Assembly (NCBI GenBank): GCA_944329205.1
Contig: CALVHY010000027.1
Span: 2,636 to 66,635, forward strand
Direction of reading: 5' to 3'
Source of the DNA: an uncultured Bacilli bacterium
GTDB taxonomy: Bacteria; Bacillota_I; Bacilli_A; RF39; UBA660
DNA length: 64,000 nt
Shown: in pieces, positions 1 through 64,000 of the stretch
Position numbering within the stretch: position 1 is the stretch's first letter
How the letters are laid out: each line of letters opens with the position of its first letter
Made by a program: the position numbers and the translations under genes
The notes under the pieces: model-generated
What the model saw: only the letters and a program-made list of their open reading frames with translations
The model's database searches: none
Told to the model about the DNA's origin: nothing

Positions 1-252
1 TTTATCTTTAATAAAATATTTACCTTCCATTCGAAGATGCGATAATAAGTAATATTTTTCGGTTTCCAAAATAAGCCATTTTCCCCTTCTTTTAATATCT
101 TTAAAAGACTCTCCTACCAAATTATTTTTAAAATCCTTTAAAGAACTCTCAATCGTTGGTTCATAATAAACTTCTACTTCTTTTATTCTTTTATTTAAGA
201 TTTTTTTCTTTAATGTATTTCTAACCGTTTCTACCTCAGCTATTTCCGGCAT
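1..252 (-). CDS. mutM: Formamidopyrimidine-DNA glycosylase (Fpg/MutM), N-terminal part, truncated by window edge
   Basis: Reverse-strand translation from ATG at 252-250 gives MPEIAEVETVRNTLKKKIL..., the hallmark MPELPEVE N-terminus of Fpg. GGTGA RBS 5 nt upstream. Sits directly downstream of polA as in Bacillus. Confidence 0.75.
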   Translation of the reverse strand, partial: MPEIAEVETVRNTLKKKILNKRIKEVEVYYEPTIESSLKDFKNNLVGESFKDIKRRGKWLILETEKYYLLSHLRMEGKYFIKDK

Positions 253-260
253 AACTTCAC

Positions 261-2840
261 CTACTTTGCTTCATATAAATCTTTACCTTGAGCAATTCCT
301 ACTTTTAAAGGAACATCAAGTTCAATAACATTTTCCATAACCATCTTCACAATTTCTTTAACCCTTTTTTCTTCTTCTTTAATTGTATCAATCACTAATT
401 CATCATGAATTTGTAAAACCATTTTACTTTTAATATCTTGCTTTTTAAATTCTTCATAAACCCGCACCATAGCTTTCTTAATAATATCGGCACTTGTTCC
501 TTGAATTGGCGTATTAAGAGCAATTCTCTCCCCACTACTTCTAATCATATAATTACGATTATTTAACTCTTCAATAGTTCTTTTCCGATTAAAAAGGGTA
601 CGAACGGAACCCGTTTCATAAGCTTCTTTAATAATATTATCCATATATTTCTTAACTCCAGGATATAACTCATAATATTTATTGATAAAGTCTTGCGCTT
701 CTTTTCTACTAATATTGAGGTTTTCTCCTAAGCCAAAGCCACTAATTCCATAAACAATTCCAAATATAACCGCCTTTGCTGTTGACCGCATCTGTTTTGT
801 TACTTTACTTTCTTCTACCCCATAAATATCCGCGGCCACTTTTGTATGGATATCCGCATCATTCTTAAAAGCTTCGATAAGTTCTTTCGAACCGGATATA
901 TGCGCAAGTATTCTAAGTTCAATTTGAGAATAGTCTATACTTAAAAATAAATCATTAGTCGGTTTAAACGCCCGTCTAACCTTTCTTCCTTCTTCCCCCC
1001 GAATAGGAATATTTTGTAAATTAGGTTCCACGCTCGAAAGTCTTCCTGTTCTTGTAAGAGTTTGTTTAAAAATCGTATGAATCTTGCCATCGGGAAATTT
1101 CGCATTTTCCAAACTAACGGTATATGTCGAAATAATCTTGCTATAATTACGATATTCTAAAATAAGTTCAATAATGGGGTGTTTTCCCCGCAGTTTTTGT
1201 AGAGTTGCTGCATCTGTCTTAAACCCTGTTTGATTTTTCTTTCCCCCTTGAAGACCTAATTTTTCAAATAATACTTCACCAAGTTGTTTAGGACTAGATA
1301 TATTAAATTCTATCCCGGCCATTTTATAAATTTCTTTGGCTAAAAGCTCAAGTTTAGTTTCGGCTTCTTTTTTTATTTCTTCTAAAACTTTACTATCAAC
1401 TTTTACGCCAAAAAACTCCATATCCGCAAGAACCCTCACCAAAGGCATTTCAATGTCTCTGAAAAGTTCATACATTGATTCTGTTTTAAGTCCATTAACA
1501 TATTCATCTCTCGTATCATAAATAAAACGCGCTTTTAAAACAATATCCTTTTTTAGTTTATCTACATCCTTAAACTCTTTCTTTTTTTCATCAACATAAA
1601 ACTCAACATTAATTCCCTCAGGATGCATTAAGTAAGCAATATCATCCTTGGTAAAACCCTTCAAAAGATAAGCAGCAATCATTAAATCATAATTAATTGG
1701 TATCACTGCTAAATCATGCCTCATCAAAATAACATCCCAAGCTTTAGCATGATAAGTATATATAACTTTACCCTCTAAAATATGGGGTAAATTAAGAAGA
1801 TATTTAGGATCAAGAAAATAATTATGTTCTTTATCACTAAGACCAATTCCTAAAACATCTCCTTTATGATAGTTTTCATCACTAATCTCCATAAATAAAC
1901 TTACTTCATCACCCAAAACTAATTTTGTTAAATCATCTACTTCTCTATACTCAATATCATCTTTTACAACTTCTTTACGCTCAAAATTTTTAAGCAAAGA
2001 ATAAAACTCTAATTTTTCAAATATATCATGAAGCTTTTCTTCATCACTACCCTTATATTTAATATCTTCAAAGCTAATATTTAACGGTACATCTTTATAA
2101 ATTGTTGCTATATCTTTACTCATAAAAGCCTGATCACGATCTAGCTTTAATTTTTCTTTTACTTTCCCTTTAATATTATCAATATTCTCATATATTCCTT
2201 CTAAAGACCCATATTCTTGCAAAAGTTTTAAAGCTGTTTTCTCCCCAATTCCACTTACACCGGGAATATTATCAGATGAATCACCCGCTAAAGCTTTTAG
2301 ATCAATAATTTTAATAGGTTCAATTTTATATTCATCCTTAAAACTTTGAGGATTATACTTAATATAACCCGTTTGTTTCAAAAGCTTTATATCTGTTCCC
2401 TCACTAATTAATTGTAATAAATCTTTATCGCTAGAAATAATTGTCGCATCATATTCCTGATCTAAATCAGCCATTTTCGCAAGAGTTCCAATAATATCAT
2501 CAGCCTCATATGGTTCTAATTCCAAATATTTAATCCCCATTGCATCAAGTATTTTTCTAGCAACCGGCATTTGTTTGATTAGATCATCCGGTGTTTCTTG
2601 CCTTCCTTCTTTATAAAAGTCATATTTTTGCTTCCGAAAATTCTTCCCAACATCAAATGCTACGGCCATATACTCCGGCTGTTCTTCATTAATAATTTTA
2701 TTAATCATCGTTGTAAAGCCATACAAAGCATTAGTAGGAAATCCTTTACTGTTTTTCATCATTCCCCCTGAATAAACCGTCGCATAATAACTTCGAAACA
2801 TCAAATTATTTCCATCTACTAAAATAACTCTTTTCATCAT
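261..2840 (-). CDS. polA: DNA polymerase I
   Basis: 859 aa. N-terminal 5'-3' exonuclease region (VILVDGNNLMFRSYYA), C-terminal family-A polymerase motifs (RRAFKPTNDLFLSIDYSQIELRILAHIS, QIHDELV). Ends with TAG. Confidence 0.95.
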   Translation of the reverse strand: MMKRVILVDGNNLMFRSYYATVYSGGMMKNSKGFPTNALYGFTTMINKIINEEQPEYMAVAFDVGKNFRKQKYDFYKEGRQETPDDLIKQMPVARKILDAMGIKYLELEPYEADDIIGTLAKMADLDQEYDATIISSDKDLLQLISEGTDIKLLKQTGYIKYNPQSFKDEYKIEPIKIIDLKALAGDSSDNIPGVSGIGEKTALKLLQEYGSLEGIYENIDNIKGKVKEKLKLDRDQAFMSKDIATIYKDVPLNISFEDIKYKGSDEEKLHDIFEKLEFYSLLKNFERKEVVKDDIEYREVDDLTKLVLGDEVSLFMEISDENYHKGDVLGIGLSDKEHNYFLDPKYLLNLPHILEGKVIYTYHAKAWDVILMRHDLAVIPINYDLMIAAYLLKGFTKDDIAYLMHPEGINVEFYVDEKKKEFKDVDKLKKDIVLKARFIYDTRDEYVNGLKTESMYELFRDIEMPLVRVLADMEFFGVKVDSKVLEEIKKEAETKLELLAKEIYKMAGIEFNISSPKQLGEVLFEKLGLQGGKKNQTGFKTDAATLQKLRGKHPIIELILEYRNYSKIISTYTVSLENAKFPDGKIHTIFKQTLTRTGRLSSVEPNLQNIPIRGEEGRKVRRAFKPTNDLFLSIDYSQIELRILAHISGSKELIEAFKNDADIHTKVAADIYGVEESKVTKQMRSTAKAVIFGIVYGISGFGLGENLNISRKEAQDFINKYYELYPGVKKYMDNIIKEAYETGSVRTLFNRKRTIEELNNRNYMIRSSGERIALNTPIQGTSADIIKKAMVRVYEEFKKQDIKSKMVLQIHDELVIDTIKEEEKRVKEIVKMVMENVIELDVPLKVGIAQGKDLYEAK

Positions 2841-2898
2841 CCACCTCTAACATATCCTCATTATATCATGAATTTAAAAAAGAAAAAAGCGCTAATTA

Positions 2899-3666
2899 CT
2901 AAGCTTTTAGCCGCTCTCTAACTAAGGCATTCCGCTCGTATTTTTCGGTTTGCAGACTCTCTTTTTTATCTCTAAGTTCTATTGCCTCTCTTAAATAAAC
3001 AATTTTCTTACCCAATAATTTTTCCAAATACTTTTGCAATTCTTCTATAAATAAAACACTTCTTCTTGCCTCATACATATCTTTTAACTTAGGATAACTA
3101 TTTACCACATCTTTAAATAAACCATCAACCAAAAAATAAATAATCTCCAAATTAAAACCATTTAAATTATTTTTTAACACTTCTTCATAATCCAGCTTGC
3201 TAAAACTATACTCTAACGTATCGATAATATACAACCTAGAACCTAGCAAAATATTATACATAACATCATAGCACTTAACTTTTTTACTAGTTATATCATA
3301 AATATCTTCTTGGGCTTTTTTAACTAAACGGATAAACCGTTCTAAATTAACATTTAAAGGATTTATCTCACTTAAACTCTTCGCCCGCTTATAAACCGTT
3401 ATATCCCCAATTACTTTCCCCTCTAACATCATTACATCTTGAGGAAACACAAAAGTAGATGATTTTATATGCCTAAATGCTAAGATTTTTTCTTTATCAA
3501 AGCTCGCATAATCATCATCAACTTCCCAGTAATCATGATAAAACTTATAAACCATTTTATCAAGCTTATAACAAACTCCTTGTGATCCTTGATTCAAATA
3601 ATTTAGTGATTGTCTAAATTGTTCTACTTCGCCTCTATTATTAAAAACCATTCTTATTCCCCCCAA
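2899..3666 (-). CDS. hypothetical protein (255 aa)
   Basis: Long ORF in the operon orientation between the AI-2E transporter gene and polA. No family recognised. Confidence 0.45.
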   Translation of the reverse strand: MGGIRMVFNNRGEVEQFRQSLNYLNQGSQGVCYKLDKMVYKFYHDYWEVDDDYASFDKEKILAFRHIKSSTFVFPQDVMMLEGKVIGDITVYKRAKSLSEINPLNVNLERFIRLVKKAQEDIYDITSKKVKCYDVMYNILLGSRLYIIDTLEYSFSKLDYEEVLKNNLNGFNLEIIYFLVDGLFKDVVNSYPKLKDMYEARRSVLFIEELQKYLEKLLGKKIVYLREAIELRDKKESLQTEKYERNALVRERLKA

Positions 3667-3671
3667 TAAAT

Positions 3672-4817
3672 CTAAATTTCTTTGGCTATATTTTTTTTGT
3701 TTTTAGACCGATAATTAACATCCGTTGCCAAAATACTATAACCAATCGCCGCCAAAGGAACACTTACAAGCATTCCTAAAACTCCGGCTACACTAGCGCC
3801 AATTGTCACTGCCACAAACACCCATATACCCGGCAGTCCCACGGATTTTCCTACAACTTTTGGATATATAAAATTACCTTCTAATTGTTGTAAAACAATA
3901 ATAAAAATAACAAAGATTAAAGCTTCAAGAGGACTAACCATAAAGATTAAAAAGGCCCCAATAATAGTACCAATAAAAGCTCCATAAACAGGAATTAACG
4001 CTGTAACGCCAATTAAAACTGATATAGTCGCCGCATAAGGAATCCCTAAAATAAGCATGCCGATAAAACAAAGAACGCCAATTATAAGGGCCTCTAAACC
4101 CTGACCACTGACAAAACTAGCACAAATACGATTAGAAAGTCTTGCAGTATCTTTGATCTTTCTAACTTTTGATATAGATAGATATGCTTTTAAAACTTTA
4201 TCCATTTGCGCTAAAAGCTTCTCTTTTTGGGCCAACAAATAAATAGCAAAAACTAGAGCAATAACCATATTAACTACTATATTTATGACATTTGTCGCTA
4301 CCCCCAAAGTAACTTCTAATATTTTATCACCATTATTGCTTATGTAAGCAATCGCTTTATCAGCAAAATTCTTAACCCCCTCTTCTATTTGTCCTACTAT
4401 ATCTGCACTAACATTAAATCTATCCAATAATTCTCTTACATTCTCCTCATACCTAGGCATATTATCTACAAACAAAACAAATGTATTTTTAAGTTGCGGA
4501 ATAATTAATAACAATAAAACAACTAAAAACGTAAAAACAATTGCTAAACTCAAAATAAGACTAATCCCTCTTTTACTCTTATTACTCATTTTAGCTTTAT
4601 TAAGCAGCTTACCCTCAATTAAATTAACCAAAATATTAAGAATAAAAGCTATAACTATTCCAATTATAAAAGGTCTTAATACTCTTATAACCACACCCAC
4701 AAAGTTCCATATATCTTTAATATGAATAAAGATAAATATTAAAACAACCGTTAATAAAACTAACTTTCCAATATCCCTTTTATTTTCTTTTATCATTATT
4801 ATACCACCTACCACCAT
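3672..4817 (-). CDS. AI-2E family (PerM/UPF0118) membrane transporter
   Basis: 381 aa polytopic membrane protein (about 8 TM) with the architecture and conserved C-terminal region typical of AI-2E/YdiK-type permeases. Confidence 0.7.
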   Translation of the reverse strand: MVVGGIIMIKENKRDIGKLVLLTVVLIFIFIHIKDIWNFVGVVIRVLRPFIIGIVIAFILNILVNLIEGKLLNKAKMSNKSKRGISLILSLAIVFTFLVVLLLLIIPQLKNTFVLFVDNMPRYEENVRELLDRFNVSADIVGQIEEGVKNFADKAIAYISNNGDKILEVTLGVATNVINIVVNMVIALVFAIYLLAQKEKLLAQMDKVLKAYLSISKVRKIKDTARLSNRICASFVSGQGLEALIIGVLCFIGMLILGIPYAATISVLIGVTALIPVYGAFIGTIIGAFLIFMVSPLEALIFVIFIIVLQQLEGNFIYPKVVGKSVGLPGIWVFVAVTIGASVAGVLGMLVSVPLAAIGYSILATDVNYRSKNKKNIAKEI

Positions 4818-4855
4818 TATAATATAAAGTATCTAAAAGATAAAGAAAAAAAGTA

Positions 4856-5281
4856 TTAATAATCTTCATTAATACTATCAATAAATTCCATTTGTTCATC
4901 AACTACACTTTTAAGTCTTCTTTTAAAGATAACAACTCTTCTTTTCAAAGTTTCGGCATCTTGTTCAATTTTATCAGCCTTAAGTAAAGCATCATTAACT
5001 ATTCGGGAAGCATTTCTTCTTGCCTCATCGATCAATCCCTTAGCCTCATCTCTAGCTACTCTCTTAATTTGATTAGAAGCATCTTCTGCTACTACTAATG
5101 CTCTATTTAAAGTATTTTCCATATTTTGATATTTTTCTAAATCTTTTTTCAAACTAGCTATTTCTTGATCTTGTTGCTTCAATTTTGTAAGCATTGCCTC
5201 ATACTCTTGCGTAACTTCATTGACAAAGTTATTAACTTCGATCTTATTATAGCCACTTATACTTGTATTAAACTTTCTCAA
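4856..5281 (-). CDS. DivIVA-domain cell-division protein
   Basis: 141 aa coiled-coil protein. N-terminus (FNTSISGYNKIEVNNFVNEV) matches the DivIVA/GpsB N-terminal lipid-binding domain. Immediately downstream of sepF. Confidence 0.7.
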   Translation of the reverse strand: MRKFNTSISGYNKIEVNNFVNEVTQEYEAMLTKLKQQDQEIASLKKDLEKYQNMENTLNRALVVAEDASNQIKRVARDEAKGLIDEARRNASRIVNDALLKADKIEQDAETLKRRVVIFKRRLKSVVDEQMEFIDSINEDY

Positions 5282-5319
5282 AAGAGCCTCACCTCAACAA
5301 ACATCTTCCCACTTCTATT

Positions 5320-5727
5320 TTACCATTCTTCTTCTGTATCTGCCTTATTTTTCTCTGACTCATCACTAATTTTGCCTTGAACATTAACATTTTTAGGTGT
5401 ACAAAGATAGATACCTACCCCAATTTTTTGCATTGTTCCCCCAATCGCATAAATACAACCGCTTAAAAAATCAATAATTCTTTTGGCTTGATCGGAAGTA
5501 ACTCGTTTTAAATTTACAACCACACTATTCCGATTTTTTAAGTGATCAGCAATTTGTTGAGACTCTGAATAAGCACGAGGCTCAAGCAAAATCATTTTAT
5601 TCCCTGATTTATCAGCTTCTGCTAAAGCATCAGCCTCACTAATATTATAAAACTCATCCTCTGTTCCTGTTAAAGTATCATCATCATCTACATCTTTGAA
5701 AAGACTTCTAAATTTTCCTAGAGCCAT
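5320..5727 (-). CDS. sepF: Cell division protein SepF
   Basis: 135 aa. C-terminal SepF/DUF552 core (MILLEPRAYSESQQIADHLKNRNSVVVNL...IDFLSGCIYAIGGTMQKIG). AGGAGG RBS. Confidence 0.8.
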   Translation of the reverse strand: MALGKFRSLFKDVDDDDTLTGTEDEFYNISEADALAEADKSGNKMILLEPRAYSESQQIADHLKNRNSVVVNLKRVTSDQAKRIIDFLSGCIYAIGGTMQKIGVGIYLCTPKNVNVQGKISDESEKNKADTEEEW

Positions 5728-5817
5728 TATGCACTCCTCCTATTATTTAAATTACTCCTTTATTCTATCAAATATTTAATTAGAATGCAAGAGTCCAAAC
5801 ATAAAAAAATGTTCAAA

Positions 5818-6105
5818 TTATAGATATTCCATAATTTGAACATTTTGGGCTAACTTAAGAACCAAATCTTTTTGATCATACTTATTAAATATTTCCATAA
5901 AATTACTATTATCCATCAAAAACATATCATGATAATAAGTAAAGATCTCAATTAAATTCGTAACACCCATGTCATTTAAATATTCTAAATTCTTTGATAC
6001 TAACTTTTTATGAGCCTCAATTTCCTTAATTAAAGAACTAGTTGAATTTTCTTTTATTGCTTCTATCTCTTCTTTTTTAAAGCCAAATTTTTCTAAAAAC
6101 TTCAT
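5818..6105 (-). CDS. hypothetical protein (95 aa)
   Basis: ORF in the same orientation, stop-start overlap (ATGA) with the upstream gene. Confidence 0.4.
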   Translation of the reverse strand: MKFLEKFGFKKEEIEAIKENSTSSLIKEIEAHKKLVSKNLEYLNDMGVTNLIEIFTYYHDMFLMDNSNFMEIFNKYDQKDLVLKLAQNVQIMEYL

Positions 6106-6851
6106 GCTCTACCTCTCTTTTCTATTTCTTCAGGAAAAGCACTTATAACTAACTCTCTAACACTTTCCATCTGTGGTGTTACATCTAATCCTTCGAACAT
6201 CACACTTGCTACTATATCACTAAGTGGTAAAAAACGATACTCTTTTCTTGCTAAAGCCCCTACAACTTTCTTAGAAATATTATCAACAACTTGTGGTAAA
6301 TACTCATTTGTCGCATTACGTAAAACCAAGAAATTTAAATTTTCCAGTATTTGATTATACACTTGTCGATCTTCCGGATCAAGTAATTCGAGTCTATTTT
6401 CTTCCTCAGCTATTTCTTGAGCTGTTTTAATTTCCTTTAACGGTTTTTTTGTAGAGTATTCCGCGAACAAAATTTTATTATATAATTCCGGTCTAAACTC
6501 CCTATCTTCATTTACATACATAATATTATTATTCATACAAAACTTAACTCTCTCCAAGAAATCTCTTTTAAAACAAGCTGGTCTTAAGTTATTTTGAAAA
6601 ACATCTTTCAAACCTAAAGCGACAATTTCATCCAATACTTGTTCAAGTTCACCAATTTCTCTTTCATTCATCGTTAATATTTTCAAAAACTCACCCGGAA
6701 CTGTAGCTACTTCAAACCCGTGTCTAGTAAACTCTTCTTTAACTCTTTTAGCATTATCATAACTCGCAATATGAATGTCGGCTAAAAACTTAGTGATTAA
6801 TACGTCTTCCTCCGTTCTTATTCCTAAATCTCTAAAGTCTGTAAATTTCAT
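6102..6851 (-). CDS. hypothetical protein (249 aa)
   Basis: Long ORF tightly coupled to flanking genes. No recognisable motif. Confidence 0.45.
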   Translation of the reverse strand: MKFTDFRDLGIRTEEDVLITKFLADIHIASYDNAKRVKEEFTRHGFEVATVPGEFLKILTMNEREIGELEQVLDEIVALGLKDVFQNNLRPACFKRDFLERVKFCMNNNIMYVNEDREFRPELYNKILFAEYSTKKPLKEIKTAQEIAEEENRLELLDPEDRQVYNQILENLNFLVLRNATNEYLPQVVDNISKKVVGALARKEYRFLPLSDIVASVMFEGLDVTPQMESVRELVISAFPEEIEKRGRA

Positions 6852-6864
6852 TTTCTAAACCTCC

Positions 6865-7923
6865 CTAATAAGCCATAAGTGGCACTTTCTTTGGATCTAA
6901 ACCACTACTTTGTAGTAAAATAATTGCTTTATCAAGTCCCTTATAATCATATTTTGTAAGTACTGTTGGATTTAAATATATATCTAAAGCACTCTTACCA
7001 ATTCTAAGTAATCTATCCATTTTGGCCTCTAATTCTTTATCATAAAGCAAATTAATATGATCAACAAATATATCTAAACTAAGTTCATTTTCTTTAAATA
7101 TATTAACATTTCTCCTAATAACTTTTTCATTAAAGTGTTCAAGTACTTGATCTAAATCACTAGTTGTATAATCTAAATAATCAAGCCCTATTTCATTAAA
7201 CAAATCAATCAGATCTTCCCGGTCAAACTTCTTTTCTTCTTTAACTGGTTCTATTCTTTTCTCCTGTTCTTCTTCGATGCTTTCTTCTTCTAACACTTCT
7301 TCTTTAGGAGGACTTACTTCTTCTTGACTTTTTGCTTCTTGCATTACTTCACTAATACTTTTCTTTTCGGATTCTTTTATTCTCGCATCATAATCATACA
7401 AAGCATCTTCAGGGAACATAAGAATTTTAGCTGCTTCTCTTGTTTCTTCTTCCGTCATATCAAACTGTTCTAACAAAGATGTGATTGAATCCCGGGTAAT
7501 ATTTATATTACCGGCTAGTGCTAAATCAAAATATTCATTTAATTTTTCTTGATTAGCTATAGCTGCATCTTTTCTTATTCCTATTTCTTCAATCGTGGTA
7601 ATCGCACTATTCATTTCTTCTTCAACTTTAATTAATTCTTCTTGGCTTTCCTTAATATCTTCATTTACTCTCTCAATTGTCTCAGGTAAACTCTCATCTA
7701 GTCTAGCCACTAAAGCTTCCGGATCAAAATTAATGTGCAATCTATCAATAACAGTCTCATAAGAACTCTTATCAATCCCCTTTAATACTTCAATTAATTT
7801 ACGACCCTGTTCTGTTAGATTTTTACTATCCGATTCAAGCCCAGCAATCTTCTCTTGCAAAGCACTCTTTTCTTTAGTTGTCCGCTCTTTTGTTTCCTCT
7901 GCTTTAGCATGAGCACTTTCCAT
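6865..7923 (-). CDS. acidic coiled-coil protein (352 aa)
   Basis: Long ORF, highly charged and helical. Its start abuts the stop of a 27-aa upstream ORF. Confidence 0.5.
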   Translation of the reverse strand: MESAHAKAEETKERTTKEKSALQEKIAGLESDSKNLTEQGRKLIEVLKGIDKSSYETVIDRLHINFDPEALVARLDESLPETIERVNEDIKESQEELIKVEEEMNSAITTIEEIGIRKDAAIANQEKLNEYFDLALAGNINITRDSITSLLEQFDMTEEETREAAKILMFPEDALYDYDARIKESEKKSISEVMQEAKSQEEVSPPKEEVLEEESIEEEQEKRIEPVKEEKKFDREDLIDLFNEIGLDYLDYTTSDLDQVLEHFNEKVIRRNVNIFKENELSLDIFVDHINLLYDKELEAKMDRLLRIGKSALDIYLNPTVLTKYDYKGLDKAIILLQSSGLDPKKVPLMAY

Positions 7924-8007
7924 TTATTTAAATACCACACTATCACTGCCACGTAGATTATATAACTTATCAAGAAGTCTTGTCACTTCTGGAGATAATA
8001 TTTTCAT
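7924..8007 (-). CDS. small ORF (27 aa, MKILSPEVTRLLDKLYNLRGSDSVVFK)
   Basis: ATG at 8007-8005 preceded by AGGAG RBS (revcomp of 8014-8018). TAA stop immediately followed by the ATG of the 352-aa gene (TAAATG), suggesting translational coupling. Below the ORF-track size cutoff. Confidence 0.3.
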   Translation of the reverse strand: MKILSPEVTRLLDKLYNLRGSDSVVFK

Positions 8008-8149
8008 AATCAACACTCCTTATTCTACATCTAATTATAACAAACCAATAAGTAATTGTAAACCACTTTTTCATAACATCTCATCAAAAAACTGATAAAC
8101 AAACCCTTAACATCAACATAATATATCGTACGTTAGTACTGTTCGAAAA

Positions 8150-8340
8150 CGAAAAAAGCGCGTCGGCCTAAAGGCCGATTAACCAAGTTACGCCCCTTCT
8201 TAGTTACCCTACTCATTTTGGACCCAGTTAGATAGGCTATATATAATGTAGTTATACCTAATTTGCCAAGCATTTGCTTGGCAAGAATAAAATTTGTAGT
8301 ACGGGTATAGCCGGCAAGCGGAGCTTGGCGGCTAAACTTG
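8150..8340 (-). ncRNA. GC-rich hairpin-dense non-coding region (candidate small RNA or foreign remnant)
   Basis: About 190 nt with GC far above the local background, lying between two Rho-independent terminators. Minus strand shows a 12-bp stem (TAGCCGCCAAGC-tcc-GCTTGCCGGCTA), a 10-bp stem (TTGCCAAGCA-aat-GCTTGGCAA), and a terminal CGGCC-ttta-GGCCG hairpin followed by ACGCGC-T6. No RBS-preceded ORF. Confidence 0.25.
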
Positions 8341-8396
8341 CAAAAAAACGGCATACGAAAAAGGGCGTTTAGCCCTTTAATGGTATGCCGTTTTTT
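8341..8396. terminator. bidirectional Rho-independent terminator
   Basis: CGGCATAC...GTATGCCG stem enclosing a GGGCG-ttta-GCCC hairpin, flanked by A7 on one side and T6 on the other. Terminates the surface-protein gene ending at 8411. Confidence 0.6.
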
Positions 8397-8410
8397 ACAT
8401 ACTCTTTACG

Positions 8411-9736
8411 TCAAACGACCGTAAACGGATCGCTGGCACTGCCACTGCCCGTTAACTGCACATCAGCCTTCAGATTTAATACTGGGCGCACCCCGAACGT
8501 GCTATCCACGCGGTTGTAGTTGTCCAGGTCGCCAAACGAATACACAATGAACACGCGAGCATTGCTGCCGTTAAAGTAAGACGGAGACATGGTCCAATAT
8601 ATGCTGTTTGTATATAGGTAGTAACTACTATTTCCTGTTCCATATACTCCTCCAGCATAGGCTACTTCATCGGCCGTGATTAATCCTACCGGATAGGTTA
8701 ACGCTTCATTCCCTACTCCTGCCCCGTCAACGGTATATAGATCGTTATCAGGATCAGGACAATCATATGTTGGTGTCTTATTTGTATTTAATCGATATCT
8801 TGCTCCATAATAAGTTACAGTTGTTCCTGTTCCTCCTGTATCATTTGGTGCTCCAGTAGAACTCGTTGTTGATGTTCGATCACCACAGAATCCTGTTGTT
8901 GTTGATATCTTACTGGTGTAGTCTGTATTATTTGCTATATTATTTTGGTACCATGTATCTACGGCACTTTTTATACCACTATTTGTTCCCAATCCATGCA
9001 CTTGATTTAATGTATACATATATCCTACATAAGCATTGTTATTATATGTACTACTATTTATGGAAAACGTACTTGTTCCTGTTTGAGTACTACTTCCTGT
9101 GGTACTTGTACCGGTTCCATTATAGATAATTCTTATTGTCCCATCACCATTAATTCGGATGATCCGCCAATAGAATCCGGCAAATTGTAACCAGTTTTCG
9201 GTATTTGCTCCCGCAAAGTAATAACTTGTCCCCTCGCCATCCGGTGCTTGGTATATCGTACCATTAGTGTTTGATGTTAATACCGATGAAAAGCTTGTCC
9301 TTTCTTGGATCGTTTTATCTGCTAGTATTGATTGACATGCTGCTCCACATGTAAGATCAAAATATAAATAACATTTTGTCCCCTTTTGAGATGTGCCTAG
9401 TATATTTGTTTTCCCATCTACATATTCAATAGTGATACCCTCATCTTTTACATCATCTATGGCACAATAACTCTCACTTGTGTTTAATACATAATCACTT
9501 GTTGGGACTGTATCTACTTCATCATATCCTCCCGCTTCATTTTGTTGGTATATAGCCACTATATTTAAATCATAAGGAATATATGTGATTGTCCCATTGA
9601 TTAAAGGAAAAGATTCGGTTACCCGATATTTTGCTCTTGTAAAATTTAGGATTAAGGTTGTAATTAACGCTATTACGATGACTCCTATAATGATGTTTCT
9701 TGTTAAATGATTCTTTTTTAAAGTCTCTATTTCCAT
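8411..9736 (-). CDS. surface protein, N-terminal signal-anchor, paralog A (441 aa)
   Basis: N-terminal TM (NIIIGVIVIALITTLILNF), then a Thr/Ser/Gly-rich extracellular domain. About 60% identical to the product of 26428..27738 through most of its length. The last roughly 200 nt are strongly GC-rich. Confidence 0.7.
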   Translation of the reverse strand: MEIETLKKNHLTRNIIIGVIVIALITTLILNFTRAKYRVTESFPLINGTITYIPYDLNIVAIYQQNEAGGYDEVDTVPTSDYVLNTSESYCAIDDVKDEGITIEYVDGKTNILGTSQKGTKCYLYFDLTCGAACQSILADKTIQERTSFSSVLTSNTNGTIYQAPDGEGTSYYFAGANTENWLQFAGFYWRIIRINGDGTIRIIYNGTGTSTTGSSTQTGTSTFSINSSTYNNNAYVGYMYTLNQVHGLGTNSGIKSAVDTWYQNNIANNTDYTSKISTTTGFCGDRTSTTSSTGAPNDTGGTGTTVTYYGARYRLNTNKTPTYDCPDPDNDLYTVDGAGVGNEALTYPVGLITADEVAYAGGVYGTGNSSYYLYTNSIYWTMSPSYFNGSNARVFIVYSFGDLDNYNRVDSTFGVRPVLNLKADVQLTGSGSASDPFTVV

Positions 9737-9864
9737 GGTTTTTCCTCTTTTCTTCCCGCATCATAGCATACTTTTAAATTTATTTCATTACGTTCGACAA
9801 AACTAGCTAAAACTTTATCTTATCCGCTATTATCATAGGTATATTTTGCCTATCATATATAATA

Positions 9865-9893
9865 AATATACATTATTATTGAGGATAAGTCAA
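9865..9893 (-). promoter_or_regulatory. sigma-A-type promoter for paralog A (TTGACT-17-TATATT)
   Basis: Minus strand reads TTGACT (9893-9888), 17-nt spacer, TATATT (9870-9865). Same architecture as the promoter of paralog B. Confidence 0.5.
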
Positions 9894-9966
9894 TCATTAA
9901 TTCTTCAATAACACATTTATAAATCTCGAATATAATACACTGGAATATATAAAGGAGGAATATATT

Positions 9967-10962
9967 TTGAAAAAGAAAATCATTGCCCTTTTAATTACGC
10001 TTATATTAATAGTTATTATTATTATCACCGTAATTAAAGTAAGCAATAAAACGGAGGATAATAACAACTTAACCACCATTAAACTTGCCGAAGTAACTCA
10101 CAGTGTTTTTTATGCTCCCTTGTATGTAGCCATTGAAAATGGTTATTTCGAAAGTGAAGGAATTGAAATTGATCTCATCCTAACTTCTGGTGCTGACAAA
10201 GTAAGTGCTGCCGTCCTATCTGATACCGTTGATGTTGGTTTTGCAGGAACAGAATCATCTATTTACATTTATGCTGGTGGGGAAACTGATTATTTAGTAA
10301 CTTTTGCTGGCCTAACCAAAAGAGATGGTCAATTTATTTTAGCAAGAGATTGCTCTAATGACTTTGCTTTAACTGATCTTTATGGACATGAAATCCTTGT
10401 TGGTAGAAAAGGCGGAATGCCGGCAGTCAATTTCTTAAATGCCATGAAAAATGCCGGTATTAATGTTGAGGAAATAAATGTTAATTATGCCATTGATTTT
10501 GCTAGTTTATCTGGATCATTTATTGGCGGAATTGGTGATTATGTTAATTTATTTGAACCAACTGCCACTACCGTTGTAAATGTATCTGATGCCTGTATCG
10601 TTGAATCAATTGGTAAACTATCAGGTGAAGTACCATATACAGCTTTTTATGCTCGAAAAAGTTTCTTAGAAGATAATGAAGAATTACTAAAAGGCTTTAC
10701 TCGCGCTATTAATAAAGGACTTGATTATGTTTTAACTCATGATAGTATAGATACTGCCAATGTAATACTCCCTCAATTTCCTGATAGTGCTTTAAATGAT
10801 ATCATTACTATTATTGATAATTACAAAAAATATGATTCATGGTTATCTACCCCTTATATAACCGAAACAAGTTTTAATAATTTACAAGATATGTTAATTG
10901 CTAATGATTTACTAGAAGATTATGTCCCTTATAGTGATTTAATTAATAATTTATATGAATAA
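9967..10962 (+). CDS. ABC transporter substrate-binding protein, NMT1/THI5/SsuA-like
   Basis: TTG start with AAAGGAGGA RBS. N-terminal TM/lipid anchor. Periplasmic-binding fold similar to SsuA/ThiY/NMT1 (aliphatic sulfonate, nitrate or HMP-type). Confidence 0.75.
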   Translation: MKKKIIALLITLILIVIIIITVIKVSNKTEDNNNLTTIKLAEVTHSVFYAPLYVAIENGYFESEGIEIDLILTSGADKVSAAVLSDTVDVGFAGTESSIYIYAGGETDYLVTFAGLTKRDGQFILARDCSNDFALTDLYGHEILVGRKGGMPAVNFLNAMKNAGINVEEINVNYAIDFASLSGSFIGGIGDYVNLFEPTATTVVNVSDACIVESIGKLSGEVPYTAFYARKSFLEDNEELLKGFTRAINKGLDYVLTHDSIDTANVILPQFPDSALNDIITIIDNYKKYDSWLSTPYITETSFNNLQDMLIANDLLEDYVPYSDLINNLYE

Positions 10963-11701
10963 ATTATTAAGCATAACTAATTTATCTAAAAACTATTATC
11001 ATAAAAAAGAAGAAATAAGTGCTATAAAGGATATATCATTTTCATTATATGAAGGTGAATTTGTCTCAATTGTTGGCCCATCCGGTTGTGGTAAATCTAC
11101 CCTTTTAAATATTTTAACTAACATGGATACTAAAACCACAGGCAATATTAACTTAAAAGATAATTTAAAATTTGGTTACATGCTTCAAAGTGATTCCATG
11201 TTATCCTGGAAAAAAGTTCTTGATAATGCCCTATTAGGTCTTGAAATAAGAAAAGAAAAAACTAAAGAAAATATTGAATATGTCAAAAATTTATTTACGA
11301 AATATGGTTTAAAAGAGTTCATGAATAAATATCCCGATGAATTATCAGGAGGAATGCGTCAAAGAGTAGCATTAATTCGTACTTTAGCCTTAAAACCTGA
11401 TATCTTAATTTTAGATGAACCATTTTCAAAATTAGATTATCAATCAAGGTTAAAAGTAAGTGATGATGTCTATAAAATAATTAAAGAGGAAGGAAAAACA
11501 GCTTTAATGGTAACTCACGATCTTGCCGAGGCCATAAGTATTTCTGATCGTGTCATTGTCTTAAGTGATAGACCATGTATTATCAAAAATATATATCAAA
11601 TAAAAAGAGAAAAAGAAGGAACTCCTATTGAAAATCGAAAAGATAAAAACTTTGCTTATTATTACGATTTAATTTGGAAGGATCTTATGTTTCATGACTA
11701 A
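10955..11701 (+). CDS. ABC transporter ATP-binding protein
   Basis: Walker A GPSGCGKST, signature LSGGMRQR, Walker B ILILDEP. Confidence 0.9.
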   Translation: MNKLLSITNLSKNYYHKKEEISAIKDISFSLYEGEFVSIVGPSGCGKSTLLNILTNMDTKTTGNINLKDNLKFGYMLQSDSMLSWKKVLDNALLGLEIRKEKTKENIEYVKNLFTKYGLKEFMNKYPDELSGGMRQRVALIRTLALKPDILILDEPFSKLDYQSRLKVSDDVYKIIKEEGKTALMVTHDLAEAISISDRVIVLSDRPCIIKNIYQIKREKEGTPIENRKDKNFAYYYDLIWKDLMFHD

Positions 11702-12476
11702 GGAACATCAAAACTATTTAAAAAAAATAAAACGGGAAAAAATAATTGTTATTACTTTTCAAATATTAATATTAGTAGGTTTCTTAATATTATGGGAAAT
11801 TTTAAGCAAATATAAAATAATAAACCCTTTTATCTTTTCTTCTCCATCTAAAGTAATAGAAACTATCAAAAATCTTTATTTAAACTATAATTTAATTGGT
11901 CATATCCTCACAACTCTTTATGAAACTCTCATTGCTTTTATCCTTGGTATTTCACTAAGTTTTATTATAGCCATCATTCTCTATGAATTTAAAATATTAA
12001 ACAAAATAGTTGATCCCTATTTAACCATGTTAAATAGTCTCCCTAAAGTAGCCTTGGGACCTTTAATAATTATTATCGCTGGTGCTAATACTAAGTCCAT
12101 TATTGTCATGGCTTTATTAATCAATTTAATAGTTGGTATTATGAGTATTTATAATGGTTTTAATAACATTGATAAAGATTTAATCAAATTATTTAAAACC
12201 TTTAATGCTTCTCGCTTAGATACTTTATTTAAGCTAACTATACCTGCCTCTTATAAAACCATTATATCCAGTTTAAAACTAAACATATCAATGACATTAA
12301 TTGGTGTTATTATGGGTGAATTTTTAGTAAGTAAAAGTGGGCTTGGTTATTTAATTATTTATGGAACGCAAGTATTTAATTTAGACATGGTTATGAGTGG
12401 TATTGTCATATTAATTGTTATTTCATTTATTCTATATAAAATTATTACTTATATCGAAAAAAAATTATTAAAGTAA
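11694..12476 (+). CDS. ABC transporter permease (SsuC/TauC/ThiX-like)
   Basis: 260 aa, about 6 TM, overlapping start with the ATPase gene. Binding-protein-dependent inner-membrane component. Confidence 0.85.
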   Translation: MTKEHQNYLKKIKREKIIVITFQILILVGFLILWEILSKYKIINPFIFSSPSKVIETIKNLYLNYNLIGHILTTLYETLIAFILGISLSFIIAIILYEFKILNKIVDPYLTMLNSLPKVALGPLIIIIAGANTKSIIVMALLINLIVGIMSIYNGFNNIDKDLIKLFKTFNASRLDTLFKLTIPASYKTIISSLKLNISMTLIGVIMGEFLVSKSGLGYLIIYGTQVFNLDMVMSGIVILIVISFILYKIITYIEKKLLK

Positions 12477-12516
12477 AGACATCTTTAAAAAAACAAGATG
12501 TCTTTACTTTTATATT
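12474..12516. terminator. bidirectional terminator
   Basis: AAAGACATCTT-taaaaaaac-AAGATGTCTTT followed by a T-rich run; A-run on the other side. Confidence 0.65.
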
Positions 12517-12524
12517 TTATTTAA

Positions 12525-13409
12525 CTAAATCTCATAAACTTTATTAATGAGTAACTCCGTAATATCACTATCACCAACTAAAGTAATCGAAAATGTTTTA
12601 TAACCAATTCTATTAATACTAGCCCCACAATGATAGACAACCCTTCTATCTAATATAAAATATCTATCATGAAATGTATTATCATATTTTACAGTTAAAT
12701 TATGATACTGTCTGCTATACTTCTCTAAGTCTTGTTTGGGGAGTAAATTATTAGGTTTAGTTATAATAGTTACCTTAATATTCAATCTTTTTATGATATC
12801 AAGTAAGGTATTATCGGCATAAGAATCAATAATGATTAGTTCTTCTTTGGCACTCTTAAAAATATCTAATATCTTAGAGTAAGCATCATATATTTGACCA
12901 TCAAAATAAATTTCATGTATTTTTCTTTTTTCTTCAAATTTATGAAATGTATCTTCAAGCACGTTTATTCTATGATGGTCTTCTAACACTAAATCATAAA
13001 GATTTTGATGTTCTATTAAATTATTCGATATATATTTACGTATTAAAACAAAAGCATCCATAATAGCAATACTTACTTGTGTTGCTACTTTAGATCTTAG
13101 TATTGTTGCAAGCATTGCAACACCTTGCTCTGTAAATACTCTAGGCAAATATTTCCGATAATGTCCTTTACCTATCCCATTATTTTCTAAGGTCGAAAAT
13201 TTCGACCTTAGAAAAAGTCATTCATCCACTGTTAAAACAAAGCTAAATCTTTCCGGAAATTTATCTTGATTATTTTTTACTGCTTCATTAATTCTTTTTG
13301 TTTCTACTTGATAAAGTCTTGCTAAATCACTATCAAGCATTACTTGTTTTCCTCTTATCTCATAAATTAAATTTTCTATTTTTTCTTCATTTATAATAGT
13401 ATTATTCAC
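12525..13409 (-). pseudogene. disrupted copy of ORF6N-domain (phage antirepressor-like) gene
   Basis: ORF 13218..13409 encodes only the ORF6N N-terminus (IENLIYEIRGKQVMLDSDLARLY...). ORF 12525..13148 encodes the remaining C-terminal 207 aa. Together they are collinear with the intact 301-aa gene at 14984..15889 but interrupted between 13149 and 13217. Confidence 0.7.
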
Positions 13410-13439
13410 TTTAAACCTCCTATTTTTTTACCAAATCTA

Positions 13440-13860
13440 TTAAATTACTAGACATATATTTACGCATTCAAACAAAAGCATCCATAATAGCAATACTTAC
13501 TTGTATTGCTACCTTACTTCTTAAAATTGCTGATAACATTGCAACACCTTGCTCGGGCATATGGTAAATACTTAATATTATGGCCCTGTCCTTTCAAGGT
13601 TCCAGATTGAAACCTTGAAATACTACTTGCTTCTTCAATCGTTAATTGAAACATATATCTTTTGAAAATCTATTAACATGCCTTTTTACTGCTAAGTTAA
13701 TAGTTTTTGTTCCATTGGCGCATTTATAAAGTTTTGCTAAATCACTATCAAGTATTTCTTGCTTCCTTCTTATCTTATTTTCTATATTTACTTTCATAAC
13801 CACTCCTGATTTTCAAGAATATTATACCAAACTATTGTACGAAAATCAAGAAAATTATAT
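13440..13860 (-). repeat. highly decayed third copy of the ORF6N-family gene plus its upstream region
   Basis: 13450-13560 is similar to 15490-15600 (central coding part). 13690-13800 is similar to 15770-15895 (ORF6N N-terminus). 13830-13860 is similar to 15955-15985 (shared upstream motif ATTGTACGAAAATCAA). No intact ORF. Confidence 0.6.
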
Positions 13861-13907
13861 AATAAGCAAAAAAAAATTAGCTTTTAAAACTAATTTACAA
13901 TCTTATG

Positions 13908-14942
13908 CTATTTTAACTCAAAACGAATAGTTCCTTTTCCATCTTTAGAAGTTATTGTTGCATACGCTCCATTAATAATGGTCATTCTTGGAGGAACATG
14001 GCCAAAATCAGCATCCAGTATAATGGGAATGTTTGTATCCTTCATTACCCTTTTAACAGCACTCTTCAGCGTAAGTCCCGAATTACTTACACAACAGGCA
14101 CTTCTACCAAATATAATTCCTTTAGAGTATTGAAACCAGCCATTATCTTTAAACTTCCACAGTGTTCTTACCAAGTCTTCCATCGATAACTCACAATTAT
14201 CAAAATACCAAATAATTCCATCATCTTTATATTTTTTGATAAACTCTTTGGTTTTATCAAAACGGGTCCCAAAAAGTTCAGTTATAATATCGATACAACC
14301 GCCAATCATTCGTCCTTTCATTTCAATTTTTTCTTCATCATTTAAGTTCTTCCAATAAACAGGTGTGTCTAAATGATATTCTTCTAAACCCGTAATTTCT
14401 TCTTTTCCCATACTTTCATAATAATCAAAACTATTTTGTTCAAGAATATTTCCTTCTAAAATATCCCAATTATTTTCCAATGATTCATGCCAATGATCCA
14501 TTCCAAATCCAGCAAAATTATGTCACTAAATCGTTGCTATATCCAGGTTTGTTGTAATGGTAAATAATAACCCTGTTGGATCCGAATACCCTTGTAACCA
14601 CTTAATGTTTTCTTTAACAACCGAAAAATCAAAATAAGGTAACATTTCAAGTAAAAACTCCCCACCAGTCGCACATATAATAGCCCTAACCTCTTTATCT
14701 TGATATAAACTTGCTAGTTCTTGTGCTCTTGTCTTAGCATCACTACTAGCATAATCTTCATTCGTTCGAACATGCTTTGTTTCTATTACTCGATAACCTT
14801 TATCATGAACCATCTTTATAGCATGATTAAGACGATTCACTTTCGCTTCTCTTATAATACCACTTGAAGGAGCACAAACCCCAATTGTATCTCCTTTTTT
14901 TATGAACTTTGGATAAATCACACAATCACTTCCTACCATCAT
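13908..14942 (-). pseudogene. LD-carboxypeptidase (peptidase S66, LdcA/MccF-like) interrupted by in-frame TAG-TGA
   Basis: N-terminal ORF (14526..14942) carries the GDTIGVCAPSS...ICATGG...GYSDPT motifs. C-terminal ORF (13908..14501) carries DFGHVPP. Both are in the same frame, separated by consecutive TAG TGA codons at 14528-14523. Confidence 0.7.
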
Positions 14943-14979
14943 TTTATCATTTTTCCTAATAAAAGAGCAAGAATTATCT
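14943..14979. repeat. 37-nt direct repeat, copy 1 (TTTATCATTTTTCCTAATAAAAGAGCAAGAATTATCT)
   Basis: Matches 16083-16119 with two differences. Brackets the intact ORF6N gene unit. Confidence 0.7.
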
Positions 14980-14983
14980 TATT

Positions 14984-15889
14984 TTATTTCACCCTCAAAT
15001 TTCTTGTTGCACTTTTTTTCAAGAAAACTTTGTCAATCAATAGTTGCCCCACATCATCATCTCCAACTAAAGTAATAGAAAACGTTTTATAACCAATTCG
15101 GTTAATACTGGCCCCACAATGATATACAGTATCGTTATCAAGTATAAAATATCTATCATGAAATGTATTATCATATTTTACAGTTAAATTATAATACTGT
15201 TTGTTATACTTTTCTAAGTCTTGTTTGGTAAGTAAATTGTTTGGTTTGGTGATAATAGTTACTTTAACATTCAATCTCTTTATTATATCAAGTAGTGTAT
15301 TATCTGCATAAGAATCTATGATTATCAGTTCATTTTTAGCACTCTTAAAAATATCTAATATCTTAGAATACGCATCATAAATCTGACCGTCAAAATAAAT
15401 TTCACTGTCTTTTCTTTTTTCTTCAAGCTTTTGAAATGATTCTTCTAATACTTGGATTTTATCATGGTCTTCTAATACTAGATTATTAATATATTTTTGC
15501 TCTATTAAATTAGCTCCCACAAACTTACGCATCAAAACAAAAGCATTCATAATATCAATGCTTACCTTTATTGCAACTTCACTATTTAAAATTGCTGATA
15601 ACATGGCTACACCTTGTTCCGTAAATACATATGGTGGACGCCTTAATCCTATTTTGTCATTATCGGACATCACATTTTGTGACCTCCAATTTAAAAATTC
15701 TTTTTTATTTAATTGAAAACAAAATTCCTCAGGAAATCTTTCTATATTTCTTTTTAACTTTTGAACAAGCACTCTTGTTTCTATTTTATAAAGTCTTGCT
15801 AAATCCCTATCAAGCATTACTTGTTTACCACGTATTTCATAAATTAAATTCTCAATTCTCTCATTATTTTTTAAAACAATATTATCCAT
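14984..15889 (-). CDS. ORF6N-domain protein (phage antirepressor/KilA-N-related), intact copy
   Basis: 301 aa. N-terminus IENLIYEIRGKQVMLDRDLARLYKIETRVL...RFPEEF is the ORF6N signature. C-terminal roughly 180 aa are conserved with the fragmented copies. Confidence 0.7.
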   Translation of the reverse strand: MDNIVLKNNERIENLIYEIRGKQVMLDRDLARLYKIETRVLVQKLKRNIERFPEEFCFQLNKKEFLNWRSQNVMSDNDKIGLRRPPYVFTEQGVAMLSAILNSEVAIKVSIDIMNAFVLMRKFVGANLIEQKYINNLVLEDHDKIQVLEESFQKLEEKRKDSEIYFDGQIYDAYSKILDIFKSAKNELIIIDSYADNTLLDIIKRLNVKVTIITKPNNLLTKQDLEKYNKQYYNLTVKYDNTFHDRYFILDNDTVYHCGASINRIGYKTFSITLVGDDDVGQLLIDKVFLKKSATRNLRVK

Positions 15890-16082
15890 TCAAAACCTCC
15901 TACATAAAAAATTAAAATACTAATCATACTCCATATTTTTTATACAAAAATATTATAGCAAACAATTGTACGAAAATCAATAATAATTAATCAAAAAAAT
16001 GATTAATCGATTAATACTAATTACCTTTTGCATAAGTAAATCAAAAAACCGAATTCACACGCTTTTTAAATTACAACTAAAG

Positions 16083-16119
16083 TTTATCATTTTCCATAAT
16101 AAAAGAGCAAGAATTATCT
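16083..16119. repeat. 37-nt direct repeat, copy 2
   Basis: TTTATCATTTTCCATAATAAAAGAGCAAGAATTATCT, matching 14943-14979. Confidence 0.7.
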
Positions 16120-16257
16120 CCTGCTCCTAAGTGAATAAATAAAATAAATATAACAAAGAAAAAAGACTAAAGCAACTGCTAAAAGAATAATTGCCAACAC
16201 AAATTTTTCCTGAAATAATATAATTTCAAAATAAGTTTACATCAATCAATTCTGACA

Positions 16258-16791
16258 TTACACTTTACTAACTTGATAAACTTCTACTTCAACTGGTGTT
16301 TCTTGACCAAATAAATCGATTAAAACATTTAAACGGTTATTCTCTAAGTCTATGGAATCAACTTTACCCATCATACCTTTAAATGGGCCATCAATAATAC
16401 TAACCTTATCACCAACGGCCATTTCTGATTCAATATTAACCCGGCTCATACCCATACCAGCAAGTATTTTATCAATTTCGGAAGGAAGTAGAGGTGTAGG
16501 TTTCGCACCCTTACCACTAGATCCAATAAATCCTGTTACACCAGGTGTATTTCGCACAATGTACCATGCCTCATCACTCATAATCATTTCAACTAGAACA
16601 TATCCTGGAAACATTTTTTTCTTTTTTTCTTTTTTTTGGCCATCTTTTACTTCAACCTCAGTTGTTTCGGGAACAATAACTCTAAAAATATAATCTTGCA
16701 TTCCCATTGATTCAGTTCTAGCTTCTAATTTTTCTTTTACTTTTGATTCATGACCCGAATAAGTATTAACAACATACCACTCTTTTTCCAT
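16258..16791 (-). CDS. nusG: Transcription termination/antitermination factor NusG
   Basis: NGN domain (EKEWYVVNTYSGHE) and C-terminal KOW (GDKVSIIDGPFKGMMGKV). Overlaps the secE stop. Confidence 0.9.
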   Translation of the reverse strand: MEKEWYVVNTYSGHESKVKEKLEARTESMGMQDYIFRVIVPETTEVEVKDGQKKEKKKKMFPGYVLVEMIMSDEAWYIVRNTPGVTGFIGSSGKGAKPTPLLPSEIDKILAGMGMSRVNIESEMAVGDKVSIIDGPFKGMMGKVDSIDLENNRLNVLIDLFGQETPVEVEVYQVSKV

Positions 16792-17051
16792 TAGTTAAAA
16801 GCCCCCTTTACTAAAGACATAATTAAACTAATAATCACAAAGAATATAACAAGAAAAATAATAAACACCAAAGTTGCAATCGTATATTTAAGCACATCTT
16901 TTTTTTCAGGCCATTTAACTTTTGCCAGTTCGGCCTTTACCCCCTCAAAAAAAGTTTCTTTTTTACTTTTAGCTTTTTTCATGGTTTTACCATCTTTTTT
17001 TTCTATTTTCTTTTTCCCCTTTTTAACATCTTTTTCTTCTGTTTTCTTCAT
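16791..17051 (-). CDS. secE: Preprotein translocase subunit SecE
   Basis: Small Lys-rich N-terminus, single C-terminal TM, conserved KVKWP motif. Position immediately upstream of nusG. AGAGGGGA RBS. Confidence 0.7.
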   Translation of the reverse strand: MKKTEEKDVKKGKKKIEKKDGKTMKKAKSKKETFFEGVKAELAKVKWPEKKDVLKYTIATLVFIIFLVIFFVIISLIMSLVKGAFN

Positions 17052-17151
17052 ATTAATTCCCCTCTAAATTAAAGTATTTAAAAAAACACTTTCGTGTCAC
17101 CTATAATTTACCACAATTAAAACCAAATTTCAAGTATAACTTAAATCTTTT

Positions 17152-17928
17152 TTATTTATCTAAAAAATATCCTCCCCCTATTCCCATTATTAACATTAAT
17201 CCTGTTGAAAAGCTAATATTTTCTCTCACCCTTAAAAATAGCAATCCCATAGATGCTACCGCTAAAGCTAAAATCACCATGTTAACTTCTTTTCTTCTTT
17301 TCCTAAGTAAATAACTCATTAAATAACAAGTTAAGATTATCCCCAATATCATACCTAACCCATAAAGATAAAACAAAAAGGAAAAAGGATTACCAAGCAC
17401 CATTAATATAAATTCATAGCTACCCATCATCATAAATATCGCCGTTCCACTTATACCTGGTACAATTGAAGAAAAGGCATCAATTCCTCCCAACAAAACA
17501 ACATAAAGATAACTAAAAAAATTATTTTGAAACACATACAAACTATTATTTTGAAAAAAGTTAAGTAAAAAGACCAAACTAAAAGTAATGCTAAAAATAA
17601 TAATATTCTTTTTACTAAAACAAACCTTTTTTCCAAACTTAATAGTCGTCCCCAAAATAAGTCCTAAAAATAAATAAATAGTCATGTAATAATAATTATT
17701 AAGTAAAAACAAAATAACCTTGCTAAACAAAACTACAGCTAAAAAAACACCCATCAAAAAATTAACAAGCATTTTAAAATGTTTCTTTTTATCATCAAAA
17801 AATCTAGTTACCGCTTCCATCAAAGGTTCGTAAATCCCCATAAACACGGCCAGCATAGACCCACTTACCCCGGGAATAATTTTACCTACTCCTACCACAA
17901 AACCTTTTATGATTAATTTAAGATTCAT
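17152..17928 (-). CDS. DUF368-family membrane protein (PopT-like putative undecaprenyl-phosphate translocase)
   Basis: Two copies of the G-x-x-PG-(V/I)S-G-(S/T) motif (IPGVSGS, VPGISGT) in a polytopic membrane protein. Confidence 0.7.
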   Translation of the reverse strand: MNLKLIIKGFVVGVGKIIPGVSGSMLAVFMGIYEPLMEAVTRFFDDKKKHFKMLVNFLMGVFLAVVLFSKVILFLLNNYYYMTIYLFLGLILGTTIKFGKKVCFSKKNIIIFSITFSLVFLLNFFQNNSLYVFQNNFFSYLYVVLLGGIDAFSSIVPGISGTAIFMMMGSYEFILMVLGNPFSFLFYLYGLGMILGIILTCYLMSYLLRKRRKEVNMVILALAVASMGLLFLRVRENISFSTGLMLIMGIGGGYFLDK

Positions 17929-17980
17929 CGAACCACCTATTTAAATATATGAAAAAAAGATTAATTTTTAGAACTAATCT

Positions 17981-18439
17981 TTAATCAACAATCATAACCA
18001 CTTCAAGTACACAAATAATAATCGTTATAATGCTTAAAACTAATCCCGCCGTATTAGCTCCATTCTTAATCTTTCCCCGACTAGCAAGAGCTAAAATAAA
18101 TCCGATTATTGCTAAAACCGCTGGTAAAAAGACAATCATAACTGCCGCAATCGCATTAGCAGCCTCAATCGTATTAGCATAATACAAACTATCATAAAAA
18201 TCATATTCATAGCTAACATATGTAGCATACCCTAAAGCTATAAACAAGGTAAAAATACTAAAAATAATACCCAATATTCCTAAAACCATACTTGCCGTTG
18301 CTAAACCTCTACCTTCGGTTTTTACCATTACCGCTTGCTTAGGTACCGACACATCTTCCGCTCTTTTTAAAGCATTTCCACATTTAGCACAAAAAACAGC
18401 ATCATCTTGCACCTTCTCGCCACAATTTGCACAATACAT
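17981..18439 (-). CDS. zinc-ribbon domain membrane protein
   Basis: N-terminal CxxC...CxxC (YCANCGEKV...FCAKCGNAL) followed by three TM helices. Confidence 0.5.
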   Translation of the reverse strand: MYCANCGEKVQDDAVFCAKCGNALKRAEDVSVPKQAVMVKTEGRGLATASMVLGILGIIFSIFTLFIALGYATYVSYEYDFYDSLYYANTIEAANAIAAVMIVFLPAVLAIIGFILALASRGKIKNGANTAGLVLSIITIIICVLEVVMIVD

Positions 18440-18502
18440 ATAACTTCAACTCCTTCTTTATTAATATATCATACAAACCTCTAAAAAACAACACACCAAA
18501 CT

Positions 18503-18540
18503 TTATTTTAAAAAAAAAGAAGACTAACAACATCTTCTTT
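18503..18540 (-). terminator. Rho-independent terminator after the CotD-like gene
   Basis: Minus strand AAGAAGATGTTGTTAGTCTTCTT hairpin (7-bp stem) followed by T9. Confidence 0.55.
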
Positions 18541-18865
18541 CATAAACATTTTGAACTTCATTTTCTTCACAACAAGAATAAGCTGGCATATAAGTATGAC
18601 GATAAATATGATGATTAATAATTCTTGTATTACAAGGAATAATATGGGGAACTTCATGGCAAATATATCGATGGCACACGGTTTCCCTTGGACATTCATA
18701 AACCGGTGGACAAACCACACCAGGCATAGCCTCTCCCATCATATTAGGCATGAAGCAAGCCCCATCCCAATTTCCTTCTTCTCCAGTCTTATGTTCTTGA
18801 TTGAAATATCCTTCCATTTTCATTGATTCATAATCACGATTATTATTTACTTTCAAGATAATCAC
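18524..18865 (-). CDS. spore coat protein CotD-like
   Basis: 113 aa, His/Cys/Pro-rich. The segment VPHIIPCNTRIINHHIYRHTYMP resembles the CotD family block (V-P-H-I-x-P-x-x-T-x-V-N-H-x...H-x-Y-x-P). Confidence 0.5.
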   Translation of the reverse strand: MIILKVNNNRDYESMKMEGYFNQEHKTGEEGNWDGACFMPNMMGEAMPGVVCPPVYECPRETVCHRYICHEVPHIIPCNTRIINHHIYRHTYMPAYSCCEENEVQNVYERRCC

Positions 18866-18915
18866 TTTCCCTTTCTAGTTTATCTTATGACAAGCAATTA
18901 ATCGTGCATAGGTTT

Positions 18916-19317
18916 TTATCCCAATTTTTTCTGCCTATTTGTAAGAATTTGATTCAACACACAAACTCCAAAATTAATAAATAAACCATAATAAAAAGTA
19001 CTAACTAAAACTAAAAAAGCTATTGTTGTTAAAATTTCGCTAGGTATAATGATTATTAAAATAACCGGTGCTATAGCCCCTATTACAATATTTGCTATTA
19101 CTACATAATAAATATATCTCTTCCCCTTCATATCAAGCTTCATAAATATAAACCTAATTAAAATATAAAAAACAAAAGCCACTAAAGCCAAGGAAAGAAA
19201 ATGAACAATTAAATCAAGAACTTGATTAGTAATTTCTACACTTCCAACTAATACCATTAAAAATGTATAAAAAACTAGTTCAAATAAAGCTGCTAAAACG
19301 ATAACTACTTTCTTCAT
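18916..19317 (-). CDS. small membrane protein (133 aa, 4 TM)
   Basis: Hydrophobic ORF immediately downstream of ffh in the same orientation. Confidence 0.4.
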   Translation of the reverse strand: MKKVVIVLAALFELVFYTFLMVLVGSVEITNQVLDLIVHFLSLALVAFVFYILIRFIFMKLDMKGKRYIYYVVIANIVIGAIAPVILIIIIPSEILTTIAFLVLVSTFYYGLFINFGVCVLNQILTNRQKKLG

Positions 19318-19326
19318 TAACCCTCC

Positions 19327-20634
19327 TTAAAATGGCAATTTCATATTACCACTACTTAATTTCTTCATCATATCTTTCATCGCTTCAAATTGTTTTAATA
19401 ATCTATTAACTTCTTCCACACTAACACCACTACCCTTAGCAATTCTCTGTTTCCTGCTTGCCTTTAATATTTCCGGGTTATGTCTTTCTTTTTGGGTCAT
19501 AGAACTAATAATCGCTTCCACCCGAGCTATCTGTTTAGGATCGATATTTATGTTATTAAGCCCCATCTTTCTTGCTCCAGGAAGCATTTTTAAAATGTTT
19601 TCTAAAGGTCCTAATTTTTTTATTTGTTTAATACTAGTTAAAAAATCTTCTAAATTATATTTGCCCTTTCGCATTTTTGTCATTTGATCTTTGGCATCAT
19701 CTTCACTCATTATGCCTTCTACTTTTTCAAGCATTCCTAAAATATCGCCCATATCCAAAATCCGCTCAGCCATCCGATCCGGATAAAACTCTCTAAGTCC
19801 ATCCATTTTTTCGGAATCACCTACAAATTTAATAGGAATATTAGTTAAATGTCTTACTGATAAAGCAACGCCACCTTTTGTATTACCATCAAGTTTTGTT
19901 AAAATAGTGCCTGTTAATTTAAGCTTTTCATTAAAACCGGTAATAACATTGATTGCATCCTGTCCCATCATCGCATCAATAACCAAAATTGTCTCATCAA
20001 TTTTTACCGTACTAGCAATACTTTTTAGTTCCGCCATTAAATTTTCATCTATTTGTAAGCGCCCTGCTGTATCAATAATAATATAATCAAGATGGTTTTC
20101 CTTAGTATACTCTAATGCTTCACGAACAATTTCTACTGGACTAATCTTACCTTTCGTAAAAACGGGAACATTTAAACTTTTGCCAATTTCTACTAATTGT
20201 TCTATAGCCGCCGGACGATAAATATCACAAGCAACTAAAAGTGGCTTTTTATTATATTTTTTTCTCACATAATTAGCCAGTTTCCCCGCTGTCGTGGTCT
20301 TACCACTACCTTGAAGCCCACAGAGCATTAAAATTGTTGTCCCCTTATTCACTTTTAAAGGTTCATATTCCCCGCCAAGTAAATCAACCAATTCATCTTT
20401 AACGAGTTTTATAAATAATTCATCAGGCTTTAAGCTTTTGCCAACATCAAGCCCCAAAGCTTTCTCTTTAACATTAGCCACAAATTCCTTAACAACTTGA
20501 TAATTGACATCAGCCTCAAGCAAGGCCAGTCTAATTTCCCGCATCGCATCACTAATATTTTCTTCACTAATCGCTCCCATTCCCCGAATATTTTTTATAG
20601 CTTTACTAATTCGATCACCCATATATTCAAACAT
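19327..20634 (-). CDS. ffh: Signal recognition particle protein Ffh
   Basis: N domain, GTPase G domain (GLQGSGKTTT, DTAGR, TKLDG) and Met-rich M domain. Start moved to MFEYMGDRISKAIKN (ATG 20634-20632), which has a GGAGAG RBS. The track ORF starts 17 codons earlier. Confidence 0.9.
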   Translation of the reverse strand: MFEYMGDRISKAIKNIRGMGAISEENISDAMREIRLALLEADVNYQVVKEFVANVKEKALGLDVGKSLKPDELFIKLVKDELVDLLGGEYEPLKVNKGTTILMLCGLQGSGKTTTAGKLANYVRKKYNKKPLLVACDIYRPAAIEQLVEIGKSLNVPVFTKGKISPVEIVREALEYTKENHLDYIIIDTAGRLQIDENLMAELKSIASTVKIDETILVIDAMMGQDAINVITGFNEKLKLTGTILTKLDGNTKGGVALSVRHLTNIPIKFVGDSEKMDGLREFYPDRMAERILDMGDILGMLEKVEGIMSEDDAKDQMTKMRKGKYNLEDFLTSIKQIKKLGPLENILKMLPGARKMGLNNINIDPKQIARVEAIISSMTQKERHNPEILKASRKQRIAKGSGVSVEEVNRLLKQFEAMKDMMKKLSSGNMKLPF

Positions 20635-20687
20635 GTAATCACTCTCCAGTAACAGTATTTTATCATAGAAAAAGGCTAAACTCAAGG

Positions 20688-21545
20688 TTAGCCTAAAACG
20701 GTATTGCGAATATTGTCAATAAAATCTCGCATAATAGTCAAATAATTTTCATTGTTATTAGCTTCTTCATCCGTCAAAGTATACATGGTATCAACCACAA
20801 TTATATTAGCTTCATAATCACTTTCCAAAGAAGTAATAAATTCTGTTTTCTGATCCGTATCACATAGATAAATATCACTAATAGAACCATCACTAAACGC
20901 ATTTTCCACACTACTCGTATTCATGTCTTGATCAAGTATTATAACATTAAATCCATAATTTTCCAAAAAAGCTAATTTACTACTTGAAACAACTAAAGTT
21001 GCACTGCCACTTGTTTGGGCATCCGCGGCAACACTTCTAAGTTCAGCATCCATAAATGACAAAGTCTCTTCAATTTCTTTATACCTATTTTCAATATTTT
21101 CACCTAAAACTGTACTAGTTGTATAATCAATTAAATTATTTTTAATATTTTTAGCTAACATTAAAAAATTATTAGGACTAAGCCAAAGCTCTTCAATCGC
21201 ATATTCATAATTAAGTCCATAAGAAACATCAATAAGAAGCAAATCCGGATTATTATCTAAAAACTCTCGAGCTAATTCCTTTTCATTTGTAAGGCCATTA
21301 TACACGAACAATTCTCCCGTACTATAATTATCTTTTTGGCGATCTGTAAGTTCATAGGTCTCTACATCGGCCCCTCTTGGATAAATACTACTTACATTTT
21401 TTTCTTCGCCATATAAATAATTTGTTAAATACTCAATCGGATAAATCGTCGTATAAACTTGATCACTTCTAATATTTTCGCCACTACAACTCGATAAAGT
21501 AATAAAAAACAAAGCAATAACGACAGTTTTAAATATTTTTCTCAT
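20688..21545 (-). CDS. putative lipoprotein (285 aa)
   Basis: Signal peptide with lipobox (ITLSSC). Acidic, Asp/Asn-rich mature part. Confidence 0.5.
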   Translation of the reverse strand: MRKIFKTVVIALFFITLSSCSGENIRSDQVYTTIYPIEYLTNYLYGEEKNVSSIYPRGADVETYELTDRQKDNYSTGELFVYNGLTNEKELAREFLDNNPDLLLIDVSYGLNYEYAIEELWLSPNNFLMLAKNIKNNLIDYTTSTVLGENIENRYKEIEETLSFMDAELRSVAADAQTSGSATLVVSSSKLAFLENYGFNVIILDQDMNTSSVENAFSDGSISDIYLCDTDQKTEFITSLESDYEANIIVVDTMYTLTDEEANNNENYLTIMRDFIDNIRNTVLG

Positions 21546-21613
21546 TCATAGTCCTCCATGACTATTAATATTTTAAATTATTTTTAAAAATAAATCAATA
21601 GCATATTAACCGT

Positions 21614-21958
21614 CTACCAAAAAAGACCTTTCAAAGCATCAAATAAACCTTTTAACCCATTTGCCATAACATCACTAATTCCCTGTGATATTTTATTACC
21701 AAACTTTGTTACCCCGTTTGAATAATCTACTTCTTCATCATCTAAATAATCTTTTACATCAACTACTTCTCCTTTTAAAACATCTTCTTCAAATCTTTTC
21801 ATCGCCTCTTTCGTAAGAGTCGCCTTATTACTAGCACTAGTCTCATAATATCCTGACTCATATGCTATAATAAGAGCTAAAAAAACCACCAAAAAGACAA
21901 ATAAAATTCTAAAAAAATACTTACTTTTTTTACTTTTCTTCAACATAATCCCCCTCAA
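21614..21958 (-). CDS. small membrane protein, possibly YqxA-like
   Basis: 114 aa, N-terminal TM. Sits immediately downstream of spoIIP, where Bacillus has yqxA. Call by synteny only. Confidence 0.3.
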   Translation of the reverse strand: MRGIMLKKSKKSKYFFRILFVFLVVFLALIIAYESGYYETSASNKATLTKEAMKRFEEDVLKGEVVDVKDYLDDEEVDYSNGVTKFGNKISQGISDVMANGLKGLFDALKGLFW

Positions 21959-22868
21959 TATAAGTAGCTAATACTAAAGCTAAAACTTTCAAAGATCGAT
22001 TAACTTCATCAATCGTATTATCCTTACCACCTACTTGAATGAGTAAAGTTTGGTTGGAAAAATCCTGATTATAAACGCCTTGATACCCTTCTCCTCCCCT
22101 TAAACTCACTCCTCTTGTCAAGCTAGGATTTATTTCTTCTAATATTTCATTTAATTCTTTAGCAAACTTTTGGTTTTCTAAAAAGCTATCATAATCGCTT
22201 CCCACCACAAAAAGAATTTTAGCATACTTAAGGCCCTCTATTTCTACGGTTGTTACCTCTTCACTATAATCTGATATTTGCAAATCCAAAAAATACTCTA
22301 AACTAGGATATTTTTCTTTAGCTCTTTTAAGCAAAACCATTGATCCGGCATAACTATTTGTATATAAAATATTTTCCTCATTTAATACTTCAGCCACTTT
22401 TTTTTCCTCAACTACACTCCCAATATTATATTCGCCTAAATATTCTTTAAGGATAAAACTAGCCTGTGTAACAAAGGAACTAATTGTATAACTATTAAAA
22501 TAAGTACTTTTATATTTATCAGTTTGAAAAGTATTATACAAATAAACAACTTCCGTTAAATCATCCACCACTAAATCTTTAACCGATCCAAAATCCGTCC
22601 CCACTGTTTGAATAGCATTTTTCCTAAACCCAAAAGTATTTTTAAAAAAATAAAATGGCTCCAAAGCAATCTTATATTGCCCCACATTACCCAGTGAATT
22701 CCCCACTAAAACATTCAAAAAGTCTTCCTCTCCCTTAGTATAAAAGAAATTAACTACTAAATTACATCCCCATATTAAACCCACACTAGCTAACAACATA
22801 ACATAATAAAGTTTATATCTTGGCACCTTTATTCTTTTTTTACTTATAAACCTTCGCATGTTTATCAC
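21930..22868 (-). CDS. spoIIP: Stage II sporulation protein P (SpoIIP)-like
   Basis: N-terminal TM. C-terminal block TRGVSLRGGEGYQGVYNQDFSNQTLLIQVGGKDNTIDEVNRSLKVLALVL matches the conserved SpoIIP C-terminus. Located directly downstream of a GPR-like gene and near rpsT, as in B. subtilis (rpsT-gpr-spoIIP). Confidence 0.6.
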   Translation of the reverse strand: MINMRRFISKKRIKVPRYKLYYVMLLASVGLIWGCNLVVNFFYTKGEEDFLNVLVGNSLGNVGQYKIALEPFYFFKNTFGFRKNAIQTVGTDFGSVKDLVVDDLTEVVYLYNTFQTDKYKSTYFNSYTISSFVTQASFILKEYLGEYNIGSVVEEKKVAEVLNEENILYTNSYAGSMVLLKRAKEKYPSLEYFLDLQISDYSEEVTTVEIEGLKYAKILFVVGSDYDSFLENQKFAKELNEILEEINPSLTRGVSLRGGEGYQGVYNQDFSNQTLLIQVGGKDNTIDEVNRSLKVLALVLATYIEGDYVEEK

Positions 22869-22922
22869 CCATTATAATTATATAACGCCTAAACCAAGCA
22901 ATATGTCGAAAAAAAAGAAGCT

Positions 22923-23660
22923 TTAAAAAAATAATTCATTTAAAGCTTCACTTATAATTGTACTTCCCGCCTTTATTATTTCCTCTACATTACAAGTTGC
23001 ATACATCTGTTTATCTAATTCCAAAACAAGTGGCATTCCAATTGCAATAATAGGAATACCAAAAGTATTAGCATCTATTTTCTTATTATCCTTAATCGCT
23101 CCCCCTGGAATAATACCCGTATTATTTATTTCAATACAATTATTTAAATAATCTTTATTATTTGTAGCTAAAGAATCAATCATCACAATTACACTAGGCT
23201 TTAACTTTTTAACTACCATTTCAATCAAAGCATAAGAACTAATCCCTGTTTTTTCTATTACCTCAGGATTAAACAAAGCTACTTTGGGAATATTTAAAAA
23301 ATCGGTAAAATGATTAGTCACCATCACTTTATTAGTAGTTCTAACTCCCAAGCTATCACTTAATATGCTGGAATTTCCTAGCCCAATAATCAAAGGATCT
23401 GCCTTCTTTAAATCTTTAAATAAAACTCGTAATATTTTCATTAGCTCTTTTTTTATTTGCTTTTTATTTTGCATCAAAAAGACATAATCAAAAAAAATAG
23501 TATAATAATCTCCTCTTTTTCTTTTCACTAACTTCTCACTTTTATAATCCACACAAAAATGACTAACTTTATAACGACGATATCTCCATTCCTCTATTTT
23601 AAACATATTATCATCAAGTATTTTGGAAACATCCATAAAAGCTCTTTTCATAATTAACAC
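22923..23660 (-). CDS. gpr: GPR/YyaC-family spore protease (peptidase A25-like)
   Basis: IIGLGNSSILSDSLG and IDSLATNN...NTGIIPGGA resemble the two conserved blocks of germination protease. Synteny with spoIIP. Shorter (245 aa) than B. subtilis Gpr. Confidence 0.5.
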   Translation of the reverse strand: MLIMKRAFMDVSKILDDNMFKIEEWRYRRYKVSHFCVDYKSEKLVKRKRGDYYTIFFDYVFLMQNKKQIKKELMKILRVLFKDLKKADPLIIGLGNSSILSDSLGVRTTNKVMVTNHFTDFLNIPKVALFNPEVIEKTGISSYALIEMVVKKLKPSVIVMIDSLATNNKDYLNNCIEINNTGIIPGGAIKDNKKIDANTFGIPIIAIGMPLVLELDKQMYATCNVEEIIKAGSTIISEALNELFF

Positions 23661-23697
23661 CCTTATTAGTATGGATTTAAAAAAAGAAGATATACTT

Positions 23698-25740
23698 CTA
23701 TAAAATTACTTCTTGGCCTTTATCCTTCAAAAACTGATAACTCTCGACAATAAATACACTTAATATATGCATCTCTTCTTTAATTCCTCTTTGTAATATT
23801 TCTTGAATTTTATTATAATTATATAATCTAAATTCTTTAGGTGTATAGCCCAATTTATAAAAAGACAATTCAATTATTTGTTGGGCTTCTTTTAACAAAG
23901 CTATTCTTTTTATATTAATTTTATATTTTGAATATAATCTTTGTAAATAAGCTATATCGCGTTTTCCTTTAATCCCTATTTCATCACTAGCATGATACCT
24001 ACCCTCGATATAGCCTAACACCCCTTCTTGTCTTTTATTATTAAGTCTACTAAACAAAATATCTACCAGCAATTTATCTTCTTCACTTATAAAACCTTTA
24101 TCATCTTTAAAATAATCATAAATTGTTTTTTCATAGCCGGACTTCAATCGATAAAACCGTTTTTTTAAAGAAGTAATATCCAATCTTGCTCTTTTACCTA
24201 CCTCATCAGCAACATGATTTTCTCCCTTTAAATAGCCCAAAATACCTTCCTGTCTTTCTAAAGGAAAAGAATTAAACAATTGATCAACTAATTGGATATC
24301 CGCCTCACTTATATAATCTTTATAATCTCTAAAGTAATCATAAATACTTTTATCTTCTTTAGGACTTAACTTTTGTCTATAAAAACGCGCCTTTAACAAA
24401 CTAATATCTTGACTAGCTTTCTTTCCTCTTTTCTGATAAGTATTTATTTCCCCTTTTAAATATTCCTTTATTCCTTCTTGGCGATCTAATGGTAAATTAC
24501 TAACTAATTCATCCACTAAAGATTTATCCGCCTCACTTATAAATCCTTCTCTATCTTTAAAATAATCATAAATCGTTTTAGGATTTTCTTTTTTCATTTT
24601 CGCTCTTTTAAATTGATTTTTTAATAAATCAATACTTCTACTAGCTTGTTTACCATTGTCTGTATTACTACTATAATCACCTTTTAAATAACCTAAAATT
24701 GCTTCCTGTCTCTCAGTTGAAAGCTTATTAAAAAGATTATCAATTAGCAATCTATCTTCTTCACTTATAAAACCTTTATCATCCTTAAAATAATCATAAA
24801 TTGTTTTATTACTTGATAAAAATTTAGGTCTAGTATATTGTTCCTTTACCTCTTCTTTTTCCTCTTTTTTAGCTCGCAAGGCCGCTTCCCTACTTTGTTT
24901 TTTTATTTCCTCAGTTAAACTAAATTGTTTAGCTATGAAAGCTAAAAAATCACTTCTTTTAAGTTCCATATTGCCAAAAGTTATATTATAATGATATTCA
25001 TCAATTATATACTGCAATTTATCCATACTTAAAAGAAACAACATTTTTCTAAACTCACCTATGGCTACTTGCCCTATCTTTTCTTCATATAATTTATGGA
25101 TAGCCAAAAATTCTTCTTCACAACTAATTAAAAACTTAATTTTATTAATGAAATAATTATTTTTAACTAAAATCGCTTGCTTAACATCTTTTTTAACATT
25201 TAAAGTCAAAAGATTTAGATACTTCCTAAATATATCTTCTGTTTCCTGTAATGTTTTATTACTCGGCTTTATATTTTGATAACCAATTATTTCTTTTAAT
25301 CTAACTTCTAAATTATTAAAAGGAATGTCATCTAAATTAAAATATTTCAATATTTTTCTAAGCAAATCTGAATCTTTTTTTACTAACAAAAAATATTCCT
25401 CCGTAATTTCCATATTACACTGTTTAATTTTCATTAAAAAAGCTTTTAAAAGATCTCCATAATTTTTATATTCTCTTCTTAAAATATACAAAATATTAGT
25501 AATTATCCTCGTTTTTTTAGCATCTATTTGTCTTTTTATATAATCATTTATTTGTTGATTAACATAACTTTCTATCATTCTTTTACTCAAAAGTACATCA
25601 TCACTTATATATCTTAAAGCACTCCGAAACATTTTCTCCCAATTCTCATCACTTATTCCTAAAAAGTAATAATCTCTTAGATAATAATCTTTCATTTGAC
25701 CAAACCAACTTATAATATTTCGTACCTTTTCTTGATCCAT
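23698..25740 (-). CDS. protein with four tandem ~75-aa repeats (sigma-70 region-4-like HTH units?)
   Basis: 680 aa. Residues about 312-609 are four copies of KTIYDYFKD(D/R)(K/E)GFISE(E/A)D..LVD.LF..L...RQEGILGYLKG... Confidence 0.5.
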   Translation of the reverse strand: MDQEKVRNIISWFGQMKDYYLRDYYFLGISDENWEKMFRSALRYISDDVLLSKRMIESYVNQQINDYIKRQIDAKKTRIITNILYILRREYKNYGDLLKAFLMKIKQCNMEITEEYFLLVKKDSDLLRKILKYFNLDDIPFNNLEVRLKEIIGYQNIKPSNKTLQETEDIFRKYLNLLTLNVKKDVKQAILVKNNYFINKIKFLISCEEEFLAIHKLYEEKIGQVAIGEFRKMLFLLSMDKLQYIIDEYHYNITFGNMELKRSDFLAFIAKQFSLTEEIKKQSREAALRAKKEEKEEVKEQYTRPKFLSSNKTIYDYFKDDKGFISEEDRLLIDNLFNKLSTERQEAILGYLKGDYSSNTDNGKQASRSIDLLKNQFKRAKMKKENPKTIYDYFKDREGFISEADKSLVDELVSNLPLDRQEGIKEYLKGEINTYQKRGKKASQDISLLKARFYRQKLSPKEDKSIYDYFRDYKDYISEADIQLVDQLFNSFPLERQEGILGYLKGENHVADEVGKRARLDITSLKKRFYRLKSGYEKTIYDYFKDDKGFISEEDKLLVDILFSRLNNKRQEGVLGYIEGRYHASDEIGIKGKRDIAYLQRLYSKYKINIKRIALLKEAQQIIELSFYKLGYTPKEFRLYNYNKIQEILQRGIKEEMHILSVFIVESYQFLKDKGQEVIL
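23914..24807 (-). repeat. intragenic tandem repeat array (4 x about 225 nt)
   Basis: Coding repeats within 23698..25740; see above. Confidence 0.55.
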
Positions 25741-25776
25741 TAATATCCCCCCAACAATGCCACTATTTTATCATTA

Positions 25777-26259
25777 TCAATTATTAAAGTCAATAAAAGT
25801 AATTTTCTCATCGGTTCGCCCCAAAAGATAATCAGCTGATATTTTATATTTACTACAAATTGTATATAAAAAAGGTGTAGCAATAATATTTCGGCCCCTC
25901 TCATAATTAGCAATAACTGATTGATTAGTATTTAAAATCTTAGCTAATTTATCTTGGGTAAGTTTATTTTCTTTACGAAACTCTTTTAAACGCTTACCAG
26001 CTTCCCGACTATCAATTTCTCGACTTTTAATCTTATGCTTTTGCTGAGTAAATCCCAAAATATAATCAACCGCTACATTAAAGTAATTAGCTACACTATT
26101 TAAATGCTTAATAGGAATAGTATTATAATCATTTTCATACTGATTATACTGAACCCGGTTAATTTTTAAAATCCTAGCTAATTGTTCTTGTGTTAATCCT
26201 TTTTCCGTTCTCAGCAATCTCATAATTTCACTATAATTCATCTCTGTCACCAAAACCAT
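25777..26259 (-). CDS. XRE-family transcriptional regulator with two tandem HTH domains
   Basis: Two Cro/C1-type HTH units (LTQEQLARILKINRVQYNQYE and LTQDKLAKILNTNQSVIANYE). Confidence 0.75.
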   Translation of the reverse strand: MVLVTEMNYSEIMRLLRTEKGLTQEQLARILKINRVQYNQYENDYNTIPIKHLNSVANYFNVAVDYILGFTQQKHKIKSREIDSREAGKRLKEFRKENKLTQDKLAKILNTNQSVIANYERGRNIIATPFLYTICSKYKISADYLLGRTDEKITFIDFNN

Positions 26260-26313
26260 TTTCTCATTTTACTAACAATAAATCTCAAAATGTAACAAAT
26301 AGAAATATTTTTG

Positions 26314-26342
26314 TTGACTTTTTACATTTATATACTTATAAT
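26314..26342 (+). promoter_or_regulatory. sigma-A consensus promoter TTGACT-17-TATAAT for paralog B
   Basis: TTGACT 26314-26319, 17-nt spacer, TATAAT 26337-26342. Confidence 0.55.
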
Positions 26343-26427
26343 TTAAATATAAGCTAGGAAACTAACCATATCATAGCTTATCTTAAGCCAAAAGAAAATG
26401 AAGCAGAACTTCATGAAAGGATTAGTT

Positions 26428-27738
26428 ATGCCAATCGAAACATTAAAGAAAAGTCATTTAACAAGAAATGCAATCATAGCATTAATTGTAATAGCAATTA
26501 TTACAACCTTAATATTAAATTTCACAAGAGCTAAATACCGTAATACCCAAAGTATCCCTTTAATTAATGGAACTATTACATTTAATAATGCCGATTTAAA
26601 TGTTATTGCTATGTATCAACAAGATGATACAGGGGATTATGAAAGCATTGATACTGTTCCAACTAGTGGATACACTCTTAATTATGAAAATAGCTATTGC
26701 GAAGTTAACGGCGCGAAAGATTCTGATGTATCATTAAACTATAATGAAGGAAGAATGAATGTATCCTTTACCAAAAAAGGAACTAAATGCCATCTATATT
26801 TTGATGTTATGTGTGGAAAAGCCTGCAGAACTATATTAGCAAATAAAACAATCCAAGAAAGAACAAGCTTTTCATCAGCATTAACTACAAATACCAATGG
26901 CACCATCTATCAAGCCCAGGATGGTTCGGGAACTAGCTACTACTTTGCTGGAGCCAATACCGAAAACTGGTTATATTTTGCCGGATTTTACTGGCGTATT
27001 ATCCGGATCAATGGCGATGGTACAGTGAGAATCATTTATAATGGCACCAGCACTAGTACGACAGGAACAAGAACCCAGTTGTCTAGTACTAGTTACTTCA
27101 ACAGTTCGTCTCATAATAATATGTATGTAGGATATATGTATACAAGTGGAGAGGTGCATGGACTTGGAACAAGTAGTACCATCAAAGAAGAAGTAGATGA
27201 ATGGTACAAAAATAATATAGCAACTAATACAGAGTACACCAACAAGATCTCAACAACAACCGGTTTCTGTGGCGATAGAACATCAACTACAACTAATGGT
27301 GGTGCTCCAAATGATACAGGAGGAACAGGAACAACGACAACATATTATGGAGCGAGATATAGATTGTATACAAATAAAACGCCAACATATGATTGCCCAA
27401 ATCCTGATAACGATCTATATACCATGGCAGGATCAGGAATAGGAAACGAAGCCTTAACTTATCCCGTAGGACTAATCACCGCGGATGAAGTAGCATACGC
27501 TGGAGGAGTATGGCATACAAGTAATACCAGTTATTACTTATATACGAATAGTATATATTGGACAATGTCCCCGTTTAGCTATCCAAGTGCTGGCGTATTC
27601 TATGTAGATTCGGATGGCTTCCTTGGCAACACCATCGTGAATGACATATACTACGGCATTCGTCCTGTCATAAACCTAAGGTCTGATGTTACTTTAACAG
27701 GAACAGGTACATCTTCTGATGCATTTCGCGTTTCTTAA
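26428..27738 (+). CDS. surface protein, N-terminal signal-anchor, paralog B (436 aa)
   Basis: Start chosen at MPIETLKK (AAAGGA RBS) to match paralog A (MEIETLKK). N-terminal TM. Collinear similarity with 8411..9736 except the last roughly 60 aa. Confidence 0.7.
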   Translation: MPIETLKKSHLTRNAIIALIVIAIITTLILNFTRAKYRNTQSIPLINGTITFNNADLNVIAMYQQDDTGDYESIDTVPTSGYTLNYENSYCEVNGAKDSDVSLNYNEGRMNVSFTKKGTKCHLYFDVMCGKACRTILANKTIQERTSFSSALTTNTNGTIYQAQDGSGTSYYFAGANTENWLYFAGFYWRIIRINGDGTVRIIYNGTSTSTTGTRTQLSSTSYFNSSSHNNMYVGYMYTSGEVHGLGTSSTIKEEVDEWYKNNIATNTEYTNKISTTTGFCGDRTSTTTNGGAPNDTGGTGTTTTYYGARYRLYTNKTPTYDCPNPDNDLYTMAGSGIGNEALTYPVGLITADEVAYAGGVWHTSNTSYYLYTNSIYWTMSPFSYPSAGVFYVDSDGFLGNTIVNDIYYGIRPVINLRSDVTLTGTGTSSDAFRVS

Positions 27739-27818
27739 TTAGTTTCTTCATAAAAACCTTGAAAAATACTTAATATTCTGATAAAATGGATACTGACAAA
27801 CAAGAGAGGAGTTTAAAG

Positions 27819-28082
27819 ATGGCAAATATTAAAAGCTCTAAGAAAGCAATTAAAGTAATAGCAAAAAAGACAGAAAACAATCATGAACTTAAAGCAAGAG
27901 TTAAAAATTTAATTAAAGAAACTGATAAAGCTATTAATACAAATGATCATGAAAAAGCAAGTCTTTTATTTAAAGATGTCCAAAAATATTTAGACCAAGC
28001 CGTAAGTAAAGGTTTAGTCAAAAAAAATACATCTGATAGACAAAAATCAAGATTATCTTTAAAAATTAAAAATATGAAGTAA
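27819..28082 (+). CDS. rpsT: 30S ribosomal protein S20
   Basis: MANIKSSKKAIKVIAKKTE...KGLVKKNTSDRQKSRLSLKIKNM matches S20. GAGGAG RBS. Track ORF start 27786 is upstream of the real ATG. Confidence 0.85.
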   Translation: MANIKSSKKAIKVIAKKTENNHELKARVKNLIKETDKAINTNDHEKASLLFKDVQKYLDQAVSKGLVKKNTSDRQKSRLSLKIKNMK

Positions 28083-28111
28083 CGAATTATTGTCGACTTC
28101 ATTTTTTTTTG
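28074..28111 (+). terminator. rpsT terminator
   Basis: ATGAAGT-aacgaattattgtcg-ACTTCAT followed by T9. Confidence 0.65.
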
Positions 28112-28137
28112 CTATACTTATATTAGGAGTGGTTTAA

Positions 28138-29082
28138 TTGAAAAGGCTATTAGTTCCCATTATTTGTTTAATTATTATTTTATTTACTATTTTAAGCCTC
28201 GATAATGTAACTTATGGTATTATGGTTTTTTTAAATAAAACCCCTAACTCTACCATTACCTCTCCTAATGCTTATTATAAAACCAATAATTATATATTTG
28301 TATCAAACACCACGGAATTTACTCCTTATGGCATTGAAGATCTTTTAAATATAATGTATACCATCATCAACAGTGGAACAAGCAATTTCACCTTTTATTG
28401 TCCTAAAGAATATAGTAATTGTCTAAGTGATATGAAAGAAATAACTAAAAATCAAACTCTTTTAACTCACCTAAATAATTTTGTTCACCCTTTTAATTCT
28501 TTTTCTAGTATTGAAGCATCTTTATCTGACTCCGGAGAAATAATTATTAAAGTAAATTATTTATACACGGAAGAAGAAAAAGAACAAATTATTACGAAAG
28601 TTCGAAGTTTAATTGCTTCTTTAATTACGCCTGATATAACTACCGATTATGACAAAATTAAAGTAATTCATGATTATATTATAAATAATACTAAATATGA
28701 TTTAAATACTGATGAATCCATAAGAAGTTATATAGCTTATGGCCCTTTATTTAACAATGTTGCTACCTGTAACGGTTATACTGATTTAATGGCTATTTTT
28801 TTAAGTGAAATGGGCTATGACAATATAAAAGTAGCTACCACTAAACAATCCGGTGATACCACAGAAGGTCATGTATGGAATGCTGTTAAACTAGAAAATG
28901 TTTGGCTTCATCTTGATCTTACCTGGGATGATCCTGTAAGTACAGATAATAAAGATTATTTATATCATAAATATTTTTTAATAGACACTTCGGAACTTAT
29001 TACTGCTGATTCCAACATTACAAGCACCGATCATGTCTTTGATGAAACTATTTATGCCGAATTAAAAACTACTAGCAATTAG
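28138..29082 (+). CDS. transglutaminase-like cysteine protease domain protein (membrane-anchored)
   Basis: TTG start. N-terminal TM. Cys-His-Asp core (CNGYTDLMAIFL...GHVWNAVKL...DLTWDD). Confidence 0.65.
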   Translation: MKRLLVPIICLIIILFTILSLDNVTYGIMVFLNKTPNSTITSPNAYYKTNNYIFVSNTTEFTPYGIEDLLNIMYTIINSGTSNFTFYCPKEYSNCLSDMKEITKNQTLLTHLNNFVHPFNSFSSIEASLSDSGEIIIKVNYLYTEEEKEQIITKVRSLIASLITPDITTDYDKIKVIHDYIINNTKYDLNTDESIRSYIAYGPLFNNVATCNGYTDLMAIFLSEMGYDNIKVATTKQSGDTTEGHVWNAVKLENVWLHLDLTWDDPVSTDNKDYLYHKYFLIDTSELITADSNITSTDHVFDETIYAELKTTSN

Positions 29083-29090
29083 TAGTTTTT

Positions 29091-30998
29091 TTAACCAAAA
29101 CGGCCCCCACCGCCGCCGCCACCAAAGCCGCCGCCGGAAGAAAATCCGCCACCGAATCCGCCACCACTAGAATAACTTGAATGCGTATTCGCATAATTAG
29201 CCGCTTGTCTATTATAAGCTGTATTTATCGCACTATTTATACTATTATTTATTATTGGTGATATATTTATATAATAAAAGATCGGATAATAATCAATACC
29301 TAAAGTAGAAGTATCTATTTCGTTTATATGCACATTCATACTTTTCTCCACCTTATTAGCAAGGCCAAATACTGTGGCATAAACCAAATATCTTTCCCAC
29401 AAAATAATTTCCGGCAATTCTTTTAAGTCAAATGCTCCAAAATCATTTAAGAAATTTTTAAATGCTTTCCATTTAGCATAATGTAAACTACCCTTTTTTG
29501 TTTTCTTATAAACAACTAAAGTAAACAAGAAAAAGATTACTGCCAAAAATATTGCTATATAGGAAAATACATAATCAATACCATTGTTTATAATATACAT
29601 AAGTAAATAAATTGCTATTAATAAAACAATAACTCCCAACACTTTAGGAGTTGAACTAGTCTCAAAAAAATCTTCATTAACTCCATCTTCCAAAACACTA
29701 TTTTTCCAATTAGTATAACTTTTAATAAAAGTATTACAAGTTTTTGTTCCATCAGCATAATTTTTTAAATTTATTGTTGTAAATGTTTTTTTACCATCTT
29801 CCCCTGTCTTTTTCCCAACCGTATCAAACAAAAAATCAACCAACAACTTTTCACTATCATTTAAATTTTGCGTATTTTCTAAAGTAAATATATAATCTTT
29901 ATTCTTTTTCTTACCCTTTATTTCTTCAACCTTAATATTTTTCTTATAAATAAGATTCATAATTGAAGCTGATAAAGCATTAGGACTAATCTTTCTATTC
30001 ATCAAATAATCAATTACTTCAACATTATAATCATCAATAAATTCCCGATTATATTTCGAATAATAACCACTCTTTGGACTTTTAGCATATTTTAAATAAA
30101 CAAATACCCCTAATATTAAAACAACTCCTATTAAAATCCAAGATAACCATGTTGCCAAATTTCTTTGGCCAATTAGTTCATCTCGAAGCTGATTAGCTAC
30201 CTCAGCCCTATCCGTTTCTACTTCTATAATACTATTTAATGCTTCCCTGTGACTATACTTTGTAATCTCCTGACTATTAATTAAAGTCGGATCAAAAGTA
30301 AGCCGTACATCAACTGCTTCTCCTGGTAAAACTTCCTCAATATAAGCATAAACTCCATTATTATCTATTTTCTCAATTGTACCATCTAAATTACCATGAG
30401 CCCAAAAACGAAATAAATCACTATCATCATTCCCTGGCAAATGCACTTTTACTTGCACATTTTGTAAAGTATCTTCAAAGCCATCCGGTACAAAAGTCCA
30501 ATAAAGCTCTGCTACATCTTCATGTAATACCACCGCATCTTCTATTACATATTTAATATAAAAAGCTGTCTTTTTATTTTCCGTATAATAATACATTCGA
30601 TATCGATATCCATTAGTTAAACGACTAGTTGTATATTTGCCTCTTTCACCATCACTAGCATAACTAACTAACGAAAAAGGAAAAAAATCTTGATCAGCAA
30701 AAGTCTCAAAAGAAATCTCATCCACTTCTTTAGCATAAACTTCTACTTCACTTATATCTGTTGCATTATAAATAGCATTATTAGCTAAACTATCACCATC
30801 ACTTAAAGCCCCATTTTGATAAAGTATATCCCGTTCAAACCAATTAAACGTACCGTCAGCGCCAACTAACTCATGAACCTCAACATCGCCATTTTCTCGT
30901 ATATAAGCATCAACCAAAAAATCTGTGACTTCTACCCTAGCGGCATTAACCATAGTTGGAACGAAAAACATTAATAAACCCAAAAAAACTCTTTTCAT
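29091..30998 (-). CDS. DUF2207-family membrane protein with C-terminal Gly-rich tail
   Basis: Signal peptide, large extracellular domain, TM helices, C-terminal GGGFGGGFSSGGGFGGGGGGGRFG. Typically paired with LemA. Confidence 0.55.
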   Translation of the reverse strand: MKRVFLGLLMFFVPTMVNAARVEVTDFLVDAYIRENGDVEVHELVGADGTFNWFERDILYQNGALSDGDSLANNAIYNATDISEVEVYAKEVDEISFETFADQDFFPFSLVSYASDGERGKYTTSRLTNGYRYRMYYYTENKKTAFYIKYVIEDAVVLHEDVAELYWTFVPDGFEDTLQNVQVKVHLPGNDDSDLFRFWAHGNLDGTIEKIDNNGVYAYIEEVLPGEAVDVRLTFDPTLINSQEITKYSHREALNSIIEVETDRAEVANQLRDELIGQRNLATWLSWILIGVVLILGVFVYLKYAKSPKSGYYSKYNREFIDDYNVEVIDYLMNRKISPNALSASIMNLIYKKNIKVEEIKGKKKNKDYIFTLENTQNLNDSEKLLVDFLFDTVGKKTGEDGKKTFTTINLKNYADGTKTCNTFIKSYTNWKNSVLEDGVNEDFFETSSTPKVLGVIVLLIAIYLLMYIINNGIDYVFSYIAIFLAVIFFLFTLVVYKKTKKGSLHYAKWKAFKNFLNDFGAFDLKELPEIILWERYLVYATVFGLANKVEKSMNVHINEIDTSTLGIDYYPIFYYINISPIINNSINSAINTAYNRQAANYANTHSSYSSGGGFGGGFSSGGGFGGGGGGGRFG

Positions 30999-31038
30999 CT
31001 TCCAATCCTTTCAAAAAAAGGTTAACCAACTGGTAACC

Positions 31039-31590
31039 TTAAAATTGTACTTTAACATTTTCTTTTTCCGCACTTTCAGCTTCAAAGAATTTTTCTTGCT
31101 TAAACTTAAATAATCCAGCAATAATGTTAGATGGTACCATTTCAATCTTATTATTATATTGCATAACAATGTCATTATAAAATTGTCTTGACATGGCAAT
31201 CTTATCTTCGGTTTGTTGTAGTTCTTGTTGTAATTGTTGGAAGTTTTGATTAGCTTTTAAATCAGGATAATTTTCTGATAAGGCAAATAGCTTATTAATA
31301 GCATTAGTTAACTCTCCATCAGCTTTTAACTGATCTTCAGGTAACGTTGCTGATAAATAAGTATTACGAGCTTTAATCACTTCTTCTAAGGTTTCACTTT
31401 CATGTTTAGTATAGCCTTTAACTGTTTCAACTAAATTAGGGATTAAATCAAACCTTCTTTTTAATTGAACATCGATTTGACTCCAAGCATCTTTTACTCT
31501 ATTTCTAAAGTCTACTAAAGAGTTATAAGTTGCAACAGCCCAAATAAGAATAAGTACAACAATGACTATAACAATAATAGCAATCCACAT
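31039..31590 (-). CDS. lemA: LemA family protein
   Basis: N-terminal TM followed by the conserved LemA region (ATYNSLVDFRNRVKDAWSQIDVQLKRRFDLIPNLVETVKGY). Confidence 0.8.
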   Translation of the reverse strand: MWIAIIVIVIVVLILIWAVATYNSLVDFRNRVKDAWSQIDVQLKRRFDLIPNLVETVKGYTKHESETLEEVIKARNTYLSATLPEDQLKADGELTNAINKLFALSENYPDLKANQNFQQLQQELQQTEDKIAMSRQFYNDIVMQYNNKIEMVPSNIIAGLFKFKQEKFFEAESAEKENVKVQF

Positions 31591-31821
31591 AATAATCCTC
31601 CTTATATAAATATATTATCATAAAACTCAATTTAACTCAAGAATATTCAAAAACAATATTTCAAAAGATGTAAAATAAATGCTCTTTAATTTCAGATAAA
31701 ACAATTCATCAAATTTTAACTTCAATATCTCTTGTATGTGATACATATTTTTACAAGCACCATAATAAATCTATTAATCAAATGATTACATAATTTACCA
31801 TTTATGATAAACTACTTATTC

Positions 31822-34800
31822 TCATAATCCTATAACCTCTACTTCCTTAACTTTATTATCGATAATTGAATATAAATATAATGATATATTTTTACTTGTA
31901 ACACTACGCATATACTCATAATAAACATTTAACTGTTTTACATAAGCATCATCATCTATATTTTTAAGTTTATAATCAATAATTTTGATTTCCGCATCAT
32001 ATTCGAGCATCAAATCAATAATTCCGTGATATTCTTGATCATCTTTCGTAAACATAAACTCTAACTCTTGATAAATAGTAGCATTTTGAAAATCAAAAGT
32101 ATCTAACAAATGCCGGACATACTTATTAGGATTTATGGTATTTTTAAAGTCTGTTTCTTCAAGCATTTCATGAACTTGTGTCCCAAATTTTAAGGTTTTA
32201 GCATCATCAATACTCAAAATACTTTCAATTGCTTTCGAAGCATGTTTTTGAGAGATTTCCTTATCATTTAAATGCAGATCCCGAAAATTAATAACTTCCT
32301 GACTTTCCATTGCTTTAACGAACTTTACTTTACTTCTTTCATAATCTTTAGTTAATTCTAAACTATTTAAATCAATCGTTTTAGAGTACTCTGCTAAATT
32401 AAGGGCCATAGAATTTAAAAAGTCATAGAAAGACCGAAACTTTATTTCTGCTAAATAATCAATTTTTACACTCACTTTATTTTGCGTTTTAAACTCTGGT
32501 AAAACCATAATTATTTTTTCTTTGGCCCGGGTTAATGCAACATAAAATAGTCTTATTTTTTCCGCGATTTCTTCTTCTAAATATTTATTTTTAATTAATT
32601 GTTTAGTAAAAGTAGTGCCAATACCATCTTCATAAAATGGTGTTAATATGCCATAAGTAGGATCAAACATAAATCTTGCTTGTAAATCTTTCAAATTAAA
32701 GTTTTTCTTAAGTCCCGCAAAATAGCAAATCGGAAATTCTAAGCCCTTGGATTTATGAATATTCATAATTTTTACACAATCACTCTTACTTCTTGCTTCC
32801 CTATATCTAATCTCGAAATTTTTATCAATCATTTGACTTAAATATTCCGCAAAATCTTCAATCGTAAACCCAATTGTTTCCATAGAAGTAGCAAGGCTTT
32901 CTAAATAATCAAGCCGAATGATGGCATCACTTACATTTCCAACTAAAATTAGCTTCTGATAGAAAGAAAATTTCTCGATTATTTCCCTTAAAAGCATCCC
33001 TGGACTCATCAAATCTAGTCTTTTCGCTATCTCACTTGCTTTCTTATAAATCTCGTTTTCATAAAACGTATTTTCTTTTAAGGCCGCAAATATTTCTTCA
33101 TCATCCATCCCCCCAACAAAACTACGAGCAATACTGACAAAGTAATAGCGCATATTAGTATCATATTCCTCTTTATAAATTGCTAATATTAATCTAACAA
33201 TATTATTTATAATCCGTATATCATCAGCACTAGTTAGATTACTATCTTTATACACTTCCATAGGAATATTAAAATACTCAAATATTTTCTTATATAAAGG
33301 CATATCACTACCACGATCTAAAATAATACAAAAATCTTTATAAGTAGCATCTTTATTTGCCCCCAAATCAAAATCAAAGACAGGATAATGCGAACTTACT
33401 TTATCCAAAATATCTTTAGCAATAATAAATGCTTCAATCTCGGCATTACTAAATGTTTTATCATCATTCTGATATTTTAACAATTCTAAATCATGAGACT
33501 CATTACTACGTCCTTTCTCTTCATAAGCCATATTGCCATAAATCATGGCATGAGCTTCACTATAATCTACACCACCCAAATCAGGAATCATTATACGCTT
33601 AAATATTTCATTAATATTTGCCAGCACTTCTCTTCGAGAACGAAAATTCTCTAATAAATCAATCTTTTTTCCATCTACTTGATTTTTATAACGCTCATAT
33701 TTTTCTTTAAAAATACGAGGATTCGCATTACGAAAACGATAGATAGATTGTTTGATATCTCCTACCATATAGACATTATTGTTTTCAATAAGCCCAATAA
33801 ACATTTCTTGTAAATCATTCGTATCTTGATATTCATCAATCATAATCTCTTGATAGCTAGCCCTTAATTCTTCCCGGATAGATTTATGCTCTTTAACCAG
33901 CCATATTGCCATTTTGGCAATATCAGTAAACTCAAAAGCCGCTTTTTCCTTTTTATAAGCATGTATTTTTTCATCTAATTTTAAAATAACATCAATAATC
34001 GCGCATACATAGTCCTTTGTACTTTTAATTTGCTTCTTTAACTCTTCTTCACTGTATTTGGTAAGTTCGTTAAATTCATCTACTAAAGCCTTCAAATCCT
34101 CTTTAATCTCTTTTGCATCAGATTCTAACCCTCGAAATTGTGGCAAATTAATATTTTTACCATATAAATCATCATAATTTCTTGGTTTAAATATGGCAGA
34201 TACAGCCTCATAACACTTTACTCTTACTTTATCACTCAAATACGCTTCTAATGCATAATAATCTGCTTCGATTAACTCCGTTAAAGTCGTTAAATATGCT
34301 ACATACTCTTGAAATAATTGATCAATATAATACCCACGATAATAAACATCAATATAACTCTTTAAATATTCTGTTTTATCATATTTCAAATCTAGGGCAT
34401 TACTTATATTAAGTATAGCTTCCTTAACTAGGGTATCATCTCTTACCGTAAAATCACCGACTAGCTTTAAATAATTAGAATCTTTTTTTTCGTATAAATC
34501 CATGATGATTTCTTCTAACAAACGCTTTTTCTCTAAATTAATAATGGAAGAGTCAATAATGGAAATATTACTGCTTAAATTGAAAAGATAGTGATATTTT
34601 TTTACGATGCTAAAAGCATAAGCATCAAAGGTGGTGATATAGGCTGAATCAATATACAAAAGTTGTTCGGTAAGTCCTGCTGCTGCTATCTTTTTGCGGA
34701 TACGTTCTTTCATTTCCCCTGCTGCTTCATTCGTAAATGTTAAAATTAGTATTCTTCTAATATCAATACCCTCTTTTAATTTCCTTAAAACTCTTTCGGA

Positions 34801-34905
34801 TAAAACCGCGGTTTTACCAGAACCAGCTCCGGCCGATATAATAAGATTAGTTCCTTCTAAGTTAATTGCTAATGACTGTTCCTTCGTCCACTTCAACTTC
34901 TTCAC
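31822..34905 (-). CDS. addA: ATP-dependent helicase/nuclease subunit A (AddA/RexA)
   Basis: UvrD-type helicase motifs (AGAGSGKT...). C-terminal RecB-type nuclease (IIDLMLEYDAEIKIIDYKL). 44-nt overlap with addB. Confidence 0.85.
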   Translation of the reverse strand: MKKLKWTKEQSLAINLEGTNLIISAGAGSGKTAVLSERVLRKLKEGIDIRRILILTFTNEAAGEMKERIRKKIAAAGLTEQLLYIDSAYITTFDAYAFSIVKKYHYLFNLSSNISIIDSSIINLEKKRLLEEIIMDLYEKKDSNYLKLVGDFTVRDDTLVKEAILNISNALDLKYDKTEYLKSYIDVYYRGYYIDQLFQEYVAYLTTLTELIEADYYALEAYLSDKVRVKCYEAVSAIFKPRNYDDLYGKNINLPQFRGLESDAKEIKEDLKALVDEFNELTKYSEEELKKQIKSTKDYVCAIIDVILKLDEKIHAYKKEKAAFEFTDIAKMAIWLVKEHKSIREELRASYQEIMIDEYQDTNDLQEMFIGLIENNNVYMVGDIKQSIYRFRNANPRIFKEKYERYKNQVDGKKIDLLENFRSRREVLANINEIFKRIMIPDLGGVDYSEAHAMIYGNMAYEEKGRSNESHDLELLKYQNDDKTFSNAEIEAFIIAKDILDKVSSHYPVFDFDLGANKDATYKDFCIILDRGSDMPLYKKIFEYFNIPMEVYKDSNLTSADDIRIINNIVRLILAIYKEEYDTNMRYYFVSIARSFVGGMDDEEIFAALKENTFYENEIYKKASEIAKRLDLMSPGMLLREIIEKFSFYQKLILVGNVSDAIIRLDYLESLATSMETIGFTIEDFAEYLSQMIDKNFEIRYREARSKSDCVKIMNIHKSKGLEFPICYFAGLKKNFNLKDLQARFMFDPTYGILTPFYEDGIGTTFTKQLIKNKYLEEEIAEKIRLFYVALTRAKEKIIMVLPEFKTQNKVSVKIDYLAEIKFRSFYDFLNSMALNLAEYSKTIDLNSLELTKDYERSKVKFVKAMESQEVINFRDLHLNDKEISQKHASKAIESILSIDDAKTLKFGTQVHEMLEETDFKNTINPNKYVRHLLDTFDFQNATIYQELEFMFTKDDQEYHGIIDLMLEYDAEIKIIDYKLKNIDDDAYVKQLNVYYEYMRSVTSKNISLYLYSIIDNKVKEVEVIGL

Positions 34906-37219
34906 CTCCTAACTCTACTTCATCTTGTTTTTTCTTAAAACATAAATCGCTAAACTTACAATAAGTACAAGCGATATTCTTTTTATTTAATACTTTGGGA
35001 TTTATTTTAAACTCCCCATTCAAAATCATATCAATAGTCTCATCAATTACACCATCAACCTTCGTTATCACCTCATCCATTTCTGTATCTGATAACACCT
35101 TGGAATTAGCACTTAGACTGCCATCCTTCTTAAACTTTAAATTCAGAAGAATTTTCCCCTCTTGGTAGTTGTCATCAATCAGTTCCATGAATACTTCATT
35201 ACTGTTGGTAAATCCTTGGAGGCGCATATTATTTTCTAAAATTTCTTTACTTGTCTTTTTAAATTCAATATTTCCTTTATTAAATAATACTTTTTGAACA
35301 TAGAATCCCGCGATAGAAGCTGTGCAAAAACGATCAGATTTTTTTAGCAAATAAAGATAGATTGGCAGCTGCAAATGAAGGCCGTATGCTAAATCTTTTA
35401 AGGTAATTAAAGTAGAGCCTGTTTTATAATCAACCACCGCGATTACTTCTTTATCATGGAAAGTATTATACATTACTTTATCGATTGTTCCCTTAAAAGT
35501 AACTTTCATATCCCCTTTATCTTTATAAACAAAGAAATTATTTTCAAATAAGTAATGATTTAACTTGGAATGCCTCATCTGATTCTTTATCACATTTAAA
35601 CTCTTTTTAAGCTCTTCACTAATCATTTCCAAATAAAAATATTCTTTAGCATTTAAGTGATAATCTTGATTTTTCACAAACTTCATTATTTCCACCGGAA
35701 TATCAATTTCTTTCGTAAGTCCAAGTTCCAAAATATGATGCATTATACTACCAATAATCGTCATAAATGTTTCTTCAAATATATCTAAATGTAAAATTTT
35801 ACTAACATAATAATGAAAAGCACACTCCCGATACATCTCCATATTGGTGTATGATAAAGTAAGCTCATTATTTAAATGCGCTAGTAACATAGATGCAGGA
35901 ATACCCTTAAACTGGTTATCATAAGTAAAATAAGGAATATCTAAGTTATGTTGATAAAGGGCTAAATTATCACTTATCATGTTATATTTATATAAATTAT
36001 CTAGCGCTATGGCATATTTTATTTCACTCAAACTTTTAGCATAAGATATATCTTCATCAATAGATATGGGTAGTACTCGACTATCTAGCTCACTAATAAG
36101 CATAGATGGATAAGCTGAGCCATTGGGGCCGTTTAATTTATAAGTAATAACTAAATGTTTAGTGGATCTAATCTCGTTTAAAATGGTCGTTTTTTGATCG
36201 TTATTTACTTCCGTTGAAGTAGTTAGCCCTAAAGCATCTTTTACTTCATCACTTAAATAATCAATATCTCTTTTGATTTTAGGATAATCACTCACATTAA
36301 ACCCAAGTAAAAAAACATAATCATCATCATAAAAAGAATCACTTAAGCTACATAATTCTAAACCTTCTAAATAGACCGTTTCCTTTAATTTGGTATTTTG
36401 TAAATCATTTATAATAAATTCTTTTCTTAAAGCTTTATCTAAAACTTCTACCGATAAATTTATAATGCGGACTAACTCAGATACATTAGCGTATTTTTCT
36501 GATAGTCTTAGAACATTTTCATCGATAGAATACTCTTCATAATGATTTAAAAAGTCTCTTGCCAGTAGCGTATTATAAAAAGAATGAGTACTACGGTTAT
36601 TAAAAGGAATATGATAGAAAGATAAATATCTTGTTAATACAGAATCATATTCGTTAGATGCAATAATCTTGATGTGAGATAAAGGTATTTCCCTATCTAA
36701 TAATTTAGCAATTTCTTGGCATACAAACTCTACTTCTTGATCAATGTTAGTAGCCTCATAAACCATCGGGACATAGCTTTTGTGTAAATCATTCTCATAA
36801 AAAATATCAGCATCTATCTCTTTTAATATCAATTTTTGCTCTTTGGATAAGTTGGAATAGCCATAAACAATAATTCTTTTCCCCTTTATTGAATCTTTAA
36901 AAGATGGGTGATATATCAGTAAATTATGATTGTCTAACTGGGCTTTTAAATCAATTAAAAACTGGACTTTTTCATGATCGATATCTTTTAGAAAATATAA
37001 ATTTTCTAAATACATCTTAGCAATAGCAATATTTACGTGATACTTTTTCATAATAAAAGCAATAGTATTATTGTCATAATCAAAAAATAGCATCTTTTTA
37101 AGATTTTCAAAAGTATAAAATTTTATATTATAAAATACATGATTTTTACTATTTTCTCTTAAAATATTTTTCTTAAACTCGTTTGTTGTTATGATAATAC
37201 TTGGTTCCATTCTCATCAC
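34862..37219 (-). CDS. addB: ATP-dependent helicase/nuclease subunit B (AddB/RexB), short form
   Basis: C-terminal nuclease VVDYKTG plus Cys cluster (CTYCKFSDLC) for Fe-S. 785 aa. No Walker A recognisable. Confidence 0.7.
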   Translation of the reverse strand: MMRMEPSIIITTNEFKKNILRENSKNHVFYNIKFYTFENLKKMLFFDYDNNTIAFIMKKYHVNIAIAKMYLENLYFLKDIDHEKVQFLIDLKAQLDNHNLLIYHPSFKDSIKGKRIIVYGYSNLSKEQKLILKEIDADIFYENDLHKSYVPMVYEATNIDQEVEFVCQEIAKLLDREIPLSHIKIIASNEYDSVLTRYLSFYHIPFNNRSTHSFYNTLLARDFLNHYEEYSIDENVLRLSEKYANVSELVRIINLSVEVLDKALRKEFIINDLQNTKLKETVYLEGLELCSLSDSFYDDDYVFLLGFNVSDYPKIKRDIDYLSDEVKDALGLTTSTEVNNDQKTTILNEIRSTKHLVITYKLNGPNGSAYPSMLISELDSRVLPISIDEDISYAKSLSEIKYAIALDNLYKYNMISDNLALYQHNLDIPYFTYDNQFKGIPASMLLAHLNNELTLSYTNMEMYRECAFHYYVSKILHLDIFEETFMTIIGSIMHHILELGLTKEIDIPVEIMKFVKNQDYHLNAKEYFYLEMISEELKKSLNVIKNQMRHSKLNHYLFENNFFVYKDKGDMKVTFKGTIDKVMYNTFHDKEVIAVVDYKTGSTLITLKDLAYGLHLQLPIYLYLLKKSDRFCTASIAGFYVQKVLFNKGNIEFKKTSKEILENNMRLQGFTNSNEVFMELIDDNYQEGKILLNLKFKKDGSLSANSKVLSDTEMDEVITKVDGVIDETIDMILNGEFKINPKVLNKKNIACTYCKFSDLCFKKKQDEVELGGEEVEVDEGTVISN

Positions 37220-37299
37220 TTCCCCAAAAATATCTTAACATTTATTAAGTTTTTTTACAATGGTAGAAATTAGAATTAACAATTTTTTGCATAAAACTG

Positions 37300-37328
37300 T
37301 TGACAACCAACATAATATTTAATATAAT
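37300..37328 (+). promoter_or_regulatory. perfect sigma-A consensus promoter (TTGACA-17-TATAAT) for tRNA-Asn
   Basis: TTGACA 37300-37305, 17-nt spacer, TATAAT 37323-37328. tRNA begins at 37340. Confidence 0.7.
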
Positions 37329-37339
37329 TTAGGAGTACT

Positions 37340-37415
37340 GCTCGTTTAGTTCAGTCGGTAGAGCGCACGGCTGTTAACCGTTAGGTCGTAGGTTCGAGTC
37401 CTACAACGAGCGCCA
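37340..37415 (+). tRNA. tRNA-Asn (anticodon GUU)
   Basis: 76 nt cloverleaf. 7-bp acceptor GCTCGTT/AACGAGC, D-arm GTTC...GAGC, anticodon loop CTGTTAA, T-arm GTAGG-TTCGAGT-CCTAC, discriminator G, encoded CCA. Confidence 0.9.
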
Positions 37416-37427
37416 TTATGTTAATTA

Positions 37428-37457
37428 AGCCCTTATTTTAAGGGTTTTTTTGTTTTA
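37428..37457 (+). terminator. tRNA-Asn terminator
   Basis: AGCCCTTA-ttt-TAAGGGT followed by T7. Confidence 0.6.
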
Positions 37458-37524
37458 TTAACTGATAAACAAAAAAGAATGATAACTATTATCACTCTTT
37501 AATAATTAAGATTCATATTTAGGT

Positions 37525-37929
37525 TTATTCATAGTATCTTGAACAAGCATCACCAGCGGCAGGAGCATCTCCTTCATATTCAACATAGCATTCGCATTCA
37601 TCTCCACCAGGACTAGTAATACATGCGGCACACTTATCATATTCAGCTTCCAAATCCCCAGAGAAATCGCCAACTAATCCAAATATAGCACCAACTAAAG
37701 TAGGAACAAAGAATATAATAATACCAGCTATTGCTCTAATTGCTAAAGACTTAACAGACTTTTTAATTTCATCATCTTTACTAGCTACTACGGCCTTTCC
37801 TAAATCGATCATACCAAATATAATAATTATAATAGGAATTGCAATTTTAAAGACCCATAATATCCAACCAATAATTTGCCAAAGACCAGCTAACTCCGTG
37901 CAAAACTTTGGATCATCCATAATAAACAT
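37525..37929 (-). CDS. small two-TM secreted/membrane protein (candidate atypical pilin or VirB2/TrbC-like subunit)
   Basis: 134 aa. Two hydrophobic helices (LWQIIGWILWVFKIAIPIIIIIFGMI and LAIRAIAGIIIFFVPTLVGAIFGLV), then an acidic Cys-containing tail (CAACITSPGGDECECYVEYEGD). Last gene of the secretion-ATPase operon. No G/xxxxEY Flp motif and no GFxxxE class III signal. Confidence 0.4.
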   Translation of the reverse strand: MFIMDDPKFCTELAGLWQIIGWILWVFKIAIPIIIIIFGMIDLGKAVVASKDDEIKKSVKSLAIRAIAGIIIFFVPTLVGAIFGLVGDFSGDLEAEYDKCAACITSPGGDECECYVEYEGDAPAAGDACSRYYE

Positions 37930-38015
37930 ATAAAATTCCTCTCTTTCTAATCTATATTAATTTTATCTTAAGTTATAAACATTGTCAAGTAATTAAGATC
38001 AATTATGTCAAATAT

Positions 38016-38804
38016 CTATAAATTCATAAGTAGTAAAACAGCTAATATTAATAACACCATAACCCCAATACCTGTTGTTATTAGCATTCGCATTGTTTTA
38101 CTTTCCATTTTATCCAAACGATCTTTATACTTCGTTTCTCTTGCTTTTTGTTGTAAATTGGAAATTGTTCTTGAAAAAGCAAGTAATTGTTCTTGTTTCC
38201 GCTCTTGTCTACCTAAACTAAGCCGATAGAGCAATCTCATCATTCGCATTGAATCTCTTACTGGATATTTTCTTGCAAAATCCATATAAGGTTCAATTGT
38301 ATCATCACCTGCATTAATCGCATTAATTAATTCTTTTAATCCATCTTTAAATATATCAGGAGCATCTTCTAATGATTTACCAATTGCTACCGGTACAGTA
38401 TAATGTTGAATTAATATTTCCAAACCTTTTAAATAATAAGGAAGCATTGTATCTATTTCATGTAAATGTCTTTTATAATAATTTTTAAGATTGATATAAT
38501 CAAGTTTAAAAAAGACAAAACCAATTACAATACAAATTAAAGCATAAACATAAGACATACTTGAAATAAGTAAACAAAAGACCAATACCATAACAATTAA
38601 AGCATTTCTAATTCTTTTATTAAAAAGCAAATCCGGATTGACTGTATCTCCATATTTAGCTTTTACATAAAAATCATAATCACTTTCTTTTAATTTCCGC
38701 AAATACATTTCATTATCGGCAATTAATTTACCAATACTTATCTTTCCACTATAAGTTAATATAAAGAAAATAATCACCGCAATAACAGCTATTTCTATTT
38801 GCAT
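38016..38804 (-). CDS. TadC-like membrane protein (single T2SSF-type domain)
   Basis: 262 aa. N-terminal TM, two TM at about residues 65-100, cytoplasmic helical domain, C-terminal TM. Topology and size match TadB/TadC rather than two-domain GspF/ComGB. Confidence 0.5.
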   Translation of the reverse strand: MQIEIAVIAVIIFFILTYSGKISIGKLIADNEMYLRKLKESDYDFYVKAKYGDTVNPDLLFNKRIRNALIVMVLVFCLLISSMSYVYALICIVIGFVFFKLDYINLKNYYKRHLHEIDTMLPYYLKGLEILIQHYTVPVAIGKSLEDAPDIFKDGLKELINAINAGDDTIEPYMDFARKYPVRDSMRMMRLLYRLSLGRQERKQEQLLAFSRTISNLQQKARETKYKDRLDKMESKTMRMLITTGIGVMVLLILAVLLLMNL

Positions 38805-38805
38805 A

Positions 38806-39702
38806 TTACTCTACCCCCACATTCTCATTATAATATTTCTCTCCTGAGAGTAAAAAGTAACTATTAATAATAATTATACCATGCAAAATAATATGTACAT
38901 ACCATAAATTTAAAAGCCGTAAATAACTATCTTTACCTAGTAAAACCTGCATAACTAAAACTAGCAAAAATAATACTAAAGCAAAAGTAATGAACTTTGT
39001 ATGAAATTGTTTTCTATCCATTTGATCACGATATACTCCCTCAACCAAAGAATCAATATCCATACTCATATTTTCCAAAGACTCTCCTGAATCTTTAGCA
39101 CCCTCTTTAGTAATTTGTAAAAATAGTTGATGCATATTTTTTACCATATAATAAGGATATTTTTGGTTAAAGTACTCAATAGATTCATCAATCGTTCCAT
39201 TTTGATAAGACATGTTAATCATTGTCTTTACATCTTCTAAAACAGGATCCTCAAGTATTCCTGAATCTCTTACCCCCTCTAATGATTTAACAAAACTTTG
39301 CGTCGTATTAAATTCCATTATAACATTAGTTGTATATATTTGAATTTGTTCAAATATATATTCACTATACAATCTTTTACTACGTAAAAAAGCTAAATAA
39401 GGAATAAAAGCCACTGCAATAATCACATAAATAATAACCACAATCAAGCTATAAAAGTATAAATACGCTATAGCTGCCGCTAAGCCCCCAATAACAACTA
39501 TTTGCAAGGTATAATCTTTTACGGTATAATCTTGTTTTAATTCTTTCATTTTCGCACTTATTGTTTTATAACTATAAGGCGCATACTTTTCATATATAAC
39601 CCCAAATTGGGCCTTAGCAAACTTATAAAAGGTTTCCGTCCCATCATTTTTTCGGTATATAATAATAAACATCGCAATTAAAAATATAATTACAAATTCC
39701 AC
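38806..39702 (-). CDS. TadB-like membrane protein (single T2SSF-type domain)
   Basis: 298 aa with the same topology as its neighbour. Immediately downstream of the secretion ATPase gene. Confidence 0.5.
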   Translation of the reverse strand: MEFVIIFLIAMFIIIYRKNDGTETFYKFAKAQFGVIYEKYAPYSYKTISAKMKELKQDYTVKDYTLQIVVIGGLAAAIAYLYFYSLIVVIIYVIIAVAFIPYLAFLRSKRLYSEYIFEQIQIYTTNVIMEFNTTQSFVKSLEGVRDSGILEDPVLEDVKTMINMSYQNGTIDESIEYFNQKYPYYMVKNMHQLFLQITKEGAKDSGESLENMSMDIDSLVEGVYRDQMDRKQFHTKFITFALVLFLLVLVMQVLLGKDSYLRLLNLWYVHIILHGIIIINSYFLLSGEKYYNENVGVE

Positions 39703-39717
39703 TTGCCTAACCTCCTT

Positions 39718-40806
39718 TTATAAAGTCTCGATTGTATCTTCTGCTTTATTATTTAAATGGAACAAATCTTCATCCAAAATAACTCCTTGAATAGCTAAAT
39801 AACTTCTTAAATATTTCGTCGGATTATTCAAAGTAAATTTCCCATCTAATGTTTTTTGATAAATGGTATTTACTTGAGGTTTATTATTTTCATCTACATA
39901 AAATTCACAAATCTCCATAATTTCTCTTTGAAAACGTCCTAATTTTTCACTCATATATCCTTTTACATAAATACCTATTTGCACATAACGATGAATAGTT
40001 GTAATAAACTGTTCGACATCAATATTAGATTCAATCAAACTATACATTCGCATCGGTATTAAAGCTGCCCTATCCGAGTGAATAGTTGATATAATATGAT
40101 GTCCTGAAGAAATAGAATTACGTACTGCCATAACGGCCTCAGCACTTCTAACCTCACTTAATAATATCCAAATAGGATTTTGTCTCATACAAGTAACCAA
40201 AACTTCTGAATAAGAAGCAATGTTATTTGTTTTCATTGCTACAATATCCCGATGGGGAAAAATTCTATCTAAGTGTAACTCTAACGTATCTTCAATCGTA
40301 ATAATTTTTTCATTTTCTTTAGTTGCACTAGCTAAATACTTAACGAGCTCAGTTTTACCAGAACCAGTTTCTCCACTAACAATAATATTAGCATGTCCCT
40401 GAACGCAATTTAAGAGAAAATCGAGTAAATCCGCACTGACATATTCTTCTTTAATTAACTTATCACGATTAAGTCGAATCTTCGCTGGCGTTTTTCTAAT
40501 AACTAAAGCAATTCCATTTGTCGCAATTGAATCATGAATAAAATTAAGCCGTAACTCTGTTGATTCGGCATCTAAAAAAGGATGTGCCATATTGAATGTT
40601 TTTCCCATGACATTAGAACACTGAAAAGCTAATTTTTCGACTAAAGCATTATTTATTTCTGGCCTTTCAACCCGATAAACACCTTTAGATAAACTCTTTA
40701 ACCAAAGCTGCCCCCCATTAGTATATGATATATCCGTAATATCATCTATATCAATAAATTCTCTTAAAGGTCCAAAGTCAATTTGCGAAAATATAGCATC
40801 ATTCAT
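39718..40806 (-). CDS. secretion-system ATPase of the CpaF/TadA/VirB11 family
   Basis: Walker A GETGSGKT, Asp box IITIEDTLEL, Walker B IWILLSEVR, His box GHHIISTIHS. 362 aa. Confidence 0.8.
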   Translation of the reverse strand: MNDAIFSQIDFGPLREFIDIDDITDISYTNGGQLWLKSLSKGVYRVERPEINNALVEKLAFQCSNVMGKTFNMAHPFLDAESTELRLNFIHDSIATNGIALVIRKTPAKIRLNRDKLIKEEYVSADLLDFLLNCVQGHANIIVSGETGSGKTELVKYLASATKENEKIITIEDTLELHLDRIFPHRDIVAMKTNNIASYSEVLVTCMRQNPIWILLSEVRSAEAVMAVRNSISSGHHIISTIHSDRAALIPMRMYSLIESNIDVEQFITTIHRYVQIGIYVKGYMSEKLGRFQREIMEICEFYVDENNKPQVNTIYQKTLDGKFTLNNPTKYLRSYLAIQGVILDEDLFHLNNKAEDTIETL

Positions 40807-40844
40807 ATAAGCACCTCCTTTTCTATTCTTATTCTTTAATTATT

Positions 40845-41660
40845 TCATTCCGTAGTTGTTGTTGTACTAACTGTACTATCAGGGATCTGTTGCGCGTAGT
40901 ATTCAATTTCGTTTCGCAAGTATTCACTTGAAACTGAAGTTTCTCCAGGGTTATTCGTATAACTTGCATTTCTCGGTACTGGTATTAATTCAAGGCCACT
41001 AATATATGTTGCCACACTAAGTAATTGGAATAAATTATCTGGTACCGCAAATAATAATTCCGCTGGCGTAGCTGCTTCACTTGTTAAAAACACACTATTA
41101 CCTTGACTATCGCGAACATCAAGTATTTCGATACTTTCAATTAATTTTCCAAATATAATACTATTACTCCGACTATTCATCTTAACATATAAATCAATAT
41201 AATCTCCTGGATACATTGAATTACCATAAGTCGTATGAATATTTACGGACATTGAAAACGCAGTATAACCATCCGGCATATTTTCCAGTGGATTATTTGG
41301 TGCCGAACTACAAGAAACGACTTGTTCTGAATAGAAAAATGCCCCTTCTGGTACACTAGTACCATAAGTTACACATTTCGGATCAGACGTATTGATTAAA
41401 TCACTTTGATTAACAATCAAATTAGCTCGAGATGAAACAAAACTTCTCAACACCTCGGTTTGATCAATTGCCTCTTGGGTAATTTCTGAAGTTGCCGTAA
41501 TCGTTTGTCTTGCATAAGGAATGGATACGGTATCAATTGCTTGATCAACCCGATAATTATACCCAACATACAAAACAACAACCCCTAATAACACACCAAG
41601 TATAGTAACAGTATTCTTATTTGATAAGAATCTTTTAATCGTTGTTACAATATTTCCCAT
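40845..41660 (-). CDS. membrane-anchored protein, possibly CpaB/RcpC-like (SAF-domain)
   Basis: N-terminal TM (VTILGVLLGVVVLYVGY), then a beta-rich domain beginning VSIPYARQTITATSEITQEAIDQTEV, reminiscent of CpaB SAF domains. Immediately upstream of the ATPase. Weak call. Confidence 0.3.
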   Translation of the reverse strand: MGNIVTTIKRFLSNKNTVTILGVLLGVVVLYVGYNYRVDQAIDTVSIPYARQTITATSEITQEAIDQTEVLRSFVSSRANLIVNQSDLINTSDPKCVTYGTSVPEGAFFYSEQVVSCSSAPNNPLENMPDGYTAFSMSVNIHTTYGNSMYPGDYIDLYVKMNSRSNSIIFGKLIESIEILDVRDSQGNSVFLTSEAATPAELLFAVPDNLFQLLSVATYISGLELIPVPRNASYTNNPGETSVSSEYLRNEIEYYAQQIPDSTVSTTTTTE

Positions 41661-41674
41661 TTTATCCTACCTTT

Positions 41675-42481
41675 CTAAACGGCGCTCCAAAAACTAGCAC
41701 CGGTGCTAGAAGCACTTCTTATTCTATTATAACAAGCATTATCTTGATAATGCCACCACTCTGAAGCTAAATCAGTTAAGCCTGCATCATTCATCATATA
41801 ATTACTAAGCTTTTGCGCTCCTTCACTATTAAGCATTCCTGTTGAATAATTACTCGCCGTCTTACTAACTGCCGGACTATAATACTTAATCGCTTCGGTA
41901 CTTAACTCATGCATTGCTGATGGCATGCTATACTCACTACCAGTATTATCGCCATCACCAGCAGTGATATTATTATCTTCACCGGTATTATCACCATCAC
42001 CAGCAGTAGTATTATTATCTTCACCAGTACCAGTATTTCCATCATTATCTTCACCGGCACCATTATTACTATCACCAACTTCATCTGCAAAGATTTGAAT
42101 AATCGCATCTATTCTTGTAATCGTATCATAATCTCCCGCTGATATAAAGTTTGTGCCACTATTTGATCTAACCTCAACACTTACTTTTGGTGGAGCTTCA
42201 TATATATCATAGAAATTAACTTCATAAGTATCTGTTGTTCCCATTACTTCGGCTGTCATTCTAATGAAAACTTCCATAAATTTTTCTTTATTCATTTTTA
42301 TTTCGTTGTAATCTCGATAATAAGCATAATCTACCGCTTCTAACATTGATGCTTCCACAATTTCTCTTATCGCATAATTATCCTGGGTAGTGTTAGTTGT
42401 AATGCCTTGCACTGAGATCATCAAACCTATTATCGCAACACCCATTACAACTAACCAATAACCCCAATATGAACTTTGCAT
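41675..42481 (-). CDS. N-terminally anchored protein with acidic Gly/Asp/Asn tandem repeats (TadE/pseudopilin-like?)
   Basis: N-terminal hydrophobic segment (YWLVVMGVAIIGLMISV). Central repeats GEDNNTTAGDGDNTGEDNNITAGDGDNTG encoded by about 45-nt tandem DNA repeats (about 41940-42075). Confidence 0.3.
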   Translation of the reverse strand: MQSSYWGYWLVVMGVAIIGLMISVQGITTNTTQDNYAIREIVEASMLEAVDYAYYRDYNEIKMNKEKFMEVFIRMTAEVMGTTDTYEVNFYDIYEAPPKVSVEVRSNSGTNFISAGDYDTITRIDAIIQIFADEVGDSNNGAGEDNDGNTGTGEDNNTTAGDGDNTGEDNNITAGDGDNTGSEYSMPSAMHELSTEAIKYYSPAVSKTASNYSTGMLNSEGAQKLSNYMMNDAGLTDLASEWWHYQDNACYNRIRSASSTGASFWSAV

Positions 42482-42500
42482 AATTAATTACTCCCCTTTC

Positions 42501-45500
42501 CTACTTCCATGAAGGACCTATCATATTTTGTTCAGAAATACCACTAGTCCATAATTCGAAGTATTCGGTATTATTATTACTTTCGGTCCGGTAATTACGA
42601 TTCATAATTAAACTACGATTATTAACAATTTCCGAATTATTTATAAATACTTGATTATTATAAGTAATTGTTCCATCAATTAAATCACTAATAAAGTTAC
42701 TGTAACAAGCTATTTCATCATAATCCCCGATCGTATAACAAGAAAGTGTTGCATTTGAATATCCGCCGCGATTATTTTTTTCCGCCTCATCATTATACTC
42801 TCTTATAGCTCTTGCGGTACTTGGTGTAATCGTAACACTTAAAATTGGATCTTCGGCATAAATACTATCACCAGCATTTTGAATTTGTTCAATAGTTGTC
42901 TGAGCCTTAGCATTTACATCTCGATTCCAGTTATATGATTTTGTACCATTAGGGAACAAGTTAGTAAGGGAAACAACTCTTTCAATCAACGATGAGCCAG
43001 CCTGATTATCATAAATACAACCTGCACCAATACAATCTGCTACACAATCAGATCCATCACAATCATAATTACAATTTGGCCCCACACAATTAGCCGTACA
43101 ATCATCACCATTACAACTATCCCAATCACACACGATTGTATAATTCTCTTCTATACCCATATTAACTAAATACGCACACATATACTGAACGGTACCATTT
43201 TCATCTACAAATTCGGCATAGTCTTCCTCATTAATAACCGCCGTATCGCCACCAATTAATCGACCTAAACTACCATTTCGATCATAATATTCCCCAAGAT
43301 TCGTAATATTTACTGTATATTCATAAATACCTCTTCTTGTACTCAAACTAACTGGCAATTTATTTTCCAAAGCCGTTGCATTTTCGTTATTTTCCCCTTC
43401 ATCACGATCAACTATTTCACCACTTGGATAAACATTATAAAACAATGTCGATGGCACATAATTAACATTAATCGTTGAAGTTACTTTTTTATATGAAGCA
43501 TTTGATATTTCTTCTCGTTTAAATGAACAACCACTCTCATCACAATAAACATAATCTATTAAAGCTGTACTTTCATCAGTTGAACCACTACAACTATCAT
43601 AACCATTATTTATTGTTCCGTAAGTATAATTTCCATTAGCCAGTGATCCATTACAATACCACTCGGTTGTATTATCACTCGTAATGGTATCATCCATTTC
43701 CCCATGATTATTATAATGATCCGCCAAATAATCCTCGGCATAATCATAATAAATAGTTGGATCATAGTTAATATCCGTTGTCCAATTAGAACATCCATTA
43801 TAATCACTAATTATTTGATTGTAATTATCTATCGCCGTTTGTAAAGCACTTCTTGCCGTACTTAAATCTCCGCCATAGCGATTATTATAATCTTGAGTAT
43901 AAGATACACTACTACATGAACCACTATAACCAGAACAATTACAACTGCTACATGAGCCACTACCAAACGATAAAGTTTCATTATGCGTGGAGGCAACTCC
44001 ACTATAACTATAAGTTACATAACTAAATGTTTTTTGCGCTGTACTCCATGAACAACTTCTTCTTCCACTTGAACGGCATACTCTAGTACAACTACTACCA
44101 CTACTAGTAGCATTATTATTCTCATCATCTTCTGTACAAATTTCCTCTGAATAACAACCTGTACTATATGAACATGATCTTGAACTTACGTTGGTAAAAC
44201 TTGCACTATCTAGCGCCCTTAATCTTGCATAAGTATTATAAGCATCAACTAAAGCTCTTTGTGCTTGTTCAATATCAGCTTCATATAATTCCCGATCAAT
44301 CGTATTTGTATAACATGTCTTTGTCCCACTAACCGCTGCACTAAACGTAAAGTATCTACCGGCATTAACAAGTTTAGCTGTTGGCATGTTCATAATATAA
44401 TCTTCTTTACAAGATACTACACAATATTTATTTTTCTGTAGAGTATAAGAATTTTCCTCATCATCACTTACTCCGGCAGCATTTTCATATCCTGTCGTTG
44501 CATCCCTATAACCATCAATTTGATTTACAAAGCAAATTTTTGCTTCCTCAGGACCAGTTATTGATACTGGATGGTTATCAACTGTTGAAATAATCAAATT
44601 ATTTTCCGCATCACAACACTCAAATGCCGTTACGGAAGTTGTACAACCAACACTACAATTTTCATAATAAGCTTGGCATGCCTCATCATCACCTAAAACA
44701 TTACATTCAATTTCTAATTCGGCACACTCACCGCAATTAGCATCCAATAACTCTTGACAAGCATCCCCTTCTAAATTGCCCGTTTCTTCAGCTTCAATCG
44801 TACAAGCTTCAATCAAATCATCACAATCACATACATCAATTAAACTAACCGAACCTGTTAATTCGCCCGTTACGTCTTGACTAACCGCCTCTGATACTTC
44901 ATCAACACTTAAAAACCGTTGATATTGTGTTCCCCAAGCATCAGCATATATATTATCCCAAACAATACCTACATAATTGCTGTATTTACCATTCGCTGAA
45001 GTATCACTATAAGTATAACTCATCGTATAAGACATTGGTTGTTGCCCACAATTAAGCTTATTATAAGTGTTTTGATATCCAGCGTTTACATTTTCATATC
45101 CTGTAAATTCTATTACAATTTCCACGGTTATCTCATCTGGAATACTATCTAAAACTCTTAAAATATTATCCCCATAATTAAAATCATAAGCATCTGTATA
45201 AGATATACCATTAACGGTAATTTCCACAATTCTTGGCTGTTCATTTACACCTAAAACATCCAAACTTTGATCATATGTAAGATCATTTATAACAAAAGAA
45301 GCATTTCCATCGTTTGTAAAATTACGTAAAGTCAAAGTTCTTTTTATTTGTAAATTTACACTATCACCAATTGCTGTTGACTCATTATTAATTGCAACTT
45401 GTTCCGTTAAAACATTATCATCAATACTAGCTCCCCCATCATTATCCATATACTCTGCCGCATCTGCTAAAGCTTGTGCATATAGTTGTTTAGCTTTATT

Positions 45501-46238
45501 AAGTATTGCTTCTGCTCGCTCATCATTTGTATTTGTAGAACTATACCAAACTGGTTGGAATGAATACAATGAATAATCTTCTAAAACTGATAAATCCAAA
45601 GTATATTGACTTAAAGCATCATAACTAGCTCTAATTCCTGAATCACCTGTAATCCAATTATAAGCTTGACCAAAATAAGTTTCATATAGTAAAGACCAAC
45701 CGTTTTTATCATAACCCCAAGTTGCTACAATTGATCTAACTGCAATACTTGTTGCTAAATAATCATCAGACGTATGATCATTTCTCTCACCGTTAACTAA
45801 TGCACTTAAAATAGCCATATCAAAAGCCTTAACGCCTGGTTCTGGATCGCTTAGTAAAAATCTTTTGGCAAATACTGTATCAAATCCTCCTGTAGCATCG
45901 GAATCTAAACAATACATCGCAAGACCATAACGATCGTAATGAGAATAAAGAGATGCATAGCTTGTCCAAGAATAATTATTGCCGTCATTTACATCTCCAC
46001 TTCCTGAATATTGTCTAATTAATAAATTATAATTAGAAAGATTAGAACGACTAAATCCCTTTGAAACAGTTGTACTTACCCCTGCCACATAATTATGTAA
46101 CTCTGCATTACCTGTCGCTGTTATCGTCCCATAAGTAGCACCATATCTTGTCTCGGCTGCTTCAACTTTTAAACTAAAACCTAAAGTGATAACTAAAGCA
46201 ATGATAATATAACTGACTTTTTTTAACATATTTTTCAT
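42501..46238 (-). CDS. giant secreted Cys-rich protein (1245 aa), candidate adhesin/tip protein
   Basis: Cleavable signal peptide (IIIALVITLGFSLKVEA). Three dense Cys clusters (about residues 470-550, 690-790, 1050-1100). YCLD motif near residue 110. No C-terminal anchor. Confidence 0.6.
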   Translation of the reverse strand: MKNMLKKVSYIIIALVITLGFSLKVEAAETRYGATYGTITATGNAELHNYVAGVSTTVSKGFSRSNLSNYNLLIRQYSGSGDVNDGNNYSWTSYASLYSHYDRYGLAMYCLDSDATGGFDTVFAKRFLLSDPEPGVKAFDMAILSALVNGERNDHTSDDYLATSIAVRSIVATWGYDKNGWSLLYETYFGQAYNWITGDSGIRASYDALSQYTLDLSVLEDYSLYSFQPVWYSSTNTNDERAEAILNKAKQLYAQALADAAEYMDNDGGASIDDNVLTEQVAINNESTAIGDSVNLQIKRTLTLRNFTNDGNASFVINDLTYDQSLDVLGVNEQPRIVEITVNGISYTDAYDFNYGDNILRVLDSIPDEITVEIVIEFTGYENVNAGYQNTYNKLNCGQQPMSYTMSYTYSDTSANGKYSNYVGIVWDNIYADAWGTQYQRFLSVDEVSEAVSQDVTGELTGSVSLIDVCDCDDLIEACTIEAEETGNLEGDACQELLDANCGECAELEIECNVLGDDEACQAYYENCSVGCTTSVTAFECCDAENNLIISTVDNHPVSITGPEEAKICFVNQIDGYRDATTGYENAAGVSDDEENSYTLQKNKYCVVSCKEDYIMNMPTAKLVNAGRYFTFSAAVSGTKTCYTNTIDRELYEADIEQAQRALVDAYNTYARLRALDSASFTNVSSRSCSYSTGCYSEEICTEDDENNNATSSGSSCTRVCRSSGRRSCSWSTAQKTFSYVTYSYSGVASTHNETLSFGSGSCSSCNCSGYSGSCSSVSYTQDYNNRYGGDLSTARSALQTAIDNYNQIISDYNGCSNWTTDINYDPTIYYDYAEDYLADHYNNHGEMDDTITSDNTTEWYCNGSLANGNYTYGTINNGYDSCSGSTDESTALIDYVYCDESGCSFKREEISNASYKKVTSTINVNYVPSTLFYNVYPSGEIVDRDEGENNENATALENKLPVSLSTRRGIYEYTVNITNLGEYYDRNGSLGRLIGGDTAVINEEDYAEFVDENGTVQYMCAYLVNMGIEENYTIVCDWDSCNGDDCTANCVGPNCNYDCDGSDCVADCIGAGCIYDNQAGSSLIERVVSLTNLFPNGTKSYNWNRDVNAKAQTTIEQIQNAGDSIYAEDPILSVTITPSTARAIREYNDEAEKNNRGGYSNATLSCYTIGDYDEIACYSNFISDLIDGTITYNNQVFINNSEIVNNRSLIMNRNYRTESNNNTEYFELWTSGISEQNMIGPSWK

Positions 46239-46993
46239 TCTACCTTACTCCTTCGCTTTCTTATTATCACATAAACAGTCAATCCCCCAATTACGACAAT
46301 TGCTACACCTACACCTATAACTATTGCTAGATTATCTTGAATAAAATCAAAGAAGCCTTCTTCTTCCGAATCTATTGGTTCTTCCACTTCTTCGCCACTA
46401 TCATCAATTTGACCTGCATTATATCGCTCGATCAATTCGACAAACCTACCGAAATCAACACTTGGCACTGATAAAAAAGTATTACATAAATAAAAGTCTT
46501 CATTACCATCACATAATCTATATTGGCTATATTCATTATACATTGGTGTTGTCAAATATAGTGTATACAATTCGGTATTAGCACAATTAGTATTACTAGA
46601 ACTATAAACGGTAATAGTAAAATTAGTAATCGCCAAAATATTAGTCCAATCCAAACTAATCGTTCCATTATCACTATCCTGGTAAGTATAAGTTTGAACT
46701 TGATCATCAACATCATTTTCTACTGTAATGTATAAATCTTCTGTTAAATTACTAATATAAATACGAAAGAAACTATAATATGCCACATACTCCTCTAACT
46801 CCTCTTCCGTTAAGCCATCGGGAGCTGAATACTCACCTTCCAGCTCTTCCCTCATCACTTCATAGCTCGCTCTAACATTAGCTGCCAAACTATTAAGGGT
46901 ATTTGTTTCGCTTGCATCACATACTGCATAAACTACATTACTGTTTACCAAAAAAAGTAACAGGGCCAAAATTAACGCATTAATTTTTTTCAT
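46235..46993 (-). CDS. secreted protein with C-terminal TM anchor and basic tail
   Basis: Start placed at MKKINALILALLLFLVNSNVVYA (signal peptide). C-terminus LAIVIGVGVAIVVIGGLTVYVII-RKRRSKVE. ATGA overlap with the giant protein gene. Confidence 0.5.
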   Translation of the reverse strand: MKKINALILALLLFLVNSNVVYAVCDASETNTLNSLAANVRASYEVMREELEGEYSAPDGLTEEELEEYVAYYSFFRIYISNLTEDLYITVENDVDDQVQTYTYQDSDNGTISLDWTNILAITNFTITVYSSSNTNCANTELYTLYLTTPMYNEYSQYRLCDGNEDFYLCNTFLSVPSVDFGRFVELIERYNAGQIDDSGEEVEEPIDSEEEGFFDFIQDNLAIVIGVGVAIVVIGGLTVYVIIRKRRSKVE

Positions 46994-47018
46994 AGTATAC
47001 ACCAACCTCATATTCAAA

Positions 47019-47047
47019 ATTATAACATGTAACTTCCTTTTTTTCAA
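47019..47047 (-). promoter_or_regulatory. sigma-A consensus promoter TTGAAA-17-TATAAT driving the 47-37.5 kb operon
   Basis: Minus strand TTGAAA (47047-47042), 17-nt spacer, TATAAT (47024-47019). About 25-nt leader with GAGGTTGGTG RBS before ATG 46993. Confidence 0.55.
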
Positions 47048-47081
47048 CATAAATAAAAGAAAAAAGAAGCCAAAAAGCCCC

Positions 47082-48563
47082 TTAAATAATTGCCATTAAA
47101 ATGAATATAATTAACAAGCAAATAAACATTCCTAGTAAGAATCGCCATATATATTTTAGCCACTCACCATATTTAATTTTTAACAAAACAAGACCAATTC
47201 CTAAAATCATACTAGTTGGAATAAAGAATTGTACAAATCCATATAAAGATGTAAACATTACATAAACAGGATTGATATAATCAACATATTCTACAGGTAA
47301 ATAAGCTCCCATTACCCATCCAGTAAAACCTAAATCGGTATGGAAAATATTTAAAATTAAACTCGATAAAGTCATCGTTGCTATATTAAAAGTATCGGTT
47401 AAAGTAAGGATTCTATTTACAATTGTTGCAACATATGTTGATTGGTAAACAACAATCATAAGTAAATAAGCTCCAGCAATACAAGCGATCGGTAAAATCA
47501 TTTTTTTAATTCCACTTATTATACTTTCAAACAAATCTTTTAACTTAAAGCGATAACATAATGCTAAAATACCAATGAATATTACTAATACAGCCGTAAT
47601 AGTTACATTATCCCACGATCCAAAAGCTTTCATGCCTGATCCAAGTAGATCTTGGAAAACATAAAAATCATTAGTTGTATCGCTAGCTTCTATTTTAATA
47701 TCTTCTGTTAAAAACTCATGGAAATCATTAAAAGTATTAACTCCAAAATTTCCATCCCAATCCATAAAACCTAAAATACTTATTGCTAAAATCAAAATGC
47801 CAATTATGATTATAGGAATCATACTTTTCGTTTTCTTAACATTATCTTCACTAACTGTTACCGCAAACAAATCAACACTAGGCGCTTTTTCATCAACCTT
47901 ATTCATGTGAGTAATTGTAAAAAAGTTAAAAAGGATTAGACCAATAACAAGTATTCCCGCTCTAACTAAAAGTGCTGGTGCATTAAAAGGAAATTCCAAA
48001 GTATATCCCAAATAATAATTAAACCAATATAAGCCATCCGTTCCATAAGTAGCTCCCATAATACCTACCAACATTGATCCAAATGTTGTTGCTAAAATTG
48101 TCATTTTATCTAATTTCATTCGATTTAATATCGAAATAATAAATGGAATAAAAATTAAAACAACAAACGTTTGTGTAAGTAAGCTCGTTAAAGCCGCAAT
48201 AACAACTGAAAAGGCGACAACTGCGATCTTCTTATGCTTAATCTTCCCCGCAATTCCTGATACAATCCTTTCATATCCCTGGGTTCTACTTAATAAGCCG
48301 TATAAAGCCCCGATTGCTAATAACAAAATAATTTTGTCAACCCCAAAAGAAACTGCATAATAAATATTATAAGCAATATCATAAATTCCTAATCTTGCCA
48401 TTCCTGTTTGGGTATAACCACTAGAACCATAGCCACCCGCTGGAATAATCCAAGTAAGAATAAAGGCAATTATAATAAATATTAAGGCCCCTTTTAAAAG
48501 ACTATAATGCTTTTCTTTTTTCTCCATAAATTCCCTCCTAACATTGATTATAATACAAATCAT
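47082..48563 (-). CDS. YfcC/DcuC-like polytopic membrane transporter
   Basis: 493 aa, 10+ TM. Resembles the YfcC family often annotated as C4-dicarboxylate anaerobic carrier-like. Confidence 0.5.
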   Translation of the reverse strand: MICIIINVRREFMEKKEKHYSLLKGALIFIIIAFILTWIIPAGGYGSSGYTQTGMARLGIYDIAYNIYYAVSFGVDKIILLLAIGALYGLLSRTQGYERIVSGIAGKIKHKKIAVVAFSVVIAALTSLLTQTFVVLIFIPFIISILNRMKLDKMTILATTFGSMLVGIMGATYGTDGLYWFNYYLGYTLEFPFNAPALLVRAGILVIGLILFNFFTITHMNKVDEKAPSVDLFAVTVSEDNVKKTKSMIPIIIIGILILAISILGFMDWDGNFGVNTFNDFHEFLTEDIKIEASDTTNDFYVFQDLLGSGMKAFGSWDNVTITAVLVIFIGILALCYRFKLKDLFESIISGIKKMILPIACIAGAYLLMIVVYQSTYVATIVNRILTLTDTFNIATMTLSSLILNIFHTDLGFTGWVMGAYLPVEYVDYINPVYVMFTSLYGFVQFFIPTSMILGIGLVLLKIKYGEWLKYIWRFLLGMFICLLIIFILMAII

Positions 48564-48614
48564 TTCAAAAAAAAAGTCAAACTTGCGACTTTTTTATGAA
48601 ATTTTAGTGAAAAG

Positions 48615-50105
48615 TTAATCTTTTGGCTTCATAAGCGGGAATAAAATTACTTCTCTAATAGTTTCCGCCCCTGTAAGAAGCATGACTAATCGATCAATTC
48701 CCATCCCCATACCGCCAGCCGGCGGCATTCCGTATTCTAAAGCTTCGACAAAATCAATATCCATATCATTAGCCTCTTCATTACCCATTTCTTTTTCTTT
48801 CAACTGATTTAAAAAGCGTTCATATTGATCAATCGGATCATTAAGTTCGGTAAAAGCATTGGCATATTCTCCCCCAATAATAAAGAGTTCAAACCTTTGA
48901 GTAAATCTCGGATCATTAGAATCCTTCTTAGCAAGCGGACTAATTTCTATCGGATGTCCATACACAAACGTTGGGCTAATTATTGTATCTTCTACAAACT
49001 TTTCAAAAAAAGCATTAACGATATGCCCAAACGCAAAATGGGCCTCTACTTCTACTTGATACTCTTCAGCCAACTTAAGAGCTTCCTCTAACGTTTCAAC
49101 TTGAAAAAAATCAACTCCTGTTTTTTCTTTTATTAAATCCACCATATGAGCTCGTTTAAATCCTGGAGCAAGACTAATATGATGACCCAAATAATCAATT
49201 TCATAAGTCCCATTTAACTTTAAAGCACAAGTACTAATAATTTCTTCTGTTATATCCATCATACCTTCTAAATCAGAAAAAGCCTTATAAAGTTCCAACA
49301 TCGTAAACTCTGGATTATGTTTTTTATCCATTCCTTCATTTCTAAATGTTTTCCCTATTTCATAAACAGCATCTAATCCTCCTACTAAAAGCCTTTTAAG
49401 ATTTAACTCCAAAGCAATCCGTAAATACATATCGATATTTTGCGCATTATGATGAGTAATAAATGGCTTCGCACTAGCTCCCCCTAAAATTGTTCCCAAA
49501 ATAGGTGTTTCCACTTCTACATAATCAAGCTCATCCAAATAATTTTGGATTGTTCTAATAATTTTAGGCCGTGCAAGTGCTATCCTACGTGCTTCATCAT
49601 TGACAATTAAATCAACATATCTTCTTCTAAATCTTTCTTCAACATCATTTAACCCGTGATATTTCTCAGGAAGAGGTTTTAGAGATTTAACTAAATGAGT
49701 ATATTCCAAACACTTAATCGTCAATTCTCCTGTTTTCGTAAGCATTAATTTTCCATAAACACCAACAATATCACCTAAATCAGCCATTTTAAACAACGAA
49801 TAAGCCTCTTCTTTAACATCATTAACGGAAATATACACCTGAATATTTCCCAATTTATCTTTCAATGAGAAAAAACTAGCCTTTCCCATTTTTCTTATAA
49901 ACATAATTCGTCCAGCTACTCTCACCATTATTTCTTTTTCTTCCAACTCTTCATGAGACATATTTTTATACTTCTCTTTAAGATCCAAAGAAAAATCTGT
50001 AACTTCATATTTGTGGCCAAAAGGATCAATTCCCATTTCTTCTATCTTTTTTAGCTTATCTCTTCTAACTAACTCTTGTTCACTAAAATCGCGCATAATA
50101 TTCAC
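48615..50105 (-). CDS. lysS: Lysine--tRNA ligase (class II)
   Basis: N-terminal OB anticodon-binding domain and class II motifs (FRNEGMDKKHNPEFTMLELY, GGMGMGIDRLVMLL). Confidence 0.95.
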   Translation of the reverse strand: MNIMRDFSEQELVRRDKLKKIEEMGIDPFGHKYEVTDFSLDLKEKYKNMSHEELEEKEIMVRVAGRIMFIRKMGKASFFSLKDKLGNIQVYISVNDVKEEAYSLFKMADLGDIVGVYGKLMLTKTGELTIKCLEYTHLVKSLKPLPEKYHGLNDVEERFRRRYVDLIVNDEARRIALARPKIIRTIQNYLDELDYVEVETPILGTILGGASAKPFITHHNAQNIDMYLRIALELNLKRLLVGGLDAVYEIGKTFRNEGMDKKHNPEFTMLELYKAFSDLEGMMDITEEIISTCALKLNGTYEIDYLGHHISLAPGFKRAHMVDLIKEKTGVDFFQVETLEEALKLAEEYQVEVEAHFAFGHIVNAFFEKFVEDTIISPTFVYGHPIEISPLAKKDSNDPRFTQRFELFIIGGEYANAFTELNDPIDQYERFLNQLKEKEMGNEEANDMDIDFVEALEYGMPPAGGMGMGIDRLVMLLTGAETIREVILFPLMKPKD

Positions 50106-50183
50106 CTCTAGCCATAACTATATCACAAAAAACTCTAACTTTCAAATTAAATTCATATAAAAAGCACTAACTTGGCGTTAATG

Positions 50184-50873
50184 CTATATTTTATAAACTT
50201 TATTAGCTTTTCTACTAAATAAATATATTACTCCGATTACTACTAATCCCCCTAAAATAGCAATATAAGGAACTACACTACCTGTCTCACTATTTGGAAT
50301 ATCATTAGGATCACTTACATTACTACAAACACTTTGATATTCTGCCTCAGTTATAGAATTACCATTATCATCAAAGTAATAACCAGGAATATCTACACTA
50401 CAATCTAAACTAAGTGGTGACACATTAAGCATACAACCTGTATCAGCAGTATCAGTTGTAACTACACTTATAGTTATACTAGATGAAGCACTAGAAACAC
50501 CACTAGGTTCTAATAACACATAAGTTCCTGCCTCAGCTGTCTGCGTATCCGCTACCAAATAACTTGAACTAGTACTATTTACACTAACACTATCAATACT
50601 TACACTATTAGGAACTAATAAAAAGTAAATATACCCATTAGTATTACTTACATCAAAAGTAATACTCCAAGTCTTAATACCTGCATCCTCATCCGTATAA
50701 GTCCACGTATAATCCCCAGCCGCGACCGTTCCATACTGGCCCATTGAAATGGCCTCATCACTTACATAAACTCCATCCCCATCATTATCATTAAAATCTA
50801 CGGCCCAAACATCAGTTGGCACCAAAAAAATTGTTGTAAGAAAAATTCCTAGTATCAAAATTAACTTTTTCAT
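50184..50873 (-). CDS. secreted surface protein with C-terminal sorting-signal-like tail
   Basis: Signal peptide. C-terminus DIPNSETGS-VVPYIAILGGLVVIGVIYLF-SRKANKVYKI (motif, hydrophobic stretch, basic tail). Divergent neighbour of the sortase-B fusion gene. Confidence 0.5.
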   Translation of the reverse strand: MKKLILILGIFLTTIFLVPTDVWAVDFNDNDGDGVYVSDEAISMGQYGTVAAGDYTWTYTDEDAGIKTWSITFDVSNTNGYIYFLLVPNSVSIDSVSVNSTSSSYLVADTQTAEAGTYVLLEPSGVSSASSSITISVVTTDTADTGCMLNVSPLSLDCSVDIPGYYFDDNGNSITEAEYQSVCSNVSDPNDIPNSETGSVVPYIAILGGLVVIGVIYLFSRKANKVYKI

Positions 50874-50959
50874 ATAACCTCTTCCTTTACTATTATTATG
50901 TCCTAATTATATCATAAAAATGTAAAAAATAAATATCTTTTTTAAAAATATTTAAAAAA

Positions 50960-52606
50960 ATGTCAATCTATGATATGATATTAATGGTGAATAGTGTGAA
51001 AAAGATATTAATTAGCCTTTATAACAACTCTATTTTCTTTTCTTATAAAACTAATAATAGTTCTATTAGTAATGATTTAATTAATACAAACATCATTAGC
51101 AATAACGAACTTATTTTTAGCGATATTTATATTTCGGAAAACTCCAAAATTATTGCCTCCTTTTTAAAAGAATTAACAATCCAATACAATATTTCTAAAG
51201 CAATAATTAGTAAAATCGACTTAAGTCCCTTAGTATTAAGTTTACTTAAAAAAGCAACCAACATAACTGCGGTAGAAATAAAAGAAGATGAGACTTTAAC
51301 CTATAGTATTTGCGAAGCTTTAATTGAATTAAATCATATCAAAAGTCTTAATTGTTACAATCTCCAACCCTTTATGATTGAACTATTAGACAAATTCGGT
51401 ATTACCTGCACCTCTCGTTGTGAAATTCTTTATTTAAGCAATTTTATGGAAACTAACAATCTTTTACGTTATTCAAATATCTATTATAAAACGACAATTC
51501 GCATAACCTTCCCCTTATCTTTAGAAGATTTAAAAGATCTTGAAGACTTCTTCAAAATCAACAAATACTTAAAAGTTATTCATATAAACAAATTGATTAA
51601 CAATGAACTCGAAAACTTAATCAATCTTCTCATAAAATTTAATCGTCATAATTTAAAAATTGTTATTCATGAAAATATAACTGATGAAAAAACCGCCGAA
51701 TATCTACGAACTAAAAACAAAACTTACAAAAAGAAATATAAAATTTATTTATCATTAGAATACACCCAAGAATATTTAGATCGCAATATCTTTCGGCAAG
51801 CTATAACCAACACCTTAAAAATATGTGGCCTCATCGTCAGTAGTCTTGTTATTTTAGTTGTAACCTACATTGGAATATCTAATTTTATTGCTTTAAAACA
51901 AGTTGATGCTATCAAACAAGATCTTGCCGAAGTAATAGAAGTAACTGATCCTACCGAAATTATTGAACAAAAAAACGAAGAAAACAAAGAAAATGCTTTG
52001 ATAGAACAAACTCCTATTGAAGAAATCAAAATGATTACCAACCAAGAACTAGCCTCCTTATTGACAGTAAATGAAGATGTTGTCGGTGAATTAGTGGTCA
52101 ATAACACCAATGTTGATTATCCTGTTGTTCAAGCAAACGATAACGATTACTATTTAGATCATAATATCAACAAAGAAAGTAATGCTAACGGCTGGATTTA
52201 CCTTGATTTTCGTAATGACGCAATGAACCTTGACAAAAACAACATTATATATGGTCATAACATGTATTATAGTGGTGTTATGTTTGGAACTCTTTATAAA
52301 ACAGCTACTTCCAGTTGGTATACTAATCCTGATAACCAAATTATTACTTACAATACTTTATATGAAAACATGGAATTTCAAATTTTCTCTATTTATCGCG
52401 TTCCAGAAACAAATGATTATCTCAAAGTCTTTTTTGACGATGATGCTGATTTCTTAGAATTTATTGATATGATTACTTCCCGCAGCATTTATGATTTTAA
52501 TGTCCCTATACAAGCTGATGATAAAATCATAACTTTATCAACATGTAGCAATAATGGAACGAAAAGATTAGTAATCCATGCTGTTTTAAAAAATAATACA
52601 GAGTAA
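50960..52606 (+). CDS. sortase B-family transpeptidase fused to a large N-terminal LRR-like cytoplasmic domain
   Basis: C-terminal roughly 190 aa: DYPVVQANDNDYYLDHNINKESNANGWIYLDFRN...IYGHNM...ITLSTCS...RLVIHAVL (His, Cys, Arg catalytic triad in class B order). TM at about residues 290-315. N-terminal roughly 280 aa is Leu/Ile/Asn-rich and repeat-like. Confidence 0.65.
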   Translation: MSIYDMILMVNSVKKILISLYNNSIFFSYKTNNSSISNDLINTNIISNNELIFSDIYISENSKIIASFLKELTIQYNISKAIISKIDLSPLVLSLLKKATNITAVEIKEDETLTYSICEALIELNHIKSLNCYNLQPFMIELLDKFGITCTSRCEILYLSNFMETNNLLRYSNIYYKTTIRITFPLSLEDLKDLEDFFKINKYLKVIHINKLINNELENLINLLIKFNRHNLKIVIHENITDEKTAEYLRTKNKTYKKKYKIYLSLEYTQEYLDRNIFRQAITNTLKICGLIVSSLVILVVTYIGISNFIALKQVDAIKQDLAEVIEVTDPTEIIEQKNEENKENALIEQTPIEEIKMITNQELASLLTVNEDVVGELVVNNTNVDYPVVQANDNDYYLDHNINKESNANGWIYLDFRNDAMNLDKNNIIYGHNMYYSGVMFGTLYKTATSSWYTNPDNQIITYNTLYENMEFQIFSIYRVPETNDYLKVFFDDDADFLEFIDMITSRSIYDFNVPIQADDKIITLSTCSNNGTKRLVIHAVLKNNTE

Positions 52607-54130
52607 TTATTTACCCTGTATTTTTTCTTTTTTCCTAACCAATCTCGAAATATTTGTTTGAATAGGAATATTAGCTAGTTCATATAACTTGTCCATCATT
52701 CTTATAAATTCATCTTTATCAATTTCCATCTCCCAAATAACTCTTTTATTTTTAAATTCTTTATCCACCCAAGTTTGCTTTTTTTTCTGATAATGTTTCA
52801 AGTGAATATCTCGACCGGTAATATACATTCTAACTTTATTTTCTAAAAATTCTATTTGATTATGGACAATAGCTGTTCTAATATTCCAAAAAAGTCTTTT
52901 ATCATCTTCTTCCTTTAAAACTTCATCTAACAAGTTCGTATAATTCCTAATCAAACCCAGCAAATAATTTTTATACTCTTCTGGGCCCTTATATAAACAT
53001 ACTTCCTCATAGCTTCTTTTTATTGCTTTTATATAATCTTTATATATATTTTTGGCATGAACAAAATGCGCATCAAACGAAAAATTAAGAGCAAGATATT
53101 TTTTTAAATCTCCATCGCTATCAGCATATACATAAACACCAGCAAACAATATATTGGCATAAACTTTTAACAAATAATCTTTTAGATCACGTAAAATATA
53201 TATATCATCAACATCGCATCCATCCCCATCTAAAACTTTTAAAATCGCATTAACAAATATGGCATTTCCTGAATAAATATCTTTTAATCGTATTTTATTA
53301 ATCAAATATTGCAATTTTCCTTCATAGCTTAACGCTTCAAAACCATCGCTATTTAAATTAATATTTAATTTTTCCTTATCAAGTATTTCTAAAGAAATAA
53401 AATTACCAAAATCATTTTGAATTTTTTGTAAATAATCTTTAAACTGCCGCCATACATCTTGAACTTCTTTAGTTAAACTTAGACTAAATTTTCCTATTTC
53501 TCTTTGAACATTTAAAAATATCAAATCAAAAGTATACTTTTCACTCGGGATATTGGGATTATTAAAATAACTAGCCATAAGCGATGCATTACTACTCATC
53601 AGCTTAACTTGGCAAAATAATATATAGCCTAAATCCCAAGCTTCCTTAAAATCCATCGTGTCATCTTTATTTTTAGGTACAAAAGACAAATTGACAATGT
53701 CACTCATGCCCTTTTTAAGTTCACCTCTACAATTGGCCACTGTTGATAAAACTAAATCTGAAAACCAATTTAAATTAAAATAGGTTTCTTCATCATCACC
53801 TATATAAATATAACCATCTTGAAACCTAAAACTTTTATGGGCTAGTTTATCTCTTATTTTTTTAAACTGTTCTTTTAAACCAAGCTTAGATAAAGAATGA
53901 TATATTCTCTCTGGTGTTAAATCTAAAAATACTTTTTCTAAAACAAAATTAGGAACATTTTCCCACAAGCCATCCATATTATTATTAAAAAGTGTAAGTA
54001 AACACCACAATTTAACTTCATCCCGAGACTCTTTAATTACTTCCAAATAAATTGGATTAGGTTTATTGGCATATTTTAATAAATACCTAATTCCCAAAGC
54101 TGCTTTCGCTTCCCCCATATAATCCATCAA
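52607..54130 (-). CDS. hypothetical protein with two internally repeated Rx4H (HEPN-like) motifs
   Basis: 507 aa. IRDKLAHKSFRF (R93-H98) and IRTAIVHNQIEF (R418-H423) share a similar local context. No other family recognised. Confidence 0.35.
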   Translation of the reverse strand: MMDYMGEAKAALGIRYLLKYANKPNPIYLEVIKESRDEVKLWCLLTLFNNNMDGLWENVPNFVLEKVFLDLTPERIYHSLSKLGLKEQFKKIRDKLAHKSFRFQDGYIYIGDDEETYFNLNWFSDLVLSTVANCRGELKKGMSDIVNLSFVPKNKDDTMDFKEAWDLGYILFCQVKLMSSNASLMASYFNNPNIPSEKYTFDLIFLNVQREIGKFSLSLTKEVQDVWRQFKDYLQKIQNDFGNFISLEILDKEKLNINLNSDGFEALSYEGKLQYLINKIRLKDIYSGNAIFVNAILKVLDGDGCDVDDIYILRDLKDYLLKVYANILFAGVYVYADSDGDLKKYLALNFSFDAHFVHAKNIYKDYIKAIKRSYEEVCLYKGPEEYKNYLLGLIRNYTNLLDEVLKEEDDKRLFWNIRTAIVHNQIEFLENKVRMYITGRDIHLKHYQKKKQTWVDKEFKNKRVIWEMEIDKDEFIRMMDKLYELANIPIQTNISRLVRKKEKIQGK

Positions 54131-54140
54131 AAATCCCCCC

Positions 54141-54764
54141 TTATTTAATCGCTTCCAAATAATTAATTTTTATCTTTTTAGCCACAAATTTTCTTTCATA
54201 TTCCGTTAAAACATTAAAAATATCGCTATTATTTAAATCTAAATTAACATTTTTAAATACATACCCATAATTACTTAAAGAAATAAGTGAACTAGCAAAT
54301 AACTTTAAATTATCGGTTTTCATCACAATTCTTTTTTCCCCTAAAAATATAGCATCATATATTCTTAAAAATCTTTCACTTGTAAGTCTTCTTTCCTTGG
54401 TTCTTTCTTTAGGCCATGGATCAGAAAAGTTAAGATATATTGTAGCAATTTCCTGATCAAACACTTCTTGTAATTTTAAAGCATCCATATTAATTATTTT
54501 TAAATTAGGTAACTCTAAAGGATATTTCTTTACAGCTCTAGCTAAAACATTACTATATTTTTCAATTCCCACAAAGTTAATATAAGGATATATTTGGGCC
54601 ATTTCATAAATAAAATCCCCCTTCCCCATTCCTATTTCCAAATAAATGGGCCCATCATTACCAAAAACTTTATGCCAATTTCCCTTATATTCCTCAGGCT
54701 TTTTTATAAGATAAGAACAATTATCTAACCAAACATCTTTATCTTTCAAATTTCTAAGTCGCAT
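54141..54764 (-). CDS. trmB: tRNA (guanine46-N7)-methyltransferase
   Basis: SAM-binding GxGxG (LEIGMGKGDF) and NFSDPWPKER block. Confidence 0.85.
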   Translation of the reverse strand: MRLRNLKDKDVWLDNCSYLIKKPEEYKGNWHKVFGNDGPIYLEIGMGKGDFIYEMAQIYPYINFVGIEKYSNVLARAVKKYPLELPNLKIINMDALKLQEVFDQEIATIYLNFSDPWPKERTKERRLTSERFLRIYDAIFLGEKRIVMKTDNLKLFASSLISLSNYGYVFKNVNLDLNNSDIFNVLTEYERKFVAKKIKINYLEAIK

Positions 54765-54817
54765 TATATCACTACTTTCTTTAATATAACATATAATAAA
54801 ATGAAAGGAACGTGGAT

Positions 54818-55147
54818 ATGAGAAAAGATCGTAATGCTTTTTTCGGGGAAACAGGATATTATAGTCAAACTAATATTCCTAACATGAATGTTGCTAATAC
54901 ACCCTTTACGACCCAAGCCCAATCTAGTTTCTATGCTGGCCCCACACCTATGAATTATACCACACCTAATGCCATGAATGCAAACATGATGCCTCAAACC
55001 AATATTGACGTAAGTGAGATTGAATCCCGCCTATCAAAACTAGAACGGCAAATAAATCGCCTTGATGCTAGAGTAAATAAACTAGAAAGTACATCCTTTT
55101 ACCCAACCGAAGAAATCGATACTACTACTAATATGTATATGGTCTAA
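54818..55147 (+). CDS. hypothetical Asn/Thr/Gln-rich protein with C-terminal coiled coil
   Basis: ATG 54818 with AAAGGAA RBS (track start 54812 is GTG, too close to the RBS). Low-complexity N-terminus, then EIESRLSKLERQINRLDARVNKLES. Confidence 0.4.
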   Translation: MRKDRNAFFGETGYYSQTNIPNMNVANTPFTTQAQSSFYAGPTPMNYTTPNAMNANMMPQTNIDVSEIESRLSKLERQINRLDARVNKLESTSFYPTEEIDTTTNMYMV

Positions 55148-55149
55148 AA

Positions 55150-56802
55150 TTAGGCCTTTTTTCTATGACTTAAAAACTTTTCTTTTAATTTTTGGCCATA
55201 GTTTTTCCCTAAAATTTCCTCTATCAACCCCATCTTATGCGCAACTATAAAATATGAGGCAGCACCAATTATAGCAATAACTGCTATATACATAACACAT
55301 GAAAATCTACTATCATAATCAATCGGAATAAATAGCTTCATCAAAATAACCACAACTATCATTGTCAGTAAAGGTACAACTATTTTAGCTAACGTTTTCT
55401 TCGTCTCTTGATATTGGAATTTATATTCTTTTTTAAGATAAATCATCGCTATAACTACTGTAGCACTAAAGCCTACAACTGTTGCAAGTGTAGCTCCAAA
55501 ATAAGCAGTAATTCCTAAAAAGTCAAAAAGAAGCATAAATGGTACATCAAGAATAGCATTTAAAACAATCCCCGTAATTGAACTAATATAAACCCACTTA
55601 AACTTATTCATACTCTGCAAAGTATGATTAGCTACTGTATATAAATTAGAAAAAAGCGGCGCAAATATAGCTATAGCCAGTATATTTGTGCCAATAGCAT
55701 TATATCCATAAAACACAGTCCAAATGCTTGATGCCAGTAAACTTATGCCCACACACATTGGTAAACTAATAAAGAAAATAATTTGTAATGATTTATTAAA
55801 TTTATGATTTACTTCATCATATTTCTTAAGTGTATAAGCTTCCACCATATTAGGTATCAAACTAGCTGACAAGCCTAAGGCCACTGAGGTAACCACAATA
55901 CTTATCTTTGGAGCCCAAGTTGATATACCTGTGGCAATAAACTCTACTTCCGCCGCATCCATTCCTAAATAATCCATAGTTCGCAAAATAAGAATCATAT
56001 CAACATTATTATATATTGTAAAACAAATACTAACTATAACTATAGGAACTGCATATTTAATAATCTTTTTAATGATCTCTTTATTTGTAATCTTATCTTT
56101 TTCTAAAAACTTTTGATCCAAACATAATTCATGTTTATTCTTCCTTAGTTTATTATAAACATATAATAAAGCCCCAACACCACCGATAAAAGCTCCAAAA
56201 ACAGCTATACCTACTACGGTTGTCAAATCAAGATTAAGCCACTTAAGCGCAATATAGCTTCCACATATAATAACTAATACCCGAGCAACTTGTTCAATAA
56301 CTTGACTTACACTTGAGACATATATAATATTATGCCCTTGAAAAAAACCTCTTGAAACACTTAAAAAAGGAAATACTAACAAGGCAAAAGAAACACAGCG
56401 TATTACAAAAGTTACGTCTTCAATTGTATTTCCCCCGGTTAAATCACCAATAATTAGTGTGGCAATATTGGGGGCAAAGGCAAACAGAATAATAAATGCT
56501 ATAACGGCAATAAAGCCTAATAATTTTTTTCCTATTTGAAATGCTCTTATCTTCGCTTCTTGTCTATTTAAAGTATTAAATTCATTTATGATTTTACTGA
56601 CGGCATTAGGTATTCCCGCCGTAGCTATTTCCAAAAACAAACCATATATATTATAAGCATAAGCATACAAAGCCGCTCCTGATGCCCCAACTATAGCATA
56701 AAAAGGAATTACATAAAGCATACCTAATAACTTCACAATTACAATACATATAGTGGCAATAATCGTTCCTTCAATAAAGGAATTTTTTTTCATTTTAAAC
56801 AC
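55150..56802 (-). CDS. MOP-superfamily flippase (MurJ/SpoVB family)
   Basis: 550 aa, 14 TM, the usual MurJ/SpoVB topology. Confidence 0.7.
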   Translation of the reverse strand: MFKMKKNSFIEGTIIATICIVIVKLLGMLYVIPFYAIVGASGAALYAYAYNIYGLFLEIATAGIPNAVSKIINEFNTLNRQEAKIRAFQIGKKLLGFIAVIAFIILFAFAPNIATLIIGDLTGGNTIEDVTFVIRCVSFALLVFPFLSVSRGFFQGHNIIYVSSVSQVIEQVARVLVIICGSYIALKWLNLDLTTVVGIAVFGAFIGGVGALLYVYNKLRKNKHELCLDQKFLEKDKITNKEIIKKIIKYAVPIVIVSICFTIYNNVDMILILRTMDYLGMDAAEVEFIATGISTWAPKISIVVTSVALGLSASLIPNMVEAYTLKKYDEVNHKFNKSLQIIFFISLPMCVGISLLASSIWTVFYGYNAIGTNILAIAIFAPLFSNLYTVANHTLQSMNKFKWVYISSITGIVLNAILDVPFMLLFDFLGITAYFGATLATVVGFSATVVIAMIYLKKEYKFQYQETKKTLAKIVVPLLTMIVVVILMKLFIPIDYDSRFSCVMYIAVIAIIGAASYFIVAHKMGLIEEILGKNYGQKLKEKFLSHRKKA

Positions 56803-56805
56803 TTC

Positions 56806-56979
56806 CTAACTCGTATATATAATCATCGCTGTAAAACAATATACTTGTTCTTCACCAAACATCGATATAGCTGTGCTAAATTTAATGTCAATAACTTCAC
56901 CTTGCATTTCCCCTAAAAATTGATTAACTTGCGCTTCTAAATCTTTTTCATGGGACTCATCAAATATTTTAACTTTCAC
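56806..56979 (-). CDS. sporulation protein Cse60-like small protein (57 aa)
   Basis: GTG start with GGTGA RBS. VKVKIFDESHEKDLEAQVNQFLGEMQGEVIDIKFSTAISMFGEEQVYCFTAMIIYTS matches the Cse60/DUF2758 pattern (VK.FDE.HEKDLE..N.FL....I.IKYS......Q.YCF.A.I.Y). Not in ORF track (under 60 aa). Confidence 0.5.
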   Translation of the reverse strand: MKVKIFDESHEKDLEAQVNQFLGEMQGEVIDIKFSTAISMFGEEQVYCFTAMIIYTS

Positions 56980-57014
56980 CTTTATTCACCCACTTAACTA
57001 TAACACAGAAAATT

Positions 57015-57527
57015 CTATTTTATTGTCGAATTAAAAAGATGAATAAAAGCTTCAACAACTTCTAGCTTATTTTCTTTCCTATTTGGTGTTGTAATATTTA
57101 CATGCGCAGTATAAATTAAATCATATCGCCTATCATAAATTCCCAAATCAACTCCTAAATCCTCAATTTTATTACCAACAAGCCGTCCTGTAACCCCTAC
57201 TCCTAAATCACTATTTGTAAATTTACTAATCGCCTTTGCCATTTCTATCGCTACTTCTTTACTATAAACTGTATACTTATCAATAATTTCTTTATCAACA
57301 CCCATCTTAATTTTATAAACATCACTATAAGTAACTGCTCCAAATTTAAAAACATTACTAGCATCGCTTATATCCGTAATTAAACTAGCAAGTAAGCCTC
57401 CTGTACAAGACTCCATCGTCGAAATACTTATCTTATTTGCAATTAAATATTTACAAATATCCTCTAACATGCCCATCAGCCTTTCGTAAGTATTGTACCA
57501 CAAAATAAAGCAAGTGTATAGAATCAC
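57015..57527 (-). CDS. CinA C-terminal domain protein (PncC-like NMN amidohydrolase)
   Basis: ESCTGGLLASLITDISDASNVFKFGAVTYS matches the CinA_C signature. Confidence 0.75.
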   Translation of the reverse strand: MILYTCFILWYNTYERLMGMLEDICKYLIANKISISTMESCTGGLLASLITDISDASNVFKFGAVTYSDVYKIKMGVDKEIIDKYTVYSKEVAIEMAKAISKFTNSDLGVGVTGRLVGNKIEDLGVDLGIYDRRYDLIYTAHVNITTPNRKENKLEVVEAFIHLFNSTIK

Positions 57528-57547
57528 TTGCTTATCTTTACATATAG

Positions 57548-60500
57548 TTATTTATCCAAACTATTAAAATTGTTTATTAGTTTTACCCGTTTAATTTTAG
57601 AATTCATAATGATATAGCCAAAATCATTTGTAATATCTTCCCGATCTTCTCTCGTAATTTTGGAAATTCGATACAACGATTGATCAGCAATCCCACTACC
57701 AATCCAAATTCCTCTTGTCGTATCCGCTCCTGCTTTAAACCATTCTTCATAAGCAAAATTCTTTAAAGCATCAGGATTATCAACTAAGACAAAGGAAACT
57801 AACCCCATTTGATTATCCTGCTTCATAATCTCATTTAATTTAGCCCGACTATCGTTATTTAACTTGCTAATAAAATCATATGCTCCATATATGATACACA
57901 TAAATTTCTTTTGAATATCTATAACTTTAACATCATATTTATTCTCTTCATATATTTTATATACTTGTTCTATGTAATTAGCTAATTGTAAAACAATATT
58001 ATCATAATCGCGATTAAGTACTCTACCTTCCAAATTACTGTTAACAATTGCTTGTTCAGTTGTATTAACAAATAATATTTCGTAACTTTTCGTATAACTA
58101 ACTTGATCTATTAAAGCATAAATAAAACTTAAAGTATTTTCTAGCTCATATGAACTAACCAAAGTAATAGCGTTTTTCTTCAAATTAAACTTTTCCATTA
58201 AAAGTGTATCTTTATTTACTCCGATAACTACTCTAGCATCATTAGTAAGATCATCTTTAACATATTGGAAATCAACATTTTCTGGTAAAACCGGAATTTT
58301 CTTAAGTTTATATGTTGATTGAGACTTCATCGTTTTACATTTATCAACGATATAACTTGTAACATCATCTAAATCGGTAACATAAGCGGTTTGAAATTCA
58401 TAAATATTACCTTTTCTAAACAAACCTCGACCCTTAAACTTCGCCGGTACTCTTCCCCTTACATTACCTAAAATATTCATATAATCCATCTCACTATTTT
58501 GCTGTAAAGCATAAACTAAAGCAAAATTTTGTCTAGTTCTAAGTCTTATACTATTATCATTACTTGCTGTAATTACAAAAAATATACCATACTTAAACGC
58601 TTCCCTAGAAAGTTGATTTAATTCTTCCACACTCTCTTCATAGTTTTCCATAAAAGATTCAAAATTATTAATAATAACTACATAATTAGGTAAAACTCCC
58701 GCTTTACTTTTAATATAATTATTATAATTTCCCCCATAATTAGCAAATAATTTCTTTCTTTTAATCAATTCTTCATTAAGCATTTTAAATAAATTAACCA
58801 CTTTATCTTGCTCACTTACAAAAGCAATATCGGCAACAAGAGGTGAAGATCTAAACATAGAAAGTGTTTCGGCCCCGAAATCCAAAATATAAAAATTAAC
58901 CTCAGACGCATCATAAGAAACCATGCACGAATAAATAAGGGAAATTAAAAAGTTTTCTTTACCGGAACCAGTAATTCCATAAATAATTGCATTTCCTAGT
59001 TTGCTAAAAGGAACATGTAAAGCATACTGATCTTGATTTTCCGGATCATCATACTCTCCAATAATAGGATTTAAATAGTACGGTGTTTTTACAAAATGAT
59101 ATTTTTCTTTTAAAGCATCAATATAAATCTTACTAGGTATTTTATCAAGCCATAGCCTTCTAATACTTATCTTCTCTTCTAAAGCAACATTACTTAAATA
59201 CCGCACAATATTAGGCAACTCTTCCCCTTCCGCCTGTATTTTTGGGCCATTATCCACATCTTTACTAGAAATTACAAAACCAATATTATTAATAATATTT
59301 ACTGATGTATCCATTTCCTTTTTAAATGTAGCACTGGGAAAGTAATTACCTCCCGCCCAGGCTGATTGACCTAAAGTATATACCTCATCAAAGCCAACTT
59401 GTAAATAAAATCTTCCTACTTTTTTTAAATAAGCTGCATCCGGTTTTTTCAATACTTCATTTGAATCAGCAGTATCCTGAACTTTCAGGCAAACTCTAAA
59501 CCGGGTATTTGACCAAATTTGAGGATCTACCACCCCTCCTGGTTTTTGGGTAGCCAAAATAAGATGGATTCCCAGTGATCTACCAACTCGAGCTGCCGAA
59601 ATAAGCTTATCCATAAACTCGGGTTGTTGTTCTTTCAACTCGGCAAACTCATCACTAATAATAAACAGATGAGAAATAGGCTCTTTACCTAAAAGTTTAC
59701 CTTCTCGCCACAACTTTTGATATTTATAAATATCAATAGTACTTTCATTAGTTATTTTTTTAGCTTCATTAAACTCTCTTTGTCTTCTTTTAATTTCGCT
59801 TTCAATTGAAGCTAAAGACCGATTAAGTTCATTTCCATCCAAGTTAGTAATAGTTCCCGCTAAATGTGGTAAACGATATTTATCATTGCTAAAAGCTCCC
59901 GCTAAACTTCCCCCTTTATAATCAATTAAAATAATTTGAACTTCATAAGGATGATAATTAATCGCTAAGGATAAAATATAAGTTATAATAAACTCTGATT
60001 TTCCAGAACCTGTTGTACCAGCGATTAAACCATGAGGGCCATGATACTTTTCATGCAAATCAAGATTAATAATCTCTTGACTTTTCCCAATGCCTACTGG
60101 AGCTTGCAAAGATAAAATTGGATTACTTTTTTTCCATCTATCCCGGGCATTTAATTGTTCTACCTTGCCCACTTGATACATTTCTAAAAACTGATAAGTA
60201 TCCGGCAAACTAGCTTCCGCTTCGTTCTTAATATCGATTGGTATATTAGCTAGTTCACGAGCACAATTATAAATATCTTCTATGGAAGAAAAATCAATTT
60301 TAAATTTTTGAACATATTCATTAATAATACTACTAAAAATAGCACATTCTTCTTTACTAGCATTAATAAAATTTTTACATTCATTGGGTAAGTTAGATAC
60401 TTTATCCACTAACATTATAAAACTAAAACCCAAATTTTGTTCTTGATCCATTATTGCTTTTATAAAATCATAATTATCAATTGATTTAATTGAATCTGTA

Positions 60501-62149
60501 ATTATAACATAATGGGGACTAAAACGATTTTGTTCTCTTTGGCTTTTTCGTTCATTAAATATTTTTTCTAAAATATAAATAATCTCTCTATAATCATCAT
60601 TTGATGACCCAAAAAAGCGAAAAGATCTATCATTTGACCAACTATGTGGTATCGTCTTAGCATAATCCCAATCCCGTTCATGATCTTTGGATGTAAAAAT
60701 AACTATTTTAACTTCATCATAACTGTACAAACACATAAGTTGCAATATTACCCGATCAATAAAATCTTTAGTTACCACAGCATTTCCGACAATACCGGTT
60801 ATTATATTTAAAAAAAACGAATAAGTAATTGGTACACTTCGAATAATCCGATCTTTCTTTCCTAAATCATAAGCAAGATCCAAAAGATTATCCTCACTCA
60901 AAGAAAAGTGTTCTTCGGGATATTTTATTTCCACTTGCATTGGTACATCGCCAATACCTACCGGTAACGTTAAAAAATCTTCATCAGTAATTCTTCTTTG
61001 CCATAATTTAACGCTATGAGACTTAATTATATCTATACATTCCGAAACAGTAAAATAATTCCCCTTTAAAGCTGCTTTTTGTTCTTCCAAAGCTTTAGCT
61101 ATTTCTCTTTCTTTTTTAGCTAAATAATCTTTATATAAGTTTTGTCTTTTCTTCTCATACATCTTATCAGCAAATCTTTGATAAGCTTTCGTAATTAGTG
61201 GCCAAAGTAAACAACTTGCCAGCATTACCCCACTCATTACTATCGAAGTTATCGAAGAACTAACAGTAGCTTCTCCTCTACTTATGGAATTAAATGTTGA
61301 TAAAAGCATAACTACTGACATCATTGCCATCGTAACCATTGGTCCTACCGTTAAAATGGCAGGCGTTTTATCCGGTTCTTTTTTCGTCGGCGGATTATCA
61401 AGTTTAACTTGAAAAGGCTTAATCGTTTTATAAAAATAAGGCGTCCGATAAAAATAATCCCCACTATTATAAATTGAATCATCACTTAATTCCGCATAAT
61501 CTTCCACATAATTATCTTTAATCGGCGTAATACTAGCATAAAAAGTACTATCAGCGATCAAATTATTAGGATTATTAACTAGCAAATAATCTTTGTCATT
61601 TTTCTTCATCAAAATAATTTTTAGCCCAAACATGAAGATAACATCTCCATATTCCAACCGCTTCTTACTTCTAACTCTCTTTTGATTTATATATACTGAA
61701 GCTAATTTATCATTAACTACCAAATAATAATAATTATCTTCTTTAACTATGGCAAAAGCGTTTTTTACAACTCCCCCAAGTTTATAACAAATATTACTAA
61801 GCCCATCACTTCCTACTATAATAGGTTTACTAAAATCGGTATTATATTCTTTAAAAGAAGTATCATAAACTTGCGAACAATAAATATAATATTTTTCATT
61901 TTTATAATTATTTTTAAATAAATAAAAGCATTCTTCCTTTAATATAGCATAATCTACTCTATTATCTTTATTATCGACAACAAAAGCATCATTATTACTA
62001 ACTAACTTCCAACCCTCACTACTAGCTTCAATATTAATAAGATTGATTCTTCTTCCATTCTCAAAATCTGTAATCCAATAATTACCACTAATATCTTTGG
62101 GCAAAATAACAATATCTAATCTATTTTGTTTAATAATTGTTAATTGCAT
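57548..62149 (-). CDS. essC: Type VII secretion system ATPase EssC/YukB (FtsK-SpoIIIE family)
   Basis: 1533 aa. N-terminal FHA-like domains, two TM (about 255-315), three FtsK/SpoIIIE ATPase domains (for example LIAGTTGSGKSEFIITYILSL, IYGITGSGKENFLISL). Confidence 0.85.
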   Translation of the reverse strand: MQLTIIKQNRLDIVILPKDISGNYWITDFENGRRINLINIEASSEGWKLVSNNDAFVVDNKDNRVDYAILKEECFYLFKNNYKNEKYYIYCSQVYDTSFKEYNTDFSKPIIVGSDGLSNICYKLGGVVKNAFAIVKEDNYYYLVVNDKLASVYINQKRVRSKKRLEYGDVIFMFGLKIILMKKNDKDYLLVNNPNNLIADSTFYASITPIKDNYVEDYAELSDDSIYNSGDYFYRTPYFYKTIKPFQVKLDNPPTKKEPDKTPAILTVGPMVTMAMMSVVMLLSTFNSISRGEATVSSSITSIVMSGVMLASCLLWPLITKAYQRFADKMYEKKRQNLYKDYLAKKEREIAKALEEQKAALKGNYFTVSECIDIIKSHSVKLWQRRITDEDFLTLPVGIGDVPMQVEIKYPEEHFSLSEDNLLDLAYDLGKKDRIIRSVPITYSFFLNIITGIVGNAVVTKDFIDRVILQLMCLYSYDEVKIVIFTSKDHERDWDYAKTIPHSWSNDRSFRFFGSSNDDYREIIYILEKIFNERKSQREQNRFSPHYVIITDSIKSIDNYDFIKAIMDQEQNLGFSFIMLVDKVSNLPNECKNFINASKEECAIFSSIINEYVQKFKIDFSSIEDIYNCARELANIPIDIKNEAEASLPDTYQFLEMYQVGKVEQLNARDRWKKSNPILSLQAPVGIGKSQEIINLDLHEKYHGPHGLIAGTTGSGKSEFIITYILSLAINYHPYEVQIILIDYKGGSLAGAFSNDKYRLPHLAGTITNLDGNELNRSLASIESEIKRRQREFNEAKKITNESTIDIYKYQKLWREGKLLGKEPISHLFIISDEFAELKEQQPEFMDKLISAARVGRSLGIHLILATQKPGGVVDPQIWSNTRFRVCLKVQDTADSNEVLKKPDAAYLKKVGRFYLQVGFDEVYTLGQSAWAGGNYFPSATFKKEMDTSVNIINNIGFVISSKDVDNGPKIQAEGEELPNIVRYLSNVALEEKISIRRLWLDKIPSKIYIDALKEKYHFVKTPYYLNPIIGEYDDPENQDQYALHVPFSKLGNAIIYGITGSGKENFLISLIYSCMVSYDASEVNFYILDFGAETLSMFRSSPLVADIAFVSEQDKVVNLFKMLNEELIKRKKLFANYGGNYNNYIKSKAGVLPNYVVIINNFESFMENYEESVEELNQLSREAFKYGIFFVITASNDNSIRLRTRQNFALVYALQQNSEMDYMNILGNVRGRVPAKFKGRGLFRKGNIYEFQTAYVTDLDDVTSYIVDKCKTMKSQSTYKLKKIPVLPENVDFQYVKDDLTNDARVVIGVNKDTLLMEKFNLKKNAITLVSSYELENTLSFIYALIDQVSYTKSYEILFVNTTEQAIVNSNLEGRVLNRDYDNIVLQLANYIEQVYKIYEENKYDVKVIDIQKKFMCIIYGAYDFISKLNNDSRAKLNEIMKQDNQMGLVSFVLVDNPDALKNFAYEEWFKAGADTTRGIWIGSGIADQSLYRISKITREDREDITNDFGYIIMNSKIKRVKLINNFNSLDK

Positions 62150-62161
62150 ACACTCACCTAC

Positions 62162-62422
62162 TTAATATAATATCAATTTAGAGCCATTTTTAATTGTACT
62201 GTGTCTAACAAACTGCTGATTATCTATTTTATTCCCACTAACTTTATCATATAAATACTTACCCCCATCATCTATAAAAGCCTCATTAATATCCTGAACC
62301 ATTTTTATAATTAAATTTTTAACCGTACCTACCCTTTTATTTACCGGAATATAAATGTCATACTCTTCCTCAATTAAAGGGATATAAACCATTACTAGTA
62401 TTTTATTATTCATATTAATCAC
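62162..62422 (-). CDS. esaB: YukD/EsaB ubiquitin-like T7SS protein
   Basis: 86 aa. Beta-grasp-like pattern, size and position immediately upstream of essC. Confidence 0.6.
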   Translation of the reverse strand: MINMNNKILVMVYIPLIEEEYDIYIPVNKRVGTVKNLIIKMVQDINEAFIDDGGKYLYDKVSGNKIDNQQFVRHSTIKNGSKLILY

Positions 62423-62515
62423 CCCTTAAAAAAAGTACAATTAAAATATCACACTACCCTCTATAATATCTTAATTATACCATACAATTAGCAAAAATTA
62501 AATGCTTTTTAAATC

Positions 62516-63679
62516 TTATTCAAGAACATATCCTGCTCTATAAGCTTCCATAAATAAATCGACATCATCATTCGTATAAACCGCATGGTTTTCATAATAT
62601 TCACTCATATCTGTTATTGTATATTTATCACTATCAAAAGAAACAGCACTAATACGCACTCCATCAGCTCCCCCCGCTGCTTCCGCTGCATAATATACTT
62701 CTACATTCTCATCCACGCCAACTATAAATAAAACATGGCCTGAATTGCTTAAAAGATCTCCTGGTTGGCCCACATAAGAAGAGCCAAGTTCATATTGTGC
62801 CCCCAGCATACCTTGTCCTGTCGCATCCGTTATATGATCATCATCAAAACCGGCATTATGCAAAACCCATGAAACAAAACCTGAACAATCCGGTCCATAA
62901 TTAGTATAAGTAACATCACCATTTTGCGTCTCAACAATACTCGTTCCCCAATTGGCATCTACCCCATAAAAAGTATTAGGATAACGATTAAGATTTTCTC
63001 CTGTCTCATTTGATATCGCGAGCCATACACTCGGCGCATGTTGTCCGCCAAATAAATAAGGTAACCTAATATCATATTGATCATATAAATCCCAAACTAA
63101 TGATAAAGCTGCTGCCACCGCTGCATCTCTCGTTCCTACCCCTGCCTCTATAATATTACTTAAAATATGCTCATTAAAATCTTCAATACTTATTCCCTTC
63201 ATATTTAAAGCATTTTTTAAACTAGTTGTTAATATATTTTGTGATCCTGTCGAAGTAATTATATATATATCTCTTTTAGACTTTATTAACTTGCTGGCAA
63301 AAAAACTTGATACTTTATTATTAGTTAAAAAAGCCTTACCATCAGTTAATAAATTAACTCTTATAATAGTTGAATTTATTCCTCTTAATGCTTCACTAAC
63401 TAAACTTGATTTAATCGATCCCGTCCCATAAGTTGCCTTATTTTCTAAGCCTTCCACTTCATTAATATAGTCTTTAAGTAAATTATTAACATTTAAAATA
63501 TTTTCCTGAATTTGGACATAAGAATTTTGTAGATCATTTAAAAACCTCGTCAATTCTTGACTTGTCCCATATCCTGAATTAAAAATAACTGCTTTATCTT
63601 TAAAGCTATGAGCGCATCGCTTTAGCTCTCCACTAGCTTCCATCAAGGTTGATAAATTAGCAATTACCCGATCCATCAC
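62516..63679 (-). CDS. helical N-terminal domain protein with C-terminal NlpC/P60 (CHAP-like) cysteine peptidase domain
   Basis: C-terminus PDCSGFVSWVLHNAGF...GDLL...GHVLFIVGVDEN (Cys...His papain-like). N-terminal roughly 200 aa predicted helical. No TM. In T7SS locus. Confidence 0.5.
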   Translation of the reverse strand: MMDRVIANLSTLMEASGELKRCAHSFKDKAVIFNSGYGTSQELTRFLNDLQNSYVQIQENILNVNNLLKDYINEVEGLENKATYGTGSIKSSLVSEALRGINSTIIRVNLLTDGKAFLTNNKVSSFFASKLIKSKRDIYIITSTGSQNILTTSLKNALNMKGISIEDFNEHILSNIIEAGVGTRDAAVAAALSLVWDLYDQYDIRLPYLFGGQHAPSVWLAISNETGENLNRYPNTFYGVDANWGTSIVETQNGDVTYTNYGPDCSGFVSWVLHNAGFDDDHITDATGQGMLGAQYELGSSYVGQPGDLLSNSGHVLFIVGVDENVEVYYAAEAAGGADGVRISAVSFDSDKYTITDMSEYYENHAVYTNDDVDLFMEAYRAGYVLE

Positions 63680-63702
63680 ATCATCTCCTTGTTAATAAAG
63701 TT

Positions 63703-63993
63703 TTACCCTACTTTCAAATAATTATCAATTATACTTTCATATTTAATCATTAACTCACTATTAGCATTTATTTGATTAACCACACCTGCATTCACCTTTT
63801 TAGTCCTCGTTACCTTACCATCTTCTCCTAAAGACTCTTCATAACTATATCTTCGTGTTTCTAACTCTCTATTTGTCTTTTCAAGCTCTTGATATTTCCC
63901 AATATATATCGCGGCATTTTCAAGATTATTAAGCTTTTTTTTAATCGTTGCAATACTCCCAAGTATTGCTAAAGATGTCTCTATATTACTCAA
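63703..63993 (-). CDS. small helical protein, WXG100-sized (96 aa) but lacking W-x-G
   Basis: Size and position at the head of a T7SSb locus. Two predicted helices. No Trp. Confidence 0.3.
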   Translation of the reverse strand: MSNIETSLAILGSIATIKKKLNNLENAAIYIGKYQELEKTNRELETRRYSYEESLGEDGKVTRTKKVNAGVVNQINANSELMIKYESIIDNYLKVG

Positions 63994-64000
63994 AGAAGTT

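Follow-up and report, generated by a model that had tools for sequence, protein, structure and literature searches.

What kind of machine is encoded by an operon in which a Tad-like secretion ATPase is grouped with a giant cysteine-rich secreted protein beside a tRNA gene? The locus lies in a 64-kb stretch of DNA (64,000 nucleotides, hereafter the window) from an uncultured member of the Bacilli belonging to RF39, a common uncultured gut order with reduced genomes. The initial annotation took it for an atypical, possibly undescribed variant of Tad-type pilus or adhesin export machinery and pointed out that it ends close to tRNA-Asn, a classic insertion site of islands.

Layout and boundaries of the operon

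The eight closely packed minus-strand reading frames that had been annotated are all present. The features are as follows:

47019..47047, minus strand: operon promoter TTGAAA-17-TATAAT, 11 of 12 consensus matches, TG extended -10
46235..46993, minus strand: g1, 252-aa secreted protein with signal peptide, acidic stalk and C-terminal TM anchor
42501..46238, minus strand: g2, 1245-aa secreted protein with 45 Cys and no anchor
41675..42481, minus strand: g3, DUF5411 pilin-like module, acidic tandem repeat and M15 peptidase end
40845..41660, minus strand: g4, CpaB/RcpC-like protein with an N-terminal TM
39718..40806, minus strand: g5, 362-aa CpaF/VirB11-family hexameric secretion ATPase
38806..39702, minus strand: g6, polytopic platform protein, TadB-like, the equivalent of pLS20 p38
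38016..38804, minus strand: g7, polytopic platform protein, TadC-like, a g6 paralogue and the equivalent of pLS20 p39
37960..37988, minus strand: internal g8 promoter TTGACA-17-TAAAAT
37525..37929, minus strand: g8, two-TM VirB2/TrbC-like T4SS pilin relative with a Cys-rich C-terminal tail
37340..37447, plus strand: boundary, tRNA-Asn(GTT) at 37340-37415 and a terminator-like hairpin at 37427-37447

The g1 stop codon lies over the g2 start, an overlap of 4 nt, and the remaining gaps measure 19 nt (g2-g3), 14 nt (g3-g4), 38 nt (g4-g5), 15 nt (g5-g6), 1 nt (g6-g7) and 86 nt (g7-g8). The operon promoter reported at 47047-47019 is there as described. Because promoter-like sites are no commoner in this DNA than in shuffled sequence (56 found, 58 expected), we count it on its position: it comes immediately behind the upstream gene and its terminator-like hairpin (47083-47064), and is followed at once by a GAGG ribosome-binding site and the start codon (ATG at 46993). 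Across 16 species-level relatives the -35, the -10 and the ribosome-binding site of the g8 promoter do not change; the spacer does. At the downstream end the plus-strand tRNA-Asn(GTT) gene was confirmed, with 109 nt separating it from the g8 stop codon, and this boundary adjoins g8 throughout the window's clade. Hydropathy backed the topologies first assigned to the products: a signal peptide and a C-terminal TM helix in g1, a signal peptide only in g2, one N-terminal TM each in g3 and g4, and two TMs in g8. Both g6 and g7 begin with an N-terminal TM followed by two paired TMs; a cytoplasmic domain of some 120 aa separates these from one or more C-terminal TMs.

Products of the operon

The assignment of g5 to the CpaF/VirB11 family holds. 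It matched T2SSE at 2e-26, and its best solved relatives in the PDB are CpaF proteins (5e-16), ahead of FlaI and VirB11; the NCBIfam models for VirB11, TadA and TrbB scored 1e-30 to 1e-27, all under their cut-offs. The CpaB/RcpC-like nature of g4 was supported too: RcpC is matched by 30 of 30 family members (best 3e-7). The window copy itself matches RcpC at 2.4e-5 (under the gathering score), TIGR03177 at 3.9e-5 and a Priestia SAF protein at 2e-16.

The two membrane proteins after the ATPase had been called TadB/TadC-like; that they are a pair of platform-type proteins stands, but their T2SSF identity found no direct match and is reached through bridging homologues only. Neither g6 and g7 nor their profiles and distant relatives gave a hit in Pfam, NCBIfam or PDB profile searches, and the structure model of g6 was unusable (pLDDT 57). 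With hhalign the g6 profile matches a Priestia protein that carries the annotation T2SS F family (98.5%, E 1.6e-15); in turn, this protein scores 3.4e-5 against Pfam T2SSF, 1 bit short of the threshold. The same profile matches a 252-aa P. larvae protein adjoining VirB11 (91%), and the Priestia and P. larvae proteins match Sodalis TadB at 1.3e-5 and 1e-8, respectively. A second Priestia membrane protein is matched by g7 (96.8%, hhalign). The merged profiles of g6 and g7 match each other (96%, E 4e-9), and by profile comparison the two are paralogous platform proteins, whose apparent T2SSF/TadB link runs solely through the intermediates.

The last gene had been read as a two-TM pilin-like protein; its family matches the VirB2-type T4SS pilin and not a Tad pilin. 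Assignment to T4SS_pilin (PF18895) was judged on a small protein with two TM helices, a short charged loop between them and a family-profile match. The window copy gives E 0.06 and 13.8 bits against a gathering score of 26.6, but across the family 38 of 40 members match (E<=0.1, best 3e-6), making this the top family by a wide margin; T4SS_CagC is matched by 6 of the 40. The g8 profile also weakly matches the TrbC protein of pZB18 (E 0.01, hhalign). Paralogues of g8 stand in arrays in sister loci, with up to five or six copies in L130 and L149. From its family profile, g8 appears to be a VirB2-like T4SS pilin relative with its own conserved promoter.

The lack of Flp, TadV and TadZ genes, remarked on for the operon, holds for it and for the whole 64-kb window. 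No Flp prepilin with a G/XXXXEY motif was found in either, and the window's-clade loci examined have no Flp-like, TadE-like or TadZ-like gene within +-10 kb. A search for prepilin peptidases (TadV/CpaA, A24; jackhmmer with two A24 seeds) found none in the window or within +-10 kb of 86 RF39 loci. Sister loci do encode Flp-like proteins of 74-87 aa with the leader MKEATGELN, which is not G/XXXXEY, and a 331-aa receiver-like and degenerate ParA-like protein that weakly matches TadZ (E 0.017).

At the head of the operon, g1 matched no family; it is the first cassette gene in every relative, at 22-59% identity. The giant Cys-rich secreted protein described previously is present as g2, and neither g2 in Pfam and PDB searches nor its profile against the PDB gave a match. 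This protein evolves fast, with 24-47% identity across full-length copies and up to 62% over fragments. Three stretches are conserved in it: YC[LIM]D in the N-terminal part (C110), ATSIAVR (R168) and, at the extreme C-terminus, GP[AS]WK. The YCLD (C110) is nearly invariant, and ATSIAVR follows 56 aa downstream; FCLQ...ATQILVW in the pZB18 adhesin is spaced identically. A thioester-domain (TED) adhesin would combine an [YFL]C-phi-pi Cys motif with a TQxA-phi-W Gln that forms the thioester. In g2 the Gln position holds S, D, N, E, H, T, L or V and Arg stands instead of Trp, and only 1 of 33 g2 homologues has a Pfam TED match (0.0055). The roles proposed below for g1 and g2 are suggested only by position, topology and rate of evolution.

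DUF5411 (PF17424) covers residues 1-130 of g3, at 164 bits and 2e-48, above the gathering score. It is followed by an acidic tandem repeat (DNA 41939-42029) and then by the last ~85 aa of an M15 peptidase, the catalytic core and SH3b-like region being deleted in the window. Elsewhere DUF5411 modules are fused to M15, VanY, C39-like, Big_2, fn3 and Flg_new domains.

Conservation in RF39 and relationship to known systems

The locus occurs in at least 563 species-level genomes, all of those listed being uncultured Bacilli/Tenericutes-type (RF39-like) MAGs. The g1-g7 cassette is collinear in nearly all of 80 genome loci, among which nearly all complete copies of g5 are 74-95% identical, and the motor is conserved at least as well as lysyl-tRNA synthetase. 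Identity is highest in the ATPase and declines through the platform, CpaB-like and DUF5411 proteins to g1 and finally g2. Purifying selection is strong on what lies in the cytoplasm and membrane, while the exposed parts evolve fast. Copies from the window's clade share 91-95% identity in the ATPase and 80-93% in the platform proteins.

The proposed mobile island at tRNA-Asn does not survive this comparison. The lysS...tRNA-Asn-addB position is kept in 12-14 species-level relatives, in every clade locus that is long enough to show it, and GC content is flat across the operon. The island idea fails because relatives with AddB at 46-63% identity carry the operon in this same position, and because of the flat GC. 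An empty interval by tRNA-Asn and lysS had been suggested as a check in sister genomes; in the clade relatives the operon is present there. No integrase turned up in the cluster or in those flanks that were inspected, and matches to phage families were confined to generic ATPase ones.

In sister lineages the picture widens. Two Flp-like genes, two TadE-like genes and a TadZ-like gene lie between g7 and g8, and one or more copies of g8 are followed by VirB6, VirB3, VirB4, a peptidoglycan hydrolase and VirD4. Among the metagenome loci examined, the module is continuous with this T4SS core in at least 12. In these loci some 8 kb separate g7 from VirB4 further downstream, and the T4SS matches include T4SS-DNA_transf at 3e-54 (VirD4), TrbL_4 at 4e-4 (VirB6-like) and M23 plus lysozyme (the hydrolase). 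The 64-kb window has no VirB4, VirB6, VirD4 or wall hydrolase gene. Those flanking and intracluster ORFs that were scanned in two sister loci (L148 and L101) contained no relaxase domain, and none was apparent on inspection. The description as an atypical Tad variant is right as to the CpaF-family ATPase, the CpaB-like protein, the platform-type pair and the lack of Flp, TadV and TadZ in the window, but it is too narrow, since VirB6, VirB3, VirB4 and VirD4 are contiguous with the module in sisters.

The gene order of the operon parallels genes 34-45 of the pLS20 conjugation operon, which comprise the Tie adhesin, p36, the VirB11-like p37, p38, p39, p40 and p45. The shared order runs from a large secreted adhesin through a small N-terminal-TM protein, a CpaF/VirB11 ATPase and two polytopic proteins to one or more N-terminal-TM proteins of ~120 aa and a small two-TM VirB2-like protein, and the p37-p39 arrangement, a VirB11-like ATPase and then two polytopic membrane proteins, is present in our operon. 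Plasmid pZB18 and P. larvae plasmids are collinear in the same way (adhesin, small N-terminal-TM protein, VirB11, two membrane proteins, 120-aa protein, TrbC/VirB2). The operon is collinear both with the sister loci and with pLS20-type plasmids. The ATPases of the two groups are 31-33% identical, the RF39 TadE-like proteins match a pLS20 p40 homologue (87.6%), and sister RF39 loci share VirB6, VirB3, VirB4, the hydrolase and VirD4 with pLS20. Unlike pLS20, however, the RF39 system is chromosomal, is inherited vertically across an order and has no relaxase that was seen; CpaB-like and TadZ-like proteins and Flp-like pilins are additions to it. Its adhesin, g2, has neither the thioester Gln nor CnaB domains, and the window's module is separated from the T4SS core.

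With Tad/Flp (type IVc) systems such as Caulobacter Cpa, Aggregatibacter Tad and a Sodalis plasmid locus (L089), the operon shares the CpaF-type motor, the CpaB/RcpC-like protein and a paralogous platform pair directly after the ATPase. Sister lineages add small Flp-like and TadE-like proteins and a receiver plus degenerate ParA protein in the TadZ position. It differs from them in that the leader is M[KR]E[AS]xxG and not the G/XXXXEY Flp motif, no prepilin peptidase was found, g6 and g7 fall under T2SSF thresholds, and the system has a VirB2-like subunit, DUF5411, g1 and g2 and is T4SS-linked in sisters. We regard the RF39 system as a Tad-like assembly machine combined with a monoderm type IV secretion system. 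Modular type IV pilins (Streptococcus sanguinis PilB, PDB 7b7p) offer a weak fold match; a class III signal peptide with Glu5 is lacking, and no processing peptidase was identified.

Two published reports describe comparable loci. Patescibacteria have a chromosomal, relaxase-less T4SS with arrays of VirB2-like (PF18895) pilins (Quinonero-Coronel et al. 2025, PMC12102498). Both cases concern small-genome uncultured hosts with chromosomal monoderm-type T4SSs and PF18895-type pilins that are often arrayed, and no relaxase was seen near the RF39 cluster; RF39, unlike Patescibacteria, are Bacilli, most species of which are predicted to have a cell wall, and the VirB11/CpaF motor with a Tad-like platform and CpaB-like protein is not reported in PMC12102498. 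A predicted 'secretion-related' DUF5411 operon has been described in Roseburia, Ruminococcus and Eubacterium (Miller et al. 2022, PMC9523054). It similarly has 8-9 genes, with CpaF, a PilC/GspF-like protein, a DUF5411 protein, a large surface protein and the rest unannotated. By its description it differs in belonging to Clostridia and in its internalin-like large protein, and a T4SS link, a VirB2-like gene and modular DUF5411 cargo are unreported for it (PMC9523054).

Competing readings and biological meaning

We consider that the operon is probably the filament and adhesin assembly module of a chromosomal monoderm T4SS (pLS20 / MPF-FATA type), conserved across RF39-type Bacilli and here standing apart from the VirB4/VirB6/VirD4 core. 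A self-contained Tad (type IVc) pilus for host attachment, functionally unrelated to any T4SS, with its pilin and prepilin peptidase genes elsewhere in the genome, is unlikely. It would account for the CpaF-like, CpaB-like and platform-like proteins, for the Flp-like, TadE-like and TadZ-like genes adjoining g7 in sister lineages, and for the module of the window's clade, which has its own promoter and boundary and no T4SS alongside. In some Gram-positive bacteria tadV is unlinked from the pilus locus. DUF5411/CpaF/T2SSF loci without T4SS genes also exist, both in the Clostridia operons (PMC9523054) and as a stand-alone locus on a Priestia plasmid (DUF5411, SAF, a TadZ-like gene, CpaF, T2SSF and DUF4320). 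Against such a pilus, the module is joined to a T4SS core in many RF39 lineages (12 or more of the metagenome loci examined); neither the window nor the clade loci yielded a Flp-like, TadE-like or TadZ-like gene, and no A24 peptidase was found nearby; and the sole small subunit that the motor has retained, under its own conserved promoter, is VirB2-like and not Flp-like. In known T4SSs, VirB2 assembly needs VirB4 and VirB6, not a TadB/TadC-type platform, which counts against an assembly module of T4SS type, as do the lack of a direct g6/g7 T2SSF match, the failure to find a prepilin peptidase in the window or within +-10 kb of the RF39 loci, and the lack of a T4SS core in the window.

The fusion of DUF5411 modules to variable enzymes and binding domains, the classing of related operons as secretion-related (PMC9523054), and the ordinary Sec signal peptides and leading position of g1 and g2 would also suit a type II-like secretion or surface-display exporter. 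A short DUF5411 pseudopilus would then push or carry cargo (fused peptidases, Ig domains, g1/g2) through the wall and would not be an adhesive fibre. We judge this improbable: the enzymatic cargo of g3 is deleted in the window while the machine remains strongly constrained, no evidence of substrate recognition elements was found, and g1 and g2, carrying Sec signals already, need no dedicated membrane exporter. Decay of an integrative conjugative element or T4SS island at tRNA-Asn could explain the adjacent tRNA, the truncated g3 peptidase domain and the missing T4SS core, Flp, TadE and TadZ genes of sister loci, but this reading is largely refuted and very improbable. All eight reading frames are intact, the ATPase and platform proteins keep the identities given above across species whose AddB is only about 50% identical, the position in 12-14 species and the flat GC argue against it, phage-family matches were to generic ATPases only, and neither an integrase nor a relaxase was seen in the cluster or inspected flanks.

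If the operon is the assembly module of a monoderm T4SS, the g5 hexamer would power the g6/g7 membrane platform, and g4 could form a conduit across the cell wall. The machine would extract small hydrophobic subunits from the membrane and stack them into a short filament or pseudopilus. Its subunits would be g8, which is VirB2-like and whose expression is separate and probably high, and the pilin-like g3; in sister lineages Flp-like and TadE-like proteins would be further subunits. A possible role of the filament is to display or position a translationally coupled surface pair, the membrane-anchored g1 and the Cys-rich giant g2, for contact with other cells or with a host, and in full-cluster lineages this contact may serve T4SS-mediated transfer.

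No work on pili or secretion in RF39 was found in the literature searched. The conservation of the motor, at least equal to that of lysyl-tRNA synthetase, together with its presence in at least 563 species-level genomes, makes the system likely to be central to RF39 life. Saccharibacteria depend on a T4SS and pili for epibiotic growth. By analogy, it is conceivable, though quite doubtful, that RF39 have domesticated a T4SS, so far without a detected relaxase, that is fused with a Tad-like motor and needed for contact with other cells, and that in the window's clade a CpaF/TadBC-type motor assembles a VirB2-type pilin and DUF5411 modular pilins. If true, such a filament would straddle the line that is accepted as dividing type IV filaments from T4SS pili. 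That monoderm T4SSs can carry VirB2-type pilins bears on the origin of the Patescibacteria T4SS pilins. The unexplained VirB11-p38-p39-p40 block of pLS20-type conjugation operons is probably a Tad-like assembly module, and DUF5411 a pilin-like carrier of swappable enzymes and binding domains. The split arrangement in the window provides a natural test of how such a module functions without its T4SS core.

Operon structure and chromosomal position

The eight minus-strand open reading frames of the operon (g1–g8, in order of transcription from 46993 down to 37525) lie exactly where the initial annotation had placed them, and the consensus promoter and adjacent tRNA gene that it described were also found. 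The g1 and g2 genes overlap by 4 nt and the remaining junctions measure 1–38 nt, with the exception of an 86-nt gap ahead of g8. The features that flank these genes are:

47047-47019, minus strand: operon promoter, TTGAAA-17-TATAAT, with TG before the -10
Gap ahead of g8: second promoter, TTGACA-17-TAAAAT
37340-37415, plus strand: tRNA-Asn(GTT), 109 nt past the g8 stop codon (previously estimated at about 110 bp)

The operon promoter comes just after the preceding gene's terminator-like hairpin and is followed by a GAGG ribosome-binding site and the ATG at 46993. Because shuffled sequence yields promoter-like matches at least as often as the window does, this promoter derives its weight from its position. 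At the g8 promoter the -35, the -10 and the ribosome-binding site are invariant across 16 species-level relatives and the spacer drifts. Upstream of g8, at 37960-38016 of the window and in the corresponding gaps of 15 aligned relatives, two TTGACA boxes about 19 nt apart are conserved; the second box is the promoter's -35, and the first could be a regulator site.

A relative of g7 occurs in at least 563 genomes in a scan of one genome per species, and g1–g7 are collinear almost everywhere among the 80 loci fetched. Copies of the ATPase (g5) and g6 that are 95–100% identical occur in records named 'Mycoplasma sp. CAG:776', 'uncultured Tenericutes' and 'Bacilli', which are gut MAGs of the RF39 kind. 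The steady fall in identity from the ATPase to g1 and g2 is what a conserved motor with fast-evolving exposed parts would be expected to show.

Identity of operon products to those of the window across 80 loci
ATPase (g5): 74-95%
g6, g7: 63-93%
g4: about 35-80%
g3: about 40-88%
g1: 22-59%
g2: 24-47% for full-length copies; up to 62% over fragments

Several loci depart from the common arrangement. L020 (619-2200) and L035 (327-2500) carry an additional g2-g3 pair ahead of g1, and two tandem CpaB-like g4 genes are present in many loci (L026, L027, L032, L034, L036-L041 and others). In L005 the gene for a protein of 418 aa that bears a SipW/TasA-type signal peptide (11407-12663) is inserted between the DUF5411 and CpaB-like genes; after the cassette, this lineage has McrBC-like defence genes (DUF2357) in place of pilin genes.

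The operon had been suspected of being an island inserted at tRNA-Asn, and a comparison with a sister genome had been proposed to see if the tRNA-Asn-lysS interval is empty there. In the window's clade, the order lysS, membrane protein, g1 to g8, tRNA-Asn, addB, addA is kept in all loci that reach far enough. In these loci identity is 46-63% for AddB, 58-68% for AddA and 79-92% for LysS, versus 91-95% for the ATPase. The host GC is 30%, and GC content is flat across the operon. Synteny and GC content thus speak against an island, which was rejected, and a phage origin was rejected as well, the only PHROG matches being generic ATPase ones. The tRNA-Asn gene is beside the operon in all clade members, and in about two thirds of them it is inverted with respect to the operon (compare L001, L010 and L019 with L012, L014, L015, L021, L022 and L024).

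Motor, platform and surface proteins

As had been claimed, g5 is a CpaF/VirB11-family ATPase, with a T2SSE match of 2e-26 and CpaF, followed by FlaI and VirB11, as its nearest solved relatives; every specific NCBIfam model scored below its own cut-off. The description of g4 as CpaB-like also stands: the window copy is under threshold, yet RcpC was matched by all 30 family members tested.

For g6 and g7, previously described as TadB/TadC-like, the picture is mixed. Two polytopic paralogues with a central cytoplasmic domain do follow the ATPase, but no T2SSF match was obtained in Pfam, NCBIfam or PDB profile searches, nor with Pfam on distant relatives (a profile search of 1.84 billion sequences gave only 287 clusters); tblastn against plasmids gave E values of only 0.04-3, and a structure model of unusable quality carried no T2SSF signal. 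With all these searches negative, a direct T2SSF assignment was dropped, and the link runs through bridging homologues. The g6 profile matches a Priestia plasmid protein, named 'type II secretion system F family' by NCBI, at 98.5% over 254 columns, and a protein beside VirB11 on a Paenibacillus larvae plasmid at 91%. A bridging protein matches Pfam T2SSF at 3.4e-5, one bit short of threshold, and the two match genuine TadB at 1.3e-5 and 1e-8. When the bridging proteins are added, the g6 and g7 profiles match each other (96%, E 4e-9); TadB and TadC likewise recognise one another. Through such intermediates, a T2SSF/TadB relationship is indirect and putative.

The N-terminus of g3 is a DUF5411 domain (2e-48), which in homologues consists of one TM helix and about 110 aa, with either no C-terminal partner or a very diverse one (M15, VanY peptidases, C39-like peptidase, Big_2, fn3, Flg_new). 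The AF2 model of g3 (pLDDT 68) shows an N-terminal helix 47 residues long together with two short helices and a sheet of three strands, and a Foldseek search of the PDB with the DUF5411 model gave no match; the pilin-like fold is a putative, indirect assignment. Compared with the relative P0121, g3 in the window lacks the linker, the SH3b-like region and the M15 catalytic core; in their place is a 42-nt tandem repeat that codes for acidic Gly/Asp/Asn repeats, and the peptidase is reduced to its last ~85 residues.

The g8 product, with two TM helices, a charged loop between them and a Cys-rich tail, had been read as a pilin-like protein of a Tad-like operon. Its family points instead to the VirB2-like T4SS_pilin, matched by 38 of 40 members (best 3e-6); CagC was matched by 6 of the 40. 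Paralogues of g8 form tandem arrays with as many as five or six members (L130 2311-6056, L149 149-5333, L133, L137, L031), some of them fused behind large secreted domains.

At the head of the operon, g1 combines a signal peptide with a C-terminal anchor, and g2 is indeed a giant Cys-rich secreted protein, which carries a signal peptide but lacks an anchor and has its 45 Cys grouped in three clusters. No family was matched by g1 or g2. The conserved YC[LIM]D motif of g2, followed 56 residues on by ATSIAVR, echoes the FCLQ...ATQILVW spacing of the thioester-type adhesin of plasmid pZB18; however, the thioester Gln is never present in g2, and with likeness at motif level only, g2 was rejected as a thioester adhesin. 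The extreme C-terminus of g2, GP[AS]WK (window 42501-42515), is nearly invariant among aligned homologues despite 24-47% overall identity, and may be a recognition or attachment signal.

Linkage to a type IV secretion system

The operon had been proposed to be an undescribed Tad variant, but in sister lineages (other RF39 loci) the module continues into a type IV secretion system (T4SS). Outside the window's clade, g7 is in most loci directly followed by two Flp-like proteins of 74-87 aa (MKEATGELN, a hydrophobic stretch, a Cys-rich tail), two TadE-like proteins, a protein of 331 aa in the TadZ position (a receiver-like N-terminus and a degenerate ParA-like half, with weak TadZ similarity) and g8 paralogues, from one to several in number. 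The Flp-like, TadE-like and DUF5411 proteins have in common the leader M[KR]E[AS]xxG. Further downstream lie genes for VirB6/TrbL-like and VirB3-like proteins, VirB4, a wall hydrolase, a lipoprotein and the VirD4 coupling protein. A metagenome scan with RF39 VirB4 as query revealed two layouts, one contiguous from the g5-g7 end of the cassette (the upstream limit of the fetched DNA) through to VirD4, and one split, in which about 30 loci, many from human-gut metagenome records, carry the T4SS core alone, from a small secreted protein to VirD4. These split loci and the window's clade have no marker in common that would tie them together. The right flank of both is identical in kind and housekeeping (rhodanese, DedA/VTT, RmuC), and no relaxase or integrase was found among the ORFs tested in the T4SS loci.

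Neither Flp/TadE/TadZ-like genes nor a T4SS core were found nearby in the window or in any locus of its clade, in agreement with the absence of Flp and TadZ reported initially, and no processing (prepilin) peptidase was found in the window or in 86 RF39 loci. At least 30 distant RF39 loci (L004, L005, L043 and at least 27 others) have a divergent Rce1-like/CPBP intramembrane protease together with a metallophosphoesterase on the g1 flank. The window lacks this CPBP protease, which could act as the missing leader peptidase or as a factor of the immunity type; a CPBP protease also lies upstream of the adhesin on pZB18 (L088 2590-3036).

Elsewhere in the window there is a type VII secretion-like locus (57548-63993, minus strand), predicted by visual inspection and a single BLAST match with hydrolase domains, and between it and lysS lies an adjoining pair of genes:

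50184-50873, minus strand: 229-aa secreted, C-terminally anchored Ser/Thr-rich protein
50960-52606, plus strand: 548-aa protein, C-terminus with a sortase-like TLSTC motif
57548-62149, minus strand: EssC-like FtsK/SpoIIIE ATPase, 1533 aa (by eye)
62162-62422, minus strand: YukD/EsaB-like protein, 86 aa (by eye)
62516-63679, minus strand: 387-aa protein, helical N-terminus and NlpC/P60-type C-terminus (by eye and BLAST match)
63703-63993, minus strand: 96-aa helical protein (by eye)

The product of 62516-63679, near the right end of the window, was rejected as a T4SS hydrolase: its weak match to such hydrolases is explained by an NlpC/P60 domain that they share, and the locus is type VII-like.

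The closest plasmid matches to the ATPase (30-33%) are from Firmicutes plasmids. The pLS20-type plasmids pZB18 and that of P. larvae encode, in this order, an adhesin, a small N-terminal-TM protein, a VirB11-like ATPase, two membrane proteins, a 120-aa protein and TrbC/VirB2. The published gene table of pLS20 has the same order (Tie adhesin p34, p36, VirB11 p37, p38, p39, p40, p45), with p36 and p38-p45 entered as 'unknown'; RF39 TadE-like proteins match the p40 homologue at 87.6%. Chromosomal, relaxase-less, monoderm-type T4SSs with arrays of PF18895 pilins, which the g8 arrays of RF39 loci resemble, have been reported in Patescibacteria by authors who also state that VirB2 homologues are missing from the Gram-positive T4SS classes (Quinonero-Coronel et al. 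2025, PMC12102498). Our literature search found no paper on RF39 pili or secretion.

Proposed mechanism and alternatives

The analysis shows the family assignments, the collinearity and the pattern of selection; the steps that follow are inferred. ATP hydrolysis by a g5 hexamer would move the g6/g7 platform, and g4 would form a ring or conduit through the wall (a cell wall is predicted for most RF39 species). Small hydrophobic subunits, namely g8, with its own promoter, and the pilin-like g3, would be pulled out of the membrane to build up a stacked filament or a short pseudopilus; subunit, filament and substrate are all predictions from the genes. The translationally coupled g1 (anchor) and g2 (giant) may form an exposed surface for contact that diversifies rapidly. 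With the full cluster present, the module bearing them would give the T4SS its cell-cell contact, a role comparable to that of the Tie adhesin of pLS20 and the thin pilus of R64 in mating in liquid. In the window, where our reading of the organism's own genome covers 64 kb, the module would work with a T4SS core encoded elsewhere, or alone. We regard this mechanism as a whole, a Tad-like assembly module serving T4SS-type contact, as reasonably probable.

A self-standing Tad adhesion pilus seems to us unlikely. A stand-alone locus with no T4SS genes does exist on the Priestia plasmid, where genes for an Ig-like protein, DUF5411, SAF, a ParA-like protein, CpaF, T2SSF, a second membrane protein and DUF4320 occur with a probable prepilin peptidase; in RF39 the sister lineages join the module to VirB4 and VirD4. 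A type II-like display or secretion machine is a distinctly improbable reading; a DUF5411/CpaF/GspF operon in Clostridia has been flagged as a predicted secretion system (Miller et al. 2022, PMC9523054). That the operon is a decaying element, for all the shortened peptidase of g3, is very improbable beside its kept position in the clade and the strong conservation of its ATPase. A sporulation SpoIIIA-type channel was considered because RF39 bacteria are predicted to sporulate; the T4SS linkage speaks against it, and no SpoIIIAA model was among the ATPase matches listed.

The observation made in the initial annotation thus holds, and its interpretation is borne out in part. The operon is best read as a Tad-like assembly module of a monoderm T4SS, established in the chromosome throughout an uncultured order; in the window it stands apart from the T4SS core.

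Follow-up and report, generated by a model that had tools for sequence, protein, structure and literature searches.

A proposed adhesin with a diverged thioester-type head, encoded with a Tad/VirB11-type ATPase in an uncultured Bacilli bacterium

The stretch of DNA analyzed here (64,000 nucleotides; hereafter the window) encodes a Sec-exported protein of 1245 amino acids that we read, with a probability of about 0.6, as the adhesive component of a Tad/VirB11-type ATPase machine, bearing a diverged class II thioester domain (TED) as its head. As such, it is probably the adhesin of a surface apparatus so far undescribed in uncultured gut bacteria. In the proposed mechanism, Sec would export the protein, the co-transcribed ATPase machine would build a surface apparatus and display it, and the N-terminal domain (aa 28–466) would be a highly diverged class II-type TED in which C110 at a β-strand end forms an internal Cys-Gln thioester with Q440 on a return strand past an inserted β-sandwich. 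A nucleophile on the target surface could then attack the thioester and leave the protein covalently attached, with the invariant R168 beside the bond possibly substituting for the Trp of the TQxxΦW motif. The remainder (aa 467–1245), which would be made rigid by about 22 disulfide pairs, is probably a stalk and machine-docking part; docking could involve the membrane-anchored partner protein encoded just upstream, or else the DUF5411 and pilin-like proteins, and the invariant C-terminal GPSWK may contribute to docking.

Table 1. Coordinates of the proposed adhesin, its parts and the surrounding operon in the window
Feature	Position	Strand	Basis or remark
Terminator-like hairpin closing the gene upstream of the operon	47064-47083		Consensus match only
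Promoter-like site TTGAAA-17-TATAAT, TG-extended	47019..47047	-	11/12 matches; consensus match only
Partner gene, first of the operon	46235..47050	-	Signal peptide, ectodomain, linker, TM helix
Cys-rich secreted protein, proposed covalent adhesin	42501..46238	-	1245 aa
N-terminal domain, divergent class II-like TED (predicted)	44841..46157	-	aa 28-466
C110 codon (YCLD), proposed thioester Cys	45909..45911	-	Cys in 136/137 relatives; Tie alignment
R168 codon, motif Y-x-A-T-x-Φ-A-Φ-R, helix α2	45735..45737	-	Arg in 136/137
Q440 codon (YQRF), proposed thioester Gln	44919..44921	-	Gln in 132/137
Cys cluster 1, predicted bundle of four short helices with Cys-pair staples	44613..44831	-	aa 470-542
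Cys cluster 2, variable Ser/Cys-rich low-complexity insert	43914..44174	-	aa 689-775, between two long helices
Cys cluster 3, regular C-x3/4-C spacing, family-conserved	43017..43130	-	aa 1037-1074
G-P-S-W-K-COOH motif, extreme C-terminus	42504..42518	-	Always at the very end in relatives
DUF5411 protein, pilin-like N-terminal TM segment	41675..42481	-	Pfam DUF5411 E 2e-48
CpaB/RcpC-like protein, N-terminal TM segment	40845..41660	-	RcpC E 2.4e-5; TIGR03177 E 3.9e-5
TadA/CpaF/VirB11-type secretion ATPase	39718..40806	-	T2SSE E 2e-26; VirB11 E 1.4e-30; TadA family E 4.8e-28
Polytopic membrane protein (298 aa), TadB/C-like topology	38806..39702	-	Hydrophobic segments
Second polytopic membrane protein (262 aa), same TadB/C-like topology	38016..38804	-	Hydrophobic segments
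134-aa membrane protein, 2-3 TM segments, Cys-rich acidic C-terminal tail	37525..37929	-	Weakly T4SS pilin (VirB2-like)
Terminator-like hairpin, operon/addB boundary	37427..37447	.	Consensus match only

Export and composition

The initial annotation described a secreted protein without an anchor, and the present analysis agrees: the N-terminus (MKNMLKKVSYIIIALVITLGFSLKVEA, then AE) is a typical Sec signal peptide, with A27 at least 90% conserved in the family alignment (137 members, the distant ones ~28% identical to the window protein), this peptide is the sole hydrophobic segment, and LPXTG is absent. The GC enrichment that was also reported is real but marginal (0.337 compared to 0.304 ± 0.031 for neighboring genes). 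The excess is confined to codon positions 1–2 (0.418 vs 0.348 ± 0.042) and is a product of amino-acid composition; foreign origin is not indicated because GC3 (0.173) is native or lower, falling below the 0.217 ± 0.032 of the neighbors.

The N-terminal domain

Within the N-terminal 440 amino acids only C110, R168, and Q440 are near-invariant across the family (Table 1). The YCLD at residues 109–112 is the sole [YF]C[LIV][DE] match in the protein, and the domain has a second Cys, C397.

The link to TEDs that the initial annotation tentatively drew from YCLD is largely supported, through the invariance of C110 and Q440, Pfam matches among relatives, profile alignment, and synteny with pLS20. Pfam and NCBIfam models returned no match to the window protein at E ≤ 0.1, but the domain search suggested in the initial annotation succeeded among its relatives, where 6 of 40 N-terminal fragments match Pfam TED (PF08341; best E 1.2e-6) and 2 of 40 match TED_2. 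One relative (P0080) scores 26.3 bits, over the gathering cut-off of 22, and pLS20 Tie itself scores just 23.6; position 4 of the model takes the Cys of both. A Tie-type TED profile built from 10 plasmid sequences, which matches the solved class II TED 6FX6 (E 3e-4), was aligned by hhalign to the family N-domain with a probability of 72% (E 3.4e-5) and to the Cys-bearing N-lobe alone with 87.7% (E 3.4e-6; reversed control E 0.79). The Cys is in register, as are the YD..IL..G and T..A helices, and C110 aligns with the essential Cys of Tie (Cys68 in the numbering of that paper). A relaxed alignment is colinear up to the Gln, placing YQRF (Q440) opposite YQRL of Tie (Gln256), and a separate C-terminal alignment gives the same Q440–Gln256 pairing at a statistically weak E of 0.019 (reversed control 0.34).

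The annotation had further remarked that a Q-x3-W partner was missing, which is accurate as an observation and a misunderstanding as an objection. The TQxxΦW motif, located on helix α2, plays a helper role, and the Gln that forms the bond lies outside it (PMC6194298). It is truly absent from the family, which carries ATxxAΦR with an invariant Arg in its place, and R168 stands where the canonical motif has Trp, both in hhalign and in the A6 alignment to 'ATQMLIW' of SaTIE-TED 6FX6. The bond partner of C110 is likely to be Q440 in YQRF, judging from conservation and alignment.

Structure prediction by segments, likewise suggested at the outset, supports the assignment in part. The AlphaFold2 model of the N-terminal domain (pLDDT 91.6, pTM 0.84) consists, in order, of β-strands (C110 being at the end of one), a helical bundle, a 7-strand β-sandwich insert, and two return strands with Q440, which is the element order of class II TEDs (PMC6194298), but a Foldseek search of the PDB with this model found no solved TED (best match E 1.7e-3, TM <0.2). 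Across the family this domain is variable and the C-terminal region conserved, as would be expected if a specificity head were mounted on a body that docks to the machine.

Cysteine clusters and the C-terminal region

The protein contains 45 Cys (3.6%), a content ~4.4 SD above the 0.79 ± 0.65% of the 36 other window ORFs of at least 150 aa. The three clusters proposed in the initial annotation are real, with the quoted strings present; clusters 1 and 3 keep their position across the family, while cluster 2 is conserved in neither sequence nor length and has pLDDT <50 in places. The helices of cluster 1 (H6–61 of the C-terminal model) were predicted at pLDDT 62–85, with co-occurrence pairs 472–528, 479–494, 502–505, and 512–521. 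Most Cys positions of cluster 3 are filled in 123–137 of the 137 relatives, AlphaFold confidence is low there (pLDDT 34–47), and C1042 co-varies with C542 (phi 0.90).

The number of Cys in the mature protein is odd in 125 of 137 members (p = 7e-25), which fits a set of disulfide pairs plus one unpaired Cys and favors the pairing guessed in the initial annotation; reciprocal pairs are also the mode by which Cys positions are gained and lost in the family. Because the N-terminal domain has C397 in addition to C110, parity alone does not identify the unpaired Cys. The remaining Cys would be disulfides and not metal sites; disulfide formation in an exoprotein of an anaerobe is assumed here.

In the family, conservation is highest in the Cys-rich region of ~780 aa (aa 467–1245). 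Foldseek found no structural counterpart for its AlphaFold model, which is of only moderate confidence (pLDDT 64) and features long β-hairpins as well as long helices. The terminal motif is conserved at each residue among the 137 relatives (G in 136, P in 135, S or A in 137, W in 128, and K or R in 133).

The operon and its similarity to pLS20

The gene lies in an operon of eight genes (with DUF5411, CpaB-like, TadA/VirB11-like ATPase, and two platform-like membrane proteins) that is conserved in 20–23 related loci. In the partner protein encoded first, a signal peptide precedes a Cys-containing ectodomain of ~180 aa, which an acidic linker joins to a C-terminal TM helix with RKRRSK after it; hydrophobic segments lie at 16–35 and 233–265, and the protein belongs to no Pfam, NCBIfam, or PHROG family. 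As the promoter-like site falls inside the mechanically called start of this ORF, the gene probably starts at 46993 (MKKINALIL...), giving a product of ~252 aa, and its stop overlaps the start codon of the proposed adhesin (ATGA). Orthologues of 253 aa occur directly upstream of the adhesin in loci L001–L003, a homologue is present in 23 related loci, and in L022 the partner gene is duplicated along with the adhesin.

Beyond the adhesin gene, the DUF5411 protein has in this genome a Gly/Asp/Asn-rich linker and a C-terminal tail that is weakly similar to Peptidase_M15 (E 2.2e-5, under the cut-off), and both matches of the CpaB/RcpC-like protein are under the curated cut-offs. The 298-aa membrane protein is arranged as a TM segment, two central TMs, a soluble domain, and C-terminal TMs, and no Pfam T2SSF match was obtained for the operon's membrane proteins. 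The 134-aa protein matches Pfam T4SS_pilin at E 0.062, with its paralogues in L034 reaching E 5e-4 and 9e-4. Neither a major pilin nor a prepilin peptidase gene occurs in the window operon.

The order of TED protein, DUF5411, ATPase, membrane protein 1, and membrane protein 2 is that of pLS20 genes 34, 36, 37, 38, and 39. The ATPase shares 32% identity with the product of gene 37 (E 9e-40), and the gene 36 product matches DUF5411 (E 1.4e-5). The 298-aa membrane protein aligns with gene 38 (hhalign E 0.024, 141 columns) and the 262-aa protein with gene 39 (hhalign probability 47.6%, E 1.9e-4, 129 columns; BLASTP E 0.003), and the cross-pairings are weaker than these order-matched ones. pLS20 gene 45 matches T4SS_pilin at E 1.3e-7.

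Alternative explanations

The N-terminal domain could derive from a TED and have no thioester, with C110 free or bonded to C397, binding that is non-covalent, and the unpaired Cys elsewhere. The even Cys count of the domain in 112 of 137 members and the odd count of the C-terminal part in 110, the loss of the helper motif, and the failure of Foldseek to find a TED all lean in this direction. We nonetheless regard this as unlikely: 136 of 137 members retain C110 but just 108 retain C397, which has no clear co-varying partner; a disulfide leaves the invariance of Q440 and R168, equal to that of C110, unexplained; and the boundary at 466 is arbitrary, with C470 and C472 just past it as conceivable partners of C397. 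It is distinctly unlikely that the protein is an extracellular enzyme with a Cys nucleophile (such as a transglutaminase, amidase, or transpeptidase-like protein) that modifies the envelope or the target, with C110, R168, and Q440 as its active site. An invariant Cys with an invariant Arg does recall some Cys-based catalytic sites, and sortases have a His-Cys-Arg catalytic site, but the family alignment of the domain holds no conserved His or other general base, no enzyme family is matched in Pfam, NCBIfam, or the PDB, and TEDs provide the only significant profile similarity.

Homology between the module and the first genes of the conjugation operon of pLS20, together with the T4SS_pilin-like gene at the operon end, raises the prospect that the operon is a part or remnant of a conjugative element and the protein a mating-pair adhesin for DNA transfer like pLS20 Tie, not a factor for colonizing a host or partner. 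This is decidedly improbable given that tblastn with pLS20 ORFs (at least 80 aa, positions 1–50000 of 65774 bp) finds the ATPase alone in the 64-kb window, with no VirD4, VirB4, or relaxase; housekeeping genes flank the operon, lysS-like on one side and addB/addA-like on the other, and related MAGs have the same addB/addA side; GC3 is native; and a search of 72,556 plasmids and 50,697 phages returned nothing for the C-terminal 709 aa. Finally, a role as a toxin or pore-former secreted through a T2SS-like machine would accord with the long hairpins and helices of the C-terminal model and with its top Foldseek match, the perforin-2 pore (E 2.9e-4). That match is not real (probability 0.14, TM 0.05, rmsd 47 Å), the model is of low confidence there, and neither MACPF nor any other toxin family is matched, leaving a toxin very improbable indeed.

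Comparison with known systems

The closest comparison for an adhesin with a thioester-type head is to the class II TED adhesins TIEpLS20 (gene 34), BaTIE (6FWV), and SaTIE-TED (6FX6) (PMC8092201, PMC6194298). The window protein shares with them a signal peptide that leads directly into a domain whose [YF]C[LI]D Cys lies on a β-strand, followed by a YD..IL..G helix and a T..A helix, with a β-sandwich inserted ahead of a strand carrying a conserved Q-R-[LF]. The window domain differs in its size (~440 aa vs ~250), in having ATxxAΦR with an invariant Arg for TQxxΦW, and in escaping recognition by both Pfam and Foldseek. Tie is an experimentally supported TED adhesin that, like the window protein, lacks LPXTG (PMC8092201), and in both cases genes for DUF5411, an ATPase of the VirB11/TadA type, and two membrane proteins closely follow the adhesin gene. 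Unlike Tie and the class II adhesins, the window protein has a stalk without CnaB or MucBP repeats, its Cys-rich region matching no known fold and ending in GPSWK, and unlike Tie its gene is chromosomal and without linked conjugation genes.

With Tad (type IVc) pili, including those with large tip complexes such as the Myxococcus Kil system (PMC12075869), the operon shares an ATPase of the TadA/CpaF family, a CpaB/RcpC-like protein, a pair of platform-like polytopic membrane proteins, small proteins (DUF5411) whose hydrophobic N-terminal segments look pilin-like, and the idea of a conserved machine bearing a variable adhesive head; the distant loci L034 and L022 additionally have Flp-size pilin-like and TadE-like genes. 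Conversely, the window operon lacks a T2SSF match, prepilin peptidase, and major pilin, and its host is monoderm. The large protein is not itself a minor pilin because it has a Sec signal peptide and not a prepilin leader.

Miller et al. 2022 (PMC9523054) predicted T4P/T2SS-like operons in Gram-positive gut bacteria of the Clostridia in which DUF5411 likewise occurs together with CpaF, a PilC/GspF-like protein, and a large 'cell invasion' or adhesion protein; these operons were predicted to have a secretion-related role and are uncharacterized. The host lineages differ, and the large protein of those operons has remote internalin-B-like homology, compared to the putative TED head and Cys-rich body in the window. 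As summarized in PMC8092201, Cpa, the tip adhesin of the Streptococcus pyogenes sortase pilus, is a thioester-domain protein at the end of a surface filament that adheres covalently. Cpa is sortase-polymerized and anchored via LPXTG and isopeptide bonds, whereas the window protein has no sortase signal and would be displayed by an ATPase-driven machine.

A secreted cysteine-rich protein from a large unnamed family

The Cys-rich product considered here, termed the window protein, opens with a textbook Sec signal in its first 27 residues (MKNMLKKVSYIIIALVITLGFSLKVEA, followed by AE), which is its sole hydrophobic segment, and both an LPXTG motif and a C-terminal transmembrane (TM) segment are absent, in agreement with the initial annotation of a 1245-aa secreted protein that lacks an anchor. 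It contains 45 Cys (3.6%), compared with 0.79 ± 0.65% in the 36 other long ORFs of the window, and these lie mostly in three blocks (clusters 1–3; aa 470–542, 689–775 and 1037–1074). The same annotation had reported the three clusters and a YCLD motif; all of the strings quoted there are present, with YCLD at residues 109–112. It had also described the gene as GC-enriched, which holds as a marginal overall excess (0.337 versus 0.304 ± 0.031 in the other long ORFs) that resides entirely in codon positions 1–2 (0.418 versus 0.348), while GC3 is below that of the neighbours (0.173 versus 0.217). The slight excess is an effect of the Gly/Ala/Asp/Cys-rich composition and no sign of foreign DNA. Horizontal transfer of the gene was rejected because of the lower GC3 and because there were no plasmid or phage matches: tblastn with the C-terminal part of the protein gave no match among 72,556 plasmids and 50,697 phages.

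The whole protein had no match in Pfam, NCBIfam or PHROGs, nor among the PDB sequences searched with the family profile; within Pfam there was none at E ≤ 0.1, and so none above the gathering cut-offs of PF08341 or PF20610. A word-indexed homologue search gave the same five to six close relatives whether the query was the single sequence, a 6-sequence profile or a 137-sequence profile. This apparent rarity is an artefact of the tool, since an exhaustive HMM search over residues 95–1245 recovered 625 representatives (E ≤ 1e-3), of which 300 reached E ≤ 1e-30, with lengths almost always between 1000 and 1400 aa. With low-complexity queries rich in Cys, Ser and Asn, the candidate list of the word-indexed search seems to become saturated, and rarity obtained in that way is therefore untrustworthy for such proteins. 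The family amounts to at least 625 clusters at 50% identity that carry neither names nor annotation (0 of the 10 looked up is named), and its putative thioester head is missed by standard domain searches. Conservation is highest in the C-terminal ~750 aa, and the HMM match often does not extend over the N-terminal part.

Family loci were found 19 times (one genome per species), with 17 titled as uncultured ‘Tenericutes’, ‘Mycoplasmatota’, ‘Bacilli’ or ‘Mycoplasma sp. CAG:776’ and two as uncultured Muribaculaceae MAGs, and the titles point to gut samples from chicken, rabbit and human (Hadza). We take the labels ‘Tenericutes’, ‘Mycoplasmatota’ and ‘Bacilli’ of such MAGs to correspond usually to the RF39-type lineage.

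A candidate thioester domain at the N-terminus

Only three residues in the first 460 aa are near-invariant in the family alignment of 137 full-length members, in which distant members and the window protein share about 28% identity: C110 (136/137), R168 (136/137) and Q440 (132/137). A second alignment of 40 N-terminal fragments has exactly three invariant columns, and they are the same three. The family consensus is [YF]-C-[LRIM]-[DN]-[PA] around the candidate thioester Cys, Y-x-A-T-x-Φ-A-Φ-R at R168 and Q-R-[FY] at Q440, and a further helix motif reads [YF]-D-x-[GA]-Φ-Φ-x-[IAV]-[LY]-x-x-G. YCLD, which holds C110, agrees with the [YFL]-C-Φ-π form, on a β-strand, of the Cys in thioester domains (TEDs).

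The thioester domain is the top Pfam family on the N-terminal fragments of 40 relatives, with TED matching six (best E 1.2e-6) and TED_2 two, and TIGR03934 (TQXA) matches one (E 0.0014). One relative, P0080, scores 26.3 bits against Pfam TED (gathering cut-off 22; residues 85–151 on profile positions 2–66). Tie (TIEpLS20), the gene 34 product of plasmid pLS20 and an experimentally supported TED adhesin (PMC8092201), scores 23.6 bits against the same model (residues 54–115 on positions 1–50), and the Cys of both proteins falls on profile position 4.

Homology to genuine TEDs was also detected at the level of profiles. A Tie-type profile of ten TEDs from Bacillus, Listeria and Carnobacterium plasmids, which itself matches the solved class II TED 6FX6 (SaTIE-TED; E 3e-4), was matched in hhalign by the profile of the family N-domain (aa 28–466) with a probability of 72% (E 3.4e-5) and by the Cys-bearing N-lobe alone with 87.7% (E 3.4e-6; reversed template E 0.79). 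The alignment pairs C110 with the Tie Cys (Cys68 in the numbering of PMC8092201), AFDMAILSALVNG with YDDGVKAILYYG, and YLATSIAVR with MVKTYVALN. At a permissive threshold it is colinear to the domain end and places YQRF (Q440) on YQRL of Tie, whose Gln256 is the predicted partner in the bond; taken alone, the last 110 residues of the N-domain give the same pairing weakly (E 0.019 versus 0.34 reversed). Single-sequence hhalign to Tie is weak (probability 10.8%), and the 10-member profile was needed. Searches of PDB sequences with the N-domain profile and with P0080 found no TED.

The TED helper motif TQxxΦW lies on helix α2 (PMC6194298). This motif is absent from the window protein, in which the aligned segment reads A-T-S-I-A-V-R, and among the relatives Thr is kept in 70/137, Gln is absent and the Trp position is occupied by an invariant Arg (R168 by alignment). 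Tie-type TEDs also depart from the motif at this place, with T-x-V-A-L-N. The initial annotation had remarked on a missing Q-x3-W partner, which mixed up the helper motif, indeed absent, with the bond-forming Gln. Its tentative proposal of a TED, drawn from YCLD, gains from the invariance of C110 and Q440, from the Pfam TED matches of relatives, from the profile homology and from the gene order shared with pLS20, though in Pfam the window protein itself has no TED match and Foldseek listed none. A separate candidate, CGQQ at 397–400 as a complement-like CGEQ thioester, was rejected, as column 399 is Gln in 14/137 members and gapped in 91, and the second Gln is lost in another relative, P0006.

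An AlphaFold2 model of the N-domain from the 40-sequence alignment (pLDDT 91.6, pTM 0.84) predicts β-strands, a helical bundle with both helix motifs that ends at model residue 238, seven β-strands (244–260, 264–278, 287–295, 309–315, 342–357, 375–385 and 395–402) and two final return strands around Q440 (415–420 and 427–437). C110 ends strand E80–83 and Q440 lies just before strand E415–420. Class II TEDs have a β-sandwich inserted between α3 and the Gln-carrying P/Q hairpin (PMC6194298), and the modelled order of elements is the one described for that class, as a matter of secondary-structure order only; the insert is 75 residues in the class II TED (PMC6194298) and about twice that here. 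The matches that Foldseek listed for the model in the PDB include no TED (the best has E 1.7e-3 and a TM below 0.2), and none in BFVD was credible.

The cysteine-rich body

In the model of the C-terminal ~780 aa (pLDDT 64), cluster 1 forms a small bundle of helices, and the remainder includes long β-strands and two helices of ~30 residues. Foldseek of this model against the PDB gave no credible match; a match to perforin-2 was rejected (TM 0.05). Clusters 1 and 3 are conserved, and cluster 2, a low-complexity loop that joins two long helices, is variable. There is no CnaB or other Pfam domain in the protein, which is without an isopeptide/ester stalk, and almost every family member has G-P-[SA]-W-[KR] at its very C-terminus.

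With the signal peptide excluded, the Cys count is odd in 125/137 members (binomial p = 7e-25), which argues that Cys are gained or lost two at a time with one always left over; parity of this kind is a simple sequence-only way to infer that all are paired but one. Reciprocal best partners by presence/absence, correlations of which are confounded by phylogeny, are 472–528, 479–494, 502–505, 512–521, 542–1042, 717–768, 721–763, 862–883, 899–904 and 1051–1065. The pattern fits about 22 putative disulfides and one unpaired Cys, for which C110 would be the natural candidate, parity alone not identifying which. Segment 28–466 usually has an even count, so that an unpaired C110 would require C397 to find its partner shortly beyond residue 466. 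In cluster 3, where AlphaFold pLDDT is 34–47, metal sites might take the place of disulfides. The 134-aa product of the last gene of the operon has a short Cys-rich acidic tail (CAACITSPGGDECECYVEYEGD...), and pilin-like 87- and 94-aa proteins of the distant locus L034 (9934–10500 and 12517–13275) likewise end in such tails, so that the whole apparatus seems to rely on extracellular Cys chemistry.

Two short likenesses to Tie were observed. The C-terminal GPSWK of the window protein (42504–42518) resembles GPYSWK at the mature N-terminus of Tie (pLS20 locus L024, 6567–6584), which two Tie homologues keep in the forms GPYTWK and GPYSWT; a docking motif shared at opposite ends is one explanation, chance another. 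FPNGTKSYNW (43125–43154, aa 1095–1104) may be set beside FPNGTPDGW at the Tie C-terminus (L024, about 8700–8760). In the family this stretch has the consensus NPNxRxxGYNW, in which N1103 does not vary and W1104 is kept in at least 90% of members, and an HMM search found no wider similarity.

Operon and neighbouring genes

Eight tightly packed genes on one strand make up the operon, with that of the window protein in second place, and the same gene set recurs in 20–23 related loci.

Features of the operon and other window genes discussed in the text
Feature	Position	Strand	Basis or remark
Promoter-like site, operon 5' side	47047–47019	-	Consensus match
Gene 1: protein with signal peptide and C-terminal TM anchor			Stop overlaps start codon of gene 2
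Gene 2: window protein, putative adhesin, 1245 aa	42501–46238	-	ORF call
Gene 3: DUF5411 protein			Pfam E 2e-48
Gene 4: CpaB/RcpC-like protein			Weak matches
Gene 5: TadA/CpaF/VirB11-type ATPase			Pfam, NCBIfam
Genes 6–7: two polytopic membrane proteins			TadB/C-like topology
Gene 8: T4SS-pilin-like protein, 134 aa	37525–37929		Cys-rich tail
Terminator-like hairpin, operon 3' side	37427–37447		
446-aa protein	26398–27738	+	N-terminal TM segment
635-aa membrane protein	29091–30998		Poly-Gly/Phe tail
Small membrane protein	31039–31590		Adjoins 635-aa protein

The called start of gene 1 (47050) is upstream of the strong promoter-like site, and translation probably begins with the Met of position 46993 (MKKINALIL...), which would give ~252 aa; the orthologues in three related loci (L001–L003) have 253 aa. 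The ATPase is above the Pfam cut-off for T2SSE (E 2e-26) and below the NCBIfam equivalog cut-offs for VirB11 (106 versus 250 bits) and the TadA family (98 versus 373 bits). The gene 4 product matches RcpC at E 2.4e-5 (24.6 bits, cut-off 28.8) and TIGR03177 at E 3.9e-5 (23 versus 71 bits). A TadA/CpaF-family ATPase is common to the operon and the Tad/Flp (type IVc) pilus, but neither membrane protein matched Pfam T2SSF at E ≤ 0.1, their TadB/C likeness being one of topology only, and no Flp-type major pilin or pilin-like small ORF was found in the window and no prepilin peptidase seen. The distant loci L034 and L022 have Flp-sized pilin-like genes (MKEATxEL..., products of 87 and 94 aa) and TadE-like genes. 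Locus L022 (522–9352, from a distant Bacilli MAG) has two anchor–adhesin pairs one after the other, of 217 + 1063 aa and of 277 + 1095 aa, separated by a second DUF5411 gene, which suggests interchangeable adhesin cassettes. The operon is flanked by lysS-like and addB/addA-like genes, named from their translations; only the addB/addA side is also seen in a related MAG, there named from Pfam helicase and nuclease domains.

The DUF5411 protein of the window, at 268 aa, is twice the usual length (136–142 aa) and has a repetitive Gly/Asp/Asn/Thr-rich linker (about 41936–42082). Its C-terminal tail (within 41675–42082) has a match to peptidase M15 (VanX-like) that includes EWWHY (E 2.2e-5, below cut-off), and may be a degenerate cell-wall hydrolase module.

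Comparison with pLS20 and other systems

The conjugation operon of pLS20 starts with Tie (gene 34), two small genes, a DUF5411-like gene 36 (E 1.4e-5) and the ‘VirB11/TadA’ ATPase gene 37. Genes 38 and 39 for two membrane proteins come next, followed by genes for small TM proteins and by gene 45, whose product is like a T4SS pilin; genes 36 and 38–41 are given as unknown (PMC8557374). The gene 37 ATPase is 32% identical to that of the window operon (E 9e-40), gene 39 is matched by the family of the 262-aa window protein (hhalign probability 47.6%, E 1.9e-4) and gene 38 by that of the 298-aa protein (E 0.024), the swapped 38/39 pairings being weaker, and thus five genes share both order and detectable homology with the window operon. 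When pLS20 ORFs of at least 80 aa (positions 1–50000 of 65774 bp) were compared with the window by tblastn, only the ATPase was recovered, with no VirB4, VirD4 or relaxase. An integrated pLS20-like conjugative element was therefore rejected, and the operon is regarded as a chromosomal relative of the module. TIE proteins combine a CnaB-like isopeptide/ester stalk with an LPXTG sortase anchor, and the window protein is without either. DUF5411 operons of gut Clostridia with CpaF and a large adhesion protein have been predicted to be an uncharacterised secretion system (PMC9523054).

Discussion

On the best-supported reading, the window protein is an adhesin that binds covalently through a thioester, its head variable and its body conserved and stapled by disulfides, and it would dock to a Tad/VirB11-type machine or be put on display by it. 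The motifs, the profile homology, the Cys parity and the synteny are observed; formation of the bond, the disulfides, the docking and the target are inferred. One rival is a TED-derived head that has lost the bond, which the missing helper motif would favour. The invariant C110 could also belong to an enzyme that uses it, of which a Cys protease or transglutaminase is unlikely because the N-domain has no conserved His or other base. The module shared with pLS20 raises the reading of a mating adhesin of a mobile element, but the ATPase is the only counterpart by tblastn of pLS20 positions 1–50000 and the C-terminal part of the protein had no plasmid or phage matches, while for a toxin the one lead, the perforin-2 match of the C-terminal model, did not stand.

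Taking the covalent adhesin as the starting point, the operon could be an undescribed adhesion nanomachine, a proposal that is tentative and to which we would give roughly three chances in ten. The ATPase, two platform proteins, DUF5411 and pilin-like subunits would assemble a short filament or display stand in monoderms, and the Sec-exported, disulfide-knotted protein would be its cargo or tip, docked through the C-terminal GPSWK. Its head would act as a covalent thioester with a new Arg-based helper motif, by which genome-reduced uncultured gut Bacilli would attach themselves to the mucus of a host or to partner cells. In pLS20, genes 34–40 would form this module too and account for the so far unexplained display of Tie during conjugation.

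Both TED adhesins and Tad-like machines have been described before. New here are a large family without names in which the TED goes undetected by standard searches, an Arg that by alignment occupies the position of the helper Trp, a Cys-rich body with an invariant GPSWK end and no match to a known fold, and a consistent genetic association of a TED protein with an ATPase machine rather than with a sortase signal. To our knowledge, thioester adhesins are the only bacterial adhesins that bind their targets covalently and have so far been tied to sortase-anchored TIE proteins. That a dedicated ATPase machine, and not a sortase signal, accompanies this family would widen their scope, and the link to the unexplained pLS20 genes 36–40 suggests how Tie, which is without LPXTG, is displayed. 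We know of almost nothing on the surface biology of uncultured gut ‘Tenericutes/Bacilli’ MAGs, and an abundant covalent adhesin, if true, would help explain the association of these Bacilli with hosts or partners.

Two further membrane-associated products of the window were noted. The 446-aa protein has Thr/Ser/Gly-rich stretches, is encoded on the strand opposite to most genes and has the second highest GC of the long ORFs (0.367, after 0.382 at 8411–9736). The tail of the 635-aa membrane protein reads GGGFGGGFSSGGGFGGGGGGGRFG.

Follow-up and report, generated by a model that had tools for sequence, protein, structure and literature searches.

Sortases, which are textbook enzymes, serve both as drug targets and as tools for protein engineering. 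The usual picture of them is a catalytic domain held by a short membrane anchor, with an extracellular pentapeptide setting specificity, and the 'charged tail' of their sorting signals is normally taken as a mere stop-transfer signal. The closest described systems are the SrtB/IsdC pairs of Bacillus anthracis (NPKTG) and Staphylococcus aureus (NPQTN), in which the enzyme has the same class B catalytic domain and His-Cys-Arg triad as the one described here and is likewise dedicated to one neighbouring substrate. These two enzymes are 215-254 aa long and have a short N-terminal anchor, whereas ours carries an extra cytoplasmic domain of ~270 aa; moreover, our locus has no haem-uptake (isd) context, its substrate has no NEAT domain and, in contrast to the known pairs, the substrate tail of the family has a conserved sequence. 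At P2', B. anthracis SrtB requires Asp (PMC11987632), whereas the family studied here has S/A at P2' and Pro at P5'. The SrtB of Clostridioides difficile is also a class B enzyme unlinked to haem, and the motifs of close relatives, SPETG, SPDTG and SPKTG, fit its (S/P)PxTG pattern (PMC8225981); it differs by its short anchor (chains of 221-242 aa) and by its several substrates scattered in the genome. The NCBIfam sorting-signal models, such as TIGR03065 (srtB_sig_QVPTGV), are related too, and a distant clade of fused sortases has VPKTG substrates. The same enzyme-plus-tripartite-signal logic is found in the exosortase/PEP-CTERM, archaeosortase/PGF-CTERM and rhombosortase/GlyGly-CTERM systems; in each of them, the processing enzyme is co-inherited with targets bearing a conserved motif, a transmembrane (TM) helix and a basic tail (for PEP-CTERM, PMC1569441). 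However, these enzymes are unrelated polytopic membrane proteins, whereas ours is a genuine sortase. A limited literature search for any sortase carrying such a large domain in the cytoplasm found none, which does not prove their absence, and we know of no membrane-tethered cytoplasmic leucine-rich repeat (LRR) domain attached to a sortase.

The window, that is, the whole stretch of 64,000 nucleotides analysed here, comes from an uncultured Bacilli bacterium. Both open reading frames (ORFs) named in the original prediction, a fused sortase gene and its divergent neighbour, lie where it had placed them (Table 1). The fused protein is composed of three parts: a cytoplasmic domain of ~270 aa (hereafter N-domain), one TM helix and a class B sortase. 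For the 64 kb of genome covered, our firm reading is that the sortase and its neighbour form a dedicated pair of enzyme and predicted substrate, although other substrates or sortases may be encoded elsewhere in the genome; this module is conserved in an uncultured, spore-forming lineage of gut Bacilli. Taken as the whole explanation, a two-gene surface-display module that includes a tail-docking N-domain is the reading we consider rather probable.

Table 1. Features of the fused sortase locus (positions are those of the window).
Feature	Position	Strand	Remarks
Terminator-like hairpin	50163..50185	-	3' of the substrate gene, between substrate gene and lysS
Candidate dedicated substrate gene	50184..50873	-	229 aa; divergent neighbour of the sortase gene
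Cell-wall sorting signal (aa 194-229)	50187..50294	-	NSETG at 50280-50294, TM aa 200-219, tail SRKANKVYKI
Putative signal peptide (aa 1-24)	50802..50873	-	...TDVWA/V; MKK, hydrophobic core and VWA, read from the sequence
Divergent promoter region	50874..50995		Unusually conserved; inverted copies of TATGATAT
Inverted copies of TATGATAT (I4/I8)	50909-50916 and 50974-50981		Within the divergent promoter region
Mechanically called ORF of the fused gene	50960..52606	+	From ATG 50960; product 548 aa
Fused sortase gene	50996..52606	+	Conserved start GTG 50996 (most likely); product 536 aa
Cytoplasmic N-domain (aa 13-285)	50996..51814	+	Eight predicted beta-alpha repeats, LRR-like solenoid (AF2)
[LI]NTN[VI]IS motif (aa 41-47)	51080..51100	+	Best-conserved part of the N-domain
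Single TM helix (aa 288-306)	51821..51877	+	Kyte-Doolittle peak 2.57
Class B sortase catalytic domain (aa 336-543)	51965..52588	+	TIGR03064, PDB 2oqw, Foldseek
Catalytic triad codons	His433 52256-52258; Cys529 52544-52546; Arg536 52565-52567	+	
Terminator-like hairpin	52595..52622	-	Where the sortase gene and a 507-aa gene converge

The sortase part is a genuine class B enzyme in which His433, Cys529 and Arg536 are present, as had been claimed. The TIGR03064 model ('class B sortase') matches aa 336-538 with a score above its curated cut-off (158.2 versus 153.75 bits), and the Pfam Sortase model matches with an E-value of 7.8e-13. The best sequence match is B. anthracis SrtB (2oqw, E 1.2e-35), with the catalytic motifs in register (YGHNM/YGHRM, LSTCS/LSTCD and RLVIHA/RLVVHA). 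When the full-length AF2 model, whose sortase domain reaches a pLDDT of only 40-80, was submitted to Foldseek, the top 16 matches were solved class B sortases (prob 1.00, TM-score on the target 0.49-0.58). His433 and Cys529 are invariant among 84 family members; the Arg536 position holds R in 73 of them, and the K seen in 9 others is probably due to a one-column shift of the alignment. The 4y4q structure is among the fold matches, and polymerisation of pilins by some class B enzymes is documented (PMC3019223); the neighbour, a small and probably beta-sandwich protein encoded beside the sortase, might then be a polymerised pilin, as for Spy0129 of Streptococcus pyogenes or the SrtB of the S. 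pneumoniae type II pilus. We consider this very unlikely, since the mature substrate contains no conserved Lys (in alignment A4 only K2, K3 and K225 are nearly invariant, and these belong to the signal peptide and the tail) and no YPKN-like pilin motif, the conserved module comprises a single substrate gene with neither tip or base pilins nor a SipA-like gene, and the closest catalytic relatives are the anchoring enzymes of B. anthracis, S. aureus and Listeria.

We then looked at the integrity of the fusion. One uninterrupted ORF encodes both the N-domain and the sortase at all 84 of the 84 intact loci, which come from independent assemblies, and the same fusion occurs in ~30 more distant metagenomic loci. 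Two related contigs (L004 and L103) carry the gene broken by frameshifts, and one could suppose that an error in sequencing or assembly has merged two genes, or that the N-terminal region is non-coding. The continuous ORF at all the intact and distant loci rules out such an artefact, whose probability we regard as negligible, and with it the possibility that the N-terminal region is a separate gene. Indeed, the N-domain folds confidently in the models and its mean pairwise identity (53%) is near that of the catalytic domain (60%) and above that of the TM-linker (40%), which points to purifying selection. A search using as pattern the [LI]NTN[VI]IS motif picked from alignment A1 detected the N-domain in uncultured gut Bacilli, in at least 188 genomes at the species level, and the N-domain family comprises 248 clusters at 50% identity.

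The start of the fused gene was the one element of the predicted ORF that had to be revised. In an alignment of 12 intergenic regions, a GGTGA Shine-Dalgarno sequence located 5-6 nt before GTG 50996 is invariant, the equivalent codon is ATG in L018, and a TAA lies in frame upstream of it in L016 and L021. The gene thus most likely begins at this GTG and not at the ATG proposed originally, judging from the conserved sequences. As for topology, aa 288-306 constitute the only hydrophobic segment above threshold in the fused protein (Kyte-Doolittle), no signal peptide was found ahead of this helix, and the net charge around it, family-wide, is +1.4 on the N-side and -0.3 on the C-side. With a single TM helix and no signal peptide, the N-terminal ~270 aa would be cytoplasmic provided that the sortase domain lies outside, and the positive charge on the N-side agrees with the cytoplasmic location first suggested.

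By its sequence, the N-domain appears as a conserved family that is undescribed: no Pfam or NCBIfam model matches it, the Pfam LRR families gave 0 matches at E<=1 against 35 members, a profile search of the PDB returned only LRRC34 at E 0.39, and a self-comparison with hhalign detected no significant internal repeat. A sub-threshold match of PF13800 ('Sigma_reg_N') on P0120 was discarded, as it falls on the TM region. The AF2 model of the N-domain (pLDDT 89.2, pTM 0.80) predicts a parallel-sheet solenoid made of beta-strand/helix units spaced by 20-30 aa, with strands starting at aa 80, 104, 129, 149, 179, 206, 232 and 262 and a helix after every strand. Its best PDB matches in Foldseek are the LRRs of SKP2, NLRP3 and tropomodulin (E ~1e-3, TM ~0.2-0.3), and LRR proteins are the best PDB matches in the Foldseek results for both AF2 models. 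The likeness to SKP2, ribonuclease-inhibitor and NLR proteins lies in beta-strand-helix repeats of 20-30 aa and is a weak match. Neither an LRR HMM nor an internal repeat backs the term 'LRR-like' of the original prediction, and an LRR-like nature of the N-domain is weakly supported by the model.

Within the [LI]NTN[VI]IS motif, N42 and T43 are invariant, and the NTN residues sit in the only loop of the N-domain with a pLDDT below 50. Such a conserved loop, predicted to be disordered, is what might be seen at a site that becomes ordered upon binding, and in the full-length AF2 model a long unbroken helix (aa 270-328) runs from the N-domain through the membrane. The N-domain could accordingly be imagined as an 'inside-out' switch, a cytoplasmic signal or a ligand of the solenoid altering the activity or the oligomeric state of the sortase through the TM helix. 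We find this unlikely: the N-domain has no ligand-binding, enzymatic or nucleotide-binding signature; the full-length model (pTM 0.44) gives no confidence in the inter-domain geometry; and a single-pass helix followed by a linker of ~50 aa at 40% identity would be a poor conformational transmitter.

We next turn to the divergent gene. Its product has the layout expected for secretion and sorting, namely a signal peptide and, at the C-terminus, NSETG, a TM helix and SRKANKVYKI. About 72 of the 76 loci having upstream sequence show a divergent neighbour that ends in this type of signal, which makes the proposed role of candidate substrate credible. The mature domain (~170 aa) is hypervariable among species, and alignment columns of the full-length protein have a mean identity of 22% (alignment A4, in which K2, K3 and P19 are nearly invariant). 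Such variability suggests that the substrate is probably a host- or phage-exposed surface antigen, and the pair thus offers a handle on such an antigen of common, uncultured gut bacteria. The sorting signal behaves differently: among 74 orthologues, T and G of the motif are present in all, P at +5 in 70, K at -5 in 73, Y at -3 in 65 and I at -1 in 64, while T lies 33 aa from the C-terminus in 73 of them. The last 10 aa are nearly fixed as [ST][KR]K[NSK][NKT]K[MVLI]YKI. The motif had been called non-canonical; the family consensus is nevertheless N-P-x-T-G (P at -2 in 40/74), several orthologues carry exactly NPKTG, and NSETG of the window is a variant of this class B type, for which 'variations of NPXTG' (PMC11987632) and, in C. 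difficile, SPxTG/PPxTG (PMC8225981) are described.

Curated sorting-signal models (NF033846 Rumino_NPXTG, TIGR01167 LPXTG_anchor, TIGR03065 srtB_sig_QVPTGV and EF0750_LPXTG) matched the last 40 aa in 12-20 of 32 substrates, all below the cut-offs; the best of these sub-threshold values were 1.8e-4 for LPXTG_anchor, 2.1e-4 for Rumino_NPXTG and 5.8e-7 for EF0750_LPXTG, and the window substrate stayed below threshold with 15.9 bits for a cut-off of 47. None of the NCBIfam sorting-signal models describes a ...KxxKxYKI-COOH tail. In a scan of ~1 Mb of related loci, this tail was found on the neighbour only, plus one tandem duplicate, and a profile of the 40-aa tail used as query for further substrates retrieved 7 short fragments only. 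In more distant clades of the fused enzyme, nearby substrates carry NPKTG, SPKTG or VPKTG, and other tails (FPQA, FKQI, NGKxN) accompany the same N-domain. The product of 46235..47050 in the Tad-like operon, for which a second similar tail had been announced, does end with a TM helix and a basic stretch (...IIRKRRSKVE), but it has neither an xTG motif nor a YKI end and was missed by the tail scan; we thus rejected it as a second substrate.

The two genes are separated by a region that is more conserved than either of them, with a mean pairwise nucleotide identity of 81%, versus 74-75% for the sortase coding sequence and 47% for the 5' coding part of the substrate gene. It contains a promoter-like TTTAAA-17-TATGAT sequence with a TG. 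Being shared and so strongly conserved, this promoter region speaks for co-expression of the two genes.

How might the pair work? The signal peptide would export the 229-aa substrate, and the sorting signal (NSETG, TM helix and basic tail) would keep it in the membrane. The fused enzyme would be a type II membrane protein with its sortase domain on the outside, where this domain would cut the predicted scissile bond T197/G198, the candidate cleavage peptide of the catalytic domain being DIPNSETGSVVP, cut after Thr; the mature domain would then be passed to a peptidoglycan precursor. By analogy with class B chemistry, cleavage between Thr197 and Gly198 and transfer to the precursor are very probable. 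At the cytoplasmic side of the membrane, the solenoid may act as a protein-binding module, and its likeliest partner would be the substrate's own tail, [ST][KR]KxxKxYKI-COOH; the enzyme would in that way hold its single substrate from both membrane faces, or keep the cleaved C-terminal remnant. Tail docking is favoured because the tail hardly varies, whereas the remainder of the substrate has changed beyond recognition, and we put it forward tentatively, at somewhat short of an even chance. In a broader and more doubtful form of the proposal, the sortase would read NPxTG outside while the fused LRR-like domain binds ...KxxKxYKI-COOH inside, to capture the precursor or to retain the C-peptide as a signal, and a stand-alone, tail-anchored version of the module would serve further enzymes of envelope attachment such as LCP and LtaS. 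A basic tail is however generic to sorting signals, part of the conservation of the tail could reflect common ancestry, and the differing tails of the distant clades mean that the N-domain cannot read one universal tail.

The N-domain also exists without a sortase, in stand-alone N-domain+TM proteins of 278-304 aa; a metagenome scan seeded with this form recovered almost only fused genes. One such protein (L085/L086) is encoded directly after an operon for LtaS, a 203-aa protein and LCP, and another (L090/L091) between an mraZ-rsmH-ftsL-PBP cluster and a PrsA-like foldase. Being remote from any sortase or substrate, these copies count against tail docking. Sortases in cocci concentrate at septa and secretion foci, and the N-domain might be a localisation or scaffolding module that binds a cytoplasmic component of the division, wall-synthesis or secretion machinery rather than the substrate, and would so bring the sortase to sites of new wall formation. 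The vicinity of envelope-biogenesis genes gives this some support, as does the pairing of one N-domain type with differing substrate tails across clades. On the other hand, the informative stand-alone contexts are only two, a transposase comes after the L085 copy, which could thus be a truncated fusion, and the conservation of the substrate tail would be left without explanation; we therefore hold localisation to be possible but doubtful.

Under either reading, the N-domain merits the definition of a family. A large sortase family here adds to its enzyme a conserved cytoplasmic domain, predicted to bind proteins and belonging to an undescribed fold family, and every fused enzyme has one partner, a surface protein that evolves fast but has a frozen cytoplasmic tail. 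If the N-domain reads this tail, sortase specificity would gain a second, intracellular layer and the 'charged tail' a function; if it localises the enzyme instead, it would represent a new envelope-assembly adaptor of uncultured gut Bacilli.

Other elements around the locus were considered. The 507-aa downstream gene was detectable in 17 close relatives only, matched no known protein family, and was discarded as a third component; Rfam and tRNA scans gave nothing relevant close to the locus. We also asked whether the substrate tail mimics a segment of the sortase itself, NKTYKKKYKI (aa 253-262). The best tail match falls on this segment in 49/71 pairs, but the median z is only 1.2 relative to shuffled tails, so that the likeness is mostly a matter of lysine-rich composition and mimicry was rejected. 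As an anecdotal observation, xHL stands at this same site in the sortases whose paired substrates have a YHV tail.

The original prediction placed a bona fide class B sortase domain at the C-terminal end of a 548-aa ORF product (the fused sortase; residues are numbered from the ATG at 50960). Residues 336–538 score 158.2 bits against the TIGR03064 'class B sortase' model (cutoff 153.75), the Pfam Sortase domain matches with an E value of 7.8e-13, and the motifs YGHNM (His), LSTCS (Cys) and RLVIHA (Arg) are in register with those of the closest solved relative, B. anthracis SrtB (2oqw, E 1.2e-35), all of which bears the prediction out. When the full-length AlphaFold model was compared using Foldseek, the top 16 matches were all solved class B sortases. 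Among 84 family members His433 and Cys529 are invariant, and position 536 is Arg in 73 members and Lys in 9, the Lys probably reflecting a one-column alignment shift. In its catalytic half the protein is an ordinary class B enzyme, and there is strong support for an intact sortase of this class held by a type II anchor. A distant relative (L132:6914-8320) has a degenerate catalytic region, with TIRAC for TLSTC, and phmmer did not recognise it as a sortase.

Solved class B sortases have chains of 175–254 aa. A sortase with a large conserved cytoplasmic domain is not known to us from earlier work, and none is described in the papers searched. We checked whether the N-terminal region could be a separate gene, split off by a frameshift. 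As originally predicted, it forms one protein with the sortase, in a single ORF, in 84 of 84 loci (80 of those detected when one genome of each GTDB species was scanned, three from metagenomes, and the locus of the window; 400–579 aa, nearly all 500–579), and the metagenome scan gave about 30 further, more distant fused genes. Frameshifts interrupt the gene in only two copies (L004:10001-11558 and L103:1111-2812); these may be pseudogenes or assembly errors. Over 100 clusters formed at 90% identity have the full-length architecture in common (71–87% identical), and the TM and sortase domain are retained in relatives only 36–49% identical over the N-terminal part. Among 1.84 billion representatives searched with a profile, the N-terminal domain occurs in 248 clusters at 50% identity, with full-length members of 507–565 aa. 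The fusion is real and old, and an assembly artefact as its source is refuted. The 188 genomes of the species scan that encode the domain are all MAGs from the gut, and their labels read 'Bacilli bacterium', 'Tenericutes' or 'Mycoplasma sp. CAG:776'. Judged by gene content, the neighbours of the fused-sortase loci (SpoIVA, SpoVIF, Cse60, Mur ligases, MurJ/SpoVB-like, PBP, LCP) show that the hosts have cell walls and form spores, contrary to what the 'Tenericutes' labels would suggest.

Since the fused sortase has a single TM segment (aa 288–306), no signal peptide and a more positive N-terminal side, residues 13–285 (the N-domain) are predicted to be cytoplasmic, as first proposed, if the sortase is outside. 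The N-domain had no match in Pfam or NCBIfam, whether searched with the window protein, 35 aligned members or 10 divergent full-length members, and is by these searches an undescribed family. Its AlphaFold2 model (35-sequence alignment; pLDDT 89.2, pTM 0.80) predicts an N-terminal beta-hairpin and then eight strand-helix units, with strands starting at aa 80, 104, 129, 149, 179, 206, 232 and 262. Foldseek against the PDB gave weak matches only, LRR proteins being the best: SKP2 (E 8.8e-4, prob 0.87, TM 0.22), NLRP3/NLRP7/NAIP, SDS22 and the C-terminal domain of tropomodulin. NLRP3 and SKP2 were likewise the first non-sortase matches of the full-length model. A profile search of PDB sequences returned LRRC34 only (E 0.39), and no internal sequence repeat was detectable in the N-domain. 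The proposed LRR-like character therefore stands for the predicted fold, fairly described as an 'LRR-like beta-alpha solenoid'; given the weak structural matches and the lack of a sequence repeat or family match, the label does not imply membership of the LRR superfamily. Conservation of the N-domain approaches that of the catalytic domain (53% against 60% mean pairwise identity, with 40% for the TM-linker), and the presence of a conserved, folded cytoplasmic domain is strongly supported. Its most conserved motif, [LI]NTN[VI]IS (aa 41–47), sits in the only loop that the model cannot place, a coincidence that suggests a candidate binding site.

In about 72 of the 76 loci having upstream sequence, the divergent neighbour encodes a protein of 173–315 aa that begins with a signal peptide and ends with a sorting signal, as the 229-aa candidate of the window does. 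The presence of one co-inherited neighbour with a class B-type signal is strongly supported, and this protein is the putative dedicated substrate. When 74 unique orthologues are aligned on TG, neither the T nor the G varies; P (40), T (13), V (10) or S (9) stands at −2 and N (29), E (15) or S (13) at −3, and P occupies +5 in 70. These statistics give the consensus NPxTG, variants of which are a documented class B motif type (PMC11987632), so that the NSETG of the window, first regarded as non-canonical, reads as a variant of that consensus. Close relatives have NSPETG, SPETG, NSQTG and NPKTG, and the motifs of C. difficile SrtB are SPxTG/PPxTG (PMC8225981). The T lies 33 aa from the C-terminus in 73 orthologues, and the last ten residues follow [ST][KR]K[NSK][NKT]K[MVLI]YKI; K occupies −5 in 73, Y −3 in 65 and I −1 in 64. 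Curated sorting-signal models match the tails of 12–20 of 32 members, below their cut-offs. Within the NPxTG class the signal forms a new sub-type, whose tail is unusually fixed. Within about 1 Mb of related loci this tail is confined to the divergent neighbour and one tandem duplicate (in L076). The 271-aa protein encoded from 46235, once thought to carry a second similar tail, does carry a TM segment at its C-terminus, with a basic end; it has neither an xTG motif nor a YKI end and was rejected as a second substrate of the same kind.

While the 33-aa signal is nearly fixed, the mature part of the substrate is hypervariable: between species its mean column identity is 22%, a Cys pair being conserved, and the first 300 nt of the gene show 47% nucleotide identity even among close relatives. 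A surface antigen subject to diversifying pressure would be expected to show this pattern. No conserved lysine was found in the mature domain in the orthologue alignment, which argues that the substrate is not a pilin and makes a pilin polymerase a less likely role for the fused enzyme.

The window has a G+C content of about 30% and nearly all its genes are on the minus strand. Both ORFs have the coordinates originally predicted (see table). The start of the fused sortase is most likely GTG 50996, giving 536 aa (M/V-KKILI…), because a GGTGA is invariant 5–6 nt before it in an intergenic alignment of 12 relatives, the equivalent codon is ATG in one related locus (L018), and a TAA interrupts the frame upstream in two others (L016 and L021). 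The N-termini of homologues agree with this start. The 122-bp divergent intergenic region (50874–50995) has 81% mean pairwise nucleotide identity, exceeding the flanking coding DNA of the sortase (74–75%) and substrate (47%). It contains inverted copies of TATGATAT, which could be matched −10 boxes of two divergent promoters; their arrangement suggests either such promoters or a shared operator. Terminator-like hairpins lie at the ends of both genes. Together, the conserved region, the inverted boxes and the hairpins point to a pair that is probably co-regulated and forms an independent unit next to lysS; lysS is immediately downstream of the substrate gene in the window and keeps this position in 56 of the 69 loci with enough upstream sequence. 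The product of the 507-aa gene, which converges on the sortase gene, matches no family (sole match ABC-3C middle component MC7, 14.8 bits); the gene is detectable in the 17 closest relatives only and thus lies outside the conserved module. Further away, the UvrD-like helicase and PD-(D/E)XK nuclease look like an AddA/AddB pair.

Coordinates of the features discussed and of other genes in the window
Feature	Position	Strand	Remarks
DUF2207 membrane protein	29091-30998		
LemA	31039-31590		
UvrD-like helicase	31822-34905		
PD-(D/E)XK nuclease	34862-37219		
tRNA-Asn(GTT)	37340-37415		
Tad-like cluster	37525-47050	-	
Two probable membrane proteins	38016-39702	-	Tad-like cluster; no family
T2SSE/CpaF-like ATPase	39718-40806	-	Tad-like cluster
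RcpC/CpaB-like protein	40845-41660	-	Tad-like cluster
DUF5411 + Peptidase_M15 protein	41675-42481	-	Tad-like cluster
1245-aa Cys-rich secreted protein	42501-46238		Upstream in Tad-like cluster; no family match
271-aa C-terminally anchored protein	46235-47050		Upstream in Tad-like cluster; no family match
Divergent substrate ORF	50184..50873	-	229 aa, ORF list
Inverted copies of TATGATAT	50909-50916 and 50974-50981		57 nt apart
Fused sortase ORF	50960..52606	+	548 aa, ORF list
507-aa gene	52607-54130		Convergent with sortase

By established sortase chemistry, the fused sortase would cleave the substrate at T197|G198, form an acyl-enzyme on Cys529 and then pass the product to a wall precursor. 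Since the tail is near constant while the exposed domain diverges, some cytoplasmic element probably reads it. Solenoids of the LRR-like kind bind proteins or peptides, and the solenoid is the only conserved cytoplasmic element of the two-gene module; we therefore favour, tentatively, a reading in which the N-domain docks the cytoplasmic tail of the substrate. If it does, the system is clearly interesting; as it stands, it is moderately so. The main rival, which we rate only slightly lower, is that the N-domain is a localisation or scaffolding module. It would account for stand-alone, tail-anchored copies of 278–304 aa without sortase (L087–L093 among them), one of which (L085:6001-6861) directly follows an LtaS - 203 aa - LCP operon and another (L090:7001-7855) lies between an mraZ-rsmH-ftsL-PBP division cluster, from which it is divergent, and a PrsA-like foldase. 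A transposase follows the L085 copy, which could thus be a truncated fusion. The same rival is favoured by the pairing of this N-domain with different substrate tails in distant clades, where an NPKTG, SPKTG or VPKTG substrate with a clade-specific tail (…FPQA, …FKQI, …NGK[EQK][NC]) adjoins or lies near the sortase. A regulatory switch is less likely.

In another clade of fused sortases (L094, L095, L105, L107, L113 and L123) the likely substrate (529–709 aa) is encoded by a convergent gene some 1.5 kb downstream and ends …VP[KTA]TGL[ST]STLTY…[KR]NGK[EQK][NC], a QVPTGV-like class B signal with its own conserved tail. Returning to tail docking, the sortase segment NKTYKKKYKIY (51728-51748, aa 257–263, at the start of the solenoid's last beta strand) resembles the tail RKANKVYKI (50187-50216), a resemblance that is mostly compositional (z about 1.2). 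At that segment the sortase has xHL in the clade with YHV-ending substrates and xNKI in that with FNR[IL]-ending ones.
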